Made by a program: the position numbers and the translations under genes. The notes under the pieces were generated by a model. It was not told the origin of the DNA. It saw only the letters and a program-made list of their open reading frames with translations, and made no database searches. This document shows positions 1-50,093 of a stretch of DNA of 50,093 nt, piece after piece. Source of the DNA: Marivivens sp. GTDB lineage: Bacteria > Pseudomonadota > Alphaproteobacteria > Rhodobacterales > Rhodobacteraceae. Where the stretch lies: the NCBI GenBank assembly GCA_024642145.1, contig JAHEBS010000001.1:1-50093 (forward strand), in the 5' to 3' direction. Position 1 is the first letter of the stretch; each line of letters begins with the position of its first letter.

Positions 1-72
1 GGCGTAGCTCAGCGGTAGAGCAGTTGACTGTTAATCAATTGGTCGTAGGTTCGATCCCTACCGCCGGAGCCA
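1..72 (+). tRNA. tRNA-Asn (anticodon GTT); about 3 nt of the 5' acceptor stem are cut off by the window edge
   Basis: The cloverleaf is readable. D-arm is GTAGCTCAGCGGTAGAGC, the anticodon loop is CTGTTAA flanked by GTTGA/TCAAT, and the T-arm is GTAGG-TTCGATC-CCTAC. The 3' acceptor is CGCCGGA, followed by discriminator G and an encoded CCA ending at 72. Confidence 0.85.
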
Positions 73-112
73 AAAATCCCCAGTGTTGACAGGTCGTTAG
101 CGACCCGACAGA

Positions 113-136
113 CCAAGCGTTCGTCGCTTGGGGTTT
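113..136. terminator. Hairpin between tRNA-Asn and the 3' end of the hybrid kinase gene; possible terminator
   Basis: A 7-bp stem CCAAGCG / CGCTTGG (113-119 and 125-131) with loop TTCGT is followed by GGTTT. The T-tract is weak. Confidence 0.3.
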
Positions 137-156
137 GGGCGTGCCTTGGCGGGCGC

Positions 157-3100
157 CTAGACCGAGGTGGGCAGGCGGGCGCGGACTTCGGCGACGATGG
201 CGTCAAAGTCGAGCCCGCGCTTGGAATAGAGCCCCTCGACCCAGCCTTCCAGACGGTGGCGGTCCTCGGCGGTCAGGGTTTTGGCGGTGACCACGATCAC
301 GGGAATGCCTGTCCATTCGGGTCGAGACCGGAAAATCTCGGCGAATTCGAAGCCGTCCATCTCGGGCATCATCAAATCCAGCAGCACCAGCCCCGGCGTT
401 ACCGTTTTCAGCCGTTCAAGCGCCACGCGGCCGTTTTCGGCCTCGACCACCGCCAGACCGTTTTCTGTCAGCGTCCGCGCCAAGAGCGCGCGGGTGTCGT
501 CGTCGTCCTCGACCACCAGAACACTGGCCCCGTCCTTGCCACTCAAGAGCCGCCGGATCGAGCCGACAAGCCGCGCGCGGTCGATGGGTTTGGTCAGATA
601 TTCCGAGGCCCCCAGTGAAAAGCCCAGTTTCTTGTCCTCGATGATGGTCACCATCACCACTGGGATGGATTCGGTTTCGGGCAGGGCCTTCAATTCGGCC
701 AGAACAGACCAACCATCGGTGGCCGGCATGATGACGTCGAGCGTGATCAACTGTGGCTGCTCGTCACGCGCCATGCGGATGCCGGTCTTGCCATCCGCAG
801 CCTCGACGGTGCGATAACCTGCGGCGTTCAGGTTGCGGCGCAGCAATTCGCGCACCACGGCGTCGTCGTCGATGATCAGGACAAGCGGTGCGGTATCCGA
901 GGCGGGCGCAGGCGCGGTTTCGACCACAGGCGCAGGCGCCAAGGCCGAAGCATCGGTCAGCACGGTCATGGTGAACGTCGTGCCTTTGCCAAGCTCGCTC
1001 ACCACCGTCAGATCGCCGCCCATCATGCGACAGAACTCGCGCGTGATGGTCAGCCCAAGCCCCGTCCCCCCGTATTTGCGCGAGGTCGATGCGTCTGCCT
1101 GCGTGAAAGGCTCAAAGACCTTTTTCAACTGCTCGGGCGACATGCCGATACCCTGATCGGACACATCGACCTGCAGCATCCTGCCCTTGTCCGTGGTCGA
1201 GATGGTCACGGTGATCAGACCGTTTTCACAGAACTTGGCGGCGTTGGACAAAAGGTTGAAAAAGTTCTGCTTGAACTTGGTAAGGTCGGTATTGATGGTC
1301 TTGCGCCGCGCGCGATTGTCGATTTCCAGCCGGTTGTGGTTCTTTTCCACCACAGGCTGAATGGTGTTGCAGACGTCCTCCAGCAACTCGGACAAGGCGA
1401 ATTCTTCGACATAAAGCTCTAGCTTGCCCACCTCGATCTTGGACAGATCGAGGATATCGTTGATCAGCCCCAGAAGATGGCGGCCCGCCTTCTGGATCTT
1501 TTCAAGATCCGGCACATAGGCCTCTTCGCCATCGTCGGTGACCTCATCGATCAGCAGTTCGGAATAGCCGATGATCGCGTTCAACGGGGTGCGTAACTCG
1601 TGGCTCATATTAGCCAGAAACTGGGATTTGGCCGAATTGGCCTGAATGGCCGCATCACGGGCAACGGCCAGTTCCTTGACCAGTGCGTCCAGCTCTTCCT
1701 CGTGGTGTTTGCTTTCGGTCATGTCGGTCCAGATCGACACGATCCCGCCTTCACGCGTCTCGAATCCTTCCGAGCGGTACCAACGACCGTCGGCGTTGCG
1801 ATCCAGCGAACTCCGCACTTTCTGGGTGCGTCGGCTGCGCAGGACTTGCTGGCGCCATGCCTCGAGGTCCTCTTCCGAGTCGAAACTACGATAGGGGTTT
1901 TTCGAACGGCGGAAGAAGCTCTCGAATGTCTCGCCGATCTGGAATTCCTTGCCGTCCAGCAGCAGCGCGCGCATATGGCCGCGGGCCTTTTTGTTGATGG
2001 CCACCAACCGGTCTTCGCTGTCGTAGAGGGCAAAGCCCTGATCCATCGCCTCTAGCGCGTCGGTCAGGCGCTGGTGGGCAAGTTCGGTTTCGCGGGCCAG
2101 CCGCGCCAGCACCTCTTCGTGCTTTTTCTCTTCCGAGATGTCGGTAAAGACCGACACCGTGCCACCATCCACCGTGGCAAAGCCTTCGGATCGCATCCAG
2201 CGCCCCGACGGGGTCTGGTCGGTTGAAAGGCGGGTCTTGTTCGCGGCGCGGTTCTTCAACACGCGCTCGACCCATTCGCGTCCCTCTTTCCTTGTCTTGA
2301 TATGGTGCATGTGATGCGACGCTTTTTCGGTCAGATCGGCAAAAAAATCGCCTTCCACCATGCGGTATCCGCCGGTGAAATCTGCCATCAGATCGCTGGC
2401 GCGCTGGTTGAACAGCAGCACCCTGTCGTCCTTGTCGTACAGGATGATGGCCTGCCCCATCGCCTCGATCGCATCCATCAATCGCCGGTGCGCGATTTCC
2501 GCATCCTCCGCCAAAGCGGCGAGTTCGGCCTCGTGTTTCTTGGCCTCGGTGATGTCGGTAAAGACCGAAACCGTGCCCCCGTCAGACGTGGGGAACCCTT
2601 CAGATTGAAACCAGCGCCCCGAAGGCAGCAGGTCTGACGACAGCCTGACTTTCTGTGTGCGTCGTGTATGCAGAACCTTTTGAATCCACGCCTCTTTTTC
2701 TTCGTCGCTTCTGTCGCCCTGCATCAACCTGGCCGACTGCCGAAGCCCCATTTCAAAGGGTTGGCCAATCTGGGGCCGCGCGCCGCCGGTAAAGTCGGTA
2801 TAGATGTCCCGATACGAGCGGTTGAACAGGACAATCCGGTCGTCGGAATCAAAGAGAACGATCGCTTGCCCCACGGCCTCGACCGCGTCCATCAGTCTTT
2901 GGTGCGCGGCGGCCGCCTCTTCGCGGCTACGGGCGACCTCTTTTTCGGCTATGGTTCGTTCGGCCACCGACCCCAGCAGCGTGCCGACATGACCCAAAAC
3001 CTCGATGATATCGACATTTGCATGGGTAGGTTCGCGGGCAAAGAACTCCAGCACACCGACAACGCCCTCGTGCAGGACGACGGGAAAGGCCATGGCCGCG

Positions 3101-4191
3101 CTCAGGCCTGCTTCGCGGCAAAAGGCCTTGCGGCGGAAGGCACGGTCCCTCGAGACGTCTTCGATCCAGACCGGACGGCGCGCCTTGACCGCGCGACCGG
3201 GCAGCCCGTCCTTGGCGTCGAACCGCATGCTCTCGACCGCCTGACGCAGACGCGACATCCCCTGTTCATGTTCGATATGCCAGATACCGGTGGGCGTCAG
3301 ATGAACGGTTCTGCCCTCGGTCTTGGCGACATAGGCATGGCCGACCGACCAGCCGGTGAACATGCAGATCTCGTGCAACGCCGTCTGCAGCGCGGTTTCA
3401 AAACTTGTCGCGCTGTTGGCGGCCAGAACGATATTTTGCAGCAGCCGCACCGACGCGGTCCGTTCCGCCACCCGACGTTCCAATTCGTCATTGGCGTGTT
3501 GCAGGTCTTCCTTGGCGGCAAGTTCGGCGGTGATATCGCGGCCATAGACGTTGATATAACCCGCGTCCTTGATAAAGCCGAAGTTCAAGAGATAGGTCTG
3601 CCCGCTTTCGCAGTGGTATTCGGTGGTGCGGTTCTCGCCCGTGGCCACGACCTCATCAATCAAATCGGCCAAGGCCGAACTCAGGCGCTCTTGGGGACGG
3701 GTTTCCACCAGCCCGATGATTTTGCGCGCCGCGGCATTGGCCAGCAAAATCGCGCGATCGGGGCGGATGCGCACGACGGGGTTGGGGTTTTCCAGAGGAA
3801 AGCGTGCAGCCTCGGCCACGTCCTTTTCCGCGGCACGGACCTGTGTGACGTCGCGCAGATAGGCATTCACATAACCGCGGTCGGCCAGCGGATTGAACAG
3901 CGCGTTATAGATGCGGCCATTGGCGTGGATGTCGATGCGGCGCTGTTGGCCCGATTTGAGCGCCGCAGCCGCCTCGCGGGCGACCTTGGTCGCGGCCTTG
4001 GTCCCCTTGGCGGCCAAAAGCTCGCTCGCCTCTTTGGTGGCGGCGTTGGCATAAAGGATCTTGCCCGCGGCACCCACGCGAAAGATGGGATAGGGGCTTT
4101 CCTCGACGATACCGACTAGCGAGAGGTCTTGCCCCTCGTCCGCGGTCGCTTTGGTCATTTTGGCCATAGGTTGCTCCGACGCCCGCCCCAC
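157..4191 (-). CDS. Large hybrid sensor histidine kinase: two N-terminal PAS-like units, a GAF-like region, three tandem PAS-like units, HisKA, HATPase and two receiver domains
   Basis: A 1344-aa ORF. The H-box is [18 protein letters not shown]. The ATPase N/G boxes are LLSNAAKF and DQGIGM...GGTGLGLTI. The two REC domains are LVLIIDDD...TLDVIMP...YLTKP and VLVVEDDDD...[11 protein letters not shown]...VVTAK. The start could also be the MAKM codons a few residues downstream. Confidence 0.9.
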
Positions 4192-4199
4192 CGAGGGGG

Positions 4200-6167
4200 T
4201 CAGGTCGATTTGAATCCGATCTTGAGGTGCGTGTTATCGCAGAAGGGTTTGTTCGAGGAACCGCCGCAACGGCACAGCCGGACCGAGGTCAGGCGATCCA
4301 CGGTCCGCCCTGTTCCGGTGATGATTTCCAGATTGCCGTCGATCTGCAAGGGTCCATCCTTTTCGGGGCGGATCGCCAGCACATCACCACGGATCTTGAG
4401 CGGTTCCGAGGGGCGGGTATCGGGTTCGCCGCTGGCACTGAACCCGATTTCCTTGTGCGAGCCGTCACACCACGGCTTGTTCTTGGACGCGCCGCAGCGA
4501 CAAAGCGTGGCGCGGAAACCATCGCTCTTGCCGTCGATCTCGATGGTGGCGTTGACCGCATAGGGGCCGTTCTCGCGCAGCCGGATCGTATTGACCTGCG
4601 GCGCAGGTTCGGGCGGCAGATCGCCCTTGGGCGTATAGCTGATGGCCCCCGAGGGGCAGGTGACGCATACCGTGCGCAGGGCACCCGTCTCCATGGTTTC
4701 GGGATGCAGCCACGGTCCGACCACATTGGCCAAAAACACCTCGGGCGCGCCCAACACGCAATGGCGGGCATGGATGCAGCGCTGGGTATCGAAATGCAGC
4801 GTCAGGTCCTTGGCCTCGGCGCTTTCGGGCGCGTTGGCGGCCGCCGGATCGGTGGCCAACTCGCGCTTGCCCGAGGGCAGATCGTCGTGGACGATCTTGG
4901 CTTTCGGTGCGCGGGTTCCGGCGGCGGGGGGCGTGATCTTGTCGCCGATTTCCTCGATCTTGTCGGCAAGCTTGGACAGTTCATGGCCTTGGGGAAAGAA
5001 ATGGCGGCAATGGGCCACGATCTCATGGGTCCGCTCGGCCAGAACCAAGGGTTCGCTGTCGCCCAAGGGCAGGCGCTGAATATCACGGGCAAGGGTAAAG
5101 CTCATTCCCGCGGTGACACCGGGATATTCGGGGCCAGCGGGCAGGCTTGCCAGATACTCGCCCACCGGCATCAAAAGCCGCATCAGGTGGCGAGCCTGAT
5201 CGACATAGAGCTTTTTGGCGGCCTTGTTGGCGCTATCGCGCCCCCATGACTGCGCCAGAAAGCGCAACATCAGGTTATAAAGCGCATTGCCCAGATCCAT
5301 GGCGCGCAGCGCCTCGGGGTTTGTGACCAAAACGCAGCCTTCGTCCATATCCGTCAGACGGGGCCGCGGATTGCGGGCGACCGGATGGGCCGGTGCGAAG
5401 GTGGGGTCCGCCGCCATCATGGCGGCGAGTTCGTCTTTTACCGCCAGAAAGGCGTTATAGTGGCTGTCCTCGGAATGGGCCGGTGCGCCCTCGCCCTGTT
5501 CGACGATTGTCTCGATCGCATCATGGGCCGATGCCAGATCGGTCACGACCTTCAGCCCCGGCAAGGCGGCATCGCCCGGCCCGATCTGTTCATCGACGGT
5601 GCCACAGAACAGCGACTGGGCGCCGTAACGACGGTTAAGCACCTCGAACCCGTGGTAAATCCCGCGATAGAGATGCCCGATGGTTTGATAATCCTGCGCC
5701 GAGGGCATGATGGCGCCTTTGGGCATGGCGCGGTGATAGTCGTCAGGGCGGATGAACTCTGGCGCGTCGCTCATCTCCATGCCCTCGGGGCGTTCCAGAT
5801 AGATGGCGTGATCGACCAATGCGGGCGAAAAACCCACCAATTCCAGATCGATACCCGCCGGATGATAACCGGCGCGGATCGGGAATTCGGGCCGCGACAG
5901 ATGCGGCGTGCCACCGATGGCCGTCACCAGATTGCCGACAATGGTCAGATGCGTCATCTCTTCGATGGCGACATTCAACATGGCGTTTTTCCAACGCTTG
6001 ACGGTCGCCGCCTGCGCGGGTGTCAGCCCGTCGCGCTCGCCGCGCTTGAGGCTCCATATCCCGTAAAGATAGCAGCACATCACGTTGTGTTCGATCGCTG
6101 CCGCTTCGGCCAGCATATAGATCAGCTCTTCGCGATCACCGATCCTGAGGCGTGCTTCTTCGGTCAT
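4200..6167 (-). CDS. Ferritin-like domain protein fused to a divergent 4Fe-4S mono-cluster region and two CDGSH iron-sulfur domains
   Basis: The start is set at the ATG at 6167 ([13 protein letters not shown]...), preceded by AGGGAG. The N-terminal part has ferritin-like helices ([25 protein letters not shown]). The Cys-rich middle reads [13 protein letters not shown]...[12 protein letters not shown]. The C-terminus has [17 protein letters not shown] and [17 protein letters not shown]. The stop at 4200 lies 8 nt before the kinase start at 4191. Confidence 0.8.
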
Positions 6168-6236
6168 ATCCGCCGCTCCCTTTGGGCCGACTCTGCCCCA
6201 AACCGCCCCTGCGGAGCAAGGAATTAGCGTGGTTGC

Positions 6237-6246
6237 GCCACGTGGC
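6237..6246. promoter_or_regulatory. Perfect 10-bp palindrome GCCACGTGGC in the divergent intergenic region; candidate operator
   Basis: Read directly from the sequence. An upstream CGTGG (6228-6232) can also pair with CCACG (6238-6242). It lies between the divergent starts at 6167 (-) and 6276/6303 (+). Confidence 0.25.
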
Positions 6247-6275
6247 TTTTCGTTGAGTTTCCCCCACCCTTCCCT

Positions 6276-8033
6276 ATGCTGACCCGAAACGAGGACCGGG
6301 GAATGCCCTTGATGACAACTGCCCCAGAGCCCCAGACTCCCCCTCTGGCCGAGGTTGCCTTTGCCGTGGGCGTGACAGGTCATCGCAACCCGCGTGCCGA
6401 GGATATCACGACCCTGCGCGCGCAGGTCGGGGCCGAGCTTGCAGCCCTGCGTCGGCATCTGGATGGCACGCCCGTGGTGCTGATGACCGGTCTGGCCGCT
6501 GGTGCCGATATGCTGGCCGCCGAGGCCGCAATCGATGCGGGCATTGGCGTCGACGCGGTGCTGCCCATGCCGCGCACCGCCTATGAGTCCGATTTTTCAG
6601 CGGCCGAGCTGGCCGCGTTTTGCGAGATCGTCCGCAATCCGCTGGTGCGGGTGCGGGAAATTCCGCTGGCGCCGAGTGTGACGCCCGAGGCGCTGGCCCG
6701 CGATCAGGCCCTGCGCGACGCGCAATACGCGCGGCTTGGCGATTATTTACGCCGTCGTTCGAACCTGATGATCGCGCTTTGGGACGGGGCCCGCACCGAA
6801 CTGACCGGCGGAACGGGCGAGGTCGTCTTGGGTTATCTGGCTGACGCCACCGAGGGGCATATTGCCGAAATGGCCAGCGCCGCCGCGCCGGACGATTGCG
6901 GCAACGTGGTGGCGTGGATTGCGACCCCGCGCGCAGGATCGGGACAAAAGACCGGACCTACGCGGTATCTGGTTTCGACCGCGAACCATGACTGTTACGC
7001 GACCTTTGACAGCCCCCCCGCCGCCGTCATCCGCCGCTGGGAGGCGATGGCCGCGTTTCACGACGATCTGGCCTCGTCACAGGGCCGGAACCTGACGGCC
7101 TATCCCTTGGGTGACGCACCCTCGCCCGATCTGGCGGCCATTGACCTGCTGTATCAGCGCGCCGACCAATTGGCCCGCGCGGCACAGGACATGTCGAACC
7201 GGCTTTTCCGCTATTTCGCGCTGATCGCAGGGGCCATGGGGCTTGCGTTTCTGGCCTATGCCAAGCTCTGGGCCGAACCCGCCTTTCTGGTGGTCTATGT
7301 CTTGCTGTTCTTTGCGGGCTATGCGGGTTTCCGGTTTTCGGCGCGGATGCATCTGCATGGCCGCCATCTGGCCTGCCGCGTTCTGGCCGAAACCCTGCGG
7401 GTGCAGTATTTCCTGACCCTATCGGGCGCAGGCGCCGCCTATTCGCTGCGCCGCCTTCTGGATCTGACCAGTGTCGCGCGGTTCGAGCGTTTCGAATGGT
7501 TGCCCGAGGCGTTGCGCGCCGCCGAACCGCTGGTCTATGACCCGCCAACGGGCGACGAAGACGCCATTGCACGGGTGCGCGGCGACTGGATCGTTGACCA
7601 GCGCGACTATTTTTCGCGCAAGCTTCATAAGCTGCATCACGAACATGAACGGCTGGCGCGGTTCAAAACCGCCCTGCTCGGTGGGTCGGTTCTGGGGGCG
7701 CTTGCGCTGATTTTCATGATGGACGAATTGCATCACATGGAAATGGCGGGCCATGACGGCAAGGTCTGGCTGGTGTTCCTGATGGGGCTCTTGCCGCTTT
7801 GGGCCGCGATCTGGGAACTTTATCACGGCAAGATGGCCACCCGCGAACTGCTTTGGCAATACGCCAATCAGCGCCGGTTCTTTGCCACGGCTGAAACCGA
7901 AATCGCCATGGCAAAAGGCCCCGAGGCCGAACGCAAGGTGATCCGTGATCTGGCTGACAAGGCGCTGATCGAAATTTACCTTTGGTCTGTCCACCGGTTC
8001 CACCGTGAACACGAACCCCCTTCGGCAGGATAG
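6276..8033 (+). CDS. Membrane protein with an N-terminal SLOG-like (LOG/DprA/YpsA-type Rossmannoid) domain fused to two SLATT-like helix-plus-2-TM modules
   Basis: A 585-aa ORF. The N-domain motifs are VGVTGHR, TGLAAGADMLAAEAA, ALWDG and TGGTGEVV (the last resembles the LOG-type GGxGT motif). There are four predicted TM helices at about aa 312-329, 335-353, 465-482 and 497-515. Each pair is preceded by a charged helix (YQRADQLARAAQ... and DQRDYFSRKLHKLHHEHERL). The alternative start ATG at 6303 has a better GAGGA spacing. Confidence 0.6.
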   Translation: MLTRNEDRGMPLMTTAPEPQTPPLAEVAFAVGVTGHRNPRAEDITTLRAQVGAELAALRRHLDGTPVVLMTGLAAGADMLAAEAAIDAGIGVDAVLPMPRTAYESDFSAAELAAFCEIVRNPLVRVREIPLAPSVTPEALARDQALRDAQYARLGDYLRRRSNLMIALWDGARTELTGGTGEVVLGYLADATEGHIAEMASAAAPDDCGNVVAWIATPRAGSGQKTGPTRYLVSTANHDCYATFDSPPAAVIRRWEAMAAFHDDLASSQGRNLTAYPLGDAPSPDLAAIDLLYQRADQLARAAQDMSNRLFRYFALIAGAMGLAFLAYAKLWAEPAFLVVYVLLFFAGYAGFRFSARMHLHGRHLACRVLAETLRVQYFLTLSGAGAAYSLRRLLDLTSVARFERFEWLPEALRAAEPLVYDPPTGDEDAIARVRGDWIVDQRDYFSRKLHKLHHEHERLARFKTALLGGSVLGALALIFMMDELHHMEMAGHDGKVWLVFLMGLLPLWAAIWELYHGKMATRELLWQYANQRRFFATAETEIAMAKGPEAERKVIRDLADKALIEIYLWSVHRFHREHEPPSAG

Positions 8034-8035
8034 CC

Positions 8036-9487
8036 ATGGCAGAGACGGGCGAGGACAACGCTGGCTTCGAGATTAGACTGGGCAACCTGCGCCATGATCT
8101 GCGGACGCCCATCGGCCATATCACCGGCTATGCCGAACTGATCGAGGAGGACCTTGATGAGGCGGGGCGGGTCGCCTACGGGCCGGACCTGTCGGCCATT
8201 CTCGGGGCCGGACAGCGGATGCTGGGCATCATCGACCAGCATCTGACCGGCCCGCGCCACACCATCGAAGACATCGACCTGCAGGAGGCGCAATTCGCGC
8301 TGCGCCTGCACCTCAACCATATCGCAGGCTATACCGAGATTCTGCGTGAAGAGGCGGTCGACCGTGGCGATGATGCACTGGTTGCCGATCTCGACCACAT
8401 CAACAGGGGCAAACAGGACCTGCTGGCCCTGATCGAAGACATGGCGACCCGTCTGAGCGAGGATGGCGCGACCCCCGCCGACAAAGCCAAGACCGAGGAG
8501 CCCGAGGATGTTTTGTCCACCATCGTCGGCGTGGGTGGCGAGATTCTTGTGGTCGATGACGATGCGGCCAACCGCGAATTGCTGACGCGCCGTTTGGCAC
8601 GTGGCGGCTATAGCTCGACGGCGGTGTCCTCGGGCCAAGAAGCGCTGGACGCACTGGCCCAGCACCGCTTTGACCTCGTGTTACTCGACATGAAGATGGA
8701 GGGGCTTTCCGGCCTCGAAACGCTGCACCAGATCAAGGCCAATGCCCGCCTGCGTGCGGTGCCCGTCATCATGCTGTCGGCCGGAGATGATACGGCCCAA
8801 ATGGTGCAGACAATCCTTGCCGGAGCCGAGGATTACGTCGTCAAACCCTTTAACCCCGTCCTCTTGATCGCGCGCATCAACGCCTGCCTTGAAAAGATCC
8901 GCCTGCGCCAGAACGCGGCCCGCCAGATCAAGGTCTTTATCTCGTCCCCCGGCGATGTGATCCCCGAACGCCAGATCGCCAAAATGGTGCTTGGCCGCCT
9001 GAACGAGGAATACTCGGGACGCCTGTTGTTGGTGCCGATCTTGTGGGAGGAAGAGCCTCTCTTGGCCTCCGATACGTTTCAGGCGCAGATACACCCGCCA
9101 CATGAAACCGACATCTACCTCGGGATCTTGTGGTCCCGCATCGGCTCGCCCCTGCCCGCCTCCATCCGCCGTGCGGACGGGTCGCAGTATGAAAGCGGGT
9201 CGGTTTTCGAATTCGAGGACGCGCTTGAGGGGTTTCGCGCCTGTGGACGGCCCCAGATGCTGCTCTACCGCAAGGACGGAGCGCCGCAGGTTTCCTTGGC
9301 CGACAGGAACGACGTTCTGGACAGGCTGGACCAGATGGACAAGCTGCAGTCCTATCTGCAGACCAACCTCACAGGTGACGATGGTTCATATGTGGCGGCC
9401 TTTCACACGTTTCGTGGCGCGGCCGAGTTTGAAAGCATGATCGAAACCCATCTGCGCAAGCTGGTGCAGAAGTTCCTGACCGCCTGA
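8036..9487 (+). CDS. Response-regulator-type protein: two DHp/HisKA-like H-box segments without an ATPase domain, a receiver domain, and a C-terminal TIR-like (DUF4062-type) domain
   Basis: A 483-aa ORF starting 2 nt after the upstream stop. The H-box-like segments are LRHDLRTPIGHITGYAELI and LRLHLNHIAGYTEILRE. The REC domain reads ILVVDDD...LVLLDMKMEGLSG...YVVKPF. The C-terminal domain (aa about 298-415) reads IKVFISSPGDVIPERQ...LWEEEP...DIYLGILWSRIGSP...SVFEFEDAL...PQMLLYRK. This matches the DUF4062 pattern as I remember it (vFiSS..D...ER / E / D.y..i...R.GS / TE.E...A). Confidence 0.65.
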   Translation: MAETGEDNAGFEIRLGNLRHDLRTPIGHITGYAELIEEDLDEAGRVAYGPDLSAILGAGQRMLGIIDQHLTGPRHTIEDIDLQEAQFALRLHLNHIAGYTEILREEAVDRGDDALVADLDHINRGKQDLLALIEDMATRLSEDGATPADKAKTEEPEDVLSTIVGVGGEILVVDDDAANRELLTRRLARGGYSSTAVSSGQEALDALAQHRFDLVLLDMKMEGLSGLETLHQIKANARLRAVPVIMLSAGDDTAQMVQTILAGAEDYVVKPFNPVLLIARINACLEKIRLRQNAARQIKVFISSPGDVIPERQIAKMVLGRLNEEYSGRLLLVPILWEEEPLLASDTFQAQIHPPHETDIYLGILWSRIGSPLPASIRRADGSQYESGSVFEFEDALEGFRACGRPQMLLYRKDGAPQVSLADRNDVLDRLDQMDKLQSYLQTNLTGDDGSYVAAFHTFRGAAEFESMIETHLRKLVQKFLTA

Positions 9488-9553
9488 ACCTGCCCGCGAT
9501 TGCGCCAAAGCCAAGCCGCGACTAGACTTGAGGAAATTGACGGGAAATCTGCA

Positions 9554-9919
9554 ATGCCACTTATTCTGCTGGTCGAAGATAACGAGATGAACCGTGATAT
9601 GCTGTCGCGGCGGCTTCTCAAACGCGGGTTCGAGTTGCAGATCGCCGTCAACGGGCAGGAGGGCGTCGATATGGCGCTGTCTGGCAGCCCCGATCTGATC
9701 TTGCTGGATATGTCGCTGCCGATCATCGACGGTTGGGAGGCCGCACGGCAGATCAAGGCAGATCCCAAGGGCAAGGCCATTCCGATCATCGCGCTGACCG
9801 CGCATGCCATGGCGGGCGACCGTGAAAAGGCGATGGCCGCAGGTTGCGACGATTATGACACCAAGCCCGTGGACCTTGCGCGGCTTTTGGAGAAAATCAG
9901 CGCCCTGATCGGCGGCTGA
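9554..9919 (+). CDS. Single-domain CheY-like response regulator (receiver only)
   Basis: The start is set at the ATG at 9554 (MPLILLVEDNEMNRD...); the track ORF begins at a non-ATG codon at 9500. The acidic pocket is VEDN, the phospho-acceptor context is LILLDMSLP, and ALTAH and DDYDTKP are conserved. Confidence 0.85.
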   Translation: MPLILLVEDNEMNRDMLSRRLLKRGFELQIAVNGQEGVDMALSGSPDLILLDMSLPIIDGWEAARQIKADPKGKAIPIIALTAHAMAGDREKAMAAGCDDYDTKPVDLARLLEKISALIGG

Positions 9920-9929
9920 ACGGGCTGGC

Positions 9930-10958
9930 ATGGCCGAGGACGCAACACCCCAAGACGCAACCAAACTCCGCGCCGCGCTCTTGGCGGGCGGGGCCGAGGC
10001 TACGGCGGCGCGCAAGGCGCTGCTGGGCGGCAATGGCACCCTGCGGCAGGCCGATTTCGCGGAATGCGATCTGGCGGCGCGCGATCTGTCTGATCTGGAC
10101 CTGCAGGGCGCCGATTTCTTTGGCGCTGACCTGTCAGCGGCCAACCTCAAGATGGCCAAGTTGACCGGAGCCGAACTGGCCCATACTCGCCTGCACGCCA
10201 CCGCGCTCTACAAGGCGGAACTCACGGGCGCCATTTTGCTCGAGGCCGATCTGGAAGGGGCGGACCTGTCGGAATGCCATGCGCGGGGCGCTGATTTCCG
10301 CGGCGCGCGACTCGCCAATGCCAAGCTTTGCGGCGCCGATCTGCGCGATGCCGATTTTTCTTTGGCCGATCTCAGCGGCGCCGACCTCAGCGGCGCCGAT
10401 ATCGGTGGCGCGCGCATGACGGCCGCCCAGATCGACGGCGCCAATGTCAGCCGCCTGCGCTATGGCGGGTATCGCAAGATGAGCGGGCTTTATAACGGGA
10501 TCCGTGGCGTCGATCAGACCTTTGGCAATGCGCTTTTCGTGCGCGACGCCAAGGATCAGGATTATATCGACACGCTCGGGCAGGCGATCCAGGACATGGC
10601 GCCCGGACCGATCAGAATGCTGGAACAGGCCATGTTCCGGCTATGGGGCCTGATCGACCATGGGCGCAGTCTGTTGAAGGTCTGGCTATATGCCCTTGGT
10701 ATTGCGACACTTTATGGGCTTTTGTATTTGGCGGACATGTCGAACGACTGGGGGATCATGGATTATTCCACCTCGGCCAATACATGGTTCACGCCGTTCT
10801 ACTATTCGGTCGTGACCTATACGACACTGGGCTATGGCGATGTGACTGCCGATAGTCTGTTGGGCGAGATGTTGGTGGTGAGCGAAGTGGTGATCGGCTA
10901 TTTCACCTTGGGGCTTTTACTGGCGATCTTGGCCAATACCATCGCCCGTCGCAGCTAG
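9930..10958 (+). CDS. Pentapeptide-repeat domain fused to a 2-TM potassium-channel pore domain
   Basis: A 342-aa ORF. It has about 25 consecutive A(D/N)LxX-type pentapeptides (ADFFGADLSAANLKMAKLTGAEL...ADLSGADLSGADIGGARM). The C-terminus has TM1 (VWLYALGIATLYGLLYL), a pore helix plus selectivity filter (FYYSVVTYTTLGYGDV) and TM2 (VVSEVVIGYFTLGLLLAIL). Confidence 0.85.
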   Translation: MAEDATPQDATKLRAALLAGGAEATAARKALLGGNGTLRQADFAECDLAARDLSDLDLQGADFFGADLSAANLKMAKLTGAELAHTRLHATALYKAELTGAILLEADLEGADLSECHARGADFRGARLANAKLCGADLRDADFSLADLSGADLSGADIGGARMTAAQIDGANVSRLRYGGYRKMSGLYNGIRGVDQTFGNALFVRDAKDQDYIDTLGQAIQDMAPGPIRMLEQAMFRLWGLIDHGRSLLKVWLYALGIATLYGLLYLADMSNDWGIMDYSTSANTWFTPFYYSVVTYTTLGYGDVTADSLLGEMLVVSEVVIGYFTLGLLLAILANTIARRS

Positions 10959-10988
10959 GGCAGCCCCCCCACCACCGCTGATTCCCGC

Positions 10989-11021
10989 AAAAAATGGCGC
11001 CCGATACACTGGCGCATTTTT
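10989..11021 (+). terminator. Rho-independent terminator closing the four-gene operon
   Basis: The sequence is AAAAAAT(G)GCGCC-CGATACACT-GGCGCATTTTT. The GC stem has one bulge and is followed by a T5 run, 31 nt after the channel gene stop. Confidence 0.6.
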
Positions 11022-11227
11022 GTCACGCCATGGTCATCATATCGCAACCTTTGGATGCAAATCTGTAGACAATCCCATGCGATGGGTTCGTTCTATACGT
11101 GAGCCATAACGACGGTTGGCCGCTTCTCCCTCGGTCAGCCGAACCTGAAATGCCAGTGGGCACGGCCGCTTCCTCCCCGGTGACGACCCACTGGTTTTTT
11201 CTTGCCCGTCCGCTAGGCTCGGCCCCC

Positions 11228-11557
11228 ATGGCAGCCATAACCACGATCCGCAATCTCGGCCCCGCGACCGCAGCGCAATATCGCCGCGCCGGTATCCATA
11301 CGGCCGAGGAGCTGCGCGAACTTGGGGCCGATGTTGCCTATGAACGATTGCTGGCCGCAGGCGAACAGCCGCATTTCATTGGCTATTACGTTCTGGTCAT
11401 GGGGTTGCAGGGCCGCCCTTGGAACGATTGCAAAGGCAAAGAGAAAGAGGCGCTGCGCCTGCGGTTTGACGACATCAAGGCGCGCGCGGTGCCAGCGCCC
11501 CTGTCTGGGATCGAGCGTGAATTGAACCGCATCGGCGTGATCGCGCGGCGCAAATGA
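11228..11557 (+). CDS. TfoX/Sxy C-terminal-domain-only protein
   Basis: The start is set at the ATG at 11228 (MAAITTIRNLGPATAAQYRRAGIHTAEELRELGADVAYERL...). The helix-hairpin-helix-like pattern is typical of the TfoX C-terminal domain. The upstream part of the track ORF has atypical composition. Confidence 0.6.
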   Translation: MAAITTIRNLGPATAAQYRRAGIHTAEELRELGADVAYERLLAAGEQPHFIGYYVLVMGLQGRPWNDCKGKEKEALRLRFDDIKARAVPAPLSGIERELNRIGVIARRK

Positions 11558-11584
11558 AAACCGCCCGGCCTTGCGACCGGGCGG
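11557..11584 (-). terminator. Rho-independent terminator of ndk, possibly bidirectional
   Basis: An 8-bp stem CCGCCCGG / CCGGGCGG (11561-11568 and 11577-11584) is followed by TTTT on the minus strand. It sits between the convergent tfoX-like and ndk genes. Confidence 0.65.
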
Positions 11585-11610
11585 CTCATGTCAGTCAAAA
11601 AGGCCGGCGA

Positions 11611-12033
11611 TTAGCCGACCAGTTCGAGACCCGAGAAGAAGAACGCGATTTCTTCGGCAGCGGTTTCCGGAGCGTCCGAACCGTGGACCGAGTTTTCGCC
11701 GATCGACAGGGCGAATTCGCGGCGGATGGTGCCCTCGGCCGCGTTGGCCGGATTGGTGGCGCCCATGACTTCACGGTTCTTGGCAATGGCGTCTTCGCCT
11801 TCCAAAACCTGAACGACGATCGGCTCGGAAATCATGAATTCGCAAAGCTCGCCAAAGAAGGGGCGGTCCTTGTGGACGCCGTAGAACTGCTGCGCCTGCG
11901 CCAGCGACAGGTGGATGCGCTTGGAAGCAACGACGCGCAGGCCGGCCTCTTCGAACTTGGCAACGATCTTGCCAGTCAGGTTACGCTTGGTGGCGTCGGG
12001 TTTGATGATCGAGAAGGTGCGCTGGATAGCCAT
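11611..12033 (-). CDS. ndk: Nucleoside-diphosphate kinase
   Basis: A 140-aa protein reading [14 protein letters not shown]...[20 protein letters not shown]. This is the canonical NDK sequence, including the active-site His in NSVHGSD. Confidence 0.97.
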
Positions 12034-12155
12034 GATTGCCTCTGTTTGTGCGGGGACGAGCGCCCCCTGAGAATGGGATGGCGCCCCCTACCATGGCTCT
12101 TTGCACATGAAAAGCCGCGATTGACGCCATCGGGCGCGTCAGGCAACAAGCGGCC

Positions 12156-14006
12156 ATGCTCAAGCTTGAAAACATATCCTACGCCATCGACGGCCGCCCG
12201 CTGATTGAAGAGGCCTCGGCCGTCATCCCGACCGGTCACAAGGTGGGCCTTGTCGGCCGTAACGGCACGGGAAAAACCACGCTCTTTCGCTTGATCCGCG
12301 GCGAGTTGTCGCTCGACCAAGGCGAGATCACCTTGCCCAAGGGCTGGCGCATCGGTGGCGTGGCGCAAGAGGTGCCGGGCAACGAGGTCAATCTGATCGA
12401 CACGGTGATGGCCGCCGATACCGAGCGTGCGGCGCTGATGGCCGAGGCGGAAACCGCCCATGATGCCCACCGCATTGCCGAAATCCAGATGCGGCTTGCC
12501 GATATCGACGCGTGGTCGGCCGAGGCGCGGGCCGCCTCGATCCTCAAGGGGCTAGGTTTCAACGATGCCGAACAGCTGATGCCCTGTTCGGCCTTTTCCG
12601 GCGGCTGGCGTATGCGCGTCGCGCTGGCGGCAGTGCTGTTTGCCTCGCCCGACCTGTTGCTTTTGGACGAACCGACCAACTACCTCGACCTAGAGGGTGC
12701 GCTTTGGCTGGAAAGCTATCTGGCGAAATACCCCCATACGGTGGTCATCGTCAGCCATGATCGCGGGCTTTTGAACCGCGCTGTGGGCTCGATCCTGCAT
12801 CTCGAGGACCGCAAGCTCACCTATTACCAGTCGCCCTATGACCAGTTTGCCGAAACCCGCGCCGCGCGGATCGCGCTGGCCGAGGCCGAAAACACCCGCG
12901 CCAAGGCACGCGTCGCGCATCTACAAAGCTTTGTGGACCGTTTCCGCTATAAGGCCTCCAAGGCTGTTCAGGCCCAGTCGCGCCTGAAGATGATCGAACG
13001 GATCAAGCTGATCTCGACCCCGCAAGAAGCCGCGCTACGTGCCTTCAGCTTTCCCGAACCCGAGGAACTGTCGCCGCCGATTCTGGCCGCAGACGGCGTT
13101 GCGGTGGGGTATGGCGAGCGTGTGGTGCTGGACCGGCTGGAGCTGCGGGTCGATCAGGACGACCGTATTGCTTTGCTCGGGCGCAACGGCGAAGGCAAAT
13201 CTACCTTGTCCAAGCTGTTCGCCAACCGCCTGGAGCCCATGAAGGGCCGGCTGACGCGGTCATCGAAACTGCGCATCGGCTATTTTGCCCAACATCAGGT
13301 GGATGAATTGCGGGTCGAGGAAACGCCCTTGGACCATCTGCGTCGCCTGCGCCCCACCGAGGGCCCTGCCCGCTGGCGCGCGCGTCTGTCGGGCTTTGGT
13401 CTGCAGGCGGCTCAGGCCGAAACCGTGGTCGGGCGGCTGTCGGGCGGGCAAAAGGCACGCCTGTCGCTGTTGCTGGCCACGCTTGATGCGCCGCATCTTC
13501 TGATCCTTGACGAACCGACAAACCACCTCGACATCGAAAGCCGCGAGGCGCTGGTCGAGGCGCTGACCGCCTATACGGGCGCGGTGATCCTTGTCAGCCA
13601 TGACATGCACCTGCTGAGCCTCGTGGCCGACCGGCTCTGGCTGGTCAAGGACGGGCGCGTCAAACCCTATGACGGCGATCTGGAAGACTACCGCACCAGC
13701 CTCTTGACCGGCGAGCGGGCCGAAGCCAAATCCGCCCCTGCCCCCAAGCCGCCCAAGCCAAGCCGCGATCAGTTGTTGAACCTGCGCGCCGAGGTTCGCA
13801 AATCCGAAGAACGCGTGACCAAGATCAACGAGATGCGCGACAAGCTCGCGACCAAGCTCGCCGATCCGGCGCTCTATGAGGATAGCCGTATCGGCGAGTT
13901 GGAAACGTGGAACCGCAAATACGCCGAAGTGATGCAGGGCCTGCACCGCGCCGAGGCGCTCTGGCTGGCGGCAACCGAGGCGCTTGAACAGGCCGAGAGC
14001 GCCTGA
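12156..14006 (+). CDS. ABC-F family ATPase (two ABC cassettes, no transmembrane domain)
   Basis: A 616-aa protein with two Walker A motifs (GRNGTGKTT, GRNGEGKST), two signature motifs (FSGGWRMR, LSGGQKAR) and a C-terminal coiled-coil tail. Confidence 0.92.
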   Translation: MLKLENISYAIDGRPLIEEASAVIPTGHKVGLVGRNGTGKTTLFRLIRGELSLDQGEITLPKGWRIGGVAQEVPGNEVNLIDTVMAADTERAALMAEAETAHDAHRIAEIQMRLADIDAWSAEARAASILKGLGFNDAEQLMPCSAFSGGWRMRVALAAVLFASPDLLLLDEPTNYLDLEGALWLESYLAKYPHTVVIVSHDRGLLNRAVGSILHLEDRKLTYYQSPYDQFAETRAARIALAEAENTRAKARVAHLQSFVDRFRYKASKAVQAQSRLKMIERIKLISTPQEAALRAFSFPEPEELSPPILAADGVAVGYGERVVLDRLELRVDQDDRIALLGRNGEGKSTLSKLFANRLEPMKGRLTRSSKLRIGYFAQHQVDELRVEETPLDHLRRLRPTEGPARWRARLSGFGLQAAQAETVVGRLSGGQKARLSLLLATLDAPHLLILDEPTNHLDIESREALVEALTAYTGAVILVSHDMHLLSLVADRLWLVKDGRVKPYDGDLEDYRTSLLTGERAEAKSAPAPKPPKPSRDQLLNLRAEVRKSEERVTKINEMRDKLATKLADPALYEDSRIGELETWNRKYAEVMQGLHRAEALWLAATEALEQAESA

Positions 14007-14073
14007 ACCGCGCAAACCGCTGGCGCCATGGCCCCAGTCATGGTCTGATCGGCGCAACTGGAACGGAGCGACC

Positions 14074-14703
14074 ATGACCGACACATCCGCCCTGATCATC
14101 GTGTTCTCGACGCTTTTCGTTGTCATCGATCCACCCGCCATTGCGCCTCTGTTCATGGCGCTGACCCAAGGGATGGAAAACGCGCGCCGCCGTGTGATCG
14201 CCATCCGCGCCGTGGCGACAGCCGCGATCTTGTTGACGATCTTCTTCTTTCTGGGCGAGGCGGTGCTGAACTTTATCGGCGTCACCATCCCCGCGTTCCG
14301 GATCGCGGGTGGGGTGCTGCTGTTTCTGACGGCGCTCGACATGCTGTTCCAGCGCCGCCAAGCGCGGCGCAAGGGCAACGCCGAGGAGGGTGGACAGGAA
14401 CATCACGACGACCCCTCGATCTTTCCCTTGGCGATCCCGCTGATCGTCGGGCCGGGCGCGATCACCACAGTCATCTTGATGGCCGCGCAAACAACGCTTG
14501 TTGCCGATCGGGCCGCGGTGTTGGGGATGGTTTACGGGGTGCTGATCATCGTCTTGTTGACCTGCCTTGCCGCCGGACCGATCGAACGGGCGCTGGGCAA
14601 GGTCGGGATCGATGTCGTCACGCGGATTCTGGGCATGTTGCTGGCCGCCTTGGCCGTGCAATTCATCATCGACGGGATGCGCACTGTCGGAATGATCGCC
14701 TAA
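14074..14703 (+). CDS. MarC family (UPF0056) integral membrane protein
   Basis: The start is the ATG at 14074 with GGAG 6 nt upstream. The protein begins MTDTSALIIVFSTLFVVIDPPAIAPLF, is polytopic, and has the typical FPLAIPLIVGPGAITT segment. Confidence 0.8.
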   Translation: MTDTSALIIVFSTLFVVIDPPAIAPLFMALTQGMENARRRVIAIRAVATAAILLTIFFFLGEAVLNFIGVTIPAFRIAGGVLLFLTALDMLFQRRQARRKGNAEEGGQEHHDDPSIFPLAIPLIVGPGAITTVILMAAQTTLVADRAAVLGMVYGVLIIVLLTCLAAGPIERALGKVGIDVVTRILGMLLAALAVQFIIDGMRTVGMIA

Positions 14704-14719
14704 GCCCCATATAGGGTCC

Positions 14720-15298
14720 ATGACCAGCGACCAGATTGCCCGCATCATCTATCTTGCCGTCATCGCCTGTGTGGTGGGGCTAAGCCTTGTGCTGCAAAAC
14801 CGCCGCAACTTGCCCAAGCTGGCACAGCATGGTGCAATCTGGGGTCTGATTTTCGTGGGCATGATGGCGGGCTATGGCCTGTGGGCCGATATCCGGACCG
14901 CTGGCAACGCCACCCCCCGCCAGATTGATGCCACGACCCTTGCCATTCCCATGGGTTCGGATGGTCACTTTCACGTGCGCGCCAAGGTCAACGGCGTCGA
15001 GATCGGCTTTCTCGTCGATACCGGCGCCTCCGACATCGTTCTGACCCGCGCTGATGCCCAGAGGCTGGGATATGATCTGGGTCGGCTGGCCTTTCTGGGC
15101 AGCAGCGCCACAGCCAATGGCACCGTCCGCACCGCGCGCGTCAGGCTGGACCGGATCGAGGTCGGCGGCTTTGCCAACGATGGGGTGCAGGCGCTGGTTA
15201 ACGACGGGCAGCTTGATACCTCGCTGTTGGGGATGAGTTACCTCCGGCTCTTTTCCAACATCGAAATCGCCGGAAACGAGCTTAGGCTTAGCCGCTAG
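14720..15298 (+). CDS. Membrane-anchored retropepsin-like (clan AA, TIGR02281-type) aspartic protease
   Basis: Two N-terminal TM helices are followed by GHFHVRAKVNGVEIGFLVDTGASDIVLT. The DTGA catalytic motif is present. Confidence 0.8.
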   Translation: MTSDQIARIIYLAVIACVVGLSLVLQNRRNLPKLAQHGAIWGLIFVGMMAGYGLWADIRTAGNATPRQIDATTLAIPMGSDGHFHVRAKVNGVEIGFLVDTGASDIVLTRADAQRLGYDLGRLAFLGSSATANGTVRTARVRLDRIEVGGFANDGVQALVNDGQLDTSLLGMSYLRLFSNIEIAGNELRLSR

Positions 15299-15366
15299 CC
15301 TGTCGCCTTGCAGCAATGTTAGCGGTATCAATGCGCAACCGAATCGCCAGCCACGACGGAGAGCCC

Positions 15367-16341
15367 ATGACCCGCAGGCCCAACCAGCTGAGCCTTGTCG
15401 CCGATATCGGCGGCACCAACACCCGCGTGGCGCTGGCCGATGGGCGGCGCGTGCTGGGTGACAGTATCCGCCGCTACAGCAACGCCGATTTCCCCGGACT
15501 CGAGTCCGTTCTGAGCCGCTATATCGCGGAAGAGGGCGATATTGACACCAAAGCGGCCTGTGTCGCCGTCGCGGGGCCGGTGCGGGACGGCAAGGCCACG
15601 ATGACCAATCTGGACTGGACCATCGACGCGGCGACGTTGGCGCGTGCGACGAAGGCCGAAACCACGGCCATTCTCAATGACTTGCAGGCGCAGGGCCATG
15701 CCCTTGGCCATATCGCCGCCGATAACCTGCTGCCGGTTCTGACCGGACCCGCGGCGGGCCCCGAGGCAACCCGATTGGTGATCGGCGTCGGCACGGGTTT
15801 TAACGCCTCGGCAGTTTTTGAAACCGGACGCGGGCGGTTCGTGGCACCGTCGGAAAGCGGGCATATCAATCTGCACGCCCGCACCGAGGCCGATTTGCGG
15901 CTCTGCCAGTTCGTCGAAACCGCACATGGCTTTCCCGGTGTCGAGGATGTGCTGTCAGGTCGCGGTCTGGAACGGGTCTATGCATGGCTGGGCCATGAGG
16001 CCGGCGACGGGCGCGAGGCGGCGGCTTCGGCCATTATGGCCGCCTGTGCGGATGGCAGCGATCCGCGGGCGACCCATGCGCTGCGGGTGTTCATCGCGTT
16101 TCTGGGCTCGGTCGCGGGCAATCTGGCATTGATCCATCTGCCCTTCGGCGGGATCTATCTGATCGGTGGCGTGGCACGCGCGGTCACCCCCTATCTGTGG
16201 CCGCTCGGCTTTGGCGGGGCCTTCCGCGACAAGGGTCGCTTTGCGGGTTTTATGGGCAATTTTCCGGTGACCGTGATCGAGGATGACTTTGCCGCCCTGA
16301 CCGGCTGTGCGGCCCATCTGGTCGAATTGCAGGACCAGTAA
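15367..16341 (+). CDS. glk: Glucokinase
   Basis: The start is set at the ATG at 15367 (GGAGAG upstream). The protein begins LVADIGGTNTRVALADG (ATP-binding motif). Overall length and the GGIYLIGGVA motif fit bacterial Glk. Confidence 0.85.
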   Translation: MTRRPNQLSLVADIGGTNTRVALADGRRVLGDSIRRYSNADFPGLESVLSRYIAEEGDIDTKAACVAVAGPVRDGKATMTNLDWTIDAATLARATKAETTAILNDLQAQGHALGHIAADNLLPVLTGPAAGPEATRLVIGVGTGFNASAVFETGRGRFVAPSESGHINLHARTEADLRLCQFVETAHGFPGVEDVLSGRGLERVYAWLGHEAGDGREAAASAIMAACADGSDPRATHALRVFIAFLGSVAGNLALIHLPFGGIYLIGGVARAVTPYLWPLGFGGAFRDKGRFAGFMGNFPVTVIEDDFAALTGCAAHLVELQDQ

Positions 16342-16349
16342 CCCTTGGC

Positions 16350-18686
16350 TTACTGGCCGGTCTGTTGCCGCATCTGGCGATCAACCGTTTCGGTCAACTC
16401 GGTCAGCGAGAACGGCTTTTGCAAGAAAACCGACTGCGGGATCAGCGACTGGTTTTCGCCAAAGGCGTCTTCGGCATAGCCCGAGACAAACACCACCTGC
16501 ATCGCCGGATGGTGTTTGAGCGCGATCCGCACCCAGCTCGGGCCATCCAGCCCCGGCATGATCACGTCACTGACAATGACATCGACGTGCAACTCGGGGT
16601 CGCGCAGGGCCTCGAGCGCCGCCTCGCCGCAATCGGCCTCGACGACTGAATAGCCCCGCAGCGCCAAGGCGCGGGAGGCGAATGAACGCACAGGCGCCTC
16701 GTCCTCGACCAAAAGCACCACCCCGCCCCGCGGGCCAGCGATCATCGGTTTGGGCAGTCCCTTGTCTGGCAGGGACAGCGCCTCGGGCGAAACCGCTGTT
16801 TCACGGTCCAGTGCCGGCAACAGAATGCTGAACCGCGCACCGGCACCGATCTGGCTGTCGACAAAGATGAAACCGCCGGTCTGTTTGACGATGCCATAGG
16901 CGGTGGACAGGCCCAGCCCCGTGCCCTCACCGACGCGTTTGGTCGTGTAGAAGGGTTCAAAAATCTTGGCCATTTTCTCGGGCGCGATGCCGTGGCCCTC
17001 ATCCGCGACGGTAACCCGCACATAGCGACCGGCAGGCACCGTGGCGCGGTCACGTTCCATGGGTTCCGCCAGATCAAGGTTTTCGGTGCCGATGGTAATC
17101 TGCCCACCCTCGGCCATGGCATCGCGGGCATTGACCACAAGGTTCATGATGACCTGTTCAATCTGCCGCCGATCCGCGCGCACGGGCGCAAGTTCGGGAT
17201 CATGCACCAGATCAAGCGTGATCCGCTCGCCCACCAAACGGTTCAAGAGATGCGTCAGATCCGCCAGCGTATCGCGCAGATCAACCACCTGAAGCTGCTG
17301 GTTCTGCTTGCGTGAAAAAGCCAGCAATTGGCCGACCAAGGCCGCGGCGCGGTTGGCATTGTGATGGATCTGCACAAGATCGGCAAAGTCACCATCGCTT
17401 TGATCGTGGCGCAGCAACAGCAGGTCGCAATGGCCCGAAATAGCGGTCAGCAGGTTGTTGAAATCATGTGCGATTCCACCCGCCAACTGGCCAATCGCCT
17501 GCATTTTCTGGCTTTGGACAAACTGTGCCTCCAGCGCCTTAAACTCGGTGACGTCGTTCAGGACCCCGATCAGGACCTGCCCGTCATCCTCTTGCGCGCG
17601 GTTCAGCGTCAATTGCACGAACAGGTCCTGACGCACGCCCGCGCCTCGCAGAAATTGCGGCCCGCCCTGCCCGCGCCCCGCGCATGTGTCGCGCAGCCAA
17701 TCGATCATTGGCCGTCCCAAGCCTTCCAGCAGATCCGATAGCCTCAGCCCGTCAACGGCGCCAATCTGCAAGAGCGTCCGCGCCTCGCGGTTGGCCTCGG
17801 CCAGCGTGCCATCGGGGCGGATCTTGAGCAAAGGCACAGGCAGCACCTCGATCTCGGTCCAGTGCGGCGGCGCCTCGGCGGCGTCGGTTGGCAAAAGATA
17901 TATCTCGCGCCGCGCACCGGCGCCGCCAAGCTCGGCCACAAGCCACCGCGTGACCTCGCGCTCGCCCTGCACATCCAGGATCTGGCCCGACCGCACGGTC
18001 TGATCGCCGAAGATCTGACCCAGTCCCTTGACCCGCCCCCCGACCAACTGGCGGAAAGCCGGATTCATATAGAGGACCGTGCCCGTGGCCCCCGCCGTCA
18101 GCATCGGCAGGTTCAAGGCATCGCTTGGCCGCGTTTCCTGCAACTCGGCAACCTCGTCGATCCGCCAGAGAAACCGCCCTTCGCCAGCGGGTTGGGCCGC
18201 GACGACCATATGGCCGCGACGGGTCGTGACCTCTTCTTGGGCCGCGCCTTCGCCCAGCGCCTTTTGTTGCAGCCGGTAAAGCAGCGCGGTCGGGTTGGTG
18301 ATCTGGTCGGCAAGCAAAAGCGGCAGATCGGCGGCTCCGGCCTGCGCCGCGCTATTGGCAAAAAGGATCAGCCCGTTCTCGTCAGCCAGATAGGCAGGCC
18401 CGCTTAGCCCTTGGGCCAAGAGGCGGGCGGCCTCGTTGCGGATGCCATCGGCAAAGCGCCCCCGCCAACGCGCCACGGCGCCAGCGCCCGCCACCAGCCC
18501 CAAGGCAAGTGCCGCCAAGACCAGCGCGATCGAGGCAAAAAGCGGTGCCACCAATAGCCCTGCCGCGGCGGCCAGAAGGGCCGCAGCCAGCATCACATCC
18601 GCGCGTGGCAAGCGCGCGAGTGTCGGCCCGATTGGCAGCATCCCGATTGGTGACTGGTCGGACACCCTGATCCTCTCGCCTTTCAT
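16350..18686 (-). CDS. Membrane-bound PAS-containing hybrid histidine kinase with a C-terminal receiver; CckA-like
   Basis: A 778-aa ORF with an N-terminal hydrophobic pair. The H-box region is [32 protein letters not shown]. The ATPase motifs are [16 protein letters not shown] and GTGLGLST. The REC domain reads [11 protein letters not shown]...[11 protein letters not shown]...FLQKPF. The DHp sequence resembles CckA as I remember it, but this is not proven. Confidence 0.88.
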
Positions 18687-18770
18687 GCGAGGAGAATTGC
18701 CCGAGCAAACCTAACAAACCCTGAACACGCTCAGGCGAACTCGCCCCAAAACGCACACGTTAAGGTTGTT

Positions 18771-19931
18771 TTAGGCCTGCTTGGCCATCACGGCAACAAA
18801 GAAACCATCGCCCCATCCGTCGGGCAGAAAGCTTTGGCGGGTGATTTCCGCAAAGCTGGGGTTTGCCGCCAGAAAGGCCTCGACCTGCCGACCGTTTTCC
18901 TGATCCAGCATCGAGCAGGTCGCATAGGCCAAAATCCCACCCGCGCGGACATGGGCCGCGGCCTGCGACAGCACCTGCGCCTGTAGCATGACCAACGCGT
19001 CCAGCCGTGCCTGCGTCAGGGCCCATTTGGCCTCGGGCGTGCGCCGCCATGTGCCGGAACCAGTGCAGGGTGCATCGACAAAAACCACGTCAAAACTCTG
19101 CTCGGGGGCCAGCGATGCGGGCGGACAAACCGCGATCCGCACGCCGGCGCGGGCAGCGCGGGCGGGGATGTCGGCCATACGGCGGGGGTCAATGTCATGG
19201 GCAGTCACCTTGGCGCCCCGCGCGGCGAAGGCCAGCCCTTTGCCGCCACCGCCGGCGCAATAGTCCAGCAGGCTTTGTCCTTCGCGCAAGGGCACAAGCG
19301 CCACCGCCGCCTGTGACGCCGCATCTTGCAACTCGACCAGCCCCTGCCCATAGGCCGCGGCGTTCTGAACCTTGCGCGCGCCGGTTTCGACGCGTAGCGC
19401 CGTCGCCACAGCGGGGACCTCAACGGCCTCGATCCCGTCGGCGGACAGCACCGCCAAGACCTCGGTCATGGTGCTGCGCCGCGTATTGACGCGCAGGGTC
19501 ACTGGCGCGCGGTCACGCAGCGCGGCCATCACGGGTGCGGCTTGGTCGGCCAGACTTGCCTGCAGATGAGGCCAGAGCCAATCGGGGCAGTCCAGCGCCT
19601 CGGTCTGGGTCAGATCGACCCTGCCCGTTTCGCTGGCATCAAGTGCTGCGGGCGCGTGGCGCTCGCCCGTAAAGATCGTGGCTGGATCGCTATCGCCTTG
19701 GCGCAAAAGCCCCAGCACCAACGCCCGCCCGCCCATGCCCCCGCCCAGCGCGGCACAGGACCTTTTGCGCCGTACCACCTCATAGACGATGTCGCGGATC
19801 GCGTGGCGGTCACCCGACCCCGCAAAGCGGTTGGACCGCGCCCAGTTGGTCAGGCAACGTTCGGCGGGTTCACCCTCTATAATCCGGTCAAGGATTTCGA
19901 TGGCGGCCTGATGGCGGGCGGCGGGGGTCAC
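18771..19931 (-). CDS. RsmB/NOP-family SAM-dependent RNA (cytosine-C5) methyltransferase
   Basis: A 386-aa protein with LLDYCAGGGGK (SAM motif I) and FDVVFVDAPCTGSGTWRRTPEAKW (catalytic Cys motifs). It starts 3 nt after the guaB stop. Confidence 0.85.
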   Translation of the reverse strand: MTPAARHQAAIEILDRIIEGEPAERCLTNWARSNRFAGSGDRHAIRDIVYEVVRRKRSCAALGGGMGGRALVLGLLRQGDSDPATIFTGERHAPAALDASETGRVDLTQTEALDCPDWLWPHLQASLADQAAPVMAALRDRAPVTLRVNTRRSTMTEVLAVLSADGIEAVEVPAVATALRVETGARKVQNAAAYGQGLVELQDAASQAAVALVPLREGQSLLDYCAGGGGKGLAFAARGAKVTAHDIDPRRMADIPARAARAGVRIAVCPPASLAPEQSFDVVFVDAPCTGSGTWRRTPEAKWALTQARLDALVMLQAQVLSQAAAHVRAGGILAYATCSMLDQENGRQVEAFLAANPSFAEITRQSFLPDGWGDGFFVAVMAKQA

Positions 19932-19934
19932 CCG

Positions 19935-22246
<2,312 letters not shown>

Positions 22247-22329
22247 CCGGCACATCAAATGACGCAAGACGGCTGCCCGCCCGCCCGACACAAGCTATTC
22301 TGAACAAGCGCAAACCAAAGGCCTGCCCC

Positions 22330-24369
22330 ATGAAGAACGATCCCCTCGTGATCTTTACCCCCTCGGGCAAGCGGGGTCATTTTCCTGCGGGCACGCCGGT
22401 TCTGACCGCCGCGCGCCAGTTGGGCGTGGACCTCGACAGCGTCTGCGGCGGGCGCGGGATCTGTTCGAAATGCCAGATCACGCCCGCCTACGGCGAGTTC
22501 CCCAAGCATGGCGTCACCGTAGCCGAAGGCGCGCTCAGCGAATGGAATGCGGTCGAGGACCGCTATGACCGCATCCGTGGTCTGCCCAAGGGGCGACGGC
22601 TGGGTTGTCAGGCGCGGATCGAGGCCGATGTGGTCATCGACGTGCCCCCCGAAAGTCAGGTCCACCGTCAGGTCGTCCGCAAGGCCGCGACCCAGCGCGA
22701 CATCATCATGGACCCCGCGACCCATCTTTACTACGTCGAGGTGGCCGAGCCCGACATGCACATCCCCTCTGGCGATTTCGAGCGGCTCAAGGATGCGCTG
22801 ACCGCCCAATGGCAGATCGGCGAGGTCACGGCCCCGCCCTCGGTCATGCGTCGCTTGCAGCCCGTGCTGCGCAAGGGCAACTGGACCGTCACCGTCGCGC
22901 TGCACCGCAAGCGCGCGGGCGGGCCTGCCGAAATCCTCGATATCTTTCCAGGCTTCCACGAGGGCCGCATCTACGGGCTTGCCGTTGACGTGGGTTCGAC
23001 CACCATCGCCGCCCATCTTTGCGATCTGCGTAATGGCAATGTGCTGGCCTCGGCTGGCGTCATGAACCCGCAGATCCGATTTGGCGAAGACCTGATGAGC
23101 CGCGTCAGCTATGCCATGATGAACCCCGGTGGCGACGCCGAGATGACCAAGGCCGTGCGCGAGGCCATTGACGGTCTGGCGCGGTCCATCGCCGCCGAAG
23201 GCGGGATCGAGGCGAACCAGATCGTCGAAATGGTCTTTGTCTGCAATCCGGTCATGCACCACCTGCTTTTGGGGATCGACCCCGTTGAACTGGGTCAGGC
23301 GCCCTTTGCCTTGGCCGTCAGCGAGAGCCTTGATCTTGAGGCCCGCGATCTGGACCTTGGCGCGGTCAATGCCGAGGCGCGGATCTATATCCTGCCCTGT
23401 ATCGCAGGCCATGTGGGTGCAGACGCCGCCGCGGTGGCCCTGTCCGAAGAACCCAACACATCGCCCGACATGGTGTTGATTGTCGATGTGGGCACCAATG
23501 CCGAGATCCTTTTGGGCAACCGCAGCCGTGTTCTGGCCTGTTCCTCGCCCACGGGGCCCGCATTCGAGGGCGCGCAGATCTCGTCCGGCCAACGCGCGGC
23601 GCCCGGCGCCATCGAAAGGGTCGAGATCGACCCCGTGACCAAGGCGCCACGTTTCCGCGTGATCGGCTTTGACATCTGGTCTGACGACCCCGCCTTTGCC
23701 ACCGCAACGGCAGGGATCGGCATTACCGGCATTTGCGGTTCCGGCATCATCGAGGCCGTCGCCGAACTGCGGCTTGCGGGGCTTTTGGATGCGCGCGGGC
23801 TGATGGGGTCGGCGGAACAAACCGGCTGCGACCGCATGATCCCCGAAGGCCGGACGCATTCCTACCTTTTGCATGACGGCACGGCACAGGGCGGTCCGCG
23901 CATCATGGTGACCCAAGGCGATATCCGCGCCATCCAACTGGCCAAGTCCGCGCTCTATGCCGGCGCGCGACTTTTGATGGACGAGATGGGCGTTGATCAG
24001 GTCGATCGCGTCGTTCTGGCCGGTGCCTTTGGCGCCCATATCTCGCCCAAGCACGCCATGGTTCTGGGGATGATCCCCGATGTGGCGCTGGACAAGGTGA
24101 TCTCGGCGGGTAACGCCGCAGGCACGGGCGCGCGCATCGCGCTCAGTTCGCTCGCCGCGCGGCGGGCGATCGAGCAGACGGTGGGCGAGATCCATAAGGT
24201 CGAGACCGCCATCGAGCCGCGTTTCCAAGAACACTTTGTCAACGCCAATGCCATTCCCCATGCGGTGGACCCCTTCCCGCATCTGCGCAGCATTGCCAGC
24301 CTGCCGGATGTCAATTTCAACGCCAATGGCGGTGGCGGCGAGGGTGGGCGCAGGCGGCGACGCGGGTGA
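22330..24369 (+). CDS. 2Fe-2S ferredoxin domain fused to an ASKHA-fold ATPase (RACo/AcsV-like corrinoid activation protein, DUF4445-type)
   Basis: The start is set at the ATG at 22330 (MKNDPLVIFTPSGKRG...). The plant-type ferredoxin Cys pattern is CGGRGICSKCQ...LGCQARI. The ASKHA phosphate motifs are YGLAVDVGSTTIAAHL and LIVDVGTNAEI. Confidence 0.8.
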   Translation: MKNDPLVIFTPSGKRGHFPAGTPVLTAARQLGVDLDSVCGGRGICSKCQITPAYGEFPKHGVTVAEGALSEWNAVEDRYDRIRGLPKGRRLGCQARIEADVVIDVPPESQVHRQVVRKAATQRDIIMDPATHLYYVEVAEPDMHIPSGDFERLKDALTAQWQIGEVTAPPSVMRRLQPVLRKGNWTVTVALHRKRAGGPAEILDIFPGFHEGRIYGLAVDVGSTTIAAHLCDLRNGNVLASAGVMNPQIRFGEDLMSRVSYAMMNPGGDAEMTKAVREAIDGLARSIAAEGGIEANQIVEMVFVCNPVMHHLLLGIDPVELGQAPFALAVSESLDLEARDLDLGAVNAEARIYILPCIAGHVGADAAAVALSEEPNTSPDMVLIVDVGTNAEILLGNRSRVLACSSPTGPAFEGAQISSGQRAAPGAIERVEIDPVTKAPRFRVIGFDIWSDDPAFATATAGIGITGICGSGIIEAVAELRLAGLLDARGLMGSAEQTGCDRMIPEGRTHSYLLHDGTAQGGPRIMVTQGDIRAIQLAKSALYAGARLLMDEMGVDQVDRVVLAGAFGAHISPKHAMVLGMIPDVALDKVISAGNAAGTGARIALSSLAARRAIEQTVGEIHKVETAIEPRFQEHFVNANAIPHAVDPFPHLRSIASLPDVNFNANGGGGEGGRRRRRG

Positions 24370-24379
24370 CAGTTGCCGC

Positions 24380-24408
24380 TTGACGGGGCCTTGGTCGCCC
24401 CATATCTC
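24380..24408 (+). promoter_or_regulatory. Sigma70-type promoter candidate for tRNA-Gly
   Basis: TTGACG (24380-24385), a 17-nt spacer and TATCTC (24403-24408). The tRNA 5' end lies 10 nt downstream of the -10 element. Confidence 0.45.
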
Positions 24409-24417
24409 AGGCCTTAG

Positions 24418-24491
24418 GCGGGTGTAGCTCAATGGTAGAGCGAGAGCTTCCCAAGCTCCAGACGAGGGTTCGATTCCCTTCACCCGCTCCA
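24418..24491 (+). tRNA. tRNA-Gly (anticodon CCC)
   Basis: The structure reads GCGGGTG-TA-GCTC-AATGGT-AGAGC-G-AGAGC-TTCCCAA-GCTCC-AGAC-GAGGG-TTCGATT-CCCTT-CACCCGC-T-CCA. It is 74 nt and close to the E. coli tRNA-Gly(CCC) layout. Confidence 0.9.
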
Positions 24492-24569
24492 CTTTCTCGC
24501 TCACGGTTGCTCTGGCGCCTGCCTGCCTTGCGGGCTAAGCCTTTGGCGTCAAGCGAGAGGAGACATTCC

Positions 24570-24920
24570 ATGCCCGAAATCAAACGTATCGGCGTCGGCG
24601 CGCGTATGAGCAAGGCCGTGATCCACAATGGCACCGTCCATCTGGCCGGTCAGGTGGGGGAGCCCGGTTCGGACGTGACCGAACAGACCAAAGAGATATT
24701 GGCCGAAATCGACCGGATTCTGGCCGAGGCGGGCACCGACAAGACGCGCCTGATTACCGCACAGATCTGGCTGGCCGATATTGCCAGCGATTTCGGCAAG
24801 ATGAACGCGGTCTGGGATAGCTGGGTTTCGCCCGGCAACACGCCCGCGCGCTATACCGGCGAGGCCAAGCTGGCGGGTCCGGAATATCTGGTCGAAATCA
24901 TCGTGACCGCGGCGCTCTGA
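24570..24920 (+). CDS. RidA/YjgF family reactive-intermediate deaminase
   Basis: The start is set at the ATG at 24570 (GAGAGGAG upstream). The protein reads MPEIKRIGVGARMSKAVIHNGTVHLAGQVG...IWLADIASDF...PARYTGEAKLAGPEYLVEI, 116 aa. The longer track ORF would overlap the tRNA. Confidence 0.85.
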   Translation: MPEIKRIGVGARMSKAVIHNGTVHLAGQVGEPGSDVTEQTKEILAEIDRILAEAGTDKTRLITAQIWLADIASDFGKMNAVWDSWVSPGNTPARYTGEAKLAGPEYLVEIIVTAAL

Positions 24921-25051
24921 CAACGCCAAGGCCGATTGCGGCCTGCGACCATTTGCGATCTGGCGATTTTGCCCTAGATTGTGGCTGGTTGAACCAAGAA
25001 GCTGCCGCCCGCGAATGGTTTGCGGGCGGATGGCAACCCCGGGGGAATGGA

Positions 25052-26044
25052 ATGGCGACGCTGTCAGAGCTGCGCGCGGCGATGGAGCCCTATACCGCCA
25101 AGAACGACCGCTTTGCGGTGACAAGCTATGTGCTGAGCATGGGCTTTTACTTGGCCACTCTGGGCCTCGCGCTTTTTGGCGGGCTACCGGTCTGGGCCGT
25201 GGGCCTGCTGATCGTGCTGAACGCGCTGTCGGGGGTACGGCTTTACGTGCTGCAACACGACTGCGGGCACGGTTCGCTGTTTGTCAGCCGCCGTTGGAAC
25301 GATCTGGCAGGTTACGGGCTGTCGACCTTTACGCTGACGCCCTATCGGACCATGCAATACAATCACAACCGCCACCACGCCCATATCGGCGATCTGGAAC
25401 ATCGGGAAACCGGTGAGGTCAACACGATGACGCTGGCCGAATGGCAGGCGGCGGGGTTCTGGCGGCGCCTGCACTATCGGCTCTACCGCAACCCCGTGCT
25501 GATGCTGCCTCTGGGCGGCATCCTGACCTATGCGATCCGCTATCGCTGGCCCAAGAATGCGCGGCGCGTCGGTCTGTTTGGCGTTCTGGCGCAGGATCTG
25601 GCGCTGTTGATTTGGATCGTGGCGATCTGGGCTTTGGCGGGTGAGCGCGGGCTGGTGGTCTATGGCCTGACCGTTCTATGCGCGGGCTGTGTGGGCGTGT
25701 TTTCGGTCTATTTGCAGCATAACTTCGAAGAGACCTATTGGGACCGTCGGCCCGATTACAATCTGCGCGACGCCTCGTTCCATGGTTCGTCGGTGGTGAC
25801 GCTGGGCGCGCTTTATGATTTGGCCACCGCCAATATCAGCTACCATGCGCTGCATCACTTCAATCCGCGCATTCCCTACTATAATCTCAAGCGCTGTTTT
25901 GGCGACCTGCGCGAGCCCTATTCGATCCCCTCGATCGGCTGGAAAGGCGCGTTGCACGCCTTTACCCTGAAACTCTGGGATGAAGAGCAAGAGCGGCTGG
26001 TGCCGTTTCCGCGGCGCGCAGTCGCGGCTGTCGCCGAGGCGTAG
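25052..26044 (+). CDS. Membrane fatty-acid desaturase family protein
   Basis: Three histidine boxes are present (HDCGH, HNRHHAH, HALHH), with hydrophobic stretches between them. The start is set at the ATG at 25052. Confidence 0.85.
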   Translation: MATLSELRAAMEPYTAKNDRFAVTSYVLSMGFYLATLGLALFGGLPVWAVGLLIVLNALSGVRLYVLQHDCGHGSLFVSRRWNDLAGYGLSTFTLTPYRTMQYNHNRHHAHIGDLEHRETGEVNTMTLAEWQAAGFWRRLHYRLYRNPVLMLPLGGILTYAIRYRWPKNARRVGLFGVLAQDLALLIWIVAIWALAGERGLVVYGLTVLCAGCVGVFSVYLQHNFEETYWDRRPDYNLRDASFHGSSVVTLGALYDLATANISYHALHHFNPRIPYYNLKRCFGDLREPYSIPSIGWKGALHAFTLKLWDEEQERLVPFPRRAVAAVAEA

Positions 26045-26061
26045 GGGGGCGCCGCCCCCCT
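26043..26061. terminator. GC-rich inverted repeat between the convergent desaturase and pgi genes
   Basis: AGGGGGGCG-C-CGCCCCCCT has 9-nt arms and overlaps the desaturase stop codon. There is no clear T-tract. Confidence 0.3.
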
Positions 26062-26118
26062 CTGGCCTGACGGCCATTCACCCCCCGGGATATTTCAGGG
26101 CCTCCGAGAGCGGCGGTT

Positions 26119-27726
26119 TCAGGCGCCTTGGCTTTGCAAGAAGGCCACGAGGGCCGCGGTCGAGCCGTCTTTGCCCGTGGTGCCCGATTTGCCCTCGACC
26201 ACCGGCTGCAGGGCGGTTGCGAGTTCCTTGCCAAGCTCTACGCCCCACTGGTCGTAGGAATTGATGCCCAGCACCACGCCTTCGACAAAAACGCGATGTT
26301 CGTAAAGCGCGATAATCTGGCCGAGCGTGAACGGGGTAAGCCGGGGATAGGCCAAGGTGACCGAGGGGCGATTGCCCGCAAAGACGCGGTGGCGTGCCTG
26401 CCGTTCCAATTCGGGGCCTGTCAGCCCTTTGCGCGCCATGATGGCCCGCGCCTCGTCCAGATTGCGGCCCTTGAGCAGAGCCTCGGACTGGGCAAGGCAA
26501 TTGGCAATCAAAAGCTGGTGCTGGTGATGGAGCGCGGGTTCATGGCCACGCGCGGCAATCAGAAATTCGCAGGGGATCACACGCGTTCCCTGATGGATCA
26601 GCTGGTAGAAGGCGTGTTGACCGTTGGTGCCGGGTTCACCCCAGACCACGGGGCCGCTGTTGCGCGTGAGATCCGAGCCGTCCATGGCCACGGATTTGCC
26701 GTTCGATTCCATCTCGAGTTGCTGGAGATAGGCCGGCAGACGCGCGAGGCGGTTGTCATAGGGCAGAACCGCGCGGCTGGCGTAGCCGCAGATCTGGTTG
26801 TGCCAGATGCCGCTCAACGCCAGCATCGCGGGCATGTTTTCGGCCCATGGGGCCGTCAGGAAATGGTCGTCCATGTCCTGCCCGCCCGCCAGAAAGGCGC
26901 GGAAGTTTTCGGGGCCGATGGCGATCATCAGCGACAGCCCGATGGGACCCCACATGGAATAACGACCACCGACCCAATCCTCGAAGCCAAAGACCCGCTC
27001 GCGCGCGATGCCAAAGGCGGCCGTGCGGTCTGCGGCGGTGGAAAGGGCCGCGAATTGCGCGGCCGGATCGGCCACCTGTGCGGCCATCCACGCCCGCGCG
27101 GTTTCGGCATTGGTCATGGTTTCGATGGTGGTGAAGGTCTTGGAGGCCACAATCACCAGCGTGGTTTGCGGATTGCAACGCGCCAGCACCTCGGCCACGT
27201 CCGCGGGATCCACGTTCGAGACGAAATGGCAGCGGGGGCCGTCGTGATAGGGCGAGAGTGCGCGCACGGCCATGGCGGGGCCGAGGTCGGATCCGCCAAT
27301 GCCGATGTTCACCACATCGGTAAAGGCACCGCCCTGCCCCTTGAAGCCGCCTGAACGGACGGCATTGGCGAAAGCCTCCATGCGCGCCAAGGTCGCCAGC
27401 ACCGCGGGCATGACGTCTTGGCCATCGACCGTGATTTTGCGGCCCCCAAGGTTGCGCAGGGCTGTGTGCAGCACGGCGCGGCCTTCGGTTTCGTTGATCT
27501 TCTGCCCCGCAAACATCGCCGCGCGGCGCGTTGCCACGCCAGTGCTTTCCAAAAGCCCGATCAGCAGATCGCGGGCCTGCGCGTCGATCGCGGTTTTGGC
27601 ATAGTCAAACAGCATATCGCCATGTCGCACCGCAAAGGTTGTGGCGCGGGCGGGGTCGGCGGCGAAAAGATCAGCGATACGTTGATCGGCATGATCTGCA
27701 CGATAGCGGTTCAGGGTTTGCCACAT
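26119..27726 (-). CDS. pgi: Glucose-6-phosphate isomerase
   Basis: The start is set at the ATG at 27726, 4 nt after the pgl stop. Family-typical segments include [42 protein letters not shown] and [12 protein letters not shown]. Confidence 0.96.
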
Positions 27727-27730
27727 CGCC

Positions 27731-28402
27731 TCAGCCCTCGGCCCAATGGACGGTCGCACCTTGCAAGAGCGCCGCGATCGGCGCCTTTTCCGGCGTCAGG
27801 TTCTGCGCGCGCTCCAGTGCCACGCGTTTGGGTCCGCCGATGATGATGACATGGCGGTTCAGAGCCGCGCCCAGCACGCGGGCAGAGAGCGTGATCCGCG
27901 GCTCGGGCGCGCCGGGGGCGCGCATCGGCACCACAAGGGCCTCGCCATGCAAGGCGTCGTGCAAACGGTCGGCGCCGGGGAAAATCGAGGCGGTATGCAT
28001 ATCCTCGCCCATGCCCAAAAGGGCGACGGAAATCGGCAATGCGGGGGCAAGCGCGGCGGAAATACCCGCAAGCGCCTCTTCAGGGGTGGGTTGGTCGAGA
28101 TAGAGCGGCAACAGAGTCGCGGCGGCGGCGCCGTCGGTCAGCAACCGCGCGCGCAACAGCCGCGTGTTCGAACGTGGCGAGGTTTCGGGCACCCAGCGTT
28201 CATCCGTAAGCACCACGTTGACCCGCGCCCAATCCAGATGGGTCGCGGCCAAACCGTCAAAGACCGGGCCGGGCGTCGTGCCGCCAGGCACCGCCAGCGT
28301 GGCGTTTCCGCCGCCCGCCAAGGCCGATTCCAGCTCGCCCGCGATGATATTGGCCAGACCCATCGCCATCATTTCGGCGTCGGGATATTCGATCAGCTTC
28401 AT
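27731..28402 (-). CDS. pgl: 6-phosphogluconolactonase
   Basis: The start is set at the ATG at 28402 (MKLIEYPD...). Motifs include [15 protein letters not shown] and [16 protein letters not shown]. It sits between zwf and pgi. Confidence 0.9.
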
Positions 28403-28415
28403 TGGCGGCCCCCCG

Positions 28416-29864
28416 TCAACCTTTGATCTCGCGCCAGCGGCGCCCGTCACGATGCATGAGCATCATGGCCTCTTCGGGACCCGCGGAACCCGCCTCATAG
28501 GGGCGTGGCCTGTCGCCGCGGGCGTCCCAACCGGAAATGATCGGATCCGTCCATGCCCATGCGGCCTCGACCTCGTCGCCGCGCATGAACAGGGTCTGGT
28601 TGCCACGGATCACATCCATGATCAGACGTTCATAGGCGTCATGCACCTCGCCTGCATCGGGCCCGAGCGCCTCGGCAAAGGTCATGTCCAGCGGCACGTC
28701 CACCAGTCGCATGCCGCCCGGTCCCGGTTCCTTGATCGTCACTTGCAGGTCCATGCCCTCGTTGGGTTGCAGACGGATGGCAAGGATGTTGCGGTGACGC
28801 GCGGTGTCGCCTTCGAAGATCGAATGTCCAAGGTCCTTGAAAACCACGGCAATCTCTGACGACCGCGCGCGCATTTTCTTTCCCGTGCGCAGATAGAACG
28901 GCACGCCGGCCCATCGCCAGTTCGAGATATGCGCCTTGATCGCCACAAAGCATTCGGTGGTCGAGGCAGGGTTTTCGGCGTCATCGCGATAGGCCTTGCC
29001 ACCGGACCCATACTGGCCACGCACGATTTCATCGGCGGCCACGGGATCAAGCGCGCGGATCACCTTGAGCTTTTCATCGCGCACCGCATCGGCATCAAAC
29101 CGCGAGGGCGGCTCCATCGCGATCAGGCACAAAAGCTGCATCAGGTGGTTTTGCACCATATCGCGCATCGCGCCCGACTGATCGTAATAGCCGCCGCGCC
29201 CGTCGACGCCCACCGTCTCGGCGACAGTGACCTGAATGTGGTCGACGTAATGGTTGTTCCACAGCGGCTCGAACAGGATATTGCCGAAACGCACCGCCAT
29301 CAGGTTCTGGACGGTTTCCTTGCCCAGATAATGGTCGATCCGGTAGATCTGCGTTTCTTTGAAATGGGTTGCAAGCGTCGCGTTCAGCGCGCGCGCCGTG
29401 GCCAGATCGTGGCCAAACGGCTTTTCCACCACGATCCGACAGTCGGGTGTGGCGATATTGAAACGGTGCAGCCGCTCGGCCAGATCGCCAAACAGCGAGG
29501 GCGCGACCGAGAAATAGAAGGCACGCACCACGCCCTCGCGCATCAGGCCGGACAAGGCTTGCCAGCCACCCTCGCCCTTGGCGTCGACCGCGACGTAATG
29601 GATCTGCGCCAGAAACGCCTTGAGGCATTCGGCATCGTCTTTTTCCGGCCCACCGAACTCGGCCACGGCCTCGGCCACCATCTGACGGAAGGCGTCATGG
29701 TCCAGCGCGCTGCGGGCCGCGCCGACAATGCGGGCCTCGGCGGGCATCTGACCGGAACGGTAGCGGCGGAACAGGCCAGGCAGGATCTTGCGTCGCGCAA
29801 GATCGCCAGTGCCCCCAAAGATCACCAGATCGAAATTTTCTACCGGAATCACACGCGAGACCAT
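28416..29864 (-). CDS. zwf: Glucose-6-phosphate 1-dehydrogenase
   Basis: A 482-aa protein with LVIFGGTGDLARRKILP (NADP motif), the active-site peptide RIDHYLGKE, and EPGPGGMRL. Confidence 0.97.
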   Translation of the reverse strand: MVSRVIPVENFDLVIFGGTGDLARRKILPGLFRRYRSGQMPAEARIVGAARSALDHDAFRQMVAEAVAEFGGPEKDDAECLKAFLAQIHYVAVDAKGEGGWQALSGLMREGVVRAFYFSVAPSLFGDLAERLHRFNIATPDCRIVVEKPFGHDLATARALNATLATHFKETQIYRIDHYLGKETVQNLMAVRFGNILFEPLWNNHYVDHIQVTVAETVGVDGRGGYYDQSGAMRDMVQNHLMQLLCLIAMEPPSRFDADAVRDEKLKVIRALDPVAADEIVRGQYGSGGKAYRDDAENPASTTECFVAIKAHISNWRWAGVPFYLRTGKKMRARSSEIAVVFKDLGHSIFEGDTARHRNILAIRLQPNEGMDLQVTIKEPGPGGMRLVDVPLDMTFAEALGPDAGEVHDAYERLIMDVIRGNQTLFMRGDEVEAAWAWTDPIISGWDARGDRPRPYEAGSAGPEEAMMLMHRDGRRWREIKG

Positions 29865-29879
29865 GCGTCGCCCTCTGTC

Positions 29880-29893
29880 GTTAGCGCTAACGC
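29880..29893. promoter_or_regulatory. Perfect 14-bp palindrome CGTTAGCGCTAACG immediately upstream of the zwf RBS; candidate operator
   Basis: Read directly from the sequence. It lies 15 nt 5' of the zwf ATG on the minus strand and abuts AGAGGG. The central CG is reminiscent of LacI-family operators. Confidence 0.35.
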
Positions 29894-29957
29894 GGCCCTT
29901 CTATCGGGCCTGCCCCTGCCTGTCTAGCGCATTGGCCAACCGATGTCGCGGGTGGGA

Positions 29958-30542
29958 TCAGGCCTGCAACTCGCTATCCCAATAGAGATAGTCGACCCAG
30001 CTTTCGTGCAGGTGGTTTGGCGGGAAACGGCGCCCGACGTTGCGCAGGTCCTCGGCGGCGGGCTGACGAGGCGGTTTGCGCAAGGCGAGGCCCGACTGGG
30101 CAAGGCTTTTGTTGGCCTTATGCAGATTGCAGGGCGAACAGGCGGCGACGACGTTTTCCCAACTGGTGATGCCCCCGCGCGAGCGCGGCACCACATGGTC
30201 AAAGGTCAGATCGCCGCGCGACCCGCAGTATTGGCAGCAAAAGCCGTCCCTCAGAAAAAGATTGAAGCGCGTGAAGGCCACGCGCTTCTGGGGTTTTACG
30301 TAATCTTTAAGCACGACGACCGAGGGTATCTTGATCGTGGTTGATGGACTTCTGACCGTCTCGTCATATTCCGCCACGATGGAAACCCGATCCAGCCAGA
30401 CCGCCTTGATCGCCTCTTGCCATGGCCAGAGCGACAGCGGGTAGTAGGACAGCGGCCTAAAGTCTGCGTTCAACACCAGCGCTGGATGTTGCCTCAGCGC
30501 GGCTGGATCATGCACGAAACTGGTTCTAAATTCAGAGTCCAC
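29958..30542 (-). CDS. HNH endonuclease family protein
   Basis: A 194-aa protein with CCQYCGSRGDLTFDHVVPRSRGGITSWENVVAACSPCNLHK (HNH/zinc-finger core). Confidence 0.85.
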   Translation of the reverse strand: MDSEFRTSFVHDPAALRQHPALVLNADFRPLSYYPLSLWPWQEAIKAVWLDRVSIVAEYDETVRSPSTTIKIPSVVVLKDYVKPQKRVAFTRFNLFLRDGFCCQYCGSRGDLTFDHVVPRSRGGITSWENVVAACSPCNLHKANKSLAQSGLALRKPPRQPAAEDLRNVGRRFPPNHLHESWVDYLYWDSELQA

Positions 30543-30697
30543 GACACCCTCGTCCGGTTCTGCATTGCATCCGGAGCGGGAGCACCGCTCCGCTTTGATG
30601 CCACTATATCTCGGAGCGAACGTCTAGCAAGCCCCAGATAAGGTGGAATCTATGTGCATAACTTTGTGGGGGCCATTTGTCACAGCAAGGTGACAGA

Positions 30698-31366
30698 TCA
30701 GGCCTCGCCCAACCTTTCGCGCATGAACGCCAGCGCCACCGACAGCCCCTCGTTGTCGATGCCATGGCCCGTGCCGCGCATGACATGGGCATAAACCTCG
30801 CTCCAGCCCGCGTCTTGCAGGGTTTGCGCGGCCTGCGGCAGGGCGGCGGGCGGGACCACCTCGTCCTGATCGCCATGCACCAAAAGAACGGCGGGGCGGC
30901 TCATGACCTCATCGGCCAAGGCCTCGGGTTCCAGCAGGCGACCCGAAAAGGCCACAATGCCCGCAACCGCATCTTCGCGGCGGGGGCCTACATGCAGGGC
31001 CATCATGCTGCCTTGGGAAAACCCGAACAGCATCACCTGCTCGGGTAAAAGATCATCGTCCACCATCAGACCGTCCAGAAAGGCATTAAGGTCTTCTGAC
31101 GCCCGCAACAGCCCATCGCGGGCCTGCTCTTCGCTGGACCCGTCGATCCATGGAATCGGAAACCACTGAAAGCCGAAAGGCGCGCCAGCACAGGCTTCGG
31201 GCGCGTCGGGGGCGACAAAAAGCGTGTCGGGCAGGTGTTCGCCCAGAACATCGGCAATACCCAAAAGATCCGCGCCATTGGCACCGTAGCCATGCAAAAA
31301 CACCACGGCCGATCTGATGTCGCCCGAAACCGGCTCGCGTCGTCCTGCTTCCAATGCCCGCGTCAT
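30698..31366 (-). CDS. Alpha/beta hydrolase (phospholipase/carboxylesterase family)
   Basis: The start is set at the ATG at 31366 (AAGGGG upstream). Motifs are VVFLHGYGANGADL, the nucleophile elbow FGFSQGSMM, LVHGDQD, and a catalytic His in GTGHGI. Confidence 0.82.
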   Translation of the reverse strand: MTRALEAGRREPVSGDIRSAVVFLHGYGANGADLLGIADVLGEHLPDTLFVAPDAPEACAGAPFGFQWFPIPWIDGSSEEQARDGLLRASEDLNAFLDGLMVDDDLLPEQVMLFGFSQGSMMALHVGPRREDAVAGIVAFSGRLLEPEALADEVMSRPAVLLVHGDQDEVVPPAALPQAAQTLQDAGWSEVYAHVMRGTGHGIDNEGLSVALAFMRERLGEA

Positions 31367-31382
31367 ACCAAACCCCTTTGAT

Positions 31383-32003
31383 TCATTGCTGCCTGTAGTA
31401 GGCCCAGAGCAGCCGCGCCGCAACCGCGCGCCATGGCGCCCAAGCCGACGCCAGCCCAGCCATCGCCCGCGCATCGGGACGCGCTGGCAGATCAAGCAGC
31501 CGGCGCGCCGCTTCTTGCAGGGCAAGATCAGCATGCGGAAAGACATCGGCCCGCCCCATCGCCGACAGCAAGTAAAGCTCGGCCGTCCACGGCCCGACAC
31601 CTGGTAAGCGGCGCAGCGCGGTCAGCGCCGCCGTATCGGTCATGTCCTGCAACGCCCTGAAATCAAAGCCGATCAGGGCAATGTCCTGCGCGTAGCGCGC
31701 CTTGGCGCGTGACAGGCCCGCGGCCAGCAAATCCTGCGGATCGCAGGCCGCGACGCGGGCCGCGTCATCCAGCCCCGCCGCCCTCAGGCGGGTCCAGACA
31801 GCCTCGGCGGCGGCGGTCGAGATCAACTGTCCGGTGATGATCCACAAGAGCGTCGCAAATCCCGCCTCGCGCCGCCTGAGCGGCAGAGGTGACAGCCGAC
31901 CGATTGCAGGGGCAAGGCGCGGGTCGATCTTGGCCAGTGCCGCGGCGCCCGCGGCAAGGTCGGCCTCGGTTTCGATCACGCGGATCAAAGTCGCAGGACC
32001 CAA
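31383..32003 (-). CDS. HhH-GPD DNA glycosylase (AlkA-like 3-methyladenine glycosylase II family)
   Basis: A 206-aa protein with the helix-hairpin-helix motif LRRLPGVGPWTAELYLL followed by FPHADLAL (catalytic Asp region). Its 5' end overlaps the cobK 3' end by 19 nt. Confidence 0.78.
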   Translation of the reverse strand: MGPATLIRVIETEADLAAGAAALAKIDPRLAPAIGRLSPLPLRRREAGFATLLWIITGQLISTAAAEAVWTRLRAAGLDDAARVAACDPQDLLAAGLSRAKARYAQDIALIGFDFRALQDMTDTAALTALRRLPGVGPWTAELYLLSAMGRADVFPHADLALQEAARRLLDLPARPDARAMAGLASAWAPWRAVAARLLWAYYRQQ

Positions 32004-32713
32004 CCCACGGCCTCGGCCACGCTGTCGGCGCGGGCCGCGCCTGCGGGCAAGGCCGGACGGCGGATCATGGCCACGGGGATGGCCAAGGCCCGCGCGGCAT
32101 CAAGCTTGGCCCGCGCGGCGGCGGCACCCGAATCCTTGGCCACGATCCAGTCGATGCGATGATCCTTGAGGAATGCCGCCTCATGCGCCTCGTCAAAGGG
32201 GGGGCGCCCGACAACCCATTGCCCATCCGCGAAAGGAAAGGGTTCTGTCGTGGCATCAATCACCCGCACGATCAACCGACGCCCCTGCAGCCCTGCGTAG
32301 TCCTGCAGGTGCTGGCGCCCCGTCGCCAGAAAGACCCGCCGCCCCTCGGGGATCATCGCCGGCAGGTCATGCGGACCATCAACCCAGCGCCAGCGATCGG
32401 TCGGCGCGGCGTCCCAACCGGGACGCATGAGCTTGAGGTAGGGCAGACCCAGTTCAGCGGCCGCCGCGGCGGCGCGGGCGGTCATCTGCGCGGCAAAGGG
32501 ATGGGTTGCATCCACGATCGCCGTGATCCCCTCGCGCCCCAAGAACTCCCGCAGGCCCTTTTCGCCGCCGAACCCACCGCTGCGCGTCGGCACGGCGAGC
32601 TTGAGCGGATGGGCTGTGACGCCCGCAAACGACGCCATGGCGGGAATGGCGCGCGCCTTGAATTCCTCGGACAAAAGCCGCGCCTCGGTCGTGCCTGCCA
32701 AAAGCAAGATCAT
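31985..32713 (-). CDS. cobK: Precorrin-6A / cobalt-precorrin-6A reductase
   Basis: A 242-aa protein reading MILLLAGTTEARLL...ITAIVDATHPFA...IDWIVAKDSG, typical of CobK/CbiJ. Its start overlaps the cbiD stop by 4 nt. Confidence 0.88.
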   Translation of the reverse strand: MILLLAGTTEARLLSEEFKARAIPAMASFAGVTAHPLKLAVPTRSGGFGGEKGLREFLGREGITAIVDATHPFAAQMTARAAAAAAELGLPYLKLMRPGWDAAPTDRWRWVDGPHDLPAMIPEGRRVFLATGRQHLQDYAGLQGRRLIVRVIDATTEPFPFADGQWVVGRPPFDEAHEAAFLKDHRIDWIVAKDSGAAAARAKLDAARALAIPVAMIRRPALPAGAARADSVAEAVGWVLRL

Positions 32714-33753
32714 GCGCCCGCCCGCGCGAGAATCGCGCCCGCCCGATCAATCACCACCACATCAATCATGGTTTCCGGCAGATCCGAACGCAGACGCGCC
32801 AAGGCGCGTTCGGCTACCTGCTGTGCCAGGTCTTGTCCTGCAACTTCATAGGCTTGCAAAACGGTGTTCATGTCAGTTAACCGCGCATCGCCCATCCATT
32901 CGGCCAACTGGCCGAAATCGGCCTGCGAACGGCCCGAGTGCAAATCCATCGCGCCCTGCGCGAGTTTCACCATCTTGCCGATGCCGCCCCCAACCGTGAG
33001 CCGCGCCACGGGGTGGCGGCGCAGATATTTGATCATGCCGCCGACAAAATCGCCCATATCCAGCATGGCGTGATCGGGCAGACCGTAAAGCCCCTGAACC
33101 ACACGTTCTGACGTGGCGCCGGTCGTGCCCGCCACATGGGCCAGCCCCGCCGCGCGCGCCACGTCGATGCCACGATGGATCGAGGCGATCCAAGCCGCGC
33201 AGGAAAAGGGCCGCACGATTCCGGTTGTGCCCAGAATCGACAGGCCGCCTTCGATGCCCAAACGCGGATTCCACGTCTTGGCGGCCAGTTCTGCGCCATT
33301 GGGCACCGAGACGGTGATCGTCACATCCGGCGCGCGCCCGTATTCGGCGGCAAGATCGGCCACGACCTCGTCCATCATGGCGCGCGGCACGGGGTTGATC
33401 GCGGGTTCGCCCACCGCGATCGGCAGGCCCGGACGCGTCACCACGCCCACGCCCTGCCCCGCACGAAACACCACGCCGCCATCCGAGGCCGCGACCCTGA
33501 CCTTGATCAACGCGCCATGCGTCACGTCGGGGTCATCGCCCGCGTCCTTGATGATTCCGGCCTCGGCCCAACCCGCGCCCGCATCGGTCTGGGCCAGCGC
33601 AAAGCTCGGGGTTTCGCCGCGCGGCAGACGGATTGTCACCGTTTCAGGGAAGTCCCCGCCCCAAAGCCGCATCAGCGCCGCCCGCGTCGCGGCGGTGGCG
33701 CAGGCACCGGTGGTCCAGCCACGGCGCAGTTCCTTGGGGGCGTCCTTGTCCAT
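32710..33753 (-). CDS. cbiD: Cobalt-precorrin-5B (C1)-methyltransferase
   Basis: The start is set at the ATG at 33753 (MDKDAPKELRRGWTTGACATAA...). Motifs include IIKDAGDDPDVTHG, GIEGGLSILGTTGIVRP and VGGGIGK. Confidence 0.88.
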   Translation of the reverse strand: MDKDAPKELRRGWTTGACATAATRAALMRLWGGDFPETVTIRLPRGETPSFALAQTDAGAGWAEAGIIKDAGDDPDVTHGALIKVRVAASDGGVVFRAGQGVGVVTRPGLPIAVGEPAINPVPRAMMDEVVADLAAEYGRAPDVTITVSVPNGAELAAKTWNPRLGIEGGLSILGTTGIVRPFSCAAWIASIHRGIDVARAAGLAHVAGTTGATSERVVQGLYGLPDHAMLDMGDFVGGMIKYLRRHPVARLTVGGGIGKMVKLAQGAMDLHSGRSQADFGQLAEWMGDARLTDMNTVLQAYEVAGQDLAQQVAERALARLRSDLPETMIDVVVIDRAGAILARAGA

Positions 33754-33850
33754 CGGACCGACCTTAGCCGCCCCATCCGATGCCGCCAATCGCCATTGCG
33801 CGGTCGCCTCTGCTCTTTCCTCGGGGCGCGCGCGCGCCCATAACGGGCTC

Positions 33851-34648
33851 ATGACGGAATCGCCGCTCCCCAAAGGGCCTGCTTGGCCCCAATTCGAACC
33901 CGGTTGGGTCTGGCTCTGCGGGGCCGGTCCCGGCGACCCGGGTCTGATGACGCTGCACGGGTTGAATGCCCTCAGGCAGGCCGATGTCGTGGTCTATGAC
34001 GCGCTGGTCGAAACGGCGATCCTTGCGTGGGCGCCACAGGCTGAACATATCTATGCGGGCAAGCGCGGCGGCAAACCCTCGCCCAAGCAAACCGACATTT
34101 CGCTGCGGCTTGTCGAACTGGCGCAGGCAGGCAAGCGGGTTTTGCGACTCAAAGGCGGCGATCCGTTTGTCTTTGGCCGTGGCGGTGAAGAGGCGCAGAT
34201 GCTGGTGGCCCATGGCGTGCCGTTCCGCGTCATTCCCGGTATCACCGCGGGCATCGGCGGTCTGGCCTATGCCGGCATCCCCGTGACCCACCGCGAGGTC
34301 AACCAGTCCGTGACCTTTGTCACCGGACATGACCAGACGGGCGAGACACCCGCCGCGCTGGACTGGGCGGCAATTGCGCGCGGCAGTCAGGTCATCGTCA
34401 TCTATATGGGCATGAAGCATATTGCCGAAATCACCAGCGCGCTGATGGCAGGTGGCCGTGACCCTGCCGAACCGGTGGCGGTTGTCACCAATGCCACAAC
34501 GCCTGACCAGCGCGTTCTTGAAACCACGCTTGGCGCCGTGGTCGCCGATGTGGCCGCAGCGGGGATGGAGCCGCCCGCGATCTTTTGTGTGGGGCGTGTG
34601 GGCGACTATCGCGCCGAACTGAACTGGCAGCGGTTCATCGGCCCATGA
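33851..34648 (+). CDS. cobA: Uroporphyrinogen-III C-methyltransferase
   Basis: The start is set at the ATG at 33851. Motifs are VWLCGAGPGDPGLMTLHG, VVYDALV and RLKGGDPFVFGRGGEE. The long upstream part of the track ORF is antisense to cbiD. Confidence 0.92.
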   Translation: MTESPLPKGPAWPQFEPGWVWLCGAGPGDPGLMTLHGLNALRQADVVVYDALVETAILAWAPQAEHIYAGKRGGKPSPKQTDISLRLVELAQAGKRVLRLKGGDPFVFGRGGEEAQMLVAHGVPFRVIPGITAGIGGLAYAGIPVTHREVNQSVTFVTGHDQTGETPAALDWAAIARGSQVIVIYMGMKHIAEITSALMAGGRDPAEPVAVVTNATTPDQRVLETTLGAVVADVAAAGMEPPAIFCVGRVGDYRAELNWQRFIGP

Positions 34649-35916
34649 ACGGCCGTGGCCTGATCCTTGCCGCACCCGGATCGGGGTCGGGCAAAACCAC
34701 CGTCACCCTTGGCCTTTTGCGCGCACTATCGCGGCGGGGCCTTGCGGTGCGCGGCGCAAAGTCGGGGCCGGATTACATTGATCCACGCTTTCATGAGGCC
34801 GCCTGTGGCCAGCCCTGTCTGAACCTTGACGCTTGGGCCATGACACCCGCGCGGATCACCGCGCTTGCAGCGGGCGATGGGCTGCTGCTGATCGAAGGCG
34901 CCATGGGTCTTTTTGACGGCGCGCCCCCCGAAGGTCGGGGGGCCAGCGCCGATCTGGCGCGTATCCTTGATCTGCCGGTGGTGCTGATCGTCGATGCCGC
35001 GCATATGGCGCAGTCGATAGCCCCTCTTGTCGCGGGCTTTGCCCGCCACGACCCCAAGGTGCGCGTCGCGGGGGTGATCCTCAACCGCGTCGGCTCGCCC
35101 AGACATGAGGCGATGCTGCGGACCGCGCTGAAACCCTTGGGGCTGCCCGTCTTGGGCGCGATCTACAGGCAAGGCGACCTTGCCCATCCTTCGCGCCATC
35201 TGGGTCTGGTTCAGGCGGGCGAAAGGCCCGATCTGGAGGCGTTTCTGGACCGTGCGGGCGATATCGTGGCGCAGGCGGTCGATCTGCAGGCAGTTGCGGC
35301 GCTTGCGTCCCCCCTACCTGCGCCGGACGCCGCGCCGCGCCTGATCCCACCAGCCCAGCGCATTGCGGTGGCAAACGATCAGGCCTTTGCTTTTGCCTAT
35401 CCCCATATCCTTGCCGACTGGCGCGCGAACGGGGCCGAGGTGCTGCCGTTTTCACCCTTGGCCGACCAGGCCGTGCCCGAGGCGGATTTTGTGTTTCTGC
35501 CAGGCGGTTACCCCGAATTGCACGCAGGCCCGATTGCCGGCGCCACGGCGTTCATGGCAAGCCTGAGGGCCGCCGCCCAGCGCGTGCCTGTCTATGGCGA
35601 GTGTGGTGGCTATATGGTTCTGGGCCAGACTTTGACGGATGCCACGGGCGTCAAACACCCCATGGCGGGGCTTTTGTCGCTGGAAACCTCGTTTGCCCAG
35701 CGCAGGTTGCACCTTGGGTATAGGCGCGTGCGCGCAGTCGCTGGCCCAATGTCGGGAAACTGGGCCGCGCATGAGTTCCACTATGCCACGACGACCCATG
35801 CCGAGGGCGCCCCGCTTTTCACCGCGACCGATGCCGAGGGGCAGGATCTGGCGCCCATGGGGCTTGTTCACGGCCGCGTGAGCGGCTCCTTCGCGCATCT
35901 GATCGACCGCCTATGA
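34645..35916 (+). CDS. cobB: Cobyrinic / hydrogenobyrinic acid a,c-diamide synthase
   Basis: The start is the ATG at 34645, overlapping the cobA stop (ATGA). Motifs are LILAAPGSGSGKTTVTLGL, GPDYIDP, EGAMGLFDG and the GATase Cys in YGECGGYMVLG. Confidence 0.92.
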   Translation: MNGRGLILAAPGSGSGKTTVTLGLLRALSRRGLAVRGAKSGPDYIDPRFHEAACGQPCLNLDAWAMTPARITALAAGDGLLLIEGAMGLFDGAPPEGRGASADLARILDLPVVLIVDAAHMAQSIAPLVAGFARHDPKVRVAGVILNRVGSPRHEAMLRTALKPLGLPVLGAIYRQGDLAHPSRHLGLVQAGERPDLEAFLDRAGDIVAQAVDLQAVAALASPLPAPDAAPRLIPPAQRIAVANDQAFAFAYPHILADWRANGAEVLPFSPLADQAVPEADFVFLPGGYPELHAGPIAGATAFMASLRAAAQRVPVYGECGGYMVLGQTLTDATGVKHPMAGLLSLETSFAQRRLHLGYRRVRAVAGPMSGNWAAHEFHYATTTHAEGAPLFTATDAEGQDLAPMGLVHGRVSGSFAHLIDRL

Positions 35917-35956
35917 ACCATTGCCACGGCCGCCAGCGGCCTATACCGATTTCCGC

Positions 35957-37207
35957 ATGACCGCGATCATCACCGACGACACCCGCACAAAGCGCAATGT
36001 GGCCTTTCTGGTAGCGGCGCAGGCCATTCTGGGCAGCCAGATGCCCATGATCTTTACCATCGGCGGCCTTGCAGGCGCGAATATGACGCGCGGCACGGGC
36101 TATGCTTGGCTTGCAACCTTGCCGATCTCGATGATCGTCTTTGGCTCGATGACCACAGCACCTTGGCTGTCGCCGTTCATGCAGCGCTACGGGCGGCGGC
36201 GCGGTTTCTTTCTGGGTGCGGTCGCGGCCACCATCGGCGCGGGGCTTTCGGCGCTGGGGCTTTATTACGGTTCGTTCCCTTTGCTCTTGGCTGGCAGTTA
36301 TCTGACCGGCATCTATATGTCGGCGCAGGGTTTTTACCGTTTCGCCGTCTCTGATACCGCCTCGCCAGAGTTCTTGCCCAAGGCCATTTCCTATGTGATG
36401 GCGGGCGGCCTGTTGTCGGCCTTTGTCGGCCCGCAGTTGAACAAACTGGTGCAGGATTCCTTCGTCGTGCCGTTTGTGGGCAGCTATCTGGCGGTGATGG
36501 GTCTGAACCTTGTGGGGATGTTCCTGTTTCTGGGGCTTGATCTGCCGCGCGGCAACCGGCGCAAGGAAACGGCTGCGGACCGTATCGGGCTGCGCACGCG
36601 GCGCGCGTTGTTGCGCGACCCCAAAATCCTTGTCGCGGTGATCGTGGCGATGGTGTCCTACGCCTTGATGAACCTTGTCATGACCTCGACCCCCTTGGCG
36701 GTGGTCGGGTGCGGCTATGAGAAAAACAACGCCGCCGACATCGTTTCGGCCCATGTCCTTGCGATGTATATACCCTCGTTCTTTACCGGCCATCTGATTG
36801 CGCGCTTTGGCGTGCGCACCATCATGTCGATCGGTCTTGTGATTCTTGCCGCTGCAGGGCTCGCCAACCTTGCAGGCGTGCAGATCGCCGATCTCGAACA
36901 GCCGGGCCTGTGGAGCTTCTATACCGGACTGATCCTTTTGGGGGTGGGCTGGAACTTTGGCTTTATCGGCGCAACCACCTTGCTTTCCAGCGCCCACCGC
37001 CCCGAAGAACGCGGCGTGGTGCAGGGCCTGAACGATATGATCGTTTTCGGCTGCGTCACTCTGGCCAGCCTCAGCTCGGGCCTGTTGATGAACGGTGACG
37101 GCCTGACAGCCGCGCAGGGCTGGAGCCATGTGAACCTGTTCATGGTGCCGTTCCTTGCACTTGCGGGCGGCGCGCTGATCTGGCTGCAACTACGGCCCAA
37201 GGACTGA
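35957..37207 (+). CDS. MFS transporter
   Basis: About 12 hydrophobic segments. The loop after TM2 reads QRYGRRRGF (MFS motif A-like). The start is set at the ATG at 35957; the track start at 35921 is TTG. Confidence 0.8.
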   Translation: MTAIITDDTRTKRNVAFLVAAQAILGSQMPMIFTIGGLAGANMTRGTGYAWLATLPISMIVFGSMTTAPWLSPFMQRYGRRRGFFLGAVAATIGAGLSALGLYYGSFPLLLAGSYLTGIYMSAQGFYRFAVSDTASPEFLPKAISYVMAGGLLSAFVGPQLNKLVQDSFVVPFVGSYLAVMGLNLVGMFLFLGLDLPRGNRRKETAADRIGLRTRRALLRDPKILVAVIVAMVSYALMNLVMTSTPLAVVGCGYEKNNAADIVSAHVLAMYIPSFFTGHLIARFGVRTIMSIGLVILAAAGLANLAGVQIADLEQPGLWSFYTGLILLGVGWNFGFIGATTLLSSAHRPEERGVVQGLNDMIVFGCVTLASLSSGLLMNGDGLTAAQGWSHVNLFMVPFLALAGGALIWLQLRPKD

Positions 37208-37261
37208 CGTAGGACCAGTCAGGCGGCGGCGCGACCCGCGCCACCGCCGCCGATGCGGTCC

Positions 37262-37801
37262 TTACTTTTCAAACATGATCGACACATCGCCAAGGGTGAT
37301 CCCGCCTCGGCTGAGATAGGCCCGATTGAACAGACGGTCGTCGGACAACAGCCACATCCAGTCGTCAAAGTCCGCCCGCATATAGGTGGTCTCGCCCTCT
37401 GCCGAGGGAATGGGCAGGTCAATGGTATAGCGCCAGTTGAACCGGTCGCCGTTTTCCTCGCCAGACGCCGTCCCGATCACACCAGGTGCCGTGCCCTGCC
37501 AACTGTCAGGTCCGGTTTTGACAAGCGTCCAGACCCGCTGTTCGGTCGAGCCGTCCTCGTAAATGAAATCCTCGGTCAGAACCAAGGTCTCGCCGTTCCA
37601 TTTGCCATGAATGGTGACCTCGAAACTGCGGCGCACCTTGCCGAATATGTCCTGAAACTGCCCGTGCGCGGTGACCGTGCCGTCAAAGAACTCTTCAAGG
37701 TTCAGTTGCCGGTCAGAAAGCGGCGGATCCGCAAACTCCGGCTTGCCTGCGCAGGCGGCGAGCGCCGTCAACAAGGTTAAACCCAAAACCAATTTCCGCA
37801 T
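37262..37801 (-). CDS. DUF3833-type lipoprotein
   Basis: The lipobox is LTLLTALAAC at the N-terminus. The protein is 179 aa, and the overall sequence (FFDGTVTAHGQFQD...WRYTIDLP) matches my recollection of DUF3833. Confidence 0.6.
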   Translation of the reverse strand: MRKLVLGLTLLTALAACAGKPEFADPPLSDRQLNLEEFFDGTVTAHGQFQDIFGKVRRSFEVTIHGKWNGETLVLTEDFIYEDGSTEQRVWTLVKTGPDSWQGTAPGVIGTASGEENGDRFNWRYTIDLPIPSAEGETTYMRADFDDWMWLLSDDRLFNRAYLSRGGITLGDVSIMFEK

Positions 37802-37834
37802 GTTTTCATCCTAGATTCGCGTTGAAGTTAAATC

Positions 37835-38446
37835 TCAGCGCATCCCGCGAAGCGCCCGCGAGGCCGCCACATCGCGAGAGCCATCCGAAAGCCAGATGCC
37901 CAAAAGGCGGTCTCTGATCCCGTCGTGCCAAAGCACACAGGTTGGCGCGCCATTAAGCAAAAACCGCACATGGTCAGGGCCTTCGGCAATCGTCACAAAG
38001 GCATCACCCCGCGTGACATCGCGATAACACGACGCCAGCTTTTCCTCGATCGCCGCATGATCTGCCTGATCGCCCTCGAGCCGCGAAAGCTCGAACATGG
38101 ATGCCCAGACCAATGCGTTTGCGTCAAACGCGCGGTCATAGACCAGTCTCAGCGAAAACCGCTGGTTCCAATCAAACATCCGGCCTTTCTCGGTATAAAG
38201 TTCGGCCCTGAACAAGCGGAAACCCAGCAGCTTGGTTTCGGCGGTTCCAATCTGCGCCGGTTCCGCCAGATAGGCCGAAACTGCGGCATCCTCGGTGCTG
38301 GCCCGCGCAGGATTTGGCAGAGCCAGAACGCAGATCGACAACAAGGCGAATACGACAAGCTGCCAGATGCCGCTCTGCACGGCTGGCATCAAGGTTTGCG
38401 CGGGCAGCGACCTTTGTTTGAAGGCAATACGAGCGTCGATTTCCAT
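37835..38446 (-). CDS. Secreted chalcone-isomerase-like family protein
   Basis: A strong AGGAGGAA RBS lies upstream of the ATG at 38446. There is a signal or anchor segment (IWQLVVFALLSICVLALPNPARA). The core LLGFRLFRAELY...FSLRLVYDRAF is typical of bacterial chalcone-isomerase-like proteins. Confidence 0.55.
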   Translation of the reverse strand: MEIDARIAFKQRSLPAQTLMPAVQSGIWQLVVFALLSICVLALPNPARASTEDAAVSAYLAEPAQIGTAETKLLGFRLFRAELYTEKGRMFDWNQRFSLRLVYDRAFDANALVWASMFELSRLEGDQADHAAIEEKLASCYRDVTRGDAFVTIAEGPDHVRFLLNGAPTCVLWHDGIRDRLLGIWLSDGSRDVAASRALRGMR

Positions 38447-38556
38447 CCCAGGTGTTCCTCCTGTGACGGATACGCGCCGCAGCCTTGGATGGATCTGTTT
38501 TCATCGGCCTGACCCAAGGCGACTGCCGAAAACAGCCCCGCCAGCTGTTCAGCCGA

Positions 38557-39327
38557 TTACCAGCGTCCCGTGGCGCTCAGCGCCAAAAGACGGGCCCGCC
38601 GTCCGAATTCGGACAGACCCAGACTGCCTTGCGCAACGCGCGCGGGGTTGGTTGCCGCTTGGCGCAGCACCGTCTGCGCCAGCCAGGCCGTTCTCAGCGC
38701 AGGGTAAAGCGCCCTGCCCATGCCAGCCGCCCGCGCTTGGGCCAGATCCGCCAGCCCTGCCTCTGCCAGTTGCGCGACCGCCGCGGGGCGACCATCGACC
38801 AAGGGCTGGGCACCCGCGGCTTCGAGCGCGGGAATGGCGCGGAACCAGTTGGCCAATGCCAAGGCACGACCCGCGGCGCGGGCGGGTGCCTCGTCTTGGT
38901 CGGCGGCGCCCAAGGCCTTGACGGCCAGCCACATCAGCCCGCCGCCCGTCGCCTCGATATGCGCGGCAAAGGCCGCCTCGTTCGCAAAGGGTTCGCGGTA
39001 GATATCCCAGCGTCGTGCAAGGATCAGGGCATCCATCGTCGCGGCGGGCAGGCCGCAGGTGGTCATCACGTCCGCCAAAGGACGCACCACATCATGGGCA
39101 CGCGGTGTCTTGCCTGCGGCGATCTCGGCCACGGCATCGCGCCACCATTGCAGGCGGATCTCGGCAATCGGTGCCTCGCGCGTCATCCAAGGGGCCCGCG
39201 CGACCTCGAGGTTGAAGGCGAAAAGCGGGAAAAGACGCGCCCGCGCGGCGACGGGCGCCGACATCACGGCCAGAAACCGGTCGGGATCGCCCTTTTCAAC
39301 GATCGCGGCGCAGGCGTTCAGGCTCAC
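38557..39327 (-). CDS. Squalene/phytoene synthase family protein (NDUFAF6-like, non-carotenoid context)
   Basis: A 256-aa protein reading DPDRFLAVMSAP...LFAFNLEVARAPW...IRLQWWRDAV. Its start overlaps the cimA stop by 4 nt. Confidence 0.7.
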   Translation of the reverse strand: MSLNACAAIVEKGDPDRFLAVMSAPVAARARLFPLFAFNLEVARAPWMTREAPIAEIRLQWWRDAVAEIAAGKTPRAHDVVRPLADVMTTCGLPAATMDALILARRWDIYREPFANEAAFAAHIEATGGGLMWLAVKALGAADQDEAPARAAGRALALANWFRAIPALEAAGAQPLVDGRPAAVAQLAEAGLADLAQARAAGMGRALYPALRTAWLAQTVLRQAATNPARVAQGSLGLSEFGRRARLLALSATGRW

Positions 39328-40958
39328 GCGGTGGCTCCGTCACGCAGCAGCTTCCACGTAATGGCATCGATCAAGGCATCGAACGAGGCATCGACGATAT
39401 TGGCGCTGACGCCCACGGTGGCCCAGCGCCGCCCCTGCCCGTCTTCACTGTCGATGATGACGCGTGTCACGGCCTCGGTGCCGCCATTGGTGATACGCAC
39501 CTTGAAGTCGACAAGGCGCATGTCCTCGATCAACGACTGGAAACGGCCAAGATCCTTGGCCAAAGCCTTGGACAGCGCATTGACCGGACCGGCATCGGCC
39601 TGACCCTGCTCATGTTCGTTTTCGTAGAAAGAGGTGATCCGCTCGCCGCCCACCTGCACCGTGACCACGGCCTCGGACACGGTGACAACCTCGCCGCGCG
39701 CATTGCGCCGACGCTCCGAGATCACGCGGTAACGCTCGACTTCGAAGAAATGCGGCAGGCTGCCCAATTCGTCACGGGCCAAAAGCTCGAACGAGGCTTG
39801 GGCGGTATCATAGGAATAGCCGCGCGCCTCCATTTCCTTGATGCGTTCAAGGATGCGCGGCAGCGCGGGGTTGCCCTGCTCGACCGACAGACCCGCATCC
39901 GTCAGGCGCTGGCGCAGGTTGGACTGGCCCGCCTGATTGGACATCGGGATGATCCGCGCGTTGCCGACCAAGGCGGGTTCGATATGTTCATAGGTCGCAG
40001 GGTCCTTGGCGATGGCCGAGGCATGCAGCCCCGCCTTATGCGCAAAGGCCGAGGCCCCGACATAGGGGGCCTGCTTGGCGGGGACGCGGTTCAGCACATC
40101 GTCCAGCATCCGGCTGATACGTTTGAGCCCTGCCAGCGCCTCGGTCGTGATCCCTGTTTGCAGCGTATCGCGGAACGGCGCCTTCAGCATCAGCGTGGGG
40201 ATGATCGTGGTCAGATTGGCGTTGCCACACCGCTCGCCCAAACCATTGAGCGTGCCTTGGATCTGGCGCGCACCCGCCTCGACCGCCGCCAGCGAATTGG
40301 CGACAGCATGTCCGGTGTCGTCATGGCAGTGAATGCCGATATGGTCGCCGGGAATACCGCTGGCGATCACCGCCGCGACAATTTCCCTGACCTCGCCAGG
40401 CAGGGTGCCGCCATTGGTGTCACAAAGCACGATCCAGCGCGCGCCTGCCTTATGGGCGGCGGCGATGCATTCCAGCGCATAGGGCGGATTGGCCTTGTAG
40501 CCGTCAAAGAAATGTTCGGCGTCGAACAACGCCTCGCGCCCTGCCGCGACCAGATGTGCGACCGAGGCGCTGATATTCTCGACGTTTTCCGCAAGCGATA
40601 TGCCAAGCGCCGTGGTGACATGAAAATCATGGGTCTTGCCCACCAGACAGACGGCGGGCGTGCGCGCGTTCATCACGGCGGCCAGCACATCGTCATTGGC
40701 GGCGGACCGACCCGCGCGTTTGGTCATGCCAAAGGCGGTCATGGTGGCGCGCGTCTGGGGCGCGGCTGCGAAAAAGTCGCTGTCGGTCGGGTTCGCCCCC
40801 GGCCAGCCGCCCTCGATATAATCGATCCCCAGCGCGTCGAGCGCCATGGCGATGCGCTGCTTTTCCGCGGTCGAGAACTGCACGCCTTGGGTCTGCTGCC
40901 CATCGCGCAGCGTGGTGTCAAAGAGATAGAGGCGGTCTTTGGTCATTGGGGCGCTCAT
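39324..40958 (-). CDS. cimA: Citramalate synthase (long-form LeuA/CimA family)
   Basis: A 544-aa protein with [37 protein letters not shown] and a C-terminal LeuA-dimer regulatory domain. Its start overlaps the cysS stop by 4 nt. Confidence 0.85.
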
Positions 40959-42346
40959 TTCAGGGCCTCGAGTTTGGCGGGATCGAAACCGACCGACGGG
41001 ACCAATTCAACTGAAGTCTTGGAAACGCGCACTTCGACACCTGCGTCAGCTAGTGCCGCTTTCATTGCGTCAACAGGGGCAAAGTTCTTGGTGCTTATCG
41101 CTTCCACGCGCAGTGCGTACAGACGATCCGCTAGATTACCTAAATCCACACCCACGGCCCAACTGGGAATGCCATCTTCCATGAAACCAAGGAATGAAAG
41201 CGTTGCGCGGAGCGTCACTAGATCATCAGCGCGCGACAATTGATGAAGTTCTGCGATTGCAGAGGCCGTGTTCAAATCATCGCCCAAGGCCGCCAGCACT
41301 GGTTCATAGACTTGGCCGTTGTCCAAAGCCTGTTCAGACTGCGCATACCATTTCCTCAGCGTCGCCTCAGCCTCGTCCCGCTTCTTCTCGGTCCAGTCCA
41401 TCGGCTTGCGATAATGCGTGCTCAGCATGACAAACCGGATCACCTCGCCCGGAACGCCTTGGTCCAAAAGATCGCGCACGGTAAAGAAATTGCCCAAGGA
41501 CTTGGACATCTTCTTGCCCTCGACCTGCAGCATCTCGTTATGCAGCCAATAGGTGGCAAAGCCGCCTTCGGGATGCGCGCAGGCGGATTGGGCGATCTCG
41601 TTTTCGTGGTGCGGAAATTGCAGATCGATCCCCCCGCCGTGGATATCGAAGCTCGCCCCCAGCAATTCATGGCTCATGGCCGAGCATTCGATATGCCAGC
41701 CCGGACGCCCCACGCCCCAAGGGCTGTCCCAGCCGGGCAGGTCCTCGTCCGAAGGTTTCCACAGCACGAAATCCATCGGGTCTTCCTTGAAGGGCGCCAC
41801 CTCGACCCTTGCGCCCGCGATCATATCGTCGACCGACCGCCCCGATAGCGCGCCATAGTGCTTGTAGGACCGCACGCGGAACAGCACATGCCCCTCGGCC
41901 TCATAGGCGTGACCCTTGGCGATCAGATCCGCGATCATCGCCACCATCGCCCCGATCCACTCGGTCGCCCGCGGCTCATGGTCGGGCCGCAGCGCGCCCA
42001 GCGCGTCCATGTCGGCGTGATACCAACCGATGGTTTCCTCGGTCCGCTCTTGGATCAGCGCCTCTAGGCTGCGCGGATCCCCCGCGGCCTTGCGCGCGGC
42101 GGCGGTGGCGTTGATCTTGTCATCGACGTCGGTAAAATTGCGCACATAGGTAACGTGATCCGCGCCGTAGACATGGCGCAACAGCCGGTAAAGCACGTCA
42201 AACACCAGCACCGGACGGGCATTGCCCAGATGCGCGCGGTCATAGACCGTCGGCCCGCAGACATACATCCGCAGGTTCTCTGGATCGAGCGGCACGAAAT
42301 CCTCCTTGAGGCGGGTTTTCGTGTTGTGCAGACGGATCGTCGTCAT
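40955..42346 (-). CDS. cysS: Cysteine--tRNA ligase
   Basis: A 463-aa protein with [18 protein letters not shown] (HIGH-type), the CWHIEC-type zinc site GWHIECSAM, and KMSKSLGNF. Confidence 0.97.
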
Positions 42347-42489
42347 AAGTCCTCACGCGCAGGTTTGCCCGCGGGCTTAGCAACTTAACGTTATGAGTGA
42401 AACGTGAAAGAGCAGCCCGCGACCGATGTCAGCAGGGAATAATGCAGCAAATGTTGATGCAGCTCTTGTTCATAGCGCCCCAGATAGCA

Positions 42490-43017
42490 TCAAGCCTGTG
42501 GTCCGTCCAGCATTTCGGCAAGGGCGGTAATGGTATTGAGGTTGCGTCCGGTCAGCACGGTGCCGCAAAGCCGTTCCAGTTTTGGCGCCAGCTTGGACCT
42601 GCCGATCCCCTCAGACGCTCGCAGCCAGATCACCCCCGCGCCAAAGGTCAGTTCTTCGTCCGGCGCGCGCAGGGCCTCGATTGCGGCCATGTCGGGATTT
42701 GGCGTGCCAAAGGTAAACATGCCATGCACCCTTGCACCCTCTGACGCCGCATAGGGACAGTCCGCAATCCGCCCAAGGTAGGCCTCGGCCCCCAGAACCA
42801 GCACCGCAACAGGACGACCGCAGCGGGCGGCAATGCCGTGGCCCAGCGTTTCGGCAAAAACCGCAGGCGCGCCCTGAGCGGAAAAGATCAGATTGCCGCT
42901 AGCCAGATAGGTCCGCGCGTCGCCAAGCCCCGCATCCGCCGCCACCGCGCGCAGATCCGCCATAGTCAGCTTGACCCCGCCCACATTCACGCCGCGCAAA
43001 AGTGCCAGATACCGCAT
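42490..43017 (-). CDS. DUF1697 domain protein
   Basis: The start is set at the ATG at 43017. The protein begins MRYLALLRGVNVGGVKLTMADLR and ends ...LTGRNLNTI, the typical DUF1697 N-terminal and C-terminal signatures. Confidence 0.75.
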   Translation of the reverse strand: MRYLALLRGVNVGGVKLTMADLRAVAADAGLGDARTYLASGNLIFSAQGAPAVFAETLGHGIAARCGRPVAVLVLGAEAYLGRIADCPYAASEGARVHGMFTFGTPNPDMAAIEALRAPDEELTFGAGVIWLRASEGIGRSKLAPKLERLCGTVLTGRNLNTITALAEMLDGPQA

Positions 43018-43263
43018 CACTCTATTTCCCGCTTCTTTTGACCACAAATACCCCGGGGGTGAATGTGGCGCCAGCCACAGAGGGGGCAGCGCCCCCTCCG
43101 ACCGCCGCGCCCTATTCCCTGTCTCCCCCGAGACCGCAGAACCACCCGTTCGACGCGCGGCGGCATCCCTGAAACCCGTAGCGTCGCATCAAGGCCCCTT
43201 AATTCGGCACCCCTGCCGAGGGGGTGTTGACACGACAGCGCGCGCGGTGTCTGGCTCTGCGCC

Positions 43264-44445
43264 ATGAAACTCTCGCACCGCATTTCCAATCTCACCGGCG
43301 GCGGCTCTGACGGCTGGGGCGTGTTCTATCGCGCCCGCGCCATGAAGGCAGCTGGCACGCCTGTTCTTGAACTGACCATCGGCGAGCATGACGTGCTGAC
43401 CGATCCCGCGATCCTTGACGCGTTGCATGGCGCGGCCAAGGCCGGTCATACGGGCTATGCATCGGTTCCCGGAACGCCCGCCTTGCGGCGCGCCGTGGCC
43501 GCACGGATCGAGGCCCGCACGGGCGTGCCCACCGGCCCCGAGAACATCATCATCACCGCCGGCGGACAGGCGGGGCTTTTTGCCGCCCACCACGCCGCTT
43601 GCGACGAAGGCGATCGCGCGCTTTATATCGACCCCTATTACGCCACCTATCCCGGCACGATCCGCGCTGTCGGCGCGGTGCCCGAGGTCGTGGCCGCCCC
43701 CGCCGATCGTGGCTTTCAACCCGATCTCGTGGCCTTGGCCAAGGCCGCCAAGGGCGCGCGTAGCCTGTTGATCAACTCGCCCAACAACCCGACCGGCGTG
43801 ATCTATTCCCGCGCGACGCTCGAGGGCATCGCCAAGATCTGTCAGGACGAGGACATGTTGTTGATCTCGGACGAGGTCTATGACACGCAGGTCTGGGAAG
43901 GCGAACATATCAGCCCCCGCGCCCTGCCCGGCATGGCCGACCGCACGCTGGTCATCGGTTCGATGTCGAAAAGCCACGCCATGACCGGCAGCCGGATTGG
44001 CTGGATCTGCGGCCCCAAAGAGGCGATCGACACGCTCATCACCCTTTCCACCCACACCACCTACGGCGTGCCCGGCTATATCCAGGACGCGGCGCTTTTT
44101 GCGCTGGAACAGGGTCCGGCGCTGGAAGAGGCGGTTGCCGCCCCCTTCCGCCGCCGCCGCGCGATCTCGCAAGACTTGCTGGCGGGGCAGAATGTGGTTC
44201 AGGCCGCACCCGCGGACGGGGCCATGTACACGATGCTCGATATCCGTGCGACGGGGCTTTCGGGCGAGGCCTTTGCCTACAAACTGCTTGAGGATGAACA
44301 TATCGCCGTCATGCCCGGCGAAAGCTTTGGTCAATCCGCAGCGGGGCATATCCGCGTCGCCATGACCATCGCCGACGACGACTATGCCAAGGCGCTGTCA
44401 CGGCTTTTGGCCTATGTCGCCCGCATGGCGGATCAGGCGGCCTGA
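43264..44445 (+). CDS. PLP-dependent aminotransferase (class I/II, aspartate-aminotransferase-like)
   Basis: A 393-aa protein with LLINSPNNPTG, and the PLP lysine in GSMSKSHAMTGSRIGW. Confidence 0.88.
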   Translation: MKLSHRISNLTGGGSDGWGVFYRARAMKAAGTPVLELTIGEHDVLTDPAILDALHGAAKAGHTGYASVPGTPALRRAVAARIEARTGVPTGPENIIITAGGQAGLFAAHHAACDEGDRALYIDPYYATYPGTIRAVGAVPEVVAAPADRGFQPDLVALAKAAKGARSLLINSPNNPTGVIYSRATLEGIAKICQDEDMLLISDEVYDTQVWEGEHISPRALPGMADRTLVIGSMSKSHAMTGSRIGWICGPKEAIDTLITLSTHTTYGVPGYIQDAALFALEQGPALEEAVAAPFRRRRAISQDLLAGQNVVQAAPADGAMYTMLDIRATGLSGEAFAYKLLEDEHIAVMPGESFGQSAAGHIRVAMTIADDDYAKALSRLLAYVARMADQAA

Positions 44446-44521
44446 ATTCGGGCTTTGTGACCCCCGAAAGGGGCGCTAGCATTCGCCTGCTGGCGTCTTT
44501 TGGGGGGGAGTCGCTCATCCC

Positions 44522-44815
44522 ATGTCTGTGTCGGGTTTTGCGCTGCTCGGGTTTGGCCTGATCGCAGGGCTTTTCATAGCCAGGCAACTGAGGTTTCGCG
44601 CCCTGCGCCGCAGGGCGGCAACCACGCCCTGCCCCCATTGCGGCGCCATGGGGCGCAGTTTCAGCTATGTCGTGACCCAAGCGCCCAGCAGCACGCAGGG
44701 CGGCATGGCCGAAGAACGGCTTTATTGCCCTGCCTGCGGACAGACCGACGTGACCAAGCGCAGGCTTGCGCCCGACGCGCCACCACCGCCGCCCACAAAT
44801 AACAGCTTTGGGTAA
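44522..44815 (+). CDS. Small membrane-anchored zinc-ribbon protein (paralog 1)
   Basis: A 97-aa protein with a GGGGGGAG RBS. An N-terminal TM (FALLGFGLIAGLFIA) is followed by a basic stretch, then CPHCG ... CPACG, and a Pro-rich tail. Confidence 0.55.
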   Translation: MSVSGFALLGFGLIAGLFIARQLRFRALRRRAATTPCPHCGAMGRSFSYVVTQAPSSTQGGMAEERLYCPACGQTDVTKRRLAPDAPPPPPTNNSFG

Positions 44816-44823
44816 ATGCCATC

Positions 44824-45186
44824 ATGAAAGCCAATCGGTTCAATGCATTGATTGTGATTATGTCGCTGGTTCCCTCGCTGGCGCGGGCACAGGATCAGGG
44901 GGGCATGTCGAACAAGATCTACGGCTATGGCTTTGTCATCGGCCTGATTGCAATCGTGGCCCTCGGGACATGGATTGCGGGGCGGCTACGTGCGGCGCGT
45001 CTGGCACGCACACCCTGCCCGAATTGCGGCAGGACCGGACTGGTCGAAGAAGAAATCTCCATCCTTGCGCCCACCCAAAGCCAATCCGGCAAGGGCGAAA
45101 GACGCACCACCTGCCCTCATTGCGGCCATGTGACGATCAAGCAGATCGTCTATCCGGCGATCGAGACTTATCAGGGCGGCAATTGA
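44824..45186 (+). CDS. Small membrane-anchored zinc-ribbon protein (paralog 2)
   Basis: The ORF is 120 aa. The internal ATG at 44905 (MSNKIYGYGFVIGLIAIVALG..., preceded by CAGGGGGG) gives a 93-aa product collinear with paralog 1. The layout is TM, RLRAARLARTPCPNCG, then CPHCG. Confidence 0.5.
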   Translation: MKANRFNALIVIMSLVPSLARAQDQGGMSNKIYGYGFVIGLIAIVALGTWIAGRLRAARLARTPCPNCGRTGLVEEEISILAPTQSQSGKGERRTTCPHCGHVTIKQIVYPAIETYQGGN

Positions 45187-45412
45187 AAACGCCGCGAACG
45201 AACCATTTGGTCGCAAATCTACAAGACGCGGCGCGGGCGGCGCAGGATTGATGCACGCTAGATGGAGTGATTAATGGCAATCGACCGCTGGCAAATTTCG
45301 CTGGTTCTCAGAACGATAGGCGCGCGTCGTGGACGCGCCGCCCGGGGTGGTCCTGTCGCTTTCTGACCACGAAACGCGCGACATCAATTCCCCCTTTCTG
45401 ACGGATTCCATC

Positions 45413-46987
45413 ATGACCGATACCGATTTCGACCCCACTTGCGCCCCCGCCCGCGCAGCCCGCGCCGCTCGTTCGGGTGGCCGCGCTGCCCGACATGCCG
45501 CCCGCATGGCGCCTCTGGCCGAGGATCAGCGCCCGATCCGCGCTGGCATGGTTGGCGGCCGCTATAATCCGCTGTCCGAGGCCGATGTCCTGCGTATCCA
45601 TGAAACGGCACTGACCGCGCTTGAGGAAATCGGTCTGGCCGATGCGCCCGAGACAGGGATCGAGGTTATGACCCGCGCCGGTGCCATCCTTGGCGATGAC
45701 GGTCGCCTGCGGTTTCCGCGCGCCCTCGTCGAGGACATGCTGGCTGTCGCGGCGCGCGACATCACCCTGTTTGGCCGCGAATCGCGGCATGACATGCTGC
45801 TGTCGGGTTCCCGCGTGCATTACGGCACCGCCGGTGCCGCCGTGCATGTGGTTGACGTCGATGGCCGCAACTATCGCGACAGCACGGGGCAGGATCTGTT
45901 CGATGCCGCGCGCATTGCCGACAAGCTGGACAACATCAACTTTTTCCAGCGCGCCATGGTCTGCCGCGATATCCTTGATAACCGCGAGATGGACCTCAAC
46001 ACCATCTATGCCTGCTGCGCTGGCACATCGAAACATGTCGGCACCTCGTTTACCGAGCCCGATTTCGCCCGCGACGGGCTCAAGCTTTTGCACATGATCG
46101 CCGGCGGCGAGGACAAGTGGCGTGCGCGGCCTTTCGTGTCGAACTCGAACTGCTTTGTCGTGCCGCCGATGAAATTCGCCACCGACGCTTGCCGCGTGAT
46201 GGAAGTGTTGATCGAAGGCGGTATGCCGATCCTGCTCCTGTCCGCAGGCCAAGCCGGCGCCACGGCCCCAGCCCCGATCGCCGGCGCCATCGTGCAGGCC
46301 GTGGCCGAATGTCTGGCGGGCGTGGTCTATGTCAACGCCATCAAGCCCGGTCATCCGGCCATCTTTGGCACTTGGCCCTTCGTGTCCGACCTGCGCACTG
46401 GCGCCATGTCGGGCGGTTCCGGCGAACAGGCGCTTTTGACGGCGGGTTGCGCGCAGATGCACCGTTTCTACGGCCTGCCTGGCGGCGCCGCGGCGGGAAT
46501 TGGCGATGCGAAACTGCCGGACATGCAGGCGGGCTGGGAACAGATGTGTTCCAACGTGCTGGCGGGGCTCTCTGGTCTGAACATGGTCTATGAGGCCGCT
46601 GGCATGCATGCCTCGTTGCTTGGTTTTTGCATGGAAAGCCTGATCCTCGGCGATGACCTCATCGGTCAGGCGATGCGCTGCGTGCGCGGGATCGAGGTCA
46701 ATGACGATACGATGGCGCTGGAAACCATGCGCGCGACCTGTCTGGGCGGTCCGGGTCATTACCTTGGCTCTGACCAGACGCTGCGGCTGATGCAGACCGA
46801 ATACGTCTATCCCGCCGTGGCGGACCGCACCTCGCCCAAGGAATGGGTCGAACGCGGCAAGCCCGATCTGATCGCGACCGCCAAGGCCCGCAAGGACGCC
46901 ATTCTGTCCAAACCTTCGTCGGCAGCCTTTGACCCGATCACCGACATGGCGATCCGCGAGGCATTCCGCATTCACATCAAGGTCTGA
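45413..46987 (+). CDS. Trimethylamine methyltransferase (MttB) superfamily protein, non-pyrrolysine type
   Basis: The start is set at the ATG at 45413; the track start at 45329 is GTG. The protein is 524 aa with an Arg/Ala-rich N-terminus, then YNPLSEADVLRIHETALTALEEIG and TIM-barrel-like MttB segments. The reading frame has no internal stop. Confidence 0.82.
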   Translation: MTDTDFDPTCAPARAARAARSGGRAARHAARMAPLAEDQRPIRAGMVGGRYNPLSEADVLRIHETALTALEEIGLADAPETGIEVMTRAGAILGDDGRLRFPRALVEDMLAVAARDITLFGRESRHDMLLSGSRVHYGTAGAAVHVVDVDGRNYRDSTGQDLFDAARIADKLDNINFFQRAMVCRDILDNREMDLNTIYACCAGTSKHVGTSFTEPDFARDGLKLLHMIAGGEDKWRARPFVSNSNCFVVPPMKFATDACRVMEVLIEGGMPILLLSAGQAGATAPAPIAGAIVQAVAECLAGVVYVNAIKPGHPAIFGTWPFVSDLRTGAMSGGSGEQALLTAGCAQMHRFYGLPGGAAAGIGDAKLPDMQAGWEQMCSNVLAGLSGLNMVYEAAGMHASLLGFCMESLILGDDLIGQAMRCVRGIEVNDDTMALETMRATCLGGPGHYLGSDQTLRLMQTEYVYPAVADRTSPKEWVERGKPDLIATAKARKDAILSKPSSAAFDPITDMAIREAFRIHIKV

Positions 46988-46990
46988 GCC

Positions 46991-47977
46991 TCAGGGCTCG
47001 AGCGCCAGCGCAGCCGTCAGGCCCCCCGGCCTGCTGACAAAGCCGCCCCCGACAGGGGCGGCGACGCCCGTTGTGCCGGGAAAGGCCGTGGGCAACCCAA
47101 AGAGCGTGCGCACGGCGGCAAACCCGTAACCCATGGCCGGCAGAGCCGTCGGGTCGGGCGGGGACGGGCGGCCGATGGGCTGGCCGGTCGCTGCCGAAAT
47201 GGCCTCGGACAGCAGTTGATCCATCGGGCCCGCGCACCAGAACACGGCGCCAGATACTGCCTCGGCCCGCGCCGCGACCGTCAGCGCCACTTGCGCCACC
47301 AATGTGGCGCGGGCGTCTGCGGGCGACAGACGCGCAAGCGGGCGGTCATCGCCATCGGCCAAAGCCTCGAGCGCCGCCTCGCGCAACGCGCCACCGGGCC
47401 CCGCGTCGGTAATGCCCATGGCCTCGAGCCGCTTGAGCGGTGTCGGGCCAAGCCGCACGTGGTTCAAGGCACCCGAAGCTGCCGGATCGGCCATCGCGGG
47501 ATCGGCCAGCGTGAGGCGGACTTGCCCATCGCATTCCACCACCCAAACCGGCGTCTTCAACCCTTCGGCCCGCGCGCGGGCATGGTAGAAAGCCGCCGCG
47601 ACCGCACCGCCCTGCCCGCCAAATTCGCTATCGGCATCCTCAAGTCCGGTCACAACCGGAACGCCCAGCACCTCGGCCACGATCCCGGGCGCTATGGGCA
47701 GGGTGGCATATGGCCCCTCGGCCAGTCCCGCGACCTGATAACCGGCAAGCCCTGCCAAGGCCTCGGCCAGCGCGGTTTCCAGCGCCTCGGCGGCGGCGCG
47801 GGGATTGCGGTCCCGCGCGGCCAGAACATCGGCCTCGTCCTTGTCGAAGGGGCGAAACAGGCTCTCGCCATAACCCAGCACCGCGCGCCCGTCGGTTTGC
47901 ACGACAGCGGCGTCAATACCGCTGCCATCGCCCCGTGGCACCGCACCTACCGCCCAGACCGGACCCTTGCGTAACAT
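46991..47977 (-). CDS. AnmK-like (anhydro-N-acetylmuramic acid kinase family) protein, divergent and short
   Basis: A 328-aa protein. The N-terminus reads VWAVGAVPRGDGSGIDAAVVQTDG and the C-terminus reads FPGTTGVAAPVGGG. It is divergent from tyrS, which is the usual anmK position in alphaproteobacteria. Confidence 0.55.
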   Translation of the reverse strand: MLRKGPVWAVGAVPRGDGSGIDAAVVQTDGRAVLGYGESLFRPFDKDEADVLAARDRNPRAAAEALETALAEALAGLAGYQVAGLAEGPYATLPIAPGIVAEVLGVPVVTGLEDADSEFGGQGGAVAAAFYHARARAEGLKTPVWVVECDGQVRLTLADPAMADPAASGALNHVRLGPTPLKRLEAMGITDAGPGGALREAALEALADGDDRPLARLSPADARATLVAQVALTVAARAEAVSGAVFWCAGPMDQLLSEAISAATGQPIGRPSPPDPTALPAMGYGFAAVRTLFGLPTAFPGTTGVAAPVGGGFVSRPGGLTAALALEP

Positions 47978-48050
47978 GGACTTCCCTCTACCCCACCAGA
48001 CCTATAAGGAGTGACGCCAGAAAACCACGACCCGAGAGGGGGAACAAGCG

Positions 48051-49301
48051 ATGACCTACCGTCCGAAATCCGACTTCATGCATGTCATGATGGAGCGCGG
48101 CTATCTGGCCGACTGCACGGATTATCAGGGCCTCGACGAGGCGCTGTCGAAGGGGGTCGTGCCTGCCTATATCGGGTTCGATGCAACGGCCAAGTCGCTG
48201 CATGTCGGTAGCCTTATCCAGATCATGATGCTGCGCTGGCTGCAAAAGACCGGACACAAGCCGATCACGCTGATGGGCGGTGGCACCACCAAGGTGGGCG
48301 ACCCCTCTTTCCGCGCCGATGAGCGCCCCTTGCTGACCGAAGCGCAGATCGACGACAACATTGCGGGCATCAAAAAGGTCTTTGCGGCCTATATCCGCTA
48401 TGACGACAGCGCCACGGGTGCCTTGATGCTCAACAATGCCGAATGGCTTGACGGGCTCAATTACCTCGCGTTCCTGCGCGACATCGGCCGTCATTTCTCG
48501 GTCAACCGGATGCTGGCCTTTGAATCGGTGAAATCGCGCATCGACCGTGAACAGTCGCTGTCGTTCCTCGAGTTCAACTACATGATCTTGCAGGCCTATG
48601 ACTTTCTGGAACTCAACCGCCGCTATGGCTGCATGTTGCAGATGGGCGGTTCTGACCAATGGGGCAACATCGTCAACGGTATTGACCTGACGCGCCGCGT
48701 GGCCGAGCAGGAAATCTATGGCCTGACCTCGCCCCTGCTGACCACCTCTGACGGCAAGAAGATGGGCAAATCGCAATCGGGTGCTGTCTGGCTGAATCCC
48801 GAGATGCTTTCGCCCTACGAGTTCTGGCAGTTCTGGCGCAACACCACCGATGCGGACGTGGGCCGTTTCCTCAAGCTCTATACCGAGCTGCCGGTAGCGG
48901 AATGCGACCGTCTGGGCGCGCTGGCGGGTTCCGAGATCAACGGCGCCAAGATCATCTTGGCCAACGAGGTCACGGCACTGGCCCATGGTCGCGCCGCGGC
49001 CGAGGCCGCCGAAGCCACCGCGCGCGAGGTCTTTGAAAAGGGCGGCGTTGGCGACGATCTGCCGACACTGACGCTGGAACCGGCCGAAGTCGCAGAAGGC
49101 ATCAGCCTTGCGCAACTGATCGTGCGTTCGGGTCTGGCCAAGTCAGGCAAAGACGCCAAACGGCTGATCGCCGAGGGCGGCGCGCGGGTGAATGACGCGC
49201 TTGCGGGCGACGCTGGGCAGATGTTCAGCGCCGACGATTTCGTCACGCCGCTGAAACTGACCGCTGGGAAAAAGCGTCACGCGCTGGTGCAACTGGGCTA
49301 A
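48051..49301 (+). CDS. tyrS: Tyrosine--tRNA ligase
   Basis: A 416-aa protein with [16 protein letters not shown] (HIGH-type), KMGKSQSG (KMSKS-type) and a C-terminal S4 domain. Confidence 0.97.
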
Positions 49302-49373
49302 GCCGCCAAAAGGCTTTGCCACCAGAATAAAACGTCCTAGGCTCGGGCGGACCAGATCCAAGAGGTCCGCCTG

Positions 49374-50093
49374 ATGTCACGCTATTTCGTCTATGACGTG
49401 TTCACCGAGACGCCCTTTGGCGGCAACCAGCTTGCCGTCTTTCCTGATGCCGCGACCTTGCCACAGGGCGCGCTGCAAAAGATCGCACGCGAGTTCAATT
49501 TTCCCGAAACGACCTTTGTCTACCCCCCTGCGGATCCGGCCCATACTGCGAAGGTGCGGATTTTCACGCCAAACAAGGAAATCCCCTTTGCAGGTCACCC
49601 CACCATCGGCACTGCCGTTGCGCTGCACGCCATGGGCGCGCCCGAACAGATGGTGCTGGAACTGGGCGTAGGTCCGATTCCGGCCGAGGTGCGGGGCAAT
49701 GTGGCGCGGTTCACCACAGGCCATCCTCTGCAAATTCTGGCCATGCCGCCCGCCGATCTGGTGGCCGAATGCCTGAGCCTTGCGATTGGCGACATCCGGC
49801 TGCATCGTCATGAACCCGTGCAGGCCAGCCTTGGGCTGCCCTTTGTTCTGGTGGAACTTTCGGACCGTGAAACACTCAGCCACGCCATGCCGGTGATGGA
49901 TGCTTTCCGGCGCGGGGCGATGCTGTATCCCGCCGGCATGGACTTTGCGATTTTCTGCTATTGCCGCTCGGGGACGCGGGTCGATGCGCGCATGTTCGCG
50001 CCGATGGACAATATCCCCGAGGACCCCGCCACTGGCAGTGCGGCGGCAACCCTTGCCGCCTATCTGGCCCAGATCGAGGGGCATCAGGTCAAT
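49374..50093 (+). CDS. PhzF-family isomerase, 3' end beyond the window
   Basis: It is not on the ORF track because it has no stop in the window. My own translation from the ATG at 49374 gives MSRYFVYDVFTETPFGGNQLAVFPDA...FNFPETTFV...FAGHPTIGTA...EDPATGSAA, with 240 codons open to the window end. The 235-aa minus-strand ORF on the track is its antisense shadow. Confidence 0.85.
   Translation, partial: MSRYFVYDVFTETPFGGNQLAVFPDAATLPQGALQKIAREFNFPETTFVYPPADPAHTAKVRIFTPNKEIPFAGHPTIGTAVALHAMGAPEQMVLELGVGPIPAEVRGNVARFTTGHPLQILAMPPADLVAECLSLAIGDIRLHRHEPVQASLGLPFVLVELSDRETLSHAMPVMDAFRRGAMLYPAGMDFAIFCYCRSGTRVDARMFAPMDNIPEDPATGSAAATLAAYLAQIEGHQVN

Follow-up and report, generated by a model that had tools for sequence, protein, structure and literature searches.

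Genes at the locus

The window is a stretch of 50,093 nt from Marivivens sp. The original prediction named four plus-strand ORFs with intergenic gaps of 2, 66 and 10 nt. All were present, tightly packed and at the coordinates given. ORF1 (6276..8033, 585 aa) encodes a SLOG-SLATT membrane protein; a gene caller would probably place its start at M10 (6303). ORF2 (8036..9487, 483 aa) combines a kinase-less pair of DHp hairpins, a receiver and an NIR/DUF4062-like domain. ORF3 (9554..9919, 121 aa) is a single-domain receiver, for which an alternative upstream TTG start is possible at 9500. ORF4 (9930..10958, 342 aa) encodes a pentapeptide-repeat K+ channel. It is followed on the same strand by a hairpin with an A-tract and a T5 tract (10987..11023), a possible operon terminator. 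The predicted hairpin and T run thus exist, but the structure is weak: with a dG of −12.7 kcal/mol it is not statistically distinctive (z = −1.1 vs. shuffled sequences), and its loop of 9 nt places it outside the rules of the terminator scanner.

Pfam matches identified a hybrid sensor histidine kinase on the minus strand (157..4191) with PAS, GAF, four PAS_7, HisKA, HATPase_c and two receiver domains. Its Pfam matches included no HPt domain. The kinase is presumed to be the input of the relay. It lies upstream on the minus strand, as predicted, but is not directly divergent from ORF1. A minus-strand gene for a protein with ferritin-like, Fer4_19 and two CDGSH iron–sulfur domains (4200..6167, Pfam matches) lies between them, so that the kinase is two genes away. 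This ferritin-like gene is an accessory neighbour, and its membership in the module is not certain. The GC content is even over the whole region. The flanks in the window carry housekeeping genes (Ndk, ABC-F ATPase, glucokinase, IMPDH and RsmB) and showed no integrase, phage or other defence genes.

Domain architecture of the encoded proteins

The AlphaFold2 model of ORF1 had a pLDDT of 91 and a pTM of 0.89. The N-terminal domain (residues about 25–266, nt 6348..7073) was assigned to a YpsA/DprA-like clade of SLOG domains by Foldseek, matches of relatives and motifs. The top Foldseek matches were YpsA (2nx2; E = 8e-4, TM-score on target 0.61), DprA, ShosA, Moco carrier protein and LOG-like proteins, which bears out the predicted SLOG fold. 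TRPM2 and TRPM8 were matched with low probability. ThsA was absent among the top 50 structural matches. Profiles of DprA and YAcAr matched 23 and 20 of 60 relatives, respectively. The motifs T34-G35-H36-R37, A74-x-G76-A77-D78 and W169-D170-G171...G178-G179-T180 are almost invariant in these 60 proteins.

Two modules of a long helix and two TM helices follow, as the original prediction had it. Model and hydropathy place the four hydrophobic segments in module 1 (nt 7125..7424; long helix 284–331, TM helices 335–358 and 360–383) and module 2 (nt 7554..8009; long helix 427–480, TM helices 495–520 and 522–545, C-terminal helix 549–578). In relatives, this C-terminal half is matched by HMMs of SLATT_1, SLATT_3 and DUF4231. 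On their own, the sequences of ORF1 and ORF2 do not reach Pfam's curated thresholds for SLOG, SLATT and DUF4062; membership therefore rests on family-level matches.

The N-terminal helical domain of ORF2 (nt 8036..8455; Pfam, model and alignment) has a HisKA match at residues 16–68 (E = 4.9e-10). In the AlphaFold2 model (pLDDT 88.5), helices 4–39, 42–70, 82–109 and 113–134 form two DHp-like hairpins. H20 is invariant within an RH[DE]LRTP motif and aligns with the phospho-His region of HK853. The second hairpin is a degenerate repeat at an offset of 67 residues. It retains R90, N94, H95, G98, Y99 and E101, with Phe/Tyr (F87) at the position of the phospho-His. Two H-boxes without an ATPase domain had been expected. 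The first was found, and the Pfam search detected no HATPase domain; the second is not an H-box, given F87. The domain is a candidate HPt-like phosphotransfer module.

The expected receiver follows (nt 8531..8917; Pfam match at residues 170–281, E = 3.5e-28). ORF2 orthologs share 56–74% identity. In 52 of them D174, D175 and D218 are invariant, and Ser/Thr248 is found in 51. The last helix of the modelled receiver (274–294) is continuous with the first strand of the C-terminal domain.

That C-terminal domain (nt 8918..9484) consists of five beta–alpha units in the model. It was assigned to the NIR/DUF4062-like, TIR-like domains by its model, profile matches of relatives and motifs. Its own match to DUF4062 is weak and below the Pfam cutoff (E = 0.012–0.05). 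Among relatives, 32/36 and 21/37 matched PF13271, with a best E of 6.9e-11. The original assignment as DUF4062/TIR-like thus holds for DUF4062 at the family level, and not for Pfam TIR. Receiver matches swamped both structure searches, which thus did not confirm a TIR-like fold for the C-terminal domain. A profile search of PDB sequences with this domain found nothing. Invariant residues include F301, S303, S304, P305, D307, E311, R312, W337, E338, Q349, W366, R368, E392, F393, E394, Y411 and K413. By motif comparison, F301 and E392 match the motifs of Eva01, a characterised DUF4062 protein (F11 and E87-Y88; bioRxiv 10.64898/2026.06.25.731849). E392 (nt 9209–9211) is the candidate catalytic glutamate. 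Experiments have shown that DUF4062/NIR domains are NADases whose catalytic Glu lies at residues 87–108 (bioRxiv 10.64898/2026.05.01.722283, 10.64898/2026.09.04.749371). The NIR subfamily of ORF2 is also fused to receiver, cNMP-binding or STAND modules, which are assembly switches.

The annotations of the last two genes were upheld. ORF3 is a lone receiver (Pfam E = 2e-24) with the phospho-acceptor D52 in place. ORF4 has pentapeptide repeats at about residues 37–180 (E = 2.4e-30), fused to an Ion_trans_2 pore of the 2-TM K+ type at about residues 240–342. The selectivity filter TTLGYGD covers residues 298–304 (nt 10821–10841).

Conservation of the module

The 80 loci closest to the query were analysed, several of them from MAGs. 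Among the receiver-type loci, 20 had 4 kb or more of flanking sequence on each side. In these well-flanked loci, the hybrid kinase was always present (20/20). The SLOG-SLATT gene and the lone receiver were each present in 18, and a K+ channel in 19, of which 14 were pentapeptide-repeat K+ channels and five other K+ channels. The SLOG-SLATT gene was not found in L051 and L061. Three loci (L050, L051 and L063) paired the NIR protein directly with a K+ channel, and no SLOG-SLATT gene was found in them. Of the 38 receiver-type loci, 10 carried the ferritin-like gene, as did seven of the 20 well-flanked ones.

The gene set spans many genera and several phyla. Actibacterium has the same six genes as the window; in Shimia, Neptuniibacter and others the module genes are rearranged. 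The expected co-occurrence of the four genes was recovered, with a variable gene order. The flanks of these loci are not syntenic, which identifies the module itself as the conserved unit. Ammonium transporters and MscS/cNMP channels are also part of the module in many genomes, and glutamine synthetase recurs with it. The accessory genes (Amt, MscS and ferritin-like) come and go between loci. The sensor domains of the module kinases are of environmental type, either PAS/GAF or dCache/HAMP.

The nearest relatives of the ORF2 NIR domain occur as the N-terminal effectors in nSTAND1/TPR proteins, an arrangement known from Avs and NPHP3. Of 19 well-flanked loci with NIR-nSTAND1-TPR proteins, 12 had a SLOG-SLATT or SLOG gene in the neighbourhood. 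The link between NIR and SLOG is thus independent of the sensor type. Distant SLOG-SLATT homologs had a canonical TIR gene at most two genes away in four of the seven contexts examined. Both the recurring NIR-SLOG adjacency and the pairing of SLOG-SLATT with TIR fit a producer–receiver pair.

Proposed signalling mechanism

We put at about even the chance that these genes form a self-contained signalling module in which a two-component phosphorelay switches on a TIR-like NAD+-cleaving domain and a membrane protein reads the product. From the domain content we infer the phosphotransfer routes, enzymatic activity, signal, SLOG binding and membrane effect. The PAS/GAF hybrid kinase would autophosphorylate and transfer the phosphoryl group to its own receivers. 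With the kinase itself lacking an HPt domain, the H-box bundle of ORF2 (His20) may provide the histidine phosphotransfer step. Asp218 of the ORF2 receiver, Asp52 of ORF3 or both would accept the phosphoryl group. Phosphorylation may then make the ORF2 receiver dimerise or oligomerise and bring the attached NIR/DUF4062 domains together. Such proximity is the state in which TIR and NIR NADases turn active. The NIR domain, with Glu392 as putative catalytic residue, would turn NAD+ into ADP-ribose or one of its derivatives. Binding of the product by the YpsA/DprA-like SLOG domain of ORF1 may change the state of the two SLATT modules and alter membrane permeability. The K+ channel ORF4 may be a second membrane output or a partner. 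All computational tests proposed with the original prediction favoured its reading of the operon as a putative TIR-like generator under phosphorelay control and a SLOG-SLATT receptor.

Comparison with known systems

In Thoeris type I, the TIR protein ThsB is paired with the SIR2-SLOG protein ThsA. The locus resembles it in joining a TIR-superfamily enzyme with a SLOG protein that would read an ADPR-derived signal. Unlike in Thoeris, the putative generator is a DUF4062/NIR and not a Pfam TIR domain, and the input is a receiver in a phosphorelay instead of phage sensing. The SLOG domain is YpsA/DprA-like, with ThsA outside its top 50 structural matches; a 4-TM SLATT module takes the place of SIR2 as output, and the setting is housekeeping.

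Thoeris type VII comprises a TIR protein and the SLATT effector ThsH, with cADPR as signal, and type X a TIR protein and an ion channel (bioRxiv 10.64898/2025.12.03.692087). Both share with the locus a TIR-type generator and a SLATT membrane effector or ion channel as output. For ThsH, only SLATT is annotated, SLOG is unmentioned and ligand pockets are predicted between SLATT protomers (same preprint), whereas ORF1 joins, within a single chain, a dedicated SLOG domain to two SLATT modules. The locus also differs in having both the SLATT protein and a K+ channel, and two-component control without a defence-island context. The original prediction knew of no system of this make-up. Since types VII and X are already described, novelty is confined to control by a phosphorelay, the NIR generator and the non-defence setting. 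A description of a phosphorelay, an NAD-cleaving domain, a SLOG membrane protein and a K+ channel in one arrangement was not found.

Profile matches and motifs (F in strand A, Q and E-aromatic) place the ORF2 domain in the same family as the NIR/DUF4062 NADases Avs2-NIR, Swarozyc, Vulcan, Vesta, Evangelion and human TEP1. Phage proteins trigger those, and they act as terminal effectors that deplete NAD+. In ORF2 the domain follows a receiver on its C-terminal side and is coupled in the genome to a SLOG sensor, which implies a signalling and not a depleting role. We know of no NIR domain that makes a signal. Receiver, SLOG or SLATT partners are unmentioned in three NIR preprints (bioRxiv 10.64898/2026.05.01.722283, 10.64898/2026.09.04.749371, 10.64898/2026.06.25.731849).

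PleD was the top structural match of ORF2, by its receiver domain. In REC-GGDEF proteins of the PleD/WspR type, phosphorylation-driven receiver dimerisation likewise activates an attached nucleotide-processing domain. Their output is a diguanylate cyclase; for ORF2 it would be a TIR-like NADase with an NAD-derived messenger. TRPM channels carry an N-terminal SLOG-like domain on a membrane conductance, and TRPM2 is gated by ADP-ribose, a known ligand of its SLOG-like domain. ORF1 shares the N-terminal SLOG-like domain joined to a membrane part. The membrane parts are unrelated: SLATT 2-TM modules here and a 6-TM TRP pore there. The likeness is an analogy with shared SLOG ancestry and not membership.

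Alternative explanations

The module may instead be a Thoeris-like abortive-infection system: the kinase would detect infection or damage to the envelope, and the NIR signal would open a SLATT pore, with death or arrest of the cell as the result. We consider this unlikely, although all characterised DUF4062/NIR proteins are anti-phage NAD+-depleting effectors (bioRxiv 10.64898/2026.05.01.722283, 10.64898/2026.09.04.749371, 10.64898/2026.06.25.731849) and TIR-SLATT and TIR–ion channel pairs are Thoeris types VII and X (bioRxiv 10.64898/2025.12.03.692087). Characterised SLATT proteins are cell-killing effectors, and the STAND-type relatives have an NLR/Avs-like architecture and look like conflict systems. 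The C-terminal domain matches the PADLOC candidate PDC-S60 (E = 5.7e-7); no known PADLOC system matched at the locus. The non-syntenic positions and the spread over several phyla would fit horizontal transfer. Against a defence role stand the housekeeping flanks with no integrase, phage or other defence genes seen nearby, the environmental sensors of the kinases, and the recurrence with ammonium transporters, MscS/cNMP channels and glutamine synthetase. The high identity among ORF2 orthologs is unlike that of fast-diversifying defence genes, and no relative was found among 2.9 million viral contigs.

The NIR domain could also be a phosphorylation-controlled NAD+ consumer, acting as a metabolic brake or in growth arrest. 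SLOG-SLATT would then be an independent transporter or an enzyme that processes or removes ADPR, and no reader. Characterised NIR domains act by NAD+ depletion and yield only ADPR and nicotinamide (bioRxiv 10.64898/2026.09.04.749371), some SLOG clades include N-glycosidases (PMC9503650), and the GGT-x-[DE] motif of ORF1 resembles the catalytic motif of LOG. The recurrence of NIR-SLOG(-SLATT) adjacency in receiver and STAND types and the SLOG-SLATT pairing with canonical TIR make a separate consumer rather improbable. With ADPR as the TRPM2 ligand, depletion and signalling are not mutually exclusive.

A non-catalytic C-terminal domain, resembling animal TIR adaptors, might upon phosphorylation recruit or gate ORF1 or ORF4 by contact. 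The three loci with direct channel–NIR pairing, with overlapping genes in L050, would suit such an assembly. However, the positions corresponding to Glu, Phe and Gln of the DUF4062 active-site motifs do not vary in sets of 64 and 37 diverse sequences. At 48–76% identity across phyla, this is conservation typical of an active site, and an adaptor appears very unlikely.

That the genes are mere neighbours with separate functions, clustered as signalling and transport genes, would fit the variable gene order and the changing Amt, MscS and ferritin-like genes, but is most improbable given a core set that survives rearrangement with different flanks in different classes or phyla, with gaps of 2–10 nt and some overlapping genes.

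The module is probably a Thoeris-like generator–sensor pair under two-component control, physiological rather than immune. Its role is likely the control of ion flux or membrane potential and not abortive infection. This suggests that an NAD-derived signal of the immune type is apparently used for ordinary cell signalling.

Gene organisation and genomic setting

The four plus-strand genes lie at the coordinates originally predicted, with gaps of 2, 66 and 10 nt. They encode a SLOG-SLATT membrane protein (ORF1, 6276-8033, 585 aa), a DHp-receiver-NIR protein (ORF2, 8036-9487, 483 aa), a lone receiver (ORF3, 9554-9919, 121 aa; an alternative upstream TTG start is possible at 9500) and a pentapeptide-repeat K+ channel, or penta-K channel (ORF4, 9930-10958, 342 aa). 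The expected hairpin with a T5 run is present 3' of ORF4, but its folding energy is not remarkable (-12.7 kcal/mol, z = -1.1). A search for a sigma-70-like promoter found none.

Two minus-strand genes precede ORF1. The distal one encodes a hybrid kinase of 1344 aa (157-4191) with PAS, GAF, four PAS_7, HisKA, HATPase_c and two receiver domains. It had been described as divergently encoded from the operon. It is, however, the second gene upstream and not directly divergent from ORF1, because a ferritin-like gene (4200-6167) intervenes. The product of the latter combines a ferritin-like domain with a divergent 4Fe-4S domain (Fer4_19) and two CDGSH domains, and has a weak VioB-like match (E = 7.9e-18, far below cutoff). 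It is a possible accessory protein for redox or iron sensing. The operon and the kinase gene, with the ferritin-like gene as a tentative member, are referred to as the module.

The GC content of the window is about 60-67%, and there is no compositional break around the locus. Housekeeping genes flank the module; the other genes of the window include TfoX_C, Ndk, an ABC-F ATPase, MarC, glucokinase, another hybrid kinase, RsmB and IMPDH. A defence-island or mobile-element context was not observed. No known PADLOC defence system matched at the locus; the sole PADLOC match was the candidate PDC-S60, to the C-terminal domain of ORF2 (C-domain). Relatives of this domain were not found in 2.9 million viral contigs, and ORF2 orthologs are 56-74% identical between genera. 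Because of these housekeeping flanks, the lack of a known PADLOC system and of viral relatives, and the ortholog identities, the setting is more like that of a chromosomal signalling module than that of a defence island, and a defence role is less likely.

Elsewhere in the window, 5 kb past the 3' end of the operon, there is a gene for a second hybrid histidine kinase (16350-18686, minus strand; HisKA, HATPase_c, receiver; 778 aa). No Pfam domain matches the N-terminal 400 aa of this kinase at 1e-5. Two long ORFs overlap on opposite strands at 22255-24504 (minus, 749 aa) and 22213-24369 (plus, 718 aa); the minus-strand ORF has no Pfam match at 1e-5.

The SLOG-SLATT protein ORF1

Profile matches of ORF1 alone are weak: YAcAr (E = 0.02, 15.1 bits, cutoff 28.2), ShosA (0.011) and DprA (0.063). 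All these sub-threshold matches are SLOG families. Among 60 ORF1 relatives, DprA and YAcAr profiles matched 23 and 20 sequences, respectively (E <= 0.01). The loop motifs TGHR, AxGAD and WDG...GGT, which follow strands 1, 2 and 5, are invariant or nearly so in the 60 sequences.

An AlphaFold2 model built on the 60 relatives (pLDDT 91, pTM 0.89) places an alpha/beta domain at residues 29-266 and, C-terminal to it, a unit of one long helix and two transmembrane helices that occurs twice. The two predicted helix-plus-2-TM modules were thus recovered, with four hydrophobic segments. The SLOG fold of the N-terminal domain was borne out by Foldseek superposition on solved SLOG members. The best PDB match is YpsA (2nx2; E = 8e-4, probability 1.00, target TM-score 0.61). 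Other top matches are DprA (3uqz, 4ljk, 3maj), ShosA (8zva), a Moco carrier (2iz7) and LOG-like proteins (1rcu, 1weh), so that the top meaningful matches are all SLOG members. ThsA is absent from the top 50. With YpsA and DprA on top and ThsA outside this range, the ORF1 domain belongs on the YpsA/DprA-like side of the superfamily.

ORF1 itself has no match to SLATT or DUF4231 profiles. Of the 60 relatives, NCBIfam SLATT_1 matched 13 (best 2.1e-9), SLATT_3 matched 11 and Pfam DUF4231 matched 10. Several orthologs carry the UniRef label 'SMODS and SLOG-associating 2TM effector domain'.

Phosphorelay domains of ORF2, ORF3 and the kinase

ORF2 residues 1-140 form four long helices in the AlphaFold2 model. 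A canonical H-box, RH[DE]LRTP, is found in the first hairpin; its His20 is invariant across 52 orthologs and falls on the phospho-His region of HK853 when the two are aligned. The second hairpin repeats the first at an offset of 67 residues, with R90, N94, H95, G98, Y99 and E101 kept. Two H-boxes had been predicted. The first is real, the second is degenerate, with Phe or Tyr at the position of the histidine. ORF2 lacks an ATPase domain, as expected. With two DHp hairpins, a single chain could fold into a four-helix bundle as a monomer, like an HPt protein. In Pfam searches, neither the kinase nor any other protein of the cluster has an HPt domain.

The ORF2 receiver comprises residues 166-294. 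D174, D175 and D218 do not vary among the 52 orthologs, 51 of which have Ser/Thr248. In the model, the last helix of the receiver leads directly into strand 1 of the C-domain. ORF3 is a plain lone receiver with the acceptor Asp52. The two-component signature is present in the HisKA, HATPase_c and two receivers of the kinase in the acidic pocket residues of the ORF2 receiver and in Asp52 of ORF3. ORF4 joins a pentapeptide-repeat domain to a 2-TM K+ pore (Ion_trans_2, E = 2.1e-10) whose filter TTLGYGD is at residues 298-304. Both identifications agree with the original prediction.

The C-domain as a predicted NIR enzyme

The C-domain (residues 295-483) was modelled by AlphaFold2 with high confidence as five beta-alpha units, located within 296-482. 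It had been predicted as DUF4062/TIR-like, and the DUF4062 part holds at the family level only. The domain alone matched PF13271 (DUF4062) with E = 0.012 and 16.3 bits, under the cutoff of 24.7. DUF4062 was detected in 32 of 36 relatives (E <= 0.1; best 7.7e-7) and in 21 of 37 more diverse relatives (E <= 0.01; best 6.9e-11); 31 of these 37 carry nSTAND1. The TIR part of the assignment found no Pfam counterpart: TIR-family profiles (TIR_2/ThsB_TIR) matched none of the four operon proteins or the C-domain relatives. An exhaustive search with the C-domain yielded 4478 clusters at E <= 1e-3, in which the domain is mostly N-terminal in proteins of 1000-2300 aa.

Three preprints of 2026 establish DUF4062, for which the name NIR is now used, as a TIR-like NADase that depends on a catalytic glutamate, E97 in KpSwz (10.64898/2026.05.01.722283). 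The corresponding residues are E108 in PsAvs2, E98 in Vulcan and E103 in Vesta (10.64898/2026.09.04.749371). Invariant C-domain positions include F301 in 'VFISSPGDV', W337-E338, Q349, W366-x-R368 and E392-F393-E394. F301 and E392-F393 are invariant in 64 sequences, and the equivalent of E392 is invariant in 37 STAND-type relatives. The NIR/DUF4062 motifs of Eva01 are F11 and E87-Y88 (10.64898/2026.06.25.731849). With the Eva01 sequence taken from plasmid pMW2, 'VFISS' (F301) was aligned by eye with 'IFISS' (F11) and 'SGSVFEFEDA' (E392-F393) with 'SYTEMEYNFA' (E87-Y88). The correspondence of the catalytic motifs rests on this by-eye alignment, because hhalign of the trimmed C-domain alignment against Eva01 covered the N-terminal 64 columns only (E = 0.012, probability 3.5%). 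Structure searches of the full-length ORF2 model against PDB and viral structures gave lists filled by receiver and kinase matches, not by the C-domain. A PDB sequence-profile search with the trimmed C-domain profile found nothing relevant. From its conservation, E392 is a candidate catalytic glutamate of a predicted NADase domain.

Fusions of the same NIR subfamily with a cNMP-binding domain occur as well, in proteins 324-330 aa long (P0110-P0118; L011:5717-6709; L033:9587-10576). No SLOG gene was detected in the available flanks of two such loci (L011, L033). A 330-aa cNMP-binding protein adjoining the module in Neptuniibacter (L009) was considered as a further fusion and rejected; it has no match to the home-built NIR HMM.

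Conservation of the module

When one genome of each GTDB species was scanned with the C-domain profile, at least 555 loci emerged. The analysis covered the best 80, those most similar to the query; many of them are from MAGs. Neighbourhoods were called with naive ORFs and HMMs from our own alignments. The DHp-receiver-NIR architecture (receiver type) accounts for 38 of the best 80 loci. Twenty of these have flanks of at least 4 kb on both sides. The hybrid kinase is encoded at all 20, SLOG-SLATT and the lone receiver at 18 each and the penta-K channel at 14; five further loci have another K+ channel. An ammonium transporter (Amt) was found at 8 of the 20, the ferritin-like gene at 7 (10 of the 38 receiver-type loci overall) and an MscS-cNMP channel at 4.

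The co-occurrence of the genes is upheld by these counts; their order is not fixed and varies between lineages. In Actibacterium pelagium, all six genes are present and arranged as in the window. In Shimia gijangensis, Amt, kinase, penta-K channel, MscS-cNMP channel, SLOG-SLATT and ORF2-like genes run in one direction. A Neptuniibacter MAG, a gammaproteobacterium, encodes SLOG-SLATT, ORF2-like and receiver proteins, two Amt, a PilJ-like protein, the kinase and the penta-K channel. One further genome has GlnA, MscS-cNMP, SLOG-SLATT, ORF2-like, receiver and Amt genes. None of the genes flanking the module in the window recurs beside it in other genomes. Therefore, the module itself is the conserved unit.

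One or two Amt genes are located in or beside the module at 13 of the 38 receiver-type loci, some with glutamine synthetase or an MscS-cNMP channel (L003, L009/L024, L010, L026, L027, L029-L031, L039, L042, L044, L048, L049, L054). There is no Amt gene near the operon of the window. The Amt neighbours hint at a link to ammonium and K+ homeostasis. In Planctomycetota and Krumholzibacteriia MAGs, a penta-K channel gene is located directly 5' of the DHp-receiver-NIR gene (L050:549-3061, L051:3355-6199, L063:582-3064), with an overlap of 4 nt in L050 and L063. No SLOG-SLATT gene was found within the available flanks of these three loci. A direct partnership of K+ channel and NIR protein is possible. 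Some genomes carry paralogs of the NIR subfamily: a Rhodospirillaceae MAG has four loci with different architectures (L032, L033, L034, L036), and Colwellia sp. 12G3 has two full receiver-type modules (L046, L049).

NIR and SLOG proteins beyond the receiver type

At another 38 of the best 80 of at least 555 loci, this NIR subfamily forms the N-terminal part of long proteins, for example of a NIR-nSTAND1-TPR protein in L062. Of these loci, 19 are well flanked: a SLOG-SLATT gene follows about 2 kb downstream at 8, and a different SLOG protein is encoded next door at 4. The reverse view was taken from seven distant ORF1 homologs with 22-37% identity. A canonical TIR gene lies within two genes of four of them (L006, L007, L093 and the P0067 contig) and about 7 kb from one. 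Several adjoin ion channels (Ion_trans, Ion_trans_2, MscL, MscS). The genomic contexts support the TIR-like and SLOG domains as a predicted producer-receiver pair, independent of the sensor type. This is the strongest evidence for the pairing, since the NIR/TIR-SLOG association holds in both directions and across architectures.

A conserved protein of about 490 aa without Pfam match is encoded between the NIR-nSTAND1-TPR and SLOG-SLATT genes at six loci (L062:13705-15165, L071:13907-15391, L060, L072, L075, L076); it is a possible third component of the STAND-type system. At two unrelated loci, SLOG or TIR genes adjoin genes for proteins of about 575-590 aa that combine TrkA_N (RCK) and RyR domains (L069:13427-15148, minus strand; L093:10735-12504). 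In L093, the region upstream of the distant SLOG-SLATT homolog (1547-6978) encodes a SIR2_2-TIR_2 fusion, an nSTAND1 protein, an unknown 661-aa protein and then TIR-PDZ. It looks like a dense conflict-type island, unlike the setting of the window.

Relation to known systems

Thoeris type I combines TIR with SIR2-SLOG, type VII combines TIR with SLATT and uses cADPR as signal, and type X combines TIR with an ion channel (10.64898/2025.12.03.692087). The module shares this logic and has an effector of the signal-binding type, ORF1 with SLOG and SLATT. It differs in three respects: it lacks a Pfam TIR domain and a defensive context, and its input is a phosphorelay. For these reasons it is not a member of Thoeris. 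In the described NIR systems, in contrast to the module, NIR is the terminal NAD+-depleting effector; receiver, SLOG or SLATT partners of NIR are not mentioned in the three NIR preprints (10.64898/2026.05.01.722283, 10.64898/2026.09.04.749371, 10.64898/2026.06.25.731849). A parallel to ORF2 are PleD-type REC-GGDEF proteins, in which a receiver controls a messenger-forming enzyme. TRPM2 is an ADPR-gated channel with a SLOG domain attached to a conductance. Likewise, ORF1 has SLOG on a putative conductance, and Foldseek gave weak structural matches to TRPM. Our literature searches found no description of this gene composition, of which a brief earlier mention in the original SLOG/SLATT paper is possible, and nothing relevant on TIR as a response-regulator output or on a pentapeptide-channel/Amt/kinase cluster.

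Proposed mechanism and significance

Domain identities, conserved catalytic-type residues and co-conservation are the observed basis of the mechanism that we propose. The hybrid kinase would feed a His-Asp-His-Asp relay via ORF2 His20 to ORF2 Asp218 and/or ORF3. Once phosphorylated, the ORF2 receiver would make the attached NIR domains self-associate. Assembly is a requirement for the activity of TIR and NIR enzymes (10.64898/2026.05.01.722283). The other sensors fused to the same NIR subfamily, cNMP-binding and STAND, are likewise assembly switches. The NIR domain would convert NAD+ to ADPR or a derivative. Binding of this product by the SLOG domain of ORF1 would let the SLATT modules change membrane permeability. 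The K+ channel ORF4 would be a parallel output or partner, and ORF3 might be a phosphate sink or a channel regulator.

In its full form, the NIR enzyme would be a phosphorelay output making an NAD-derived messenger, which gates a SLOG-SLATT conductance and acts with the K+ channel on ion flux or membrane potential. It would be a non-immune pathway of the ADPR/cADPR type, with the same pair reused with STAND sensors in conflict systems. We advance this reading tentatively and give it distinctly less than an even chance. What the original prediction observed in the DNA is confirmed. Its interpretation is supported as far as computation reaches, with the fold of the C-domain and all of the biochemistry being predicted.

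The pairing of a TIR-family producer with a SLOG/SLATT receiver is known. New are the NIR generator, the two-component control, the double-SLATT receptor, the co-conserved K+ channel and the non-defence setting. TIR domains make the Thoeris signals, and NIR/DUF4062 domains deplete NAD+. To our knowledge, bacterial TIR-type NAD+ chemistry has so far been known from immunity only. The module would contain the first NIR domain under phosphorylation control and the first paired with a dedicated nucleotide-sensor protein, a pairing that implies signal production rather than depletion. It would also be the first case in which such a pair belongs to a conserved signalling cluster of the chromosome, alongside ion channels and, in many genomes, ammonium transporters. 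The NIR-nSTAND1 proteins with SLOG(-SLATT) partners define a broader, testable class. If the mechanism is true, two-component outputs would extend to NAD-derived messengers, and SLATT would have a regulated, non-lethal role. The module would then offer a tractable bacterial model for SLOG-gated conductance, in a pathway analogous to the ADPR gating of TRPM2. It would also bear on whether immune signalling came from housekeeping signalling or vice versa.

What the first reader, a model, noticed from the sequence alone, without database searches (positions are those of the whole stretch)
6276..8033. SLOG-like domain fused to a tandem pair of SLATT-like 2-TM modules in one polypeptide
**Seen in the sequence**
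- The N-terminal roughly 190 aa carry a Rossmannoid glycine-rich pattern like LOG/DprA/YpsA (GHR after strand 1, GADxxAAxxA, WDG, GGTGE).
- A roughly 100-aa linker follows.
- Two units then have the same layout: a charged amphipathic helix followed by a tight TM hairpin (aa about 288-353 and 436-515).

**Inference**
A duplicated SLATT-like module attached directly to the putative ligand sensor suggests a ligand-gated pore or membrane disruptor. The SLOG-plus-TM logic is analogous to TRPM channels.

The true start codon is uncertain among 6276, 6303 and 6312.
Basis: partly seen in the sequence, partly recalled or inferred. Interest (0 to 1): 0.7.

Follow-up and report, generated by a model that had tools for sequence, protein, structure and literature searches.

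The report
NAD-signal-gated membrane pore protein
This gene encodes a membrane protein with a nucleotide-sensing SLOG head and two pore-type SLATT modules, and its conserved operon partner is a phosphorylation-controlled NAD-cleaving enzyme, so it probably belongs to an undescribed NAD-derived signalling pathway acting on the cell membrane.

Summary
The gene (best start 6303, end 8033, + strand) encodes a 576-aa protein with three parts:
- a YpsA-like SLOG domain;
- a SLATT_3/DUF4231-like 2-TM module;
- a SLATT_1-like 2-TM module.

The AlphaFold model is confident (pLDDT 90). Foldseek puts YpsA, ShosA and DprA on top. Family-wide profile scans assign both TM units to the SLATT clan, but to different subfamilies. 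This is therefore a fusion of two diverged SLATT domains, not a recent duplication. The architecture is widespread: more than 2000 clusters at 50% identity.

[quoted passage not shown] DUF4062 ("NIR") is a TIR-like NADase.
- In 20 other loci the neighbour within 8 kb is a bona fide TIR protein.
- A very divergent member is followed by a DUF4062–STAND gene.
- A single REC, a hybrid histidine kinase and a K+ channel are often alongside.
- The family was not found on plasmids or phages, and the window's neighbours are housekeeping genes.

Best reading: phosphorelay → NADase → ADPR-type ligand → SLOG → SLATT membrane permeabilisation. This is Thoeris-like logic under two-component control. The domain identities and the gene linkage are shown; the ligand and the pore activity are inferred.

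The parts
6303..8033 (+). CDS of the SLOG–SLATT–SLATT protein (576 aa; the ATG at 6276 would give 585 aa)
   Evidence: ORF list. GAGG lies 8 nt upstream of ATG 6303. The database call is 576 aa, with homologues at E down to 1e-204. AlphaFold pLDDT 90.4, pTM 0.90.
6351..6857 (+). Cytoplasmic YpsA-like SLOG domain (aa ~17-185): GHR, GxD (G67-A-D69), WDG and GGT motifs
   Evidence: Foldseek hits YpsA, ShosA, DprA, MoCo-carrier and LOG-like proteins. DprA and YAcAr models hit 32/44 and 28/44 members. Motif residues are at least 88% conserved in 83 divergent sequences. GxD/E is the YpsA-clade signature (PMC6459960).
6858..7124 (+). Connector: three β-strands plus a helix (aa ~186-274), with conserved W205 and R210
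   Evidence: AlphaFold secondary structure E199-207, E221-226, E231-235, H240-257. Conservation.
7125..7427 (+). SLATT unit 1 (SLATT_3/DUF4231-like): amphipathic helix, TM1 (~aa 301-323), TM2 (~327-348), then a helix with invariant R359, E363 and R366
   Evidence: Hydropathy. AlphaFold helices H275-323, H326-349, H351-374. DUF4231 20/37 and SLATT_3 18/37 on isolated unit-1 segments. P0088 bridges to DUF4231 above its gathering score.
7554..8012 (+). SLATT unit 2 (SLATT_1-like): helix with invariant W429 and Q433, TM3 (~455-474), short outer loop, TM4 (~486-507), two C-terminal helices, and an HRFHREHEPP tail
   Evidence: Hydropathy. AlphaFold H418-471, H486-511, H513-536, H540-570. Pfam SLATT_1 21/42 and NCBIfam SLATT_1 23/42 on isolated unit-2 segments.
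8036..9487 (+). Partner gene: HisKA (no ATPase domain; H20) + REC (D218) + C-terminal DUF4062/NIR TIR-like NADase domain (aa ~297-483; invariant E392, E394). It starts 2 nt after the stop codon of the SLOG-SLATT gene.
   Evidence: Pfam HisKA 4.9e-10 and Response_reg 3.5e-28. DUF4062 hits 28/30 homologues of the C-domain. AlphaFold pLDDT 86, with TIR and flavodoxin-like Foldseek hits. Invariant residues. Adjacency in 38 loci.
9500..9919 (+). Single-domain response regulator (REC)
   Evidence: Pfam Response_reg 3.1e-24. Follows the partner gene in most NIR-type loci.
9930..10958 (+). Pentapeptide-repeat domain fused to a 2-TM K+ channel pore (TTLGYGD filter)
   Evidence: Pfam Pentapeptide 2.4e-30 and Ion_trans_2 2.1e-10. 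A gene with a K+ selectivity-filter motif is present in 24/38 NIR-type loci.
157..4191 (-). Hybrid histidine kinase (PAS/GAF, HisKA, HATPase, two REC), the probable phosphodonor of the relay
   Evidence: ORF and translation. The orthologue carries PAS, GAF, HisKA, HATPase_c and Response_reg. Conserved beside the module in many loci.
4200..6167 (-). Ferritin-like + Fer4_19 + 2×CDGSH protein, divergent from the target. Membership in the system is uncertain.
   Evidence: Pfam. Present next to the target in about a dozen Rhodobacterales loci. The start is inferred from the 652-657-aa orthologues.

Best explanation
The gene encodes an inner-membrane effector. All of its soluble parts face the cytoplasm:
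- a YpsA-like SLOG nucleotide-sensor domain;
- a SLATT_3/DUF4231-like 2-TM module;
- a SLATT_1-like 2-TM module.

It is the first gene of an operon. The second gene encodes a HisKA–REC–DUF4062 protein, meaning a phosphorylation-controlled TIR-like NADase.

Proposed mechanism, step by step:
1. The neighbouring hybrid histidine kinase feeds a phosphorelay to the partner's HisKA His20 and REC Asp218. (Domains and conserved residues are shown; the phosphate flow is inferred.)
2. Phosphorylation drives dimerisation or oligomerisation of the DUF4062 domain and switches on NAD+ cleavage. (Inferred from how REC and TIR/DUF4062 domains work.)
3. The product, ADP-ribose or a cyclic or otherwise modified derivative, binds the SLOG pocket formed by GHR, GxD, WDG and GGT. 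(Inferred. YpsA-clade SLOG domains are the cADPR-isomer sensors of type I Thoeris.)
4. Ligand binding reorganises or oligomerises the two SLATT hairpins, making the membrane permeable and collapsing or modulating ion gradients. (Inferred from the proposed role of SLATT in CBASS and type VII Thoeris.)
5. The co-encoded K+ channel and single REC probably belong to the same membrane-potential or ion response. (Weak inference.)

The chromosomal, vertically conserved, two-component-wired context suggests regulated physiology rather than classical mobile phage defence, but this is not settled.
For: **Domain identities**
- The AlphaFold model is confident.
- Foldseek shows a SLOG fold with YpsA as best hit.
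- Family-wide hits to SLOG models.
- SLATT_3/DUF4231 for unit 1.
- SLATT_1 for unit 2.

**Sensor rather than enzyme**
- The pocket motifs are conserved, but the LOG-type acidic residue is variable.

**Partner**
- DUF4062 hits 28/30 homologues of the C-domain.
- The F-ISSPGD and S-G-T..E-F-E-D-A motifs correspond to the aromatic and acidic-SYT/catalytic-Glu motifs described for DUF4062 (bioRxiv 10.64898/2026.06.25.731849).
- H20, D174/D175/D218/K270 and E392/E394 are invariant in 35 sequences.
- DUF4062 hydrolyses NAD+ to ADPR and nicotinamide (bioRxiv 10.64898/2026.05.01.722283 and 10.64898/2026.09.04.749371).

**Gene linkage**
- 38 of 89 loci carry the HisKA–REC–NIR gene. In 33 of them it starts between -64 and +9 nt from the end of the SLOG–SLATT gene.
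- 20 other loci carry a Pfam-confirmed TIR_2 protein within 8 kb, 15 of them within about 1.3 kb.
- A 23-29%-identical member (L091) is followed 60 nt downstream by a NIR–nSTAND-type gene. The NADase link therefore holds across three different regulatory modules.

**Precedents**
- TIR + SLATT is type VII Thoeris, signalling with cADPR. TIR + SIR2–SLOG is type I (bioRxiv 10.64898/2025.12.03.692087).
- The YpsA-like SLOG clade includes cADPR sensors (PMC9503650).

**Non-mobile context**
- No tblastn hit in plasmid or phage collections.
- The window's neighbours are housekeeping genes.
Against: - Nothing here measures ligand binding, NADase activity or membrane permeabilisation.
- For the window protein itself, all SLOG and SLATT profile hits are below curated thresholds.
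- 31 of 89 loci show neither a NIR nor a TIR neighbour within the fetched flanks. Many of these are short contigs, and my TIR queries were limited.
- Two NIR-domain genes of this subfamily (L008, L009) and a NIR–nSTAND gene (L092) have no SLOG–SLATT gene nearby.
- Characterised DUF4062 enzymes act as NAD-depleting effectors, not as signal generators.
- Foldseek for the partner domain is only generically flavodoxin/TIR-like.
- The SLATT pore model itself is still largely a prediction in the literature.
Confidence: 0.55

Rival explanations
1. It is an abortive-infection anti-phage system, i.e. a Thoeris-like variant. The TIR-like enzyme is triggered directly or indirectly by phage infection, and the SLOG–SLATT protein kills the cell by breaching the membrane. 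The two-component parts only tune expression or activity.
For: - TIR + SLATT (type VII), TIR + ion channel (type X) and TIR + SLOG effectors are validated or proposed Thoeris configurations (bioRxiv 10.64898/2025.12.03.692087).
- DUF4062/NIR genes are enriched near defence genes, and several defend against phage.
- Relatives sit next to TIR–TPR and NIR–STAND genes, which are architectures typical of immune sensors.
- The partner's C-domain gives a weak PADLOC hit to PDC-S60 (5.7e-7).
Against: - No hit on plasmids or phages.
- The window's neighbours are Ndk, ABC-F, RsmB, IMPDH and PGI.
- The locus is syntenic across many Rhodobacterales genera, with a dedicated PAS/GAF hybrid kinase, REC and K+ channel. 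This looks like environmental signal transduction.
- No known defence system was detected by PADLOC at meaningful scores.
- In Steroidobacteraceae the TIR gene is paired with a Tll0287-like/HAMP membrane sensor.
Confidence: 0.3
2. The SLOG domain is itself an enzyme, either a LOG-like N-glycosidase or an ADPR-derivative hydrolase. In that case it generates or degrades a nucleotide signal at the membrane, and the four TM helices act mainly as an anchor or scaffold rather than as a pore.
For: [quoted passage not shown]
- The pocket motifs are strongly conserved, including invariant or near-invariant H27, D69 and W160.
Against: - The acidic position of the LOG PGGxGTxxE-type motif is variable: Q 28, D 25, H 9 and E 6 of 83.
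- The closest fold is YpsA, not LOG.
- Both TM units carry SLATT-specific conserved cytoplasmic helices (R359/E363/R366; W429/Q433), which are far more conserved than a simple anchor would need.
Confidence: 0.1
3. The adjacency is regulatory or coincidental. On this view the NADase partner acts alone by depleting NAD+ or changing metabolism under phosphorelay control. The SLOG–SLATT protein responds to a different ligand, such as a cyclic nucleotide or a cytokinin-like base, or to DNA.
For: - Characterised DUF4062 enzymes work by NAD+ depletion.
- Some NIR genes of this subfamily occur without a SLOG–SLATT neighbour, including cNMP-binding–NIR and REC–NIR.
- MscS–cNMP and cNMP-binding genes lie next to some family members.
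Against: - Stop and start codons overlap or nearly abut in about 33 loci.
- The NADase-type neighbour recurs with three unrelated regulatory modules (REC, STAND, TPR/HAMP) and two NADase families (DUF4062, TIR).
- That pattern is what is expected of a generator–sensor pair.
Confidence: 0.1

Closest known systems
SLATT-domain 2-TM effectors (CBASS 2TM effectors; ThsH of type VII Thoeris; SLATT partners of DRT10/UG17)
   Same: - A 2-TM hairpin flanked by conserved cytoplasmic helices.
- Profile hits to SLATT_1, SLATT_3 and DUF4231.
- Genetic coupling to a nucleotide-signal-generating enzyme (TIR-like).
- A predicted membrane-breaching output.
   Different: - Two SLATT domains of different subfamilies sit in one chain.
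- A dedicated SLOG sensor is fused in front of them. ThsH is modelled as binding cADPR between SLATT protomers.
- The generator is a REC-controlled DUF4062 rather than a phage-sensing TIR or CD-NTase.
- The context is chromosomal housekeeping.
ThsA of type I Thoeris (SIR2–SLOG)
   Same: A SLOG sensor is coupled to a TIR-family NADase that makes an ADPR-derived ligand. The logic is generator → SLOG → effector.
   Different: - The effector is a tandem SLATT membrane module, not a SIR2 NADase.
- The SLOG domain is closest to YpsA, ShosA and DprA by fold.
- There is no evidence of phage triggering.
YpsA (B. subtilis, PDB 2nx2) and the YpsA clade of SLOG domains
   Same: - Best structural match (E 6e-4, TM-score on target 0.64).
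- The same strand-1 G-x-R-type loop, GxD/E signature and GGT loop.
- The clade is linked to NAD/ADPR ligands.
   Different: - YpsA is a soluble single-domain cell-division regulator.
- Sequence identity is only about 14%.
- The Pfam YpsA model does not hit the window protein.
DUF4062/NIR TIR-like NADases (Swarozyc, Avs-NIR, Evangelion, TEP1), for the partner gene
   Same: - Pfam DUF4062 hits in 28/30 homologues.
- A conserved N-terminal aromatic/ISSPGD strand and an S-x-T…E acidic motif.
- A flavodoxin/TIR-like predicted fold.
- Also found fused to a STAND NTPase.
   Different: - Here it is fused to HisKA and REC domains (elsewhere to cNMP-binding), which none of the three DUF4062 preprints mentions in its main text.
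- It is paired with a SLOG–SLATT protein, which suggests its product is used as a signal rather than only for NAD+ depletion.
TRPM2-type channels (SLOG-like MHR1/2 domain binding ADPR, plus a TM channel)
   Same: By functional analogy, a cytoplasmic SLOG-fold nucleotide sensor is fused to a membrane-permeating module, and ADPR is a plausible ligand.
   Different: - There is no homology in the membrane part.
- No LSDAT profile hits were found.
- Foldseek matches to TRPM4/8/2 are weak (probability 0.08-0.54) and rest on the SLOG part and long helices.

Membership tests
SLOG superfamily (YpsA-like clade) | Rossmannoid three-layer α/β fold shared with LOG, DprA and YpsA | tested here: met
   AlphaFold pLDDT is about 95 over aa 20-180. 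Foldseek gives YpsA 2nx2 at E 6e-4 (probability 1.00, TM-score on target 0.64), followed by ShosA, DprA, MoCo-carrier, TM1055 and LOG.
SLOG superfamily (YpsA-like clade) | Conserved nucleotide-pocket loops: the polar loop after strand 1, the GxD/E signature and the GGT Gly-rich loop | tested here: met
   G26-H27-R28, G67-A-D69, W160-D-G162 and G169-G170-T171 are invariant in 44 sequences or conserved in at least 88% of 83. GxD/E is named as the YpsA-clade signature in PMC6459960.
SLOG superfamily (YpsA-like clade) | Profile-HMM match above the curated threshold | tested here: inconclusive
   For the window protein, YAcAr scores 15.1 bits against a cut-off of 28.2, and DprA 12.2 against 29.6. 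Relative P0079 reaches YAcAr 28.8 bits. DprA and YAcAr hit 32/44 and 28/44 members at E<0.1.
SLOG superfamily (YpsA-like clade) | Binds a nucleotide or ADPR-derived ligand | not testable with these tools
   Needs binding assays or a co-structure.
SLATT clan (SLATT_1-6, DUF4231) | Two closely spaced TM helices flanked by cytoplasmic α-helices | tested here: met
   Two such units are seen in hydropathy and in AlphaFold helices H275-323/H326-349/H351-374 and H418-471/H486-511/H513-570.
SLATT clan (SLATT_1-6, DUF4231) | Profile-HMM similarity to SLATT families, unit 1 | tested here: met
   On isolated unit-1 segments, DUF4231 hits 20/37 and SLATT_3 hits 18/37 (best 5.7e-6). P0088 passes the DUF4231 gathering score (28.1 > 24.7), and that segment aligns to family unit 1. 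The window sequence alone gives no hit.
SLATT clan (SLATT_1-6, DUF4231) | Profile-HMM similarity to SLATT families, unit 2 | tested here: met
   On isolated unit-2 segments, Pfam SLATT_1 hits 21/42 (best 7.6e-7), NCBIfam SLATT_1 hits 23/42 (best 1.4e-8) and SLATT_4 hits 5/42. The window sequence alone gives no hit.
SLATT clan (SLATT_1-6, DUF4231) | Genomic association with nucleotide-signal generators (SMODS, TIR and similar) | tested here: met
   Neighbours are DUF4062/NIR in 38 loci and TIR_2 in 20 loci of 89, plus L091. No SMODS neighbour was seen.
SLATT clan (SLATT_1-6, DUF4231) | Forms a membrane pore or lesion on activation | not testable with these tools
   Needs electrophysiology, liposome flux or toxicity assays.
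Thoeris defence systems | A TIR-domain protein (ThsB) that produces an ADPR-derived signal | tested here: inconclusive
   The window has a DUF4062 TIR-like domain, not a Pfam TIR. Distant relatives do have TIR_2 or ThsB_TIR neighbours. Signal production was not tested.
Thoeris defence systems | An effector carrying a ligand-sensing domain, encoded next to the TIR gene | tested here: met
   The SLOG–SLATT–SLATT gene abuts the NADase gene.
Thoeris defence systems | Anti-phage function, or location in a defence island or mobile element | tested here: not met
   No plasmid or phage hits. Neighbours are housekeeping genes. No significant PADLOC system hit. The phage-defence phenotype itself is not testable here.
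LOG (cytokinin riboside 5'-monophosphate phosphoribohydrolase) enzymes | Conserved catalytic acidic residue in the PGGxGTxxE motif | tested here: not met
   The position two residues after GGT is Q 28, D 25, H 9 and E 6 of 83. There is no Pfam Lysine_decarbox/LOG hit.
DprA/Smf | Full-length DprA model match and DNA-processing context (SAM-like N-domain, winged-helix C-domain) | tested here: not met
   TIGR00732 scores 12.5 bits against a cut-off of 191. Only the Rossmann core aligns, and the C-terminus is membrane-embedded.
LSDAT / TRPM-type SLOG-associated TM modules | Profile match to LSDAT_prok or LSDAT_euk | tested here: not met
   No LSDAT family appears among the hits listed for any Pfam scan. 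Foldseek TRPM hits have probability ≤0.54 and rmsd about 30 Å.
DUF4062 / NIR TIR-like NADase (partner gene 8036-9487) | Pfam DUF4062 match, with the N-terminal aromatic motif and the S-x-T…E catalytic-Glu motif | tested here: met
   DUF4062 hits 28/30 homologues (best 7.7e-7). The window copy is sub-threshold at 16.2 bits against 24.7. F301, S387-G388 and E392/E394 are invariant. The motifs are as described in bioRxiv 10.64898/2026.06.25.731849.
DUF4062 / NIR TIR-like NADase (partner gene 8036-9487) | NAD+ hydrolase activity | not testable with these tools
   Needs an ε-NAD or LC-MS assay.

The most novel reading that the evidence does not exclude
The operon would be a non-immune, two-component-controlled NAD-derived second-messenger pathway in bacteria. 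An environmental signal sensed by the PAS/GAF hybrid kinase switches on a REC-gated TIR-like NADase. Its ADPR-type product gates a SLOG–SLATT–SLATT conductance, which works together with a K+ channel. This would be a prokaryotic functional counterpart of ADPR-gated TRPM2 signalling, used for membrane-potential or ion homeostasis rather than for cell suicide.
Probability: 0.3. Interest if true: 0.85.

Novelty: new variant of a known kind. Interest (0 to 1): 0.6.

Why it matters
TIR-family NADases and SLOG or SLATT partners are so far known almost only from immunity, in bacteria (Thoeris, CBASS), plants and animals. In those systems they are triggered by pathogens and usually end in cell death.

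Here the same generator → SLOG sensor → SLATT membrane-effector logic appears in a different setting:
- It is hard-wired to a classical phosphorelay (hybrid kinase, HisKA–REC, REC) and a K+ channel.
- It sits in a stable chromosomal locus of marine Rhodobacterales and some Gammaproteobacteria.

If the model holds, three things follow:
- NAD-derived messengers would also serve ordinary bacterial signal transduction.
- REC would be a new way to switch a TIR-like enzyme.
- The system would be genetically tractable for testing two open questions: what SLATT domains actually do in the membrane, and what YpsA-type SLOG domains bind.

It would also give DUF4062 enzymes a signalling role beyond NAD+ depletion.

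Tried and rejected
**Approaches that gave nothing useful**
- Single-sequence searches of the window protein against Pfam, NCBIfam, PADLOC and PDB sequences gave only sub-threshold or no hits. A family profile against PDB sequences also gave nothing useful. The domain calls had to rest on family-wide scans and on structure.
- The search for related loci with the full 44-sequence alignment failed because it had no conserved stretch. A closer subset worked.
- Burroughs et al. 2015 (PMC4678834), the paper that defined SLOG and SLATT, is not held. I could not check whether the SLOG+SLATT+SLATT architecture was already drawn there.

**Ideas rejected or left weak**
- hhalign of unit 1 against unit 2 was not significant, so 'recent internal duplication' was rejected.
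- Foldseek of the partner's C-domain was not decisive. TIR chains are mixed with generic flavodoxin-fold proteins, so DUF4062 membership rests on sequence.
- Unbiased clustering of neighbours in the loci without a NIR partner mostly recovered Steroidobacteraceae synteny (MttB, ABC transporter, desaturase). That reflects relatedness, not function.
- NIR genes fused to cNMP-binding or alone with REC (L008, L009), and a NIR–nSTAND gene (L092), showed no SLOG–SLATT neighbour. The link is therefore not obligatory from the NADase side.
- The promoter scan found nothing, and the terminator-like sites were not above chance.
- LOG enzyme, DprA and LSDAT/TRPM membership were considered and rejected (see the membership table).


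Full report

The + strand ORF 6276..8033 is present. Three in-frame ATGs lie near its 5' end. ATG 6303 has a GAGG 8 nt upstream (6291-6294), while ATG 6276 has no ribosome-binding site. The public gene call for this exact sequence is 576 aa, which corresponds to a start at 6303.

The gene is not a chance ORF in GC-rich DNA:
- 93 homologues were recovered by the word-indexed search, most of them 560-620 aa.
- 174 species-representative genomes encode a relative.
- A profile of only the C-terminal 172 residues finds 4011 representative clusters at E≤1e-3 and 2068 at E≤1e-10 among 1.84 billion representatives. Most of the top 150 are 510-680 aa with this segment at the C-terminus; the rest are mainly shorter fragments.

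G26-H27-R28, A65-x-G67-A68-D69, W160-D161-G162 and G169-G170 are invariant or nearly invariant in 44 sequences. In 83 sequences that are only 23-49% identical to the window protein, H27, G67, D69, W160, G162 and T171 are at least 90% conserved, and G169 and G170 are 88-89% conserved.

Hydropathy shows four hydrophobic segments arranged as two tight hairpins.

**2. What the protein is**

An AlphaFold2 model built on the 44-sequence alignment is confident (mean pLDDT 90.4, pTM 0.90). It shows:
- an α/β domain at aa ~20-180;
- a small three-stranded and helical connector at aa ~199-257;
- two helical units. In each, one long helix runs from the cytoplasm into the membrane (H275-323; H418-471), turns, comes back (H326-349; H486-511), and is followed by further cytoplasmic helices.

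*N-terminal domain.* Foldseek against the PDB puts B. subtilis YpsA first (2nx2; E 6.3e-4, probability 1.00, TM-score on target 0.64). ShosA, several DprA structures, the MoCo carrier protein, TM1055 and LOG proteins follow. These are exactly the SLOG superfamily.

At sequence level the window protein alone gives only sub-threshold hits (YAcAr E 0.02, DprA E 0.1, PADLOC ShosA E 0.011). Across the family, DprA and YAcAr models hit 32 and 28 of 44 members, and one member reaches the YAcAr gathering score. G67-x-D69 corresponds to the GxD/E signature that defines the YpsA clade, whose mutation inactivates YpsA (PMC6459960).

The residue equivalent to the catalytic acid of the LOG PGGxGTxxE motif is variable (Q 28, D 25, H 9, E 6 of 83). 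A LOG-type hydrolase is therefore unlikely, and a ligand sensor is the better reading.

*The two TM units.* I tested them separately on isolated segments from divergent members.
- Unit 1 hits DUF4231 in 20/37 and SLATT_3 in 18/37.
- A relative, P0088, passes the DUF4231 gathering score with the very segment that aligns to unit 1 of the family HMM.
- Unit 2 hits Pfam SLATT_1 in 21/42 (best 7.6e-7), NCBIfam SLATT_1 in 23/42 (best 1.4e-8) and SLATT_4 in 5/42.

The two units are not significantly similar to each other by profile-profile comparison. The protein is therefore SLOG + SLATT_3/DUF4231-like + SLATT_1-like, a fusion of two long-diverged SLATT domains rather than a recent duplication.

The most conserved residues outside the SLOG pocket lie on the cytoplasmic helices that flank the hairpins: D288 and A291; R359, A362, E363 and R366; W429 and Q433; E557, W561 and R568. 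This is much more conservation than a passive membrane anchor would need. No solved structure resembles the membrane part.

**3. Surroundings**

The gene heads a tight same-strand cluster:
- 8036-9487, which starts 2 nt after the stop codon;
- 9500-9919;
- 9930-10958.

*The second gene.* It encodes a HisKA domain with the H-box His but no ATPase domain, then a receiver domain, then a ~190-aa C-terminal domain. Searching that C-domain alone shows the same domain fused to REC, to cNMP-binding domains and to nSTAND1/AAA_16 STAND NTPases. Pfam DUF4062 hits 28 of 30 of these homologues.

Conserved motifs in this domain are F-I-S-S-P-G-D-V…E-R, W-E-x-E-P-L and S-G-(T/S)-x-(F/W)-E-(F)-E-D-A. They correspond to the N-terminal aromatic motif and the 'acidic-SYT' putative catalytic-Glu motif described for DUF4062 (bioRxiv 10.64898/2026.06.25.731849). 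The AlphaFold model (pLDDT 86) is a flavodoxin/TIR-like α/β domain. TIR-STING, the RPS4 TIR domain and a nucleoside 2'-deoxyribosyltransferase are among its matches, mixed with generic flavodoxin folds.

Three 2026 preprints show that DUF4062 ('NIR') is a TIR-like NADase that makes ADPR and nicotinamide.

In 35 distinct orthologues of the partner, the following are invariant:
- the HisKA His (H20);
- the receiver acidic pocket, phospho-Asp and Lys (D174, D175, D218, K270);
- the NIR motif residues (F301…V308, E311, R312, W337, E338, E340, S387, G388, E392, E394, D395, A396).

*The remaining genes.* The third gene is a single-domain REC. The fourth is a pentapeptide-repeat domain fused to a K+ channel pore with a TTLGYGD filter. 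Upstream on the other strand lie a ferritin-like/Fer4_19/CDGSH protein and a 1344-aa PAS/GAF hybrid histidine kinase with two receivers.

**4. Is the linkage conserved?**

I analysed 89 loci carrying a family member: the window, loci from exact-protein look-ups, and 80 genome loci. I used HMMs built here.

- *NIR-type loci.* 38 loci contain the HisKA–REC–NIR gene. In 33 of them it starts between -64 and +9 nt from the end of the SLOG–SLATT gene, commonly with a 4-nt overlap. In Colwellia and Thalassotalea it lies just upstream. The single REC, the hybrid kinase and a K+ channel gene usually accompany it. A gene with a K+ selectivity filter is present in 24/38 of these loci, and a different ~315-aa channel abuts the SLOG–SLATT gene in several others.
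- *TIR-type loci.* 20 further loci, mostly Steroidobacteraceae and other Gammaproteobacteria, have a TIR protein within 8 kb, and 15 of these within about 1.3 kb. The sampled examples were confirmed as Pfam TIR_2/ThsB_TIR: short TIR proteins, TIR–TPR proteins, and a TIR gene in an operon with a Tll0287-like/HAMP membrane sensor.
- *A very divergent member.* P0421 (884 aa) is followed 60 nt downstream by a gene whose N-terminus matches my NIR HMM at 1.5e-84 and continues into an nSTAND-type motif.
- *Loci with neither.* 31 loci showed neither neighbour. Many are short contigs, and my TIR queries were narrow. Unbiased clustering there mainly returned lineage synteny.
- *From the NADase side.* The link is not obligatory. 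cNMP–NIR (L008), REC–NIR (L009) and NIR–nSTAND (L092) genes lack a SLOG–SLATT neighbour.

Overall, a TIR-family NADase gene from two different families, under three different kinds of regulatory module, is the recurrent partner of this membrane protein. That is the signature of a generator–sensor pair.

**5. Mechanism**

*Shown:*
- the domain identities;
- conservation of the ligand pocket, phospho-acceptor residues and putative catalytic residues;
- the membrane topology, by prediction;
- the operon linkage.

*Inferred:*
- The hybrid kinase phosphorylates the relay.
- REC phosphorylation activates the NIR domain, most simply through dimerisation or oligomerisation. TIR and DUF4062 enzymes need assembly to be active, and phosphorylated receivers typically dimerise (established knowledge).
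- The NAD+-derived product binds the SLOG pocket.
- The tandem SLATT modules then permeabilise the membrane.

*Precedents:* 3'cADPR binds the SLOG domain of ThsA. Canonical cADPR activates the SLATT effector ThsH in type VII Thoeris. A TIR + ion-channel configuration is type X (bioRxiv 10.64898/2025.12.03.692087). The YpsA-like SLOG clade is the one implicated in cADPR sensing (PMC9503650).

I put about 0.9 on the architecture, about 0.75 on functional coupling to the NADase, about 0.55 on an NAD-derived ligand, and about 0.5 on a pore or conductance output. For the combined model I give 0.55.

**6. Defence or physiology?**

For defence:
- the parts list (TIR-like, SLOG, SLATT, STAND, TPR) is typical of immune systems;
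- DUF4062 genes are enriched near defence genes.

Against defence:
- tblastn finds no family member in 72,556 plasmids or 50,697 phage genomes;
- the window's neighbours are TfoX_C, Ndk, ABC-F, RsmB, IMPDH and PGI;
- the locus is syntenic across many Rhodobacterales genera together with its own PAS/GAF kinase, REC and K+ channel;
- no PADLOC system is detected.

I lean toward regulated physiological signalling, possibly stress-induced growth arrest. I keep abortive-infection defence as a serious rival at 0.3.

**7. Comparison with what is known, and novelty**

The protein belongs to the computationally defined SLOG/SLATT world (Burroughs et al. 2015, as cited). Its relatives already carry SLATT names in UniRef, so the protein as such is a member of a known but experimentally uncharacterised kind. 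I could not read the 2015 paper, so I cannot say whether the SLOG+SLATT+SLATT architecture was explicitly described there.

The system-level arrangement appears to be undescribed in the searchable literature. That arrangement is a REC-controlled DUF4062 NADase translationally coupled to a SLOG–SLATT–SLATT protein within a phosphorelay and K+ channel cluster. None of the three DUF4062 preprints mentions SLOG, SLATT or receiver domains in its main text, and the large Thoeris survey does not mention two-component elements.

I therefore rate it a new variant of a known kind: Thoeris-like generator → SLOG → membrane-effector signalling, re-wired to two-component control. It is not a LOG enzyme, not DprA, and not an LSDAT/TRPM-type module (see the membership table). 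The TRPM2 resemblance is functional analogy only.

**8. Verdict**

One correction applies: the two SLATT units are different subfamilies, not a duplication.
- The conserved NADase partner is an important addition that makes the ligand-gating hypothesis concrete and testable.
- Interest is 0.6.

Noticed in passing
window 9930-10958 (+); also L004 9747-10682, L045 6988-7935, L069, L051, L064: A pentapeptide-repeat domain fused to a 2-TM K+ channel pore (TTLGYGD) closes the operon. A gene with a K+ selectivity-filter motif is present in 24/38 NIR-type loci. A different Ion_trans-type channel (~315 aa, TVGYGD) lies directly beside the SLOG–SLATT gene in several other loci. This recalls the TIR + ion-channel 'type X Thoeris'.
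   Followed up: partly
window 4200-6458 (-), real start probably ~6167: A ferritin-like + divergent 4Fe-4S (Fer4_19) + two CDGSH iron-sulfur domains protein, with weak VioB-like similarity, lies divergent from the target. It is conserved there in about a dozen Rhodobacterales loci. It may be a redox input, or it may be unrelated.
   Followed up: partly
window 8036-8540 (+), partner aa 1-165: The partner has a HisKA domain with an invariant H-box His (H20) but no ATPase domain. It also has a second conserved H-box-like stretch (N94-H95-x-x-G98-Y99-x-E101). This resembles a ChpT/Spo0B-style phosphotransferase fused to its own receiver.
   Followed up: partly
P0230-P0239 (e.g. L008 7001-7999); P0265-P0271 (e.g. 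L092 3117-3940); L091 8715-9737: The same DUF4062/NIR subfamily (about 45-65% identical) is fused elsewhere to a cyclic-nucleotide-binding domain or to an nSTAND1 STAND NTPase. One NADase module is therefore plugged into at least three input types: phosphorylation, cNMP and STAND.
   Followed up: partly
L009 1-1972 and L010 1-553: An isochorismatase-family gene, possibly a nicotinamidase-like enzyme, lies next to the kinase–REC–NIR cluster. In L009 it is fused to TCAD9 and phosphatase domains. It could recycle the nicotinamide released by the NADase.
   Followed up: no
L070 6254-7904 (-), and similar Steroidobacteraceae loci: A short TIR_2 protein (~226 aa) sits in an operon with a Tll0287-like + HAMP membrane sensor, divergent from the SLOG–SLATT gene. 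This is another case of a TIR enzyme paired with a classical signal-transduction sensor.
   Followed up: partly
P0088 (816 aa): This relative has two tandem SLOG domains (aa 9-166 and 212-377) ahead of the SLATT/DUF4231 region. It shows further architectural variation in the family.
   Followed up: no
window 16350-18686 (-): A second hybrid histidine kinase (HisKA, HATPase_c, REC; 778 aa) lies 5.4 kb downstream of the operon. Its relation to the module is unknown.
   Followed up: no
window 22213-24504 (both strands); tRNA at 24418-24491: Two overlapping long ORFs lie here: 749 aa on the - strand, with no Pfam hit, and 718 aa on the + strand. A tRNA-Gly(CCC) gene overlaps the end of the region. 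Which ORF is real was not resolved.
   Followed up: no

Follow-up and report, generated by a model that had tools for sequence, protein, structure and literature searches.

A candidate phosphorelay-controlled TIR-like (NIR/DUF4062) enzyme gene coupled to a SLOG membrane-protein gene in Marivivens sp.

Bacterial phosphorelays such as Spo0F–Spo0B–Spo0A and ChpT–CtrA use a kinase-inactive DHp phosphotransferase to move phosphate between a single-domain receiver and one joined to an output domain, and several response regulators, among them PleD (REC-REC-GGDEF), CheB and RpfG, are enzymatic. A SLOG-like (LSDAT/MHR) domain is found at the N-terminus of TRPM2-type ADPR-gated channels. SLOG and SLATT domains are predicted to serve as sensors of ADPR derivatives or as effectors for them, and TIR + SLOG and TIR + SLATT combinations are established signalling pairs in the Thoeris systems of type I (TIR with SIR2-SLOG), type III (TIRs with a SLOG effector) and type VII (TIR with a SLATT effector). 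The DUF4062 family has been described as a TIR-like NAD+ hydrolase (‘NIR’) with a catalytic Glu (bioRxiv 10.64898/2026.05.01.722283; 10.64898/2026.09.04.749371). According to these preprints, the characterized NIR domains all hydrolyse NAD+ to ADPR and nicotinamide and are terminal NAD+-depleting effectors, a signalling product being a matter of speculation.

The locus presented here lies in a 50,093-nucleotide stretch of DNA from Marivivens sp. (contig JAHEBS010000001.1; hereafter the window). An original prediction, made from the letters alone, had described one of its genes as encoding kinase-less DHp segments, a receiver and a DUF4062-type domain; this architecture proved correct by translation of the open reading frame and Pfam searches, and all of the peptide strings quoted were found at the residue numbers given (Table 1). 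On balance, and taking the whole reading together, this is probably the gene of a response regulator that has a TIR-like NIR/DUF4062 domain, predicted to process NAD+, as its output, in an operon with the gene of a SLOG membrane protein with four TM helices (SLOG-4TM). The DHp-REC-NIR architecture is kept in more than 120 protein clusters, chiefly from marine Rhodobacteraceae. Residues H20, H95, D174, D175, D218, Y267 and K270 are invariant in 26 full-length homologues (56–74% identity), as are the stretches F301–V308, W337–P341, W366–P374 and E392–A396. A promoter scan of positions 5900–11200 revealed no sigma-70-like site. The apparent fission into separate DHp and REC-NIR genes in one locus (L005) is actually a single frame interrupted by an in-frame stop codon in a MAG, and was therefore not counted as evidence.

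Table 1. Positions of the features of the locus in the window.
Feature	Position	Strand	Details and basis
Hybrid sensor kinase, PAS/GAF/PAS_7 x3-HisKA-HATPase_c-REC-REC	157..4191	-	Pfam; candidate phosphodonor
SLOG + four-TM partner gene	6303..8033	+	SLOG ~nt 6348-6980; four TM helices ~nt 7212-7823; AF2, Foldseek, hydropathy
DHp-DHp'-REC-NIR protein gene	8036..9487	+	483 aa; ORF list and translation; Pfam; >120 full-length homologue clusters
DHp-like hairpin 1, aa 11-72	8066..8251	+	Canonical H-box RHDLRTP; HisKA match; H20 invariant (codon 8093-8095)
DHp-like hairpin 2, aa 84-140	8285..8455	+	Degenerate duplicate; F87 in H-box position; hhalign; conservation
REC domain, aa 168-290	8537..8905	+	Response_reg match; D174/D175, D218 acceptor (codon 8687-8689), S248, Y267, K270
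NIR/DUF4062 TIR-like domain, aa 298-483	8927..9484	+	Family-level PF13271; PDC-S60; AF2 model; predicted catalytic E392 (codon 9209-9211)
Single-domain receiver, 121 aa	9554..9919	+	Response_reg E 3.1e-24; start codon read; Spo0F-like candidate relay or phosphate-sink protein

In the window protein, the Pfam DUF4062 profile (PF13271) matches residues 299–376 with 14.2–16.2 bits (E 0.05–0.012), below the cutoff of 24.7. Among aligned relatives of the C-terminal domain, all 30 match this profile, at best with E 3.6e-7; for several relatives PF13271 already appears in the precomputed annotation, or NCBI uses the name DUF4062. PDC-S60, a PADLOC candidate, likewise matches residues 297–476 through its N-terminus (E 5.7e-7). 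Judged from these profiles, the C-terminal domain is a divergent DUF4062 subfamily, and the DUF4062-type TIR-like output foreseen in the original prediction is thus sustained at the family level, as is its link to TIR-like NAD+-processing enzymes, NAD+ hydrolysis by means of a catalytic Glu having meanwhile been demonstrated for the DUF4062 family. The domain falls in the same PF13271-type family as the NIR effectors PsAvs2, Swarozyc KpSwz, Vulcan, Vesta and Evangelion and human TEP1, and has in common with the NIR effectors a β-α-β TIR-like fold, an N-terminal (V/I)F(I/V)SS strand in which the Phe is conserved, and, where αC begins, a Glu followed by an aromatic residue. Its AF2 model (pLDDT 92.3, pTM 0.88) displays the order E-H-E-H-E-H-E-H-E-H, with five parallel strands alternating with helices in a TIR-like three-layer α/β arrangement. 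When compared with the PDB by Foldseek, the model retrieved generic flavodoxin-like folds with TM-scores of 0.3–0.5, values too low to separate TIR from flavodoxin; the best TM-score was that of the TIR domain of plant RPS4 (0.45/0.51, probability 1.00), a weak and non-discriminating match. The DUF4062 structures from the preprints were absent among these PDB matches, for which reason the family assignment rests on sequence profiles. A first C-terminal profile (A2) retrieved receiver structures only from the PDB, because its alignment rows included receiver domains; the trimmed profile (A3) retrieved nothing from PDB sequences at E<=10.

The catalytic Glu of NIR enzymes occupies an equivalent position in KpSwz (E97), PsAvs2 (E108), Vulcan (E98) and Eva01 (E87-Y88), the last of which also has a conserved F11 in βA (2026 DUF4062 preprints). 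In our model, E392-F393 is located in the first turn of helix 96–111 (E392 being E100 of the domain), which corresponds to αC, the TIR catalytic position, and both E392 and the βA residue F301 are invariant in all alignments, E392 also across all architectures. From its conservation and its place in the model, E392 is likely to be the catalytic Glu. The original prediction had favoured the WEEE stretch (residues 337–340), but this follows immediately after strand βB in the model, in the BB-loop region, and it was dropped as a catalytic site. Certain TIR domains are scaffolds only, and together with the sub-threshold Pfam match of this sequence this could be taken to indicate a non-catalytic TIR-like interaction module acting as an adaptor. 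Such a role is, however, very improbable, given that the FISSPGD, WE and WSRxG motifs and E392 are invariant down to ~35% identity in four architectures, and that the NIR domain is conserved like the receiver (mean identities among homologues of 69 and 71%, respectively).

The receiver preceding the NIR domain had been recognized as canonical in the original prediction (residues ~168–285), in agreement with a Response_reg match to residues 170–281 (98.4 bits) and the presence of the full set of key residues, of which position 248 is Ser or Thr in homologues and D174, D175, D218, Y267 and K270 do not vary. Its best PDB sequence match is PleD, and its helix α5 extends as a linker into the NIR domain. 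As in PleD-type regulators, the receiver would control a small-nucleotide enzyme, with activation by phosphorylation-induced dimerization. In contrast to PleD, CheB and RpfG, the output is a predicted NAD+-cleaving TIR-like domain, a class that was not found among the described response regulator outputs searched. The main text of the 2026 DUF4062 preprints makes no mention of a receiver-fused NIR/DUF4062 protein, and a literature search for REC-TIR fusions returned nothing relevant, which accords with the earlier remark that no characterized response regulator with a TIR-like output was known. The NIR effectors described also differ in the placement and control of the domain, which here is C-terminal and would be governed by a phospho-receiver, while theirs is governed by a phage-sensing STAND, HEAT or auxiliary domain.

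A homologue of the hybrid kinase is found at nearly all DHp-REC-NIR loci, as is the small receiver (65–77% identity), and both co-occur with DHp-REC-NIR across phyla, frequently in the order kinase, small receiver, DHp-REC-NIR. By Pfam, the hybrid kinase terminates in receivers and lacks an HPt domain, and it therefore needs a His relay. The N-terminal module of the DHp-REC-NIR protein matches HisKA at residues 16–68 (39.7 bits, E 4.9e-10, cutoff 26.9), and residues 8–76 align with residues 77–150 (hhalign probability 98%, E 1.6e-13), revealing an internal duplication. In this alignment H20, in the RHDLRTP box, pairs with F87 of the second repeat, and the invariant H95 of that repeat pairs with H28, outside the phospho-acceptor position; there are consequently two DHp-like hairpins and one H-box. 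The duplicated HisKA helices of the original prediction are thus real, but the phospho-His is confined to the first of them, and of the H-box histidines proposed for conservation analysis H20 is invariant and occupies the phospho-acceptor position, whereas H95, equally invariant, does not. The ATPase boxes had been noted to be missing after these segments, and indeed Pfam found no HATPase_c match (N, G1 and G2 boxes) in the 483-residue protein; together with a linker of just 26 residues, poorly conserved (18% identity), between the DHp repeats and the receiver, this implies that the protein is not a kinase. UniRef nevertheless labels its homologues ‘histidine kinase’.

It is plausible that the DHp module acts as a His-phosphotransferase. 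Like the Spo0 and ChpT relays, the cluster encodes all three roles; it differs from Spo0B and ChpT in that its DHp module shares one chain with the terminal response regulator, has no catalytic-domain remnant and consists of tandem hairpins with a single His. A less probable but still appreciable alternative is that the module is a mere dimerization scaffold or a receiver phosphatase, and that D218 receives its phosphoryl group directly from a kinase or from an HPt protein whose gene lies elsewhere. The H-D-x-x-T reading of this H-box is also the HisKA phosphatase motif, and both the absence of a catalytic ATP-binding domain and the loss of the H-box His from hairpin 2 are compatible with such a function. 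On the other hand, not only H20 but the entire RHDLRTP box is invariant across the 26 homologues, and the termination of the neighbouring kinase in receivers without an HPt domain and the recurrence of the kinase, small receiver, DHp-REC gene order across phyla argue for a phosphotransfer role.

The gene upstream of the DHp-REC-NIR gene is translationally coupled to it, its stop codon lying 2 nt before the ATG of the latter. The AF2 model of its N-terminal region (pLDDT 92) matched SLOG proteins in 16 of 16 Foldseek matches at E<=1e-3 (YpsA, ShosA, DprA and TM1055), including YpsA (E 2.6e-6, TMt 0.64), 12 DprA chains and the LOG-family protein TM1055, and the SLOG domain of ThsA bound to 3'cADPR matched at E 3.9e-3. 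Sub-threshold Pfam matches to YAcAr and DprA were observed in 12 and ten of 17 relatives, respectively, and the GHR, AxGxD and WDG...GGT motifs are invariant. As modelled, the partner protein carries a SLOG Rossmannoid fold with Gly-rich loops that are predicted to bind nucleotides. Hydropathy indicates that the membrane region is composed of four hydrophobic helices arranged as two pairs. Pfam gave no SLATT match in the window partner protein; its homologues are named SLATT/DUF4231 by UniRef, and one relative matches SLATT_1 (E 1.8e-4). The union of a cytoplasmic SLOG fold with a membrane module recalls the TRPM2-type channels, TRPM2 being gated by an NAD+-derived nucleotide, and provides a lead only: the module here has four helices and SLATT-like naming, theirs is six-TM, and the Foldseek match to TRPM4 is weak (E 0.043, probability 0.25). 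This partner gene had been overlooked in the original prediction.

The arrangement is reminiscent of Thoeris, in which the gene for a TIR-fold NAD+-processing enzyme stands beside that of an effector with a nucleotide-sensing domain and/or a membrane module. The adjacent gene for a ligand-sensing membrane effector is represented here by the coupled and conserved SLOG-4TM gene, while the enzyme is of the NIR/DUF4062 type and the Pfam TIR, TIR_2 and ThsB_TIR profiles gave no match in the window protein. Unlike in Thoeris, the effector joins SLOG and 4TM in one chain, and the proposed trigger is a His-Asp phosphorelay instead of phage infection. With the SLOG-4TM partner taken into account, a Thoeris-like pair of enzyme and effector becomes the likelier mechanism, in place of simple NAD+ consumption.

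A SLOG gene adjoins the NIR gene in ~30 of 36 receiver-type loci, though gene order and strand vary, and in ~21 of 45 loci of the NIR-nSTAND1-TPR type; the nearest NIR relatives (45–52% identity) are the N-terminal effector domains of these nSTAND1-TPR NLR-like proteins. Pairing of this kind sets the locus apart from the NIR effectors described, no mention of it having been found in the main text of two of the DUF4062 preprints. The ‘standalone’ NIR proteins of the P0162 type are really frameshifted NIR-nSTAND1 genes. In the L082 locus a SLOG-like domain is fused to patatin, and four of five distant SLOG-4TM homologues lie beside canonical TIR genes. The close cNMP-binding-NIR relatives have no SLOG partner at their loci, from which it follows that the NIR enzyme can work alone, and some further loci have no SLOG gene within the DNA examined around the NIR gene. 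A 336-residue neighbour of a cNMP-NIR gene was rejected as a partner, as it is not kept beside NIR genes elsewhere and shows neither TM nor SLOG features.

These SLOG-less loci, and the fact that every characterized NIR domain depletes NAD+, count against a signalling role. They would instead suit a terminal NAD+-depletion switch thrown upon phosphorylation and leading to growth arrest, dormancy or abortive infection, as for Avs2, Swarozyc and Vulcan, with SLOG-4TM serving not as a product receptor but as an anchor, modulator or safeguard. We regard this as unlikely, since it leaves unexplained why SLOG-like genes with effector modules (4TM/SLATT-like or patatin) track NIR over receiver and STAND architectures, and why in other genomes such genes accompany canonical TIR genes instead.

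A SLOG-like domain is also fused directly to NIR-STAND in one protein (P0352), and standalone SLOG-like proteins of 206–273 residues without an effector moiety adjoin NIR-STAND genes. These effector-less forms fit a co-enzyme or regulator equally well, which counts against SLOG as a receptor. Accordingly, SLOG might be a second enzyme working in series with NIR on NAD+ or ADPR, for example by LOG-like N-glycosidic cleavage, to make or destroy a nucleotide, or might regulate NIR directly; certain SLOG clades are enzymes, and the invariant motifs of the partner could be catalytic. This is the more improbable in that SLOG is fused to the 4TM module in most loci and once to patatin, the pattern of a ligand-gated effector, and that structurally it comes closest to the YpsA and DprA clades, which are non-catalytic.

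The reading that we prefer, and consider to be slightly on the likely side, is that a phosphorelay through the hybrid kinase, the small receiver, H20 and D218 activates NIR, the NAD-derived product of which acts on the SLOG membrane effector in a Thoeris-like manner. The PAS/GAF hybrid kinase would autophosphorylate and pass the phosphoryl group to its own receiver or, in the manner of Spo0F, to the 121-residue receiver, from which it would reach H20 of the ATPase-less DHp module, in a role like that of Spo0B or ChpT; the tandem hairpins of this module probably form a single-chain four-helix bundle. Transfer to D218 in the receiver of the same protein may then drive receiver dimerization or oligomerization, which, through the continuous α5/linker helix, would assemble the active NIR enzyme. 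E392-dependent cleavage of NAD+ would yield ADP-ribose (ADPR) or a derivative of it, whether cyclic or modified in some other way. The co-translated partner may bind this product through its cytoplasmic SLOG domain and so change the state of its four-helix membrane module, as a pore, a channel or a membrane perturbation.

The cluster is chromosomal and syntenic across Roseobacter-group genera, and differs from those of the NIR effectors in having no recognizable defence genes nearby; in ~20 kb around the locus, PADLOC matched generic ABC-ATPase, receiver and HATPase proteins, with no defence-island context. Tentatively, and with more doubt than attaches to the mechanism itself, the Roseobacter group and scattered phyla may possess a phage-independent housekeeping second-messenger pathway, in which a His-Asp-His-Asp relay driven by the hybrid kinase controls NIR, and SLOG-4TM is gated by a product made from NAD+ (ADPR itself or a cyclic or variant form of it).

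Annotation needs to be corrected for hundreds of proteins that are labelled ‘histidine kinase’ or ‘ATP-binding response regulator’ and lack an ATPase domain. The pairing of NIR with SLOG-4TM points to a Thoeris-like effector family previously unrecognized as such and, with TIR replacing NIR elsewhere, allows the question of NIR signalling nucleotides to be tested directly. TIR-like and NIR NADases have so far been infection-triggered immune executioners or signal generators, and their wiring to a phosphorelay would add a class of response regulator output. If the proposal is true, acetyl phosphate, BeF3- or a D-to-E mutation could serve to switch on a TIR-fold enzyme in vitro, and a two-component system would have domesticated TIR signalling of the immune type; the pathway would also be a bacterial counterpart of ADPR-gated channels.

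The open reading frame of the focal gene, all of the strings quoted from it in the original prediction and its HisKA and receiver matches were confirmed. Database names describe the 483-residue product as a histidine kinase, a designation that was rejected because no catalytic domain follows its HisKA-like helical hairpins (DHp); HATPase_c was absent from a Pfam scan of the protein, and the product is a bona fide response regulator. Its full-length homologues (56-74% identity) form more than 120 clusters, mostly from marine Rhodobacteraceae/Paracoccaceae (Actibacterium, Aliiroseovarius, Shimia, Aliiruegeria and Marivivens), and a genome scan detected the same succession of DHp, receiver (REC) and C-terminal NIR domain in Neptuniibacter, Colwellia and Thalassotalea, as well as in MAGs labelled Betaproteobacteria, Burkholderiaceae, Akkermansiaceae, Acidobacteria, Acidimicrobiia, Trueperaceae, Fimbriimonadia and Holophagae. 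The H-box histidine H20, the receiver residues D174, D175, D218, Y267 and K270, and the C-terminal stretches FISSPGDV, WEEEP, WSRIGSPLP and EFEDA are invariant in an alignment of 26 homologues. At one MAG locus (L005, 7443-8942) the DHp and REC-NIR parts share a frame with an in-frame stop near 7782 between them, so that the gene is either non-functional (a pseudogene) or wrongly assembled; this cluster also encodes a 768-residue Isochorismatase-TCAD9-phosphatase protein.

Features of the focal protein (residue numbers, aa) and of its locus (window positions)
Feature	Position	Strand	Length	Remarks
Ferritin-like + Fer4_19 + 2x zf-CDGSH large protein	4200-6458	-		divergent from the SLOG-4TM/NIR operon
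SLOG-4TM gene	6303-8033	+	576 aa	upstream; stop 2 nt before the ATG at 8036
Focal gene	8036-9487	+	483 aa	DHp-DHp'-REC-NIR
HisKA	aa 16-68			Pfam 39.7 bits, over cut-off
Response_reg	aa 170-281			Pfam 98.4 bits
DUF4062	aa 299-376			Pfam E 0.05, sub-threshold
Single receiver	9554-9919		121 aa	downstream of the NIR gene
Pentapeptide-repeat + K+-channel-like pore (Ion_trans_2) fusion	9930-10958	+		downstream
ABC-F type ATPase	12156-14006	+
Hybrid kinase			1,344 aa	divergently upstream; GAF, PAS, HisKA, HATPase_c, two receivers, no HPt

Profile-profile comparison with hhalign revealed that residues 8-76 and 77-150 constitute an internal duplication (probability 98%, E 1.6e-13). The canonical phospho-acceptor H20 (RHDLRTP) aligns with F87 of the second hairpin, and the invariant H95 aligns with H28, which lies two turns of the helix beyond the acceptor; the protein therefore contains two DHp-like hairpins with a single H-box, a phenylalanine occupying the acceptor position where a second H-box had been proposed. 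Conservation is lowest in the 26 residues preceding the receiver (18% mean identity, versus 60% and 50% for the hairpins). Both hairpins are likely to pack as a single-chain four-helix bundle with one phosphorylatable histidine, which, by analogy, would functionally resemble Spo0B, ChpT or an HPt domain.

The C-terminal domain, searched alone (residues 293-483), occurs in four other settings: after a receiver only; after a cNMP-binding domain (~63% identity, with the linker helix in common); before TPR repeats; and, most commonly, at the N-terminus of nSTAND1/AAA_16 STAND NTPases, for which Pfam confirms NIR-nSTAND1-TPR proteins of ~1,212 residues. An exhaustive phmmer search (E<=1e-3) retrieved 4,538 representative clusters, and among the best 144 of these the domain is N-terminal in long NLR-like proteins in 116 and displays the response-regulator layout in five. 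PF13271 is matched by 30/30 members of a trimmed alignment (best E 3.6e-7), and these family-level matches bear out the predicted TIR-like output; judged by sequence, the domain is a divergent subfamily of DUF4062/NIR, a family established as a TIR-like NAD+ hydrolase with a catalytic glutamate (three 2026 preprints on Swarozyc; NIR in Avs2, Vulcan and Vesta; Evangelion; human TEP1). Its confident AF2 model (pLDDT 92.3) comprises five strand-helix units and gave weak generic Foldseek matches against the PDB, with a plant TIR domain first by TM-score. In the alignments and in this model, E392, followed by F393, is the glutamate invariant over all architectures, in the first turn of helix alpha-C. 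The WEEE stretch, originally put forward as the catalytic candidate, follows strand beta-B and is ruled out by its location in the BB-loop region; E392 holds the alpha-C position instead.

The cNMP-binding-NIR fusions (proteins P0137-P0147; loci L003 8001-8999, L004 and L026) keep the linker helix VLLKARI.AC..K, the same as receiver helix alpha-5, and suggest that different sensor domains have been exchanged on a constant linker-enzyme module. Some genomes carry an expanded set of NIR genes, with at least four separate loci in one Rhodospirillaceae MAG (L025-L027, L029) and a tandem pair in L031. Two NIR-STAND modules are present in protein P0336 (1,456 residues), while the NIR-STAND proteins P0366 and P0370 carry N-terminal regions that read as FHA-like or Ser/Thr-kinase-like.

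The ribosome-binding AGGA of the focal gene lies within the 3' end of the gene for its membrane partner, SLOG-4TM. As a single sequence this protein gives just weak matches to YAcAr, DprA and ShosA; among its relatives, 12/17 match YAcAr and 10/17 match DprA. With a confident AF2 model of residues 20-310 (pLDDT 92), Foldseek retrieved solely SLOG proteins at E<=1e-3, namely YpsA (E 2.6e-6), ShosA, DprA and TM1055, the ThsA SLOG domain with bound 3'cADPR being next in the list (E 3.9e-3). The C-terminal half consists of four hydrophobic helices arranged as two pairs, and UniRef names the homologues 'SMODS and SLOG-associating 2TM effector' or DUF4231.

The genomic link between the two proteins was surveyed with tblastn and HMM scans in 80 genome loci from a NIR profile plus earlier loci. 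A SLOG-like gene was found in 49/87 sources, nearly always as one match adjoining the NIR gene. It accompanies ~30 of the 36 receiver-type loci, usually immediately upstream with stop and start codons overlapping or nearly so; elsewhere it lies immediately downstream (Colwellia, L038), one gene off (L039, L041) or on the opposite strand (L032). Roughly 21 of the 45 NIR-nSTAND1-TPR loci also possess one, either divergent and adjacent (L044, L045, L054, L060, L063) or one gene past the STAND gene (L042, L049, L052, L056, L061, L065, L067, L068, L071). Canonical TIR genes (TIR/TIR_2/ThsB_TIR), often with nSTAND1 genes, adjoin 4/5 distant SLOG-4TM homologues (24-36% identity; L087, L088, L090, L091), the fifth (L089) having no such adjoining gene. 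Given its presence across receiver and STAND loci and these TIR neighbours, the SLOG-4TM partner goes with the enzyme, not with the receiver, and accepts either TIR or NIR; its distant homologues may represent an undescribed Thoeris-like effector family. A conserved gene (494-731 residues; L042 13781-15976, L061 13907-15391) without a Pfam match separates NIR-STAND from SLOG-4TM in a gammaproteobacterial three-gene arrangement, and the dense island at L090 additionally contains DUF4062-TPR, SIR2_2-TIR_2, TIR-PDZ and TrkA_N-RyR genes.

The partner itself varies. In L082 (1586-3376) a SLOG-like domain is fused to a patatin phospholipase (Patatin E 2.9e-29), pairing the same sensor-like domain with another kind of effector, in a gene overlapping the start of the NIR-STAND gene (from 3373); the L077 protein has a weak SLATT_1 match. 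Short standalone SLOG-like proteins occur in L062, L076, L084 and L086, and one representative protein, P0352 (1,550 residues), has a SLOG-like region (residues 38-191) fused before NIR (238-425) and STAND-TPR. A role of SLOG as co-enzyme or regulator would also fit, since such effector-less and NIR-fused forms exist.

The best-supported model combines a relay with an enzyme-effector pair. Phosphate would pass from the hybrid kinase to a receiver, either its own or a small Spo0F-like one, then to H20 and finally to D218; the relay would govern NIR domain assembly through the continuous alpha-5/linker helix, and an E392-dependent NAD+-derived product would act on the co-translated membrane protein through its SLOG domain. 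The domain identities, key residues, duplication, SLOG fold and genomic coupling are established, whereas the direction of phosphate flow, activation through oligomerisation, the chemistry of the product and its reception by SLOG are proposed. The original interpretation is partly supported: its TIR-like output and relay idea stand, and its second H-box and catalytic glutamate are corrected. The enzyme-effector part shares its logic with Thoeris types I, III and VII (TIR + SLOG, TIR + SLATT) and agrees with earlier predictions of ADPR derivatives as the signals to which SLOG and SLATT respond. The main arguments against the model are that characterised NIR domains solely deplete NAD+, that no SLOG partner was found near the cNMP-NIR genes, and that the effector-less and NIR-fused SLOG forms would suit a co-enzyme or regulator as well.

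The entire cluster is syntenic in Actibacterium pelagium. The channel-like gene seems linked to the hybrid kinase and not to the NIR gene, because its homologues directly adjoin the kinase homologue in other genomes (L017, L019, L020, L022, L036). The ferritin-like/CDGSH gene, whose listed start overlaps the upstream gene and whose ORF is probably too long, keeps its syntenic place across Roseobacter-group loci, a possible sign that iron or redox state feeds into the pathway. Known defence genes are absent from the neighbourhood of the focal gene; strong PADLOC matches of the ABC-F type ATPase to the mad3 and AriA models (E 1.1e-44) probably reflect generic ABC-ATPase similarity.

The system works like a Thoeris pair while falling outside its definition, as the focal enzyme is not a Pfam TIR domain and a phage trigger is not evident; it likewise resembles the Spo0F-Spo0B-Spo0A relay, from which it differs in having the DHp module duplicated and fused to the regulator. 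A literature search on receiver-TIR fusions found nothing relevant. Receiver and response-regulator terms are absent from the main text of the three DUF4062 preprints, and SLOG, SLATT, transmembrane and patatin from that of two of them; their figures and supplementary trees may hold prior notice. The conserved SLOG-4TM partner adds to the interest of the finding. The synteny of the neighbourhood across genera argues for a resident signalling role, but it would agree just as well with suicide or dormancy triggered by stress.
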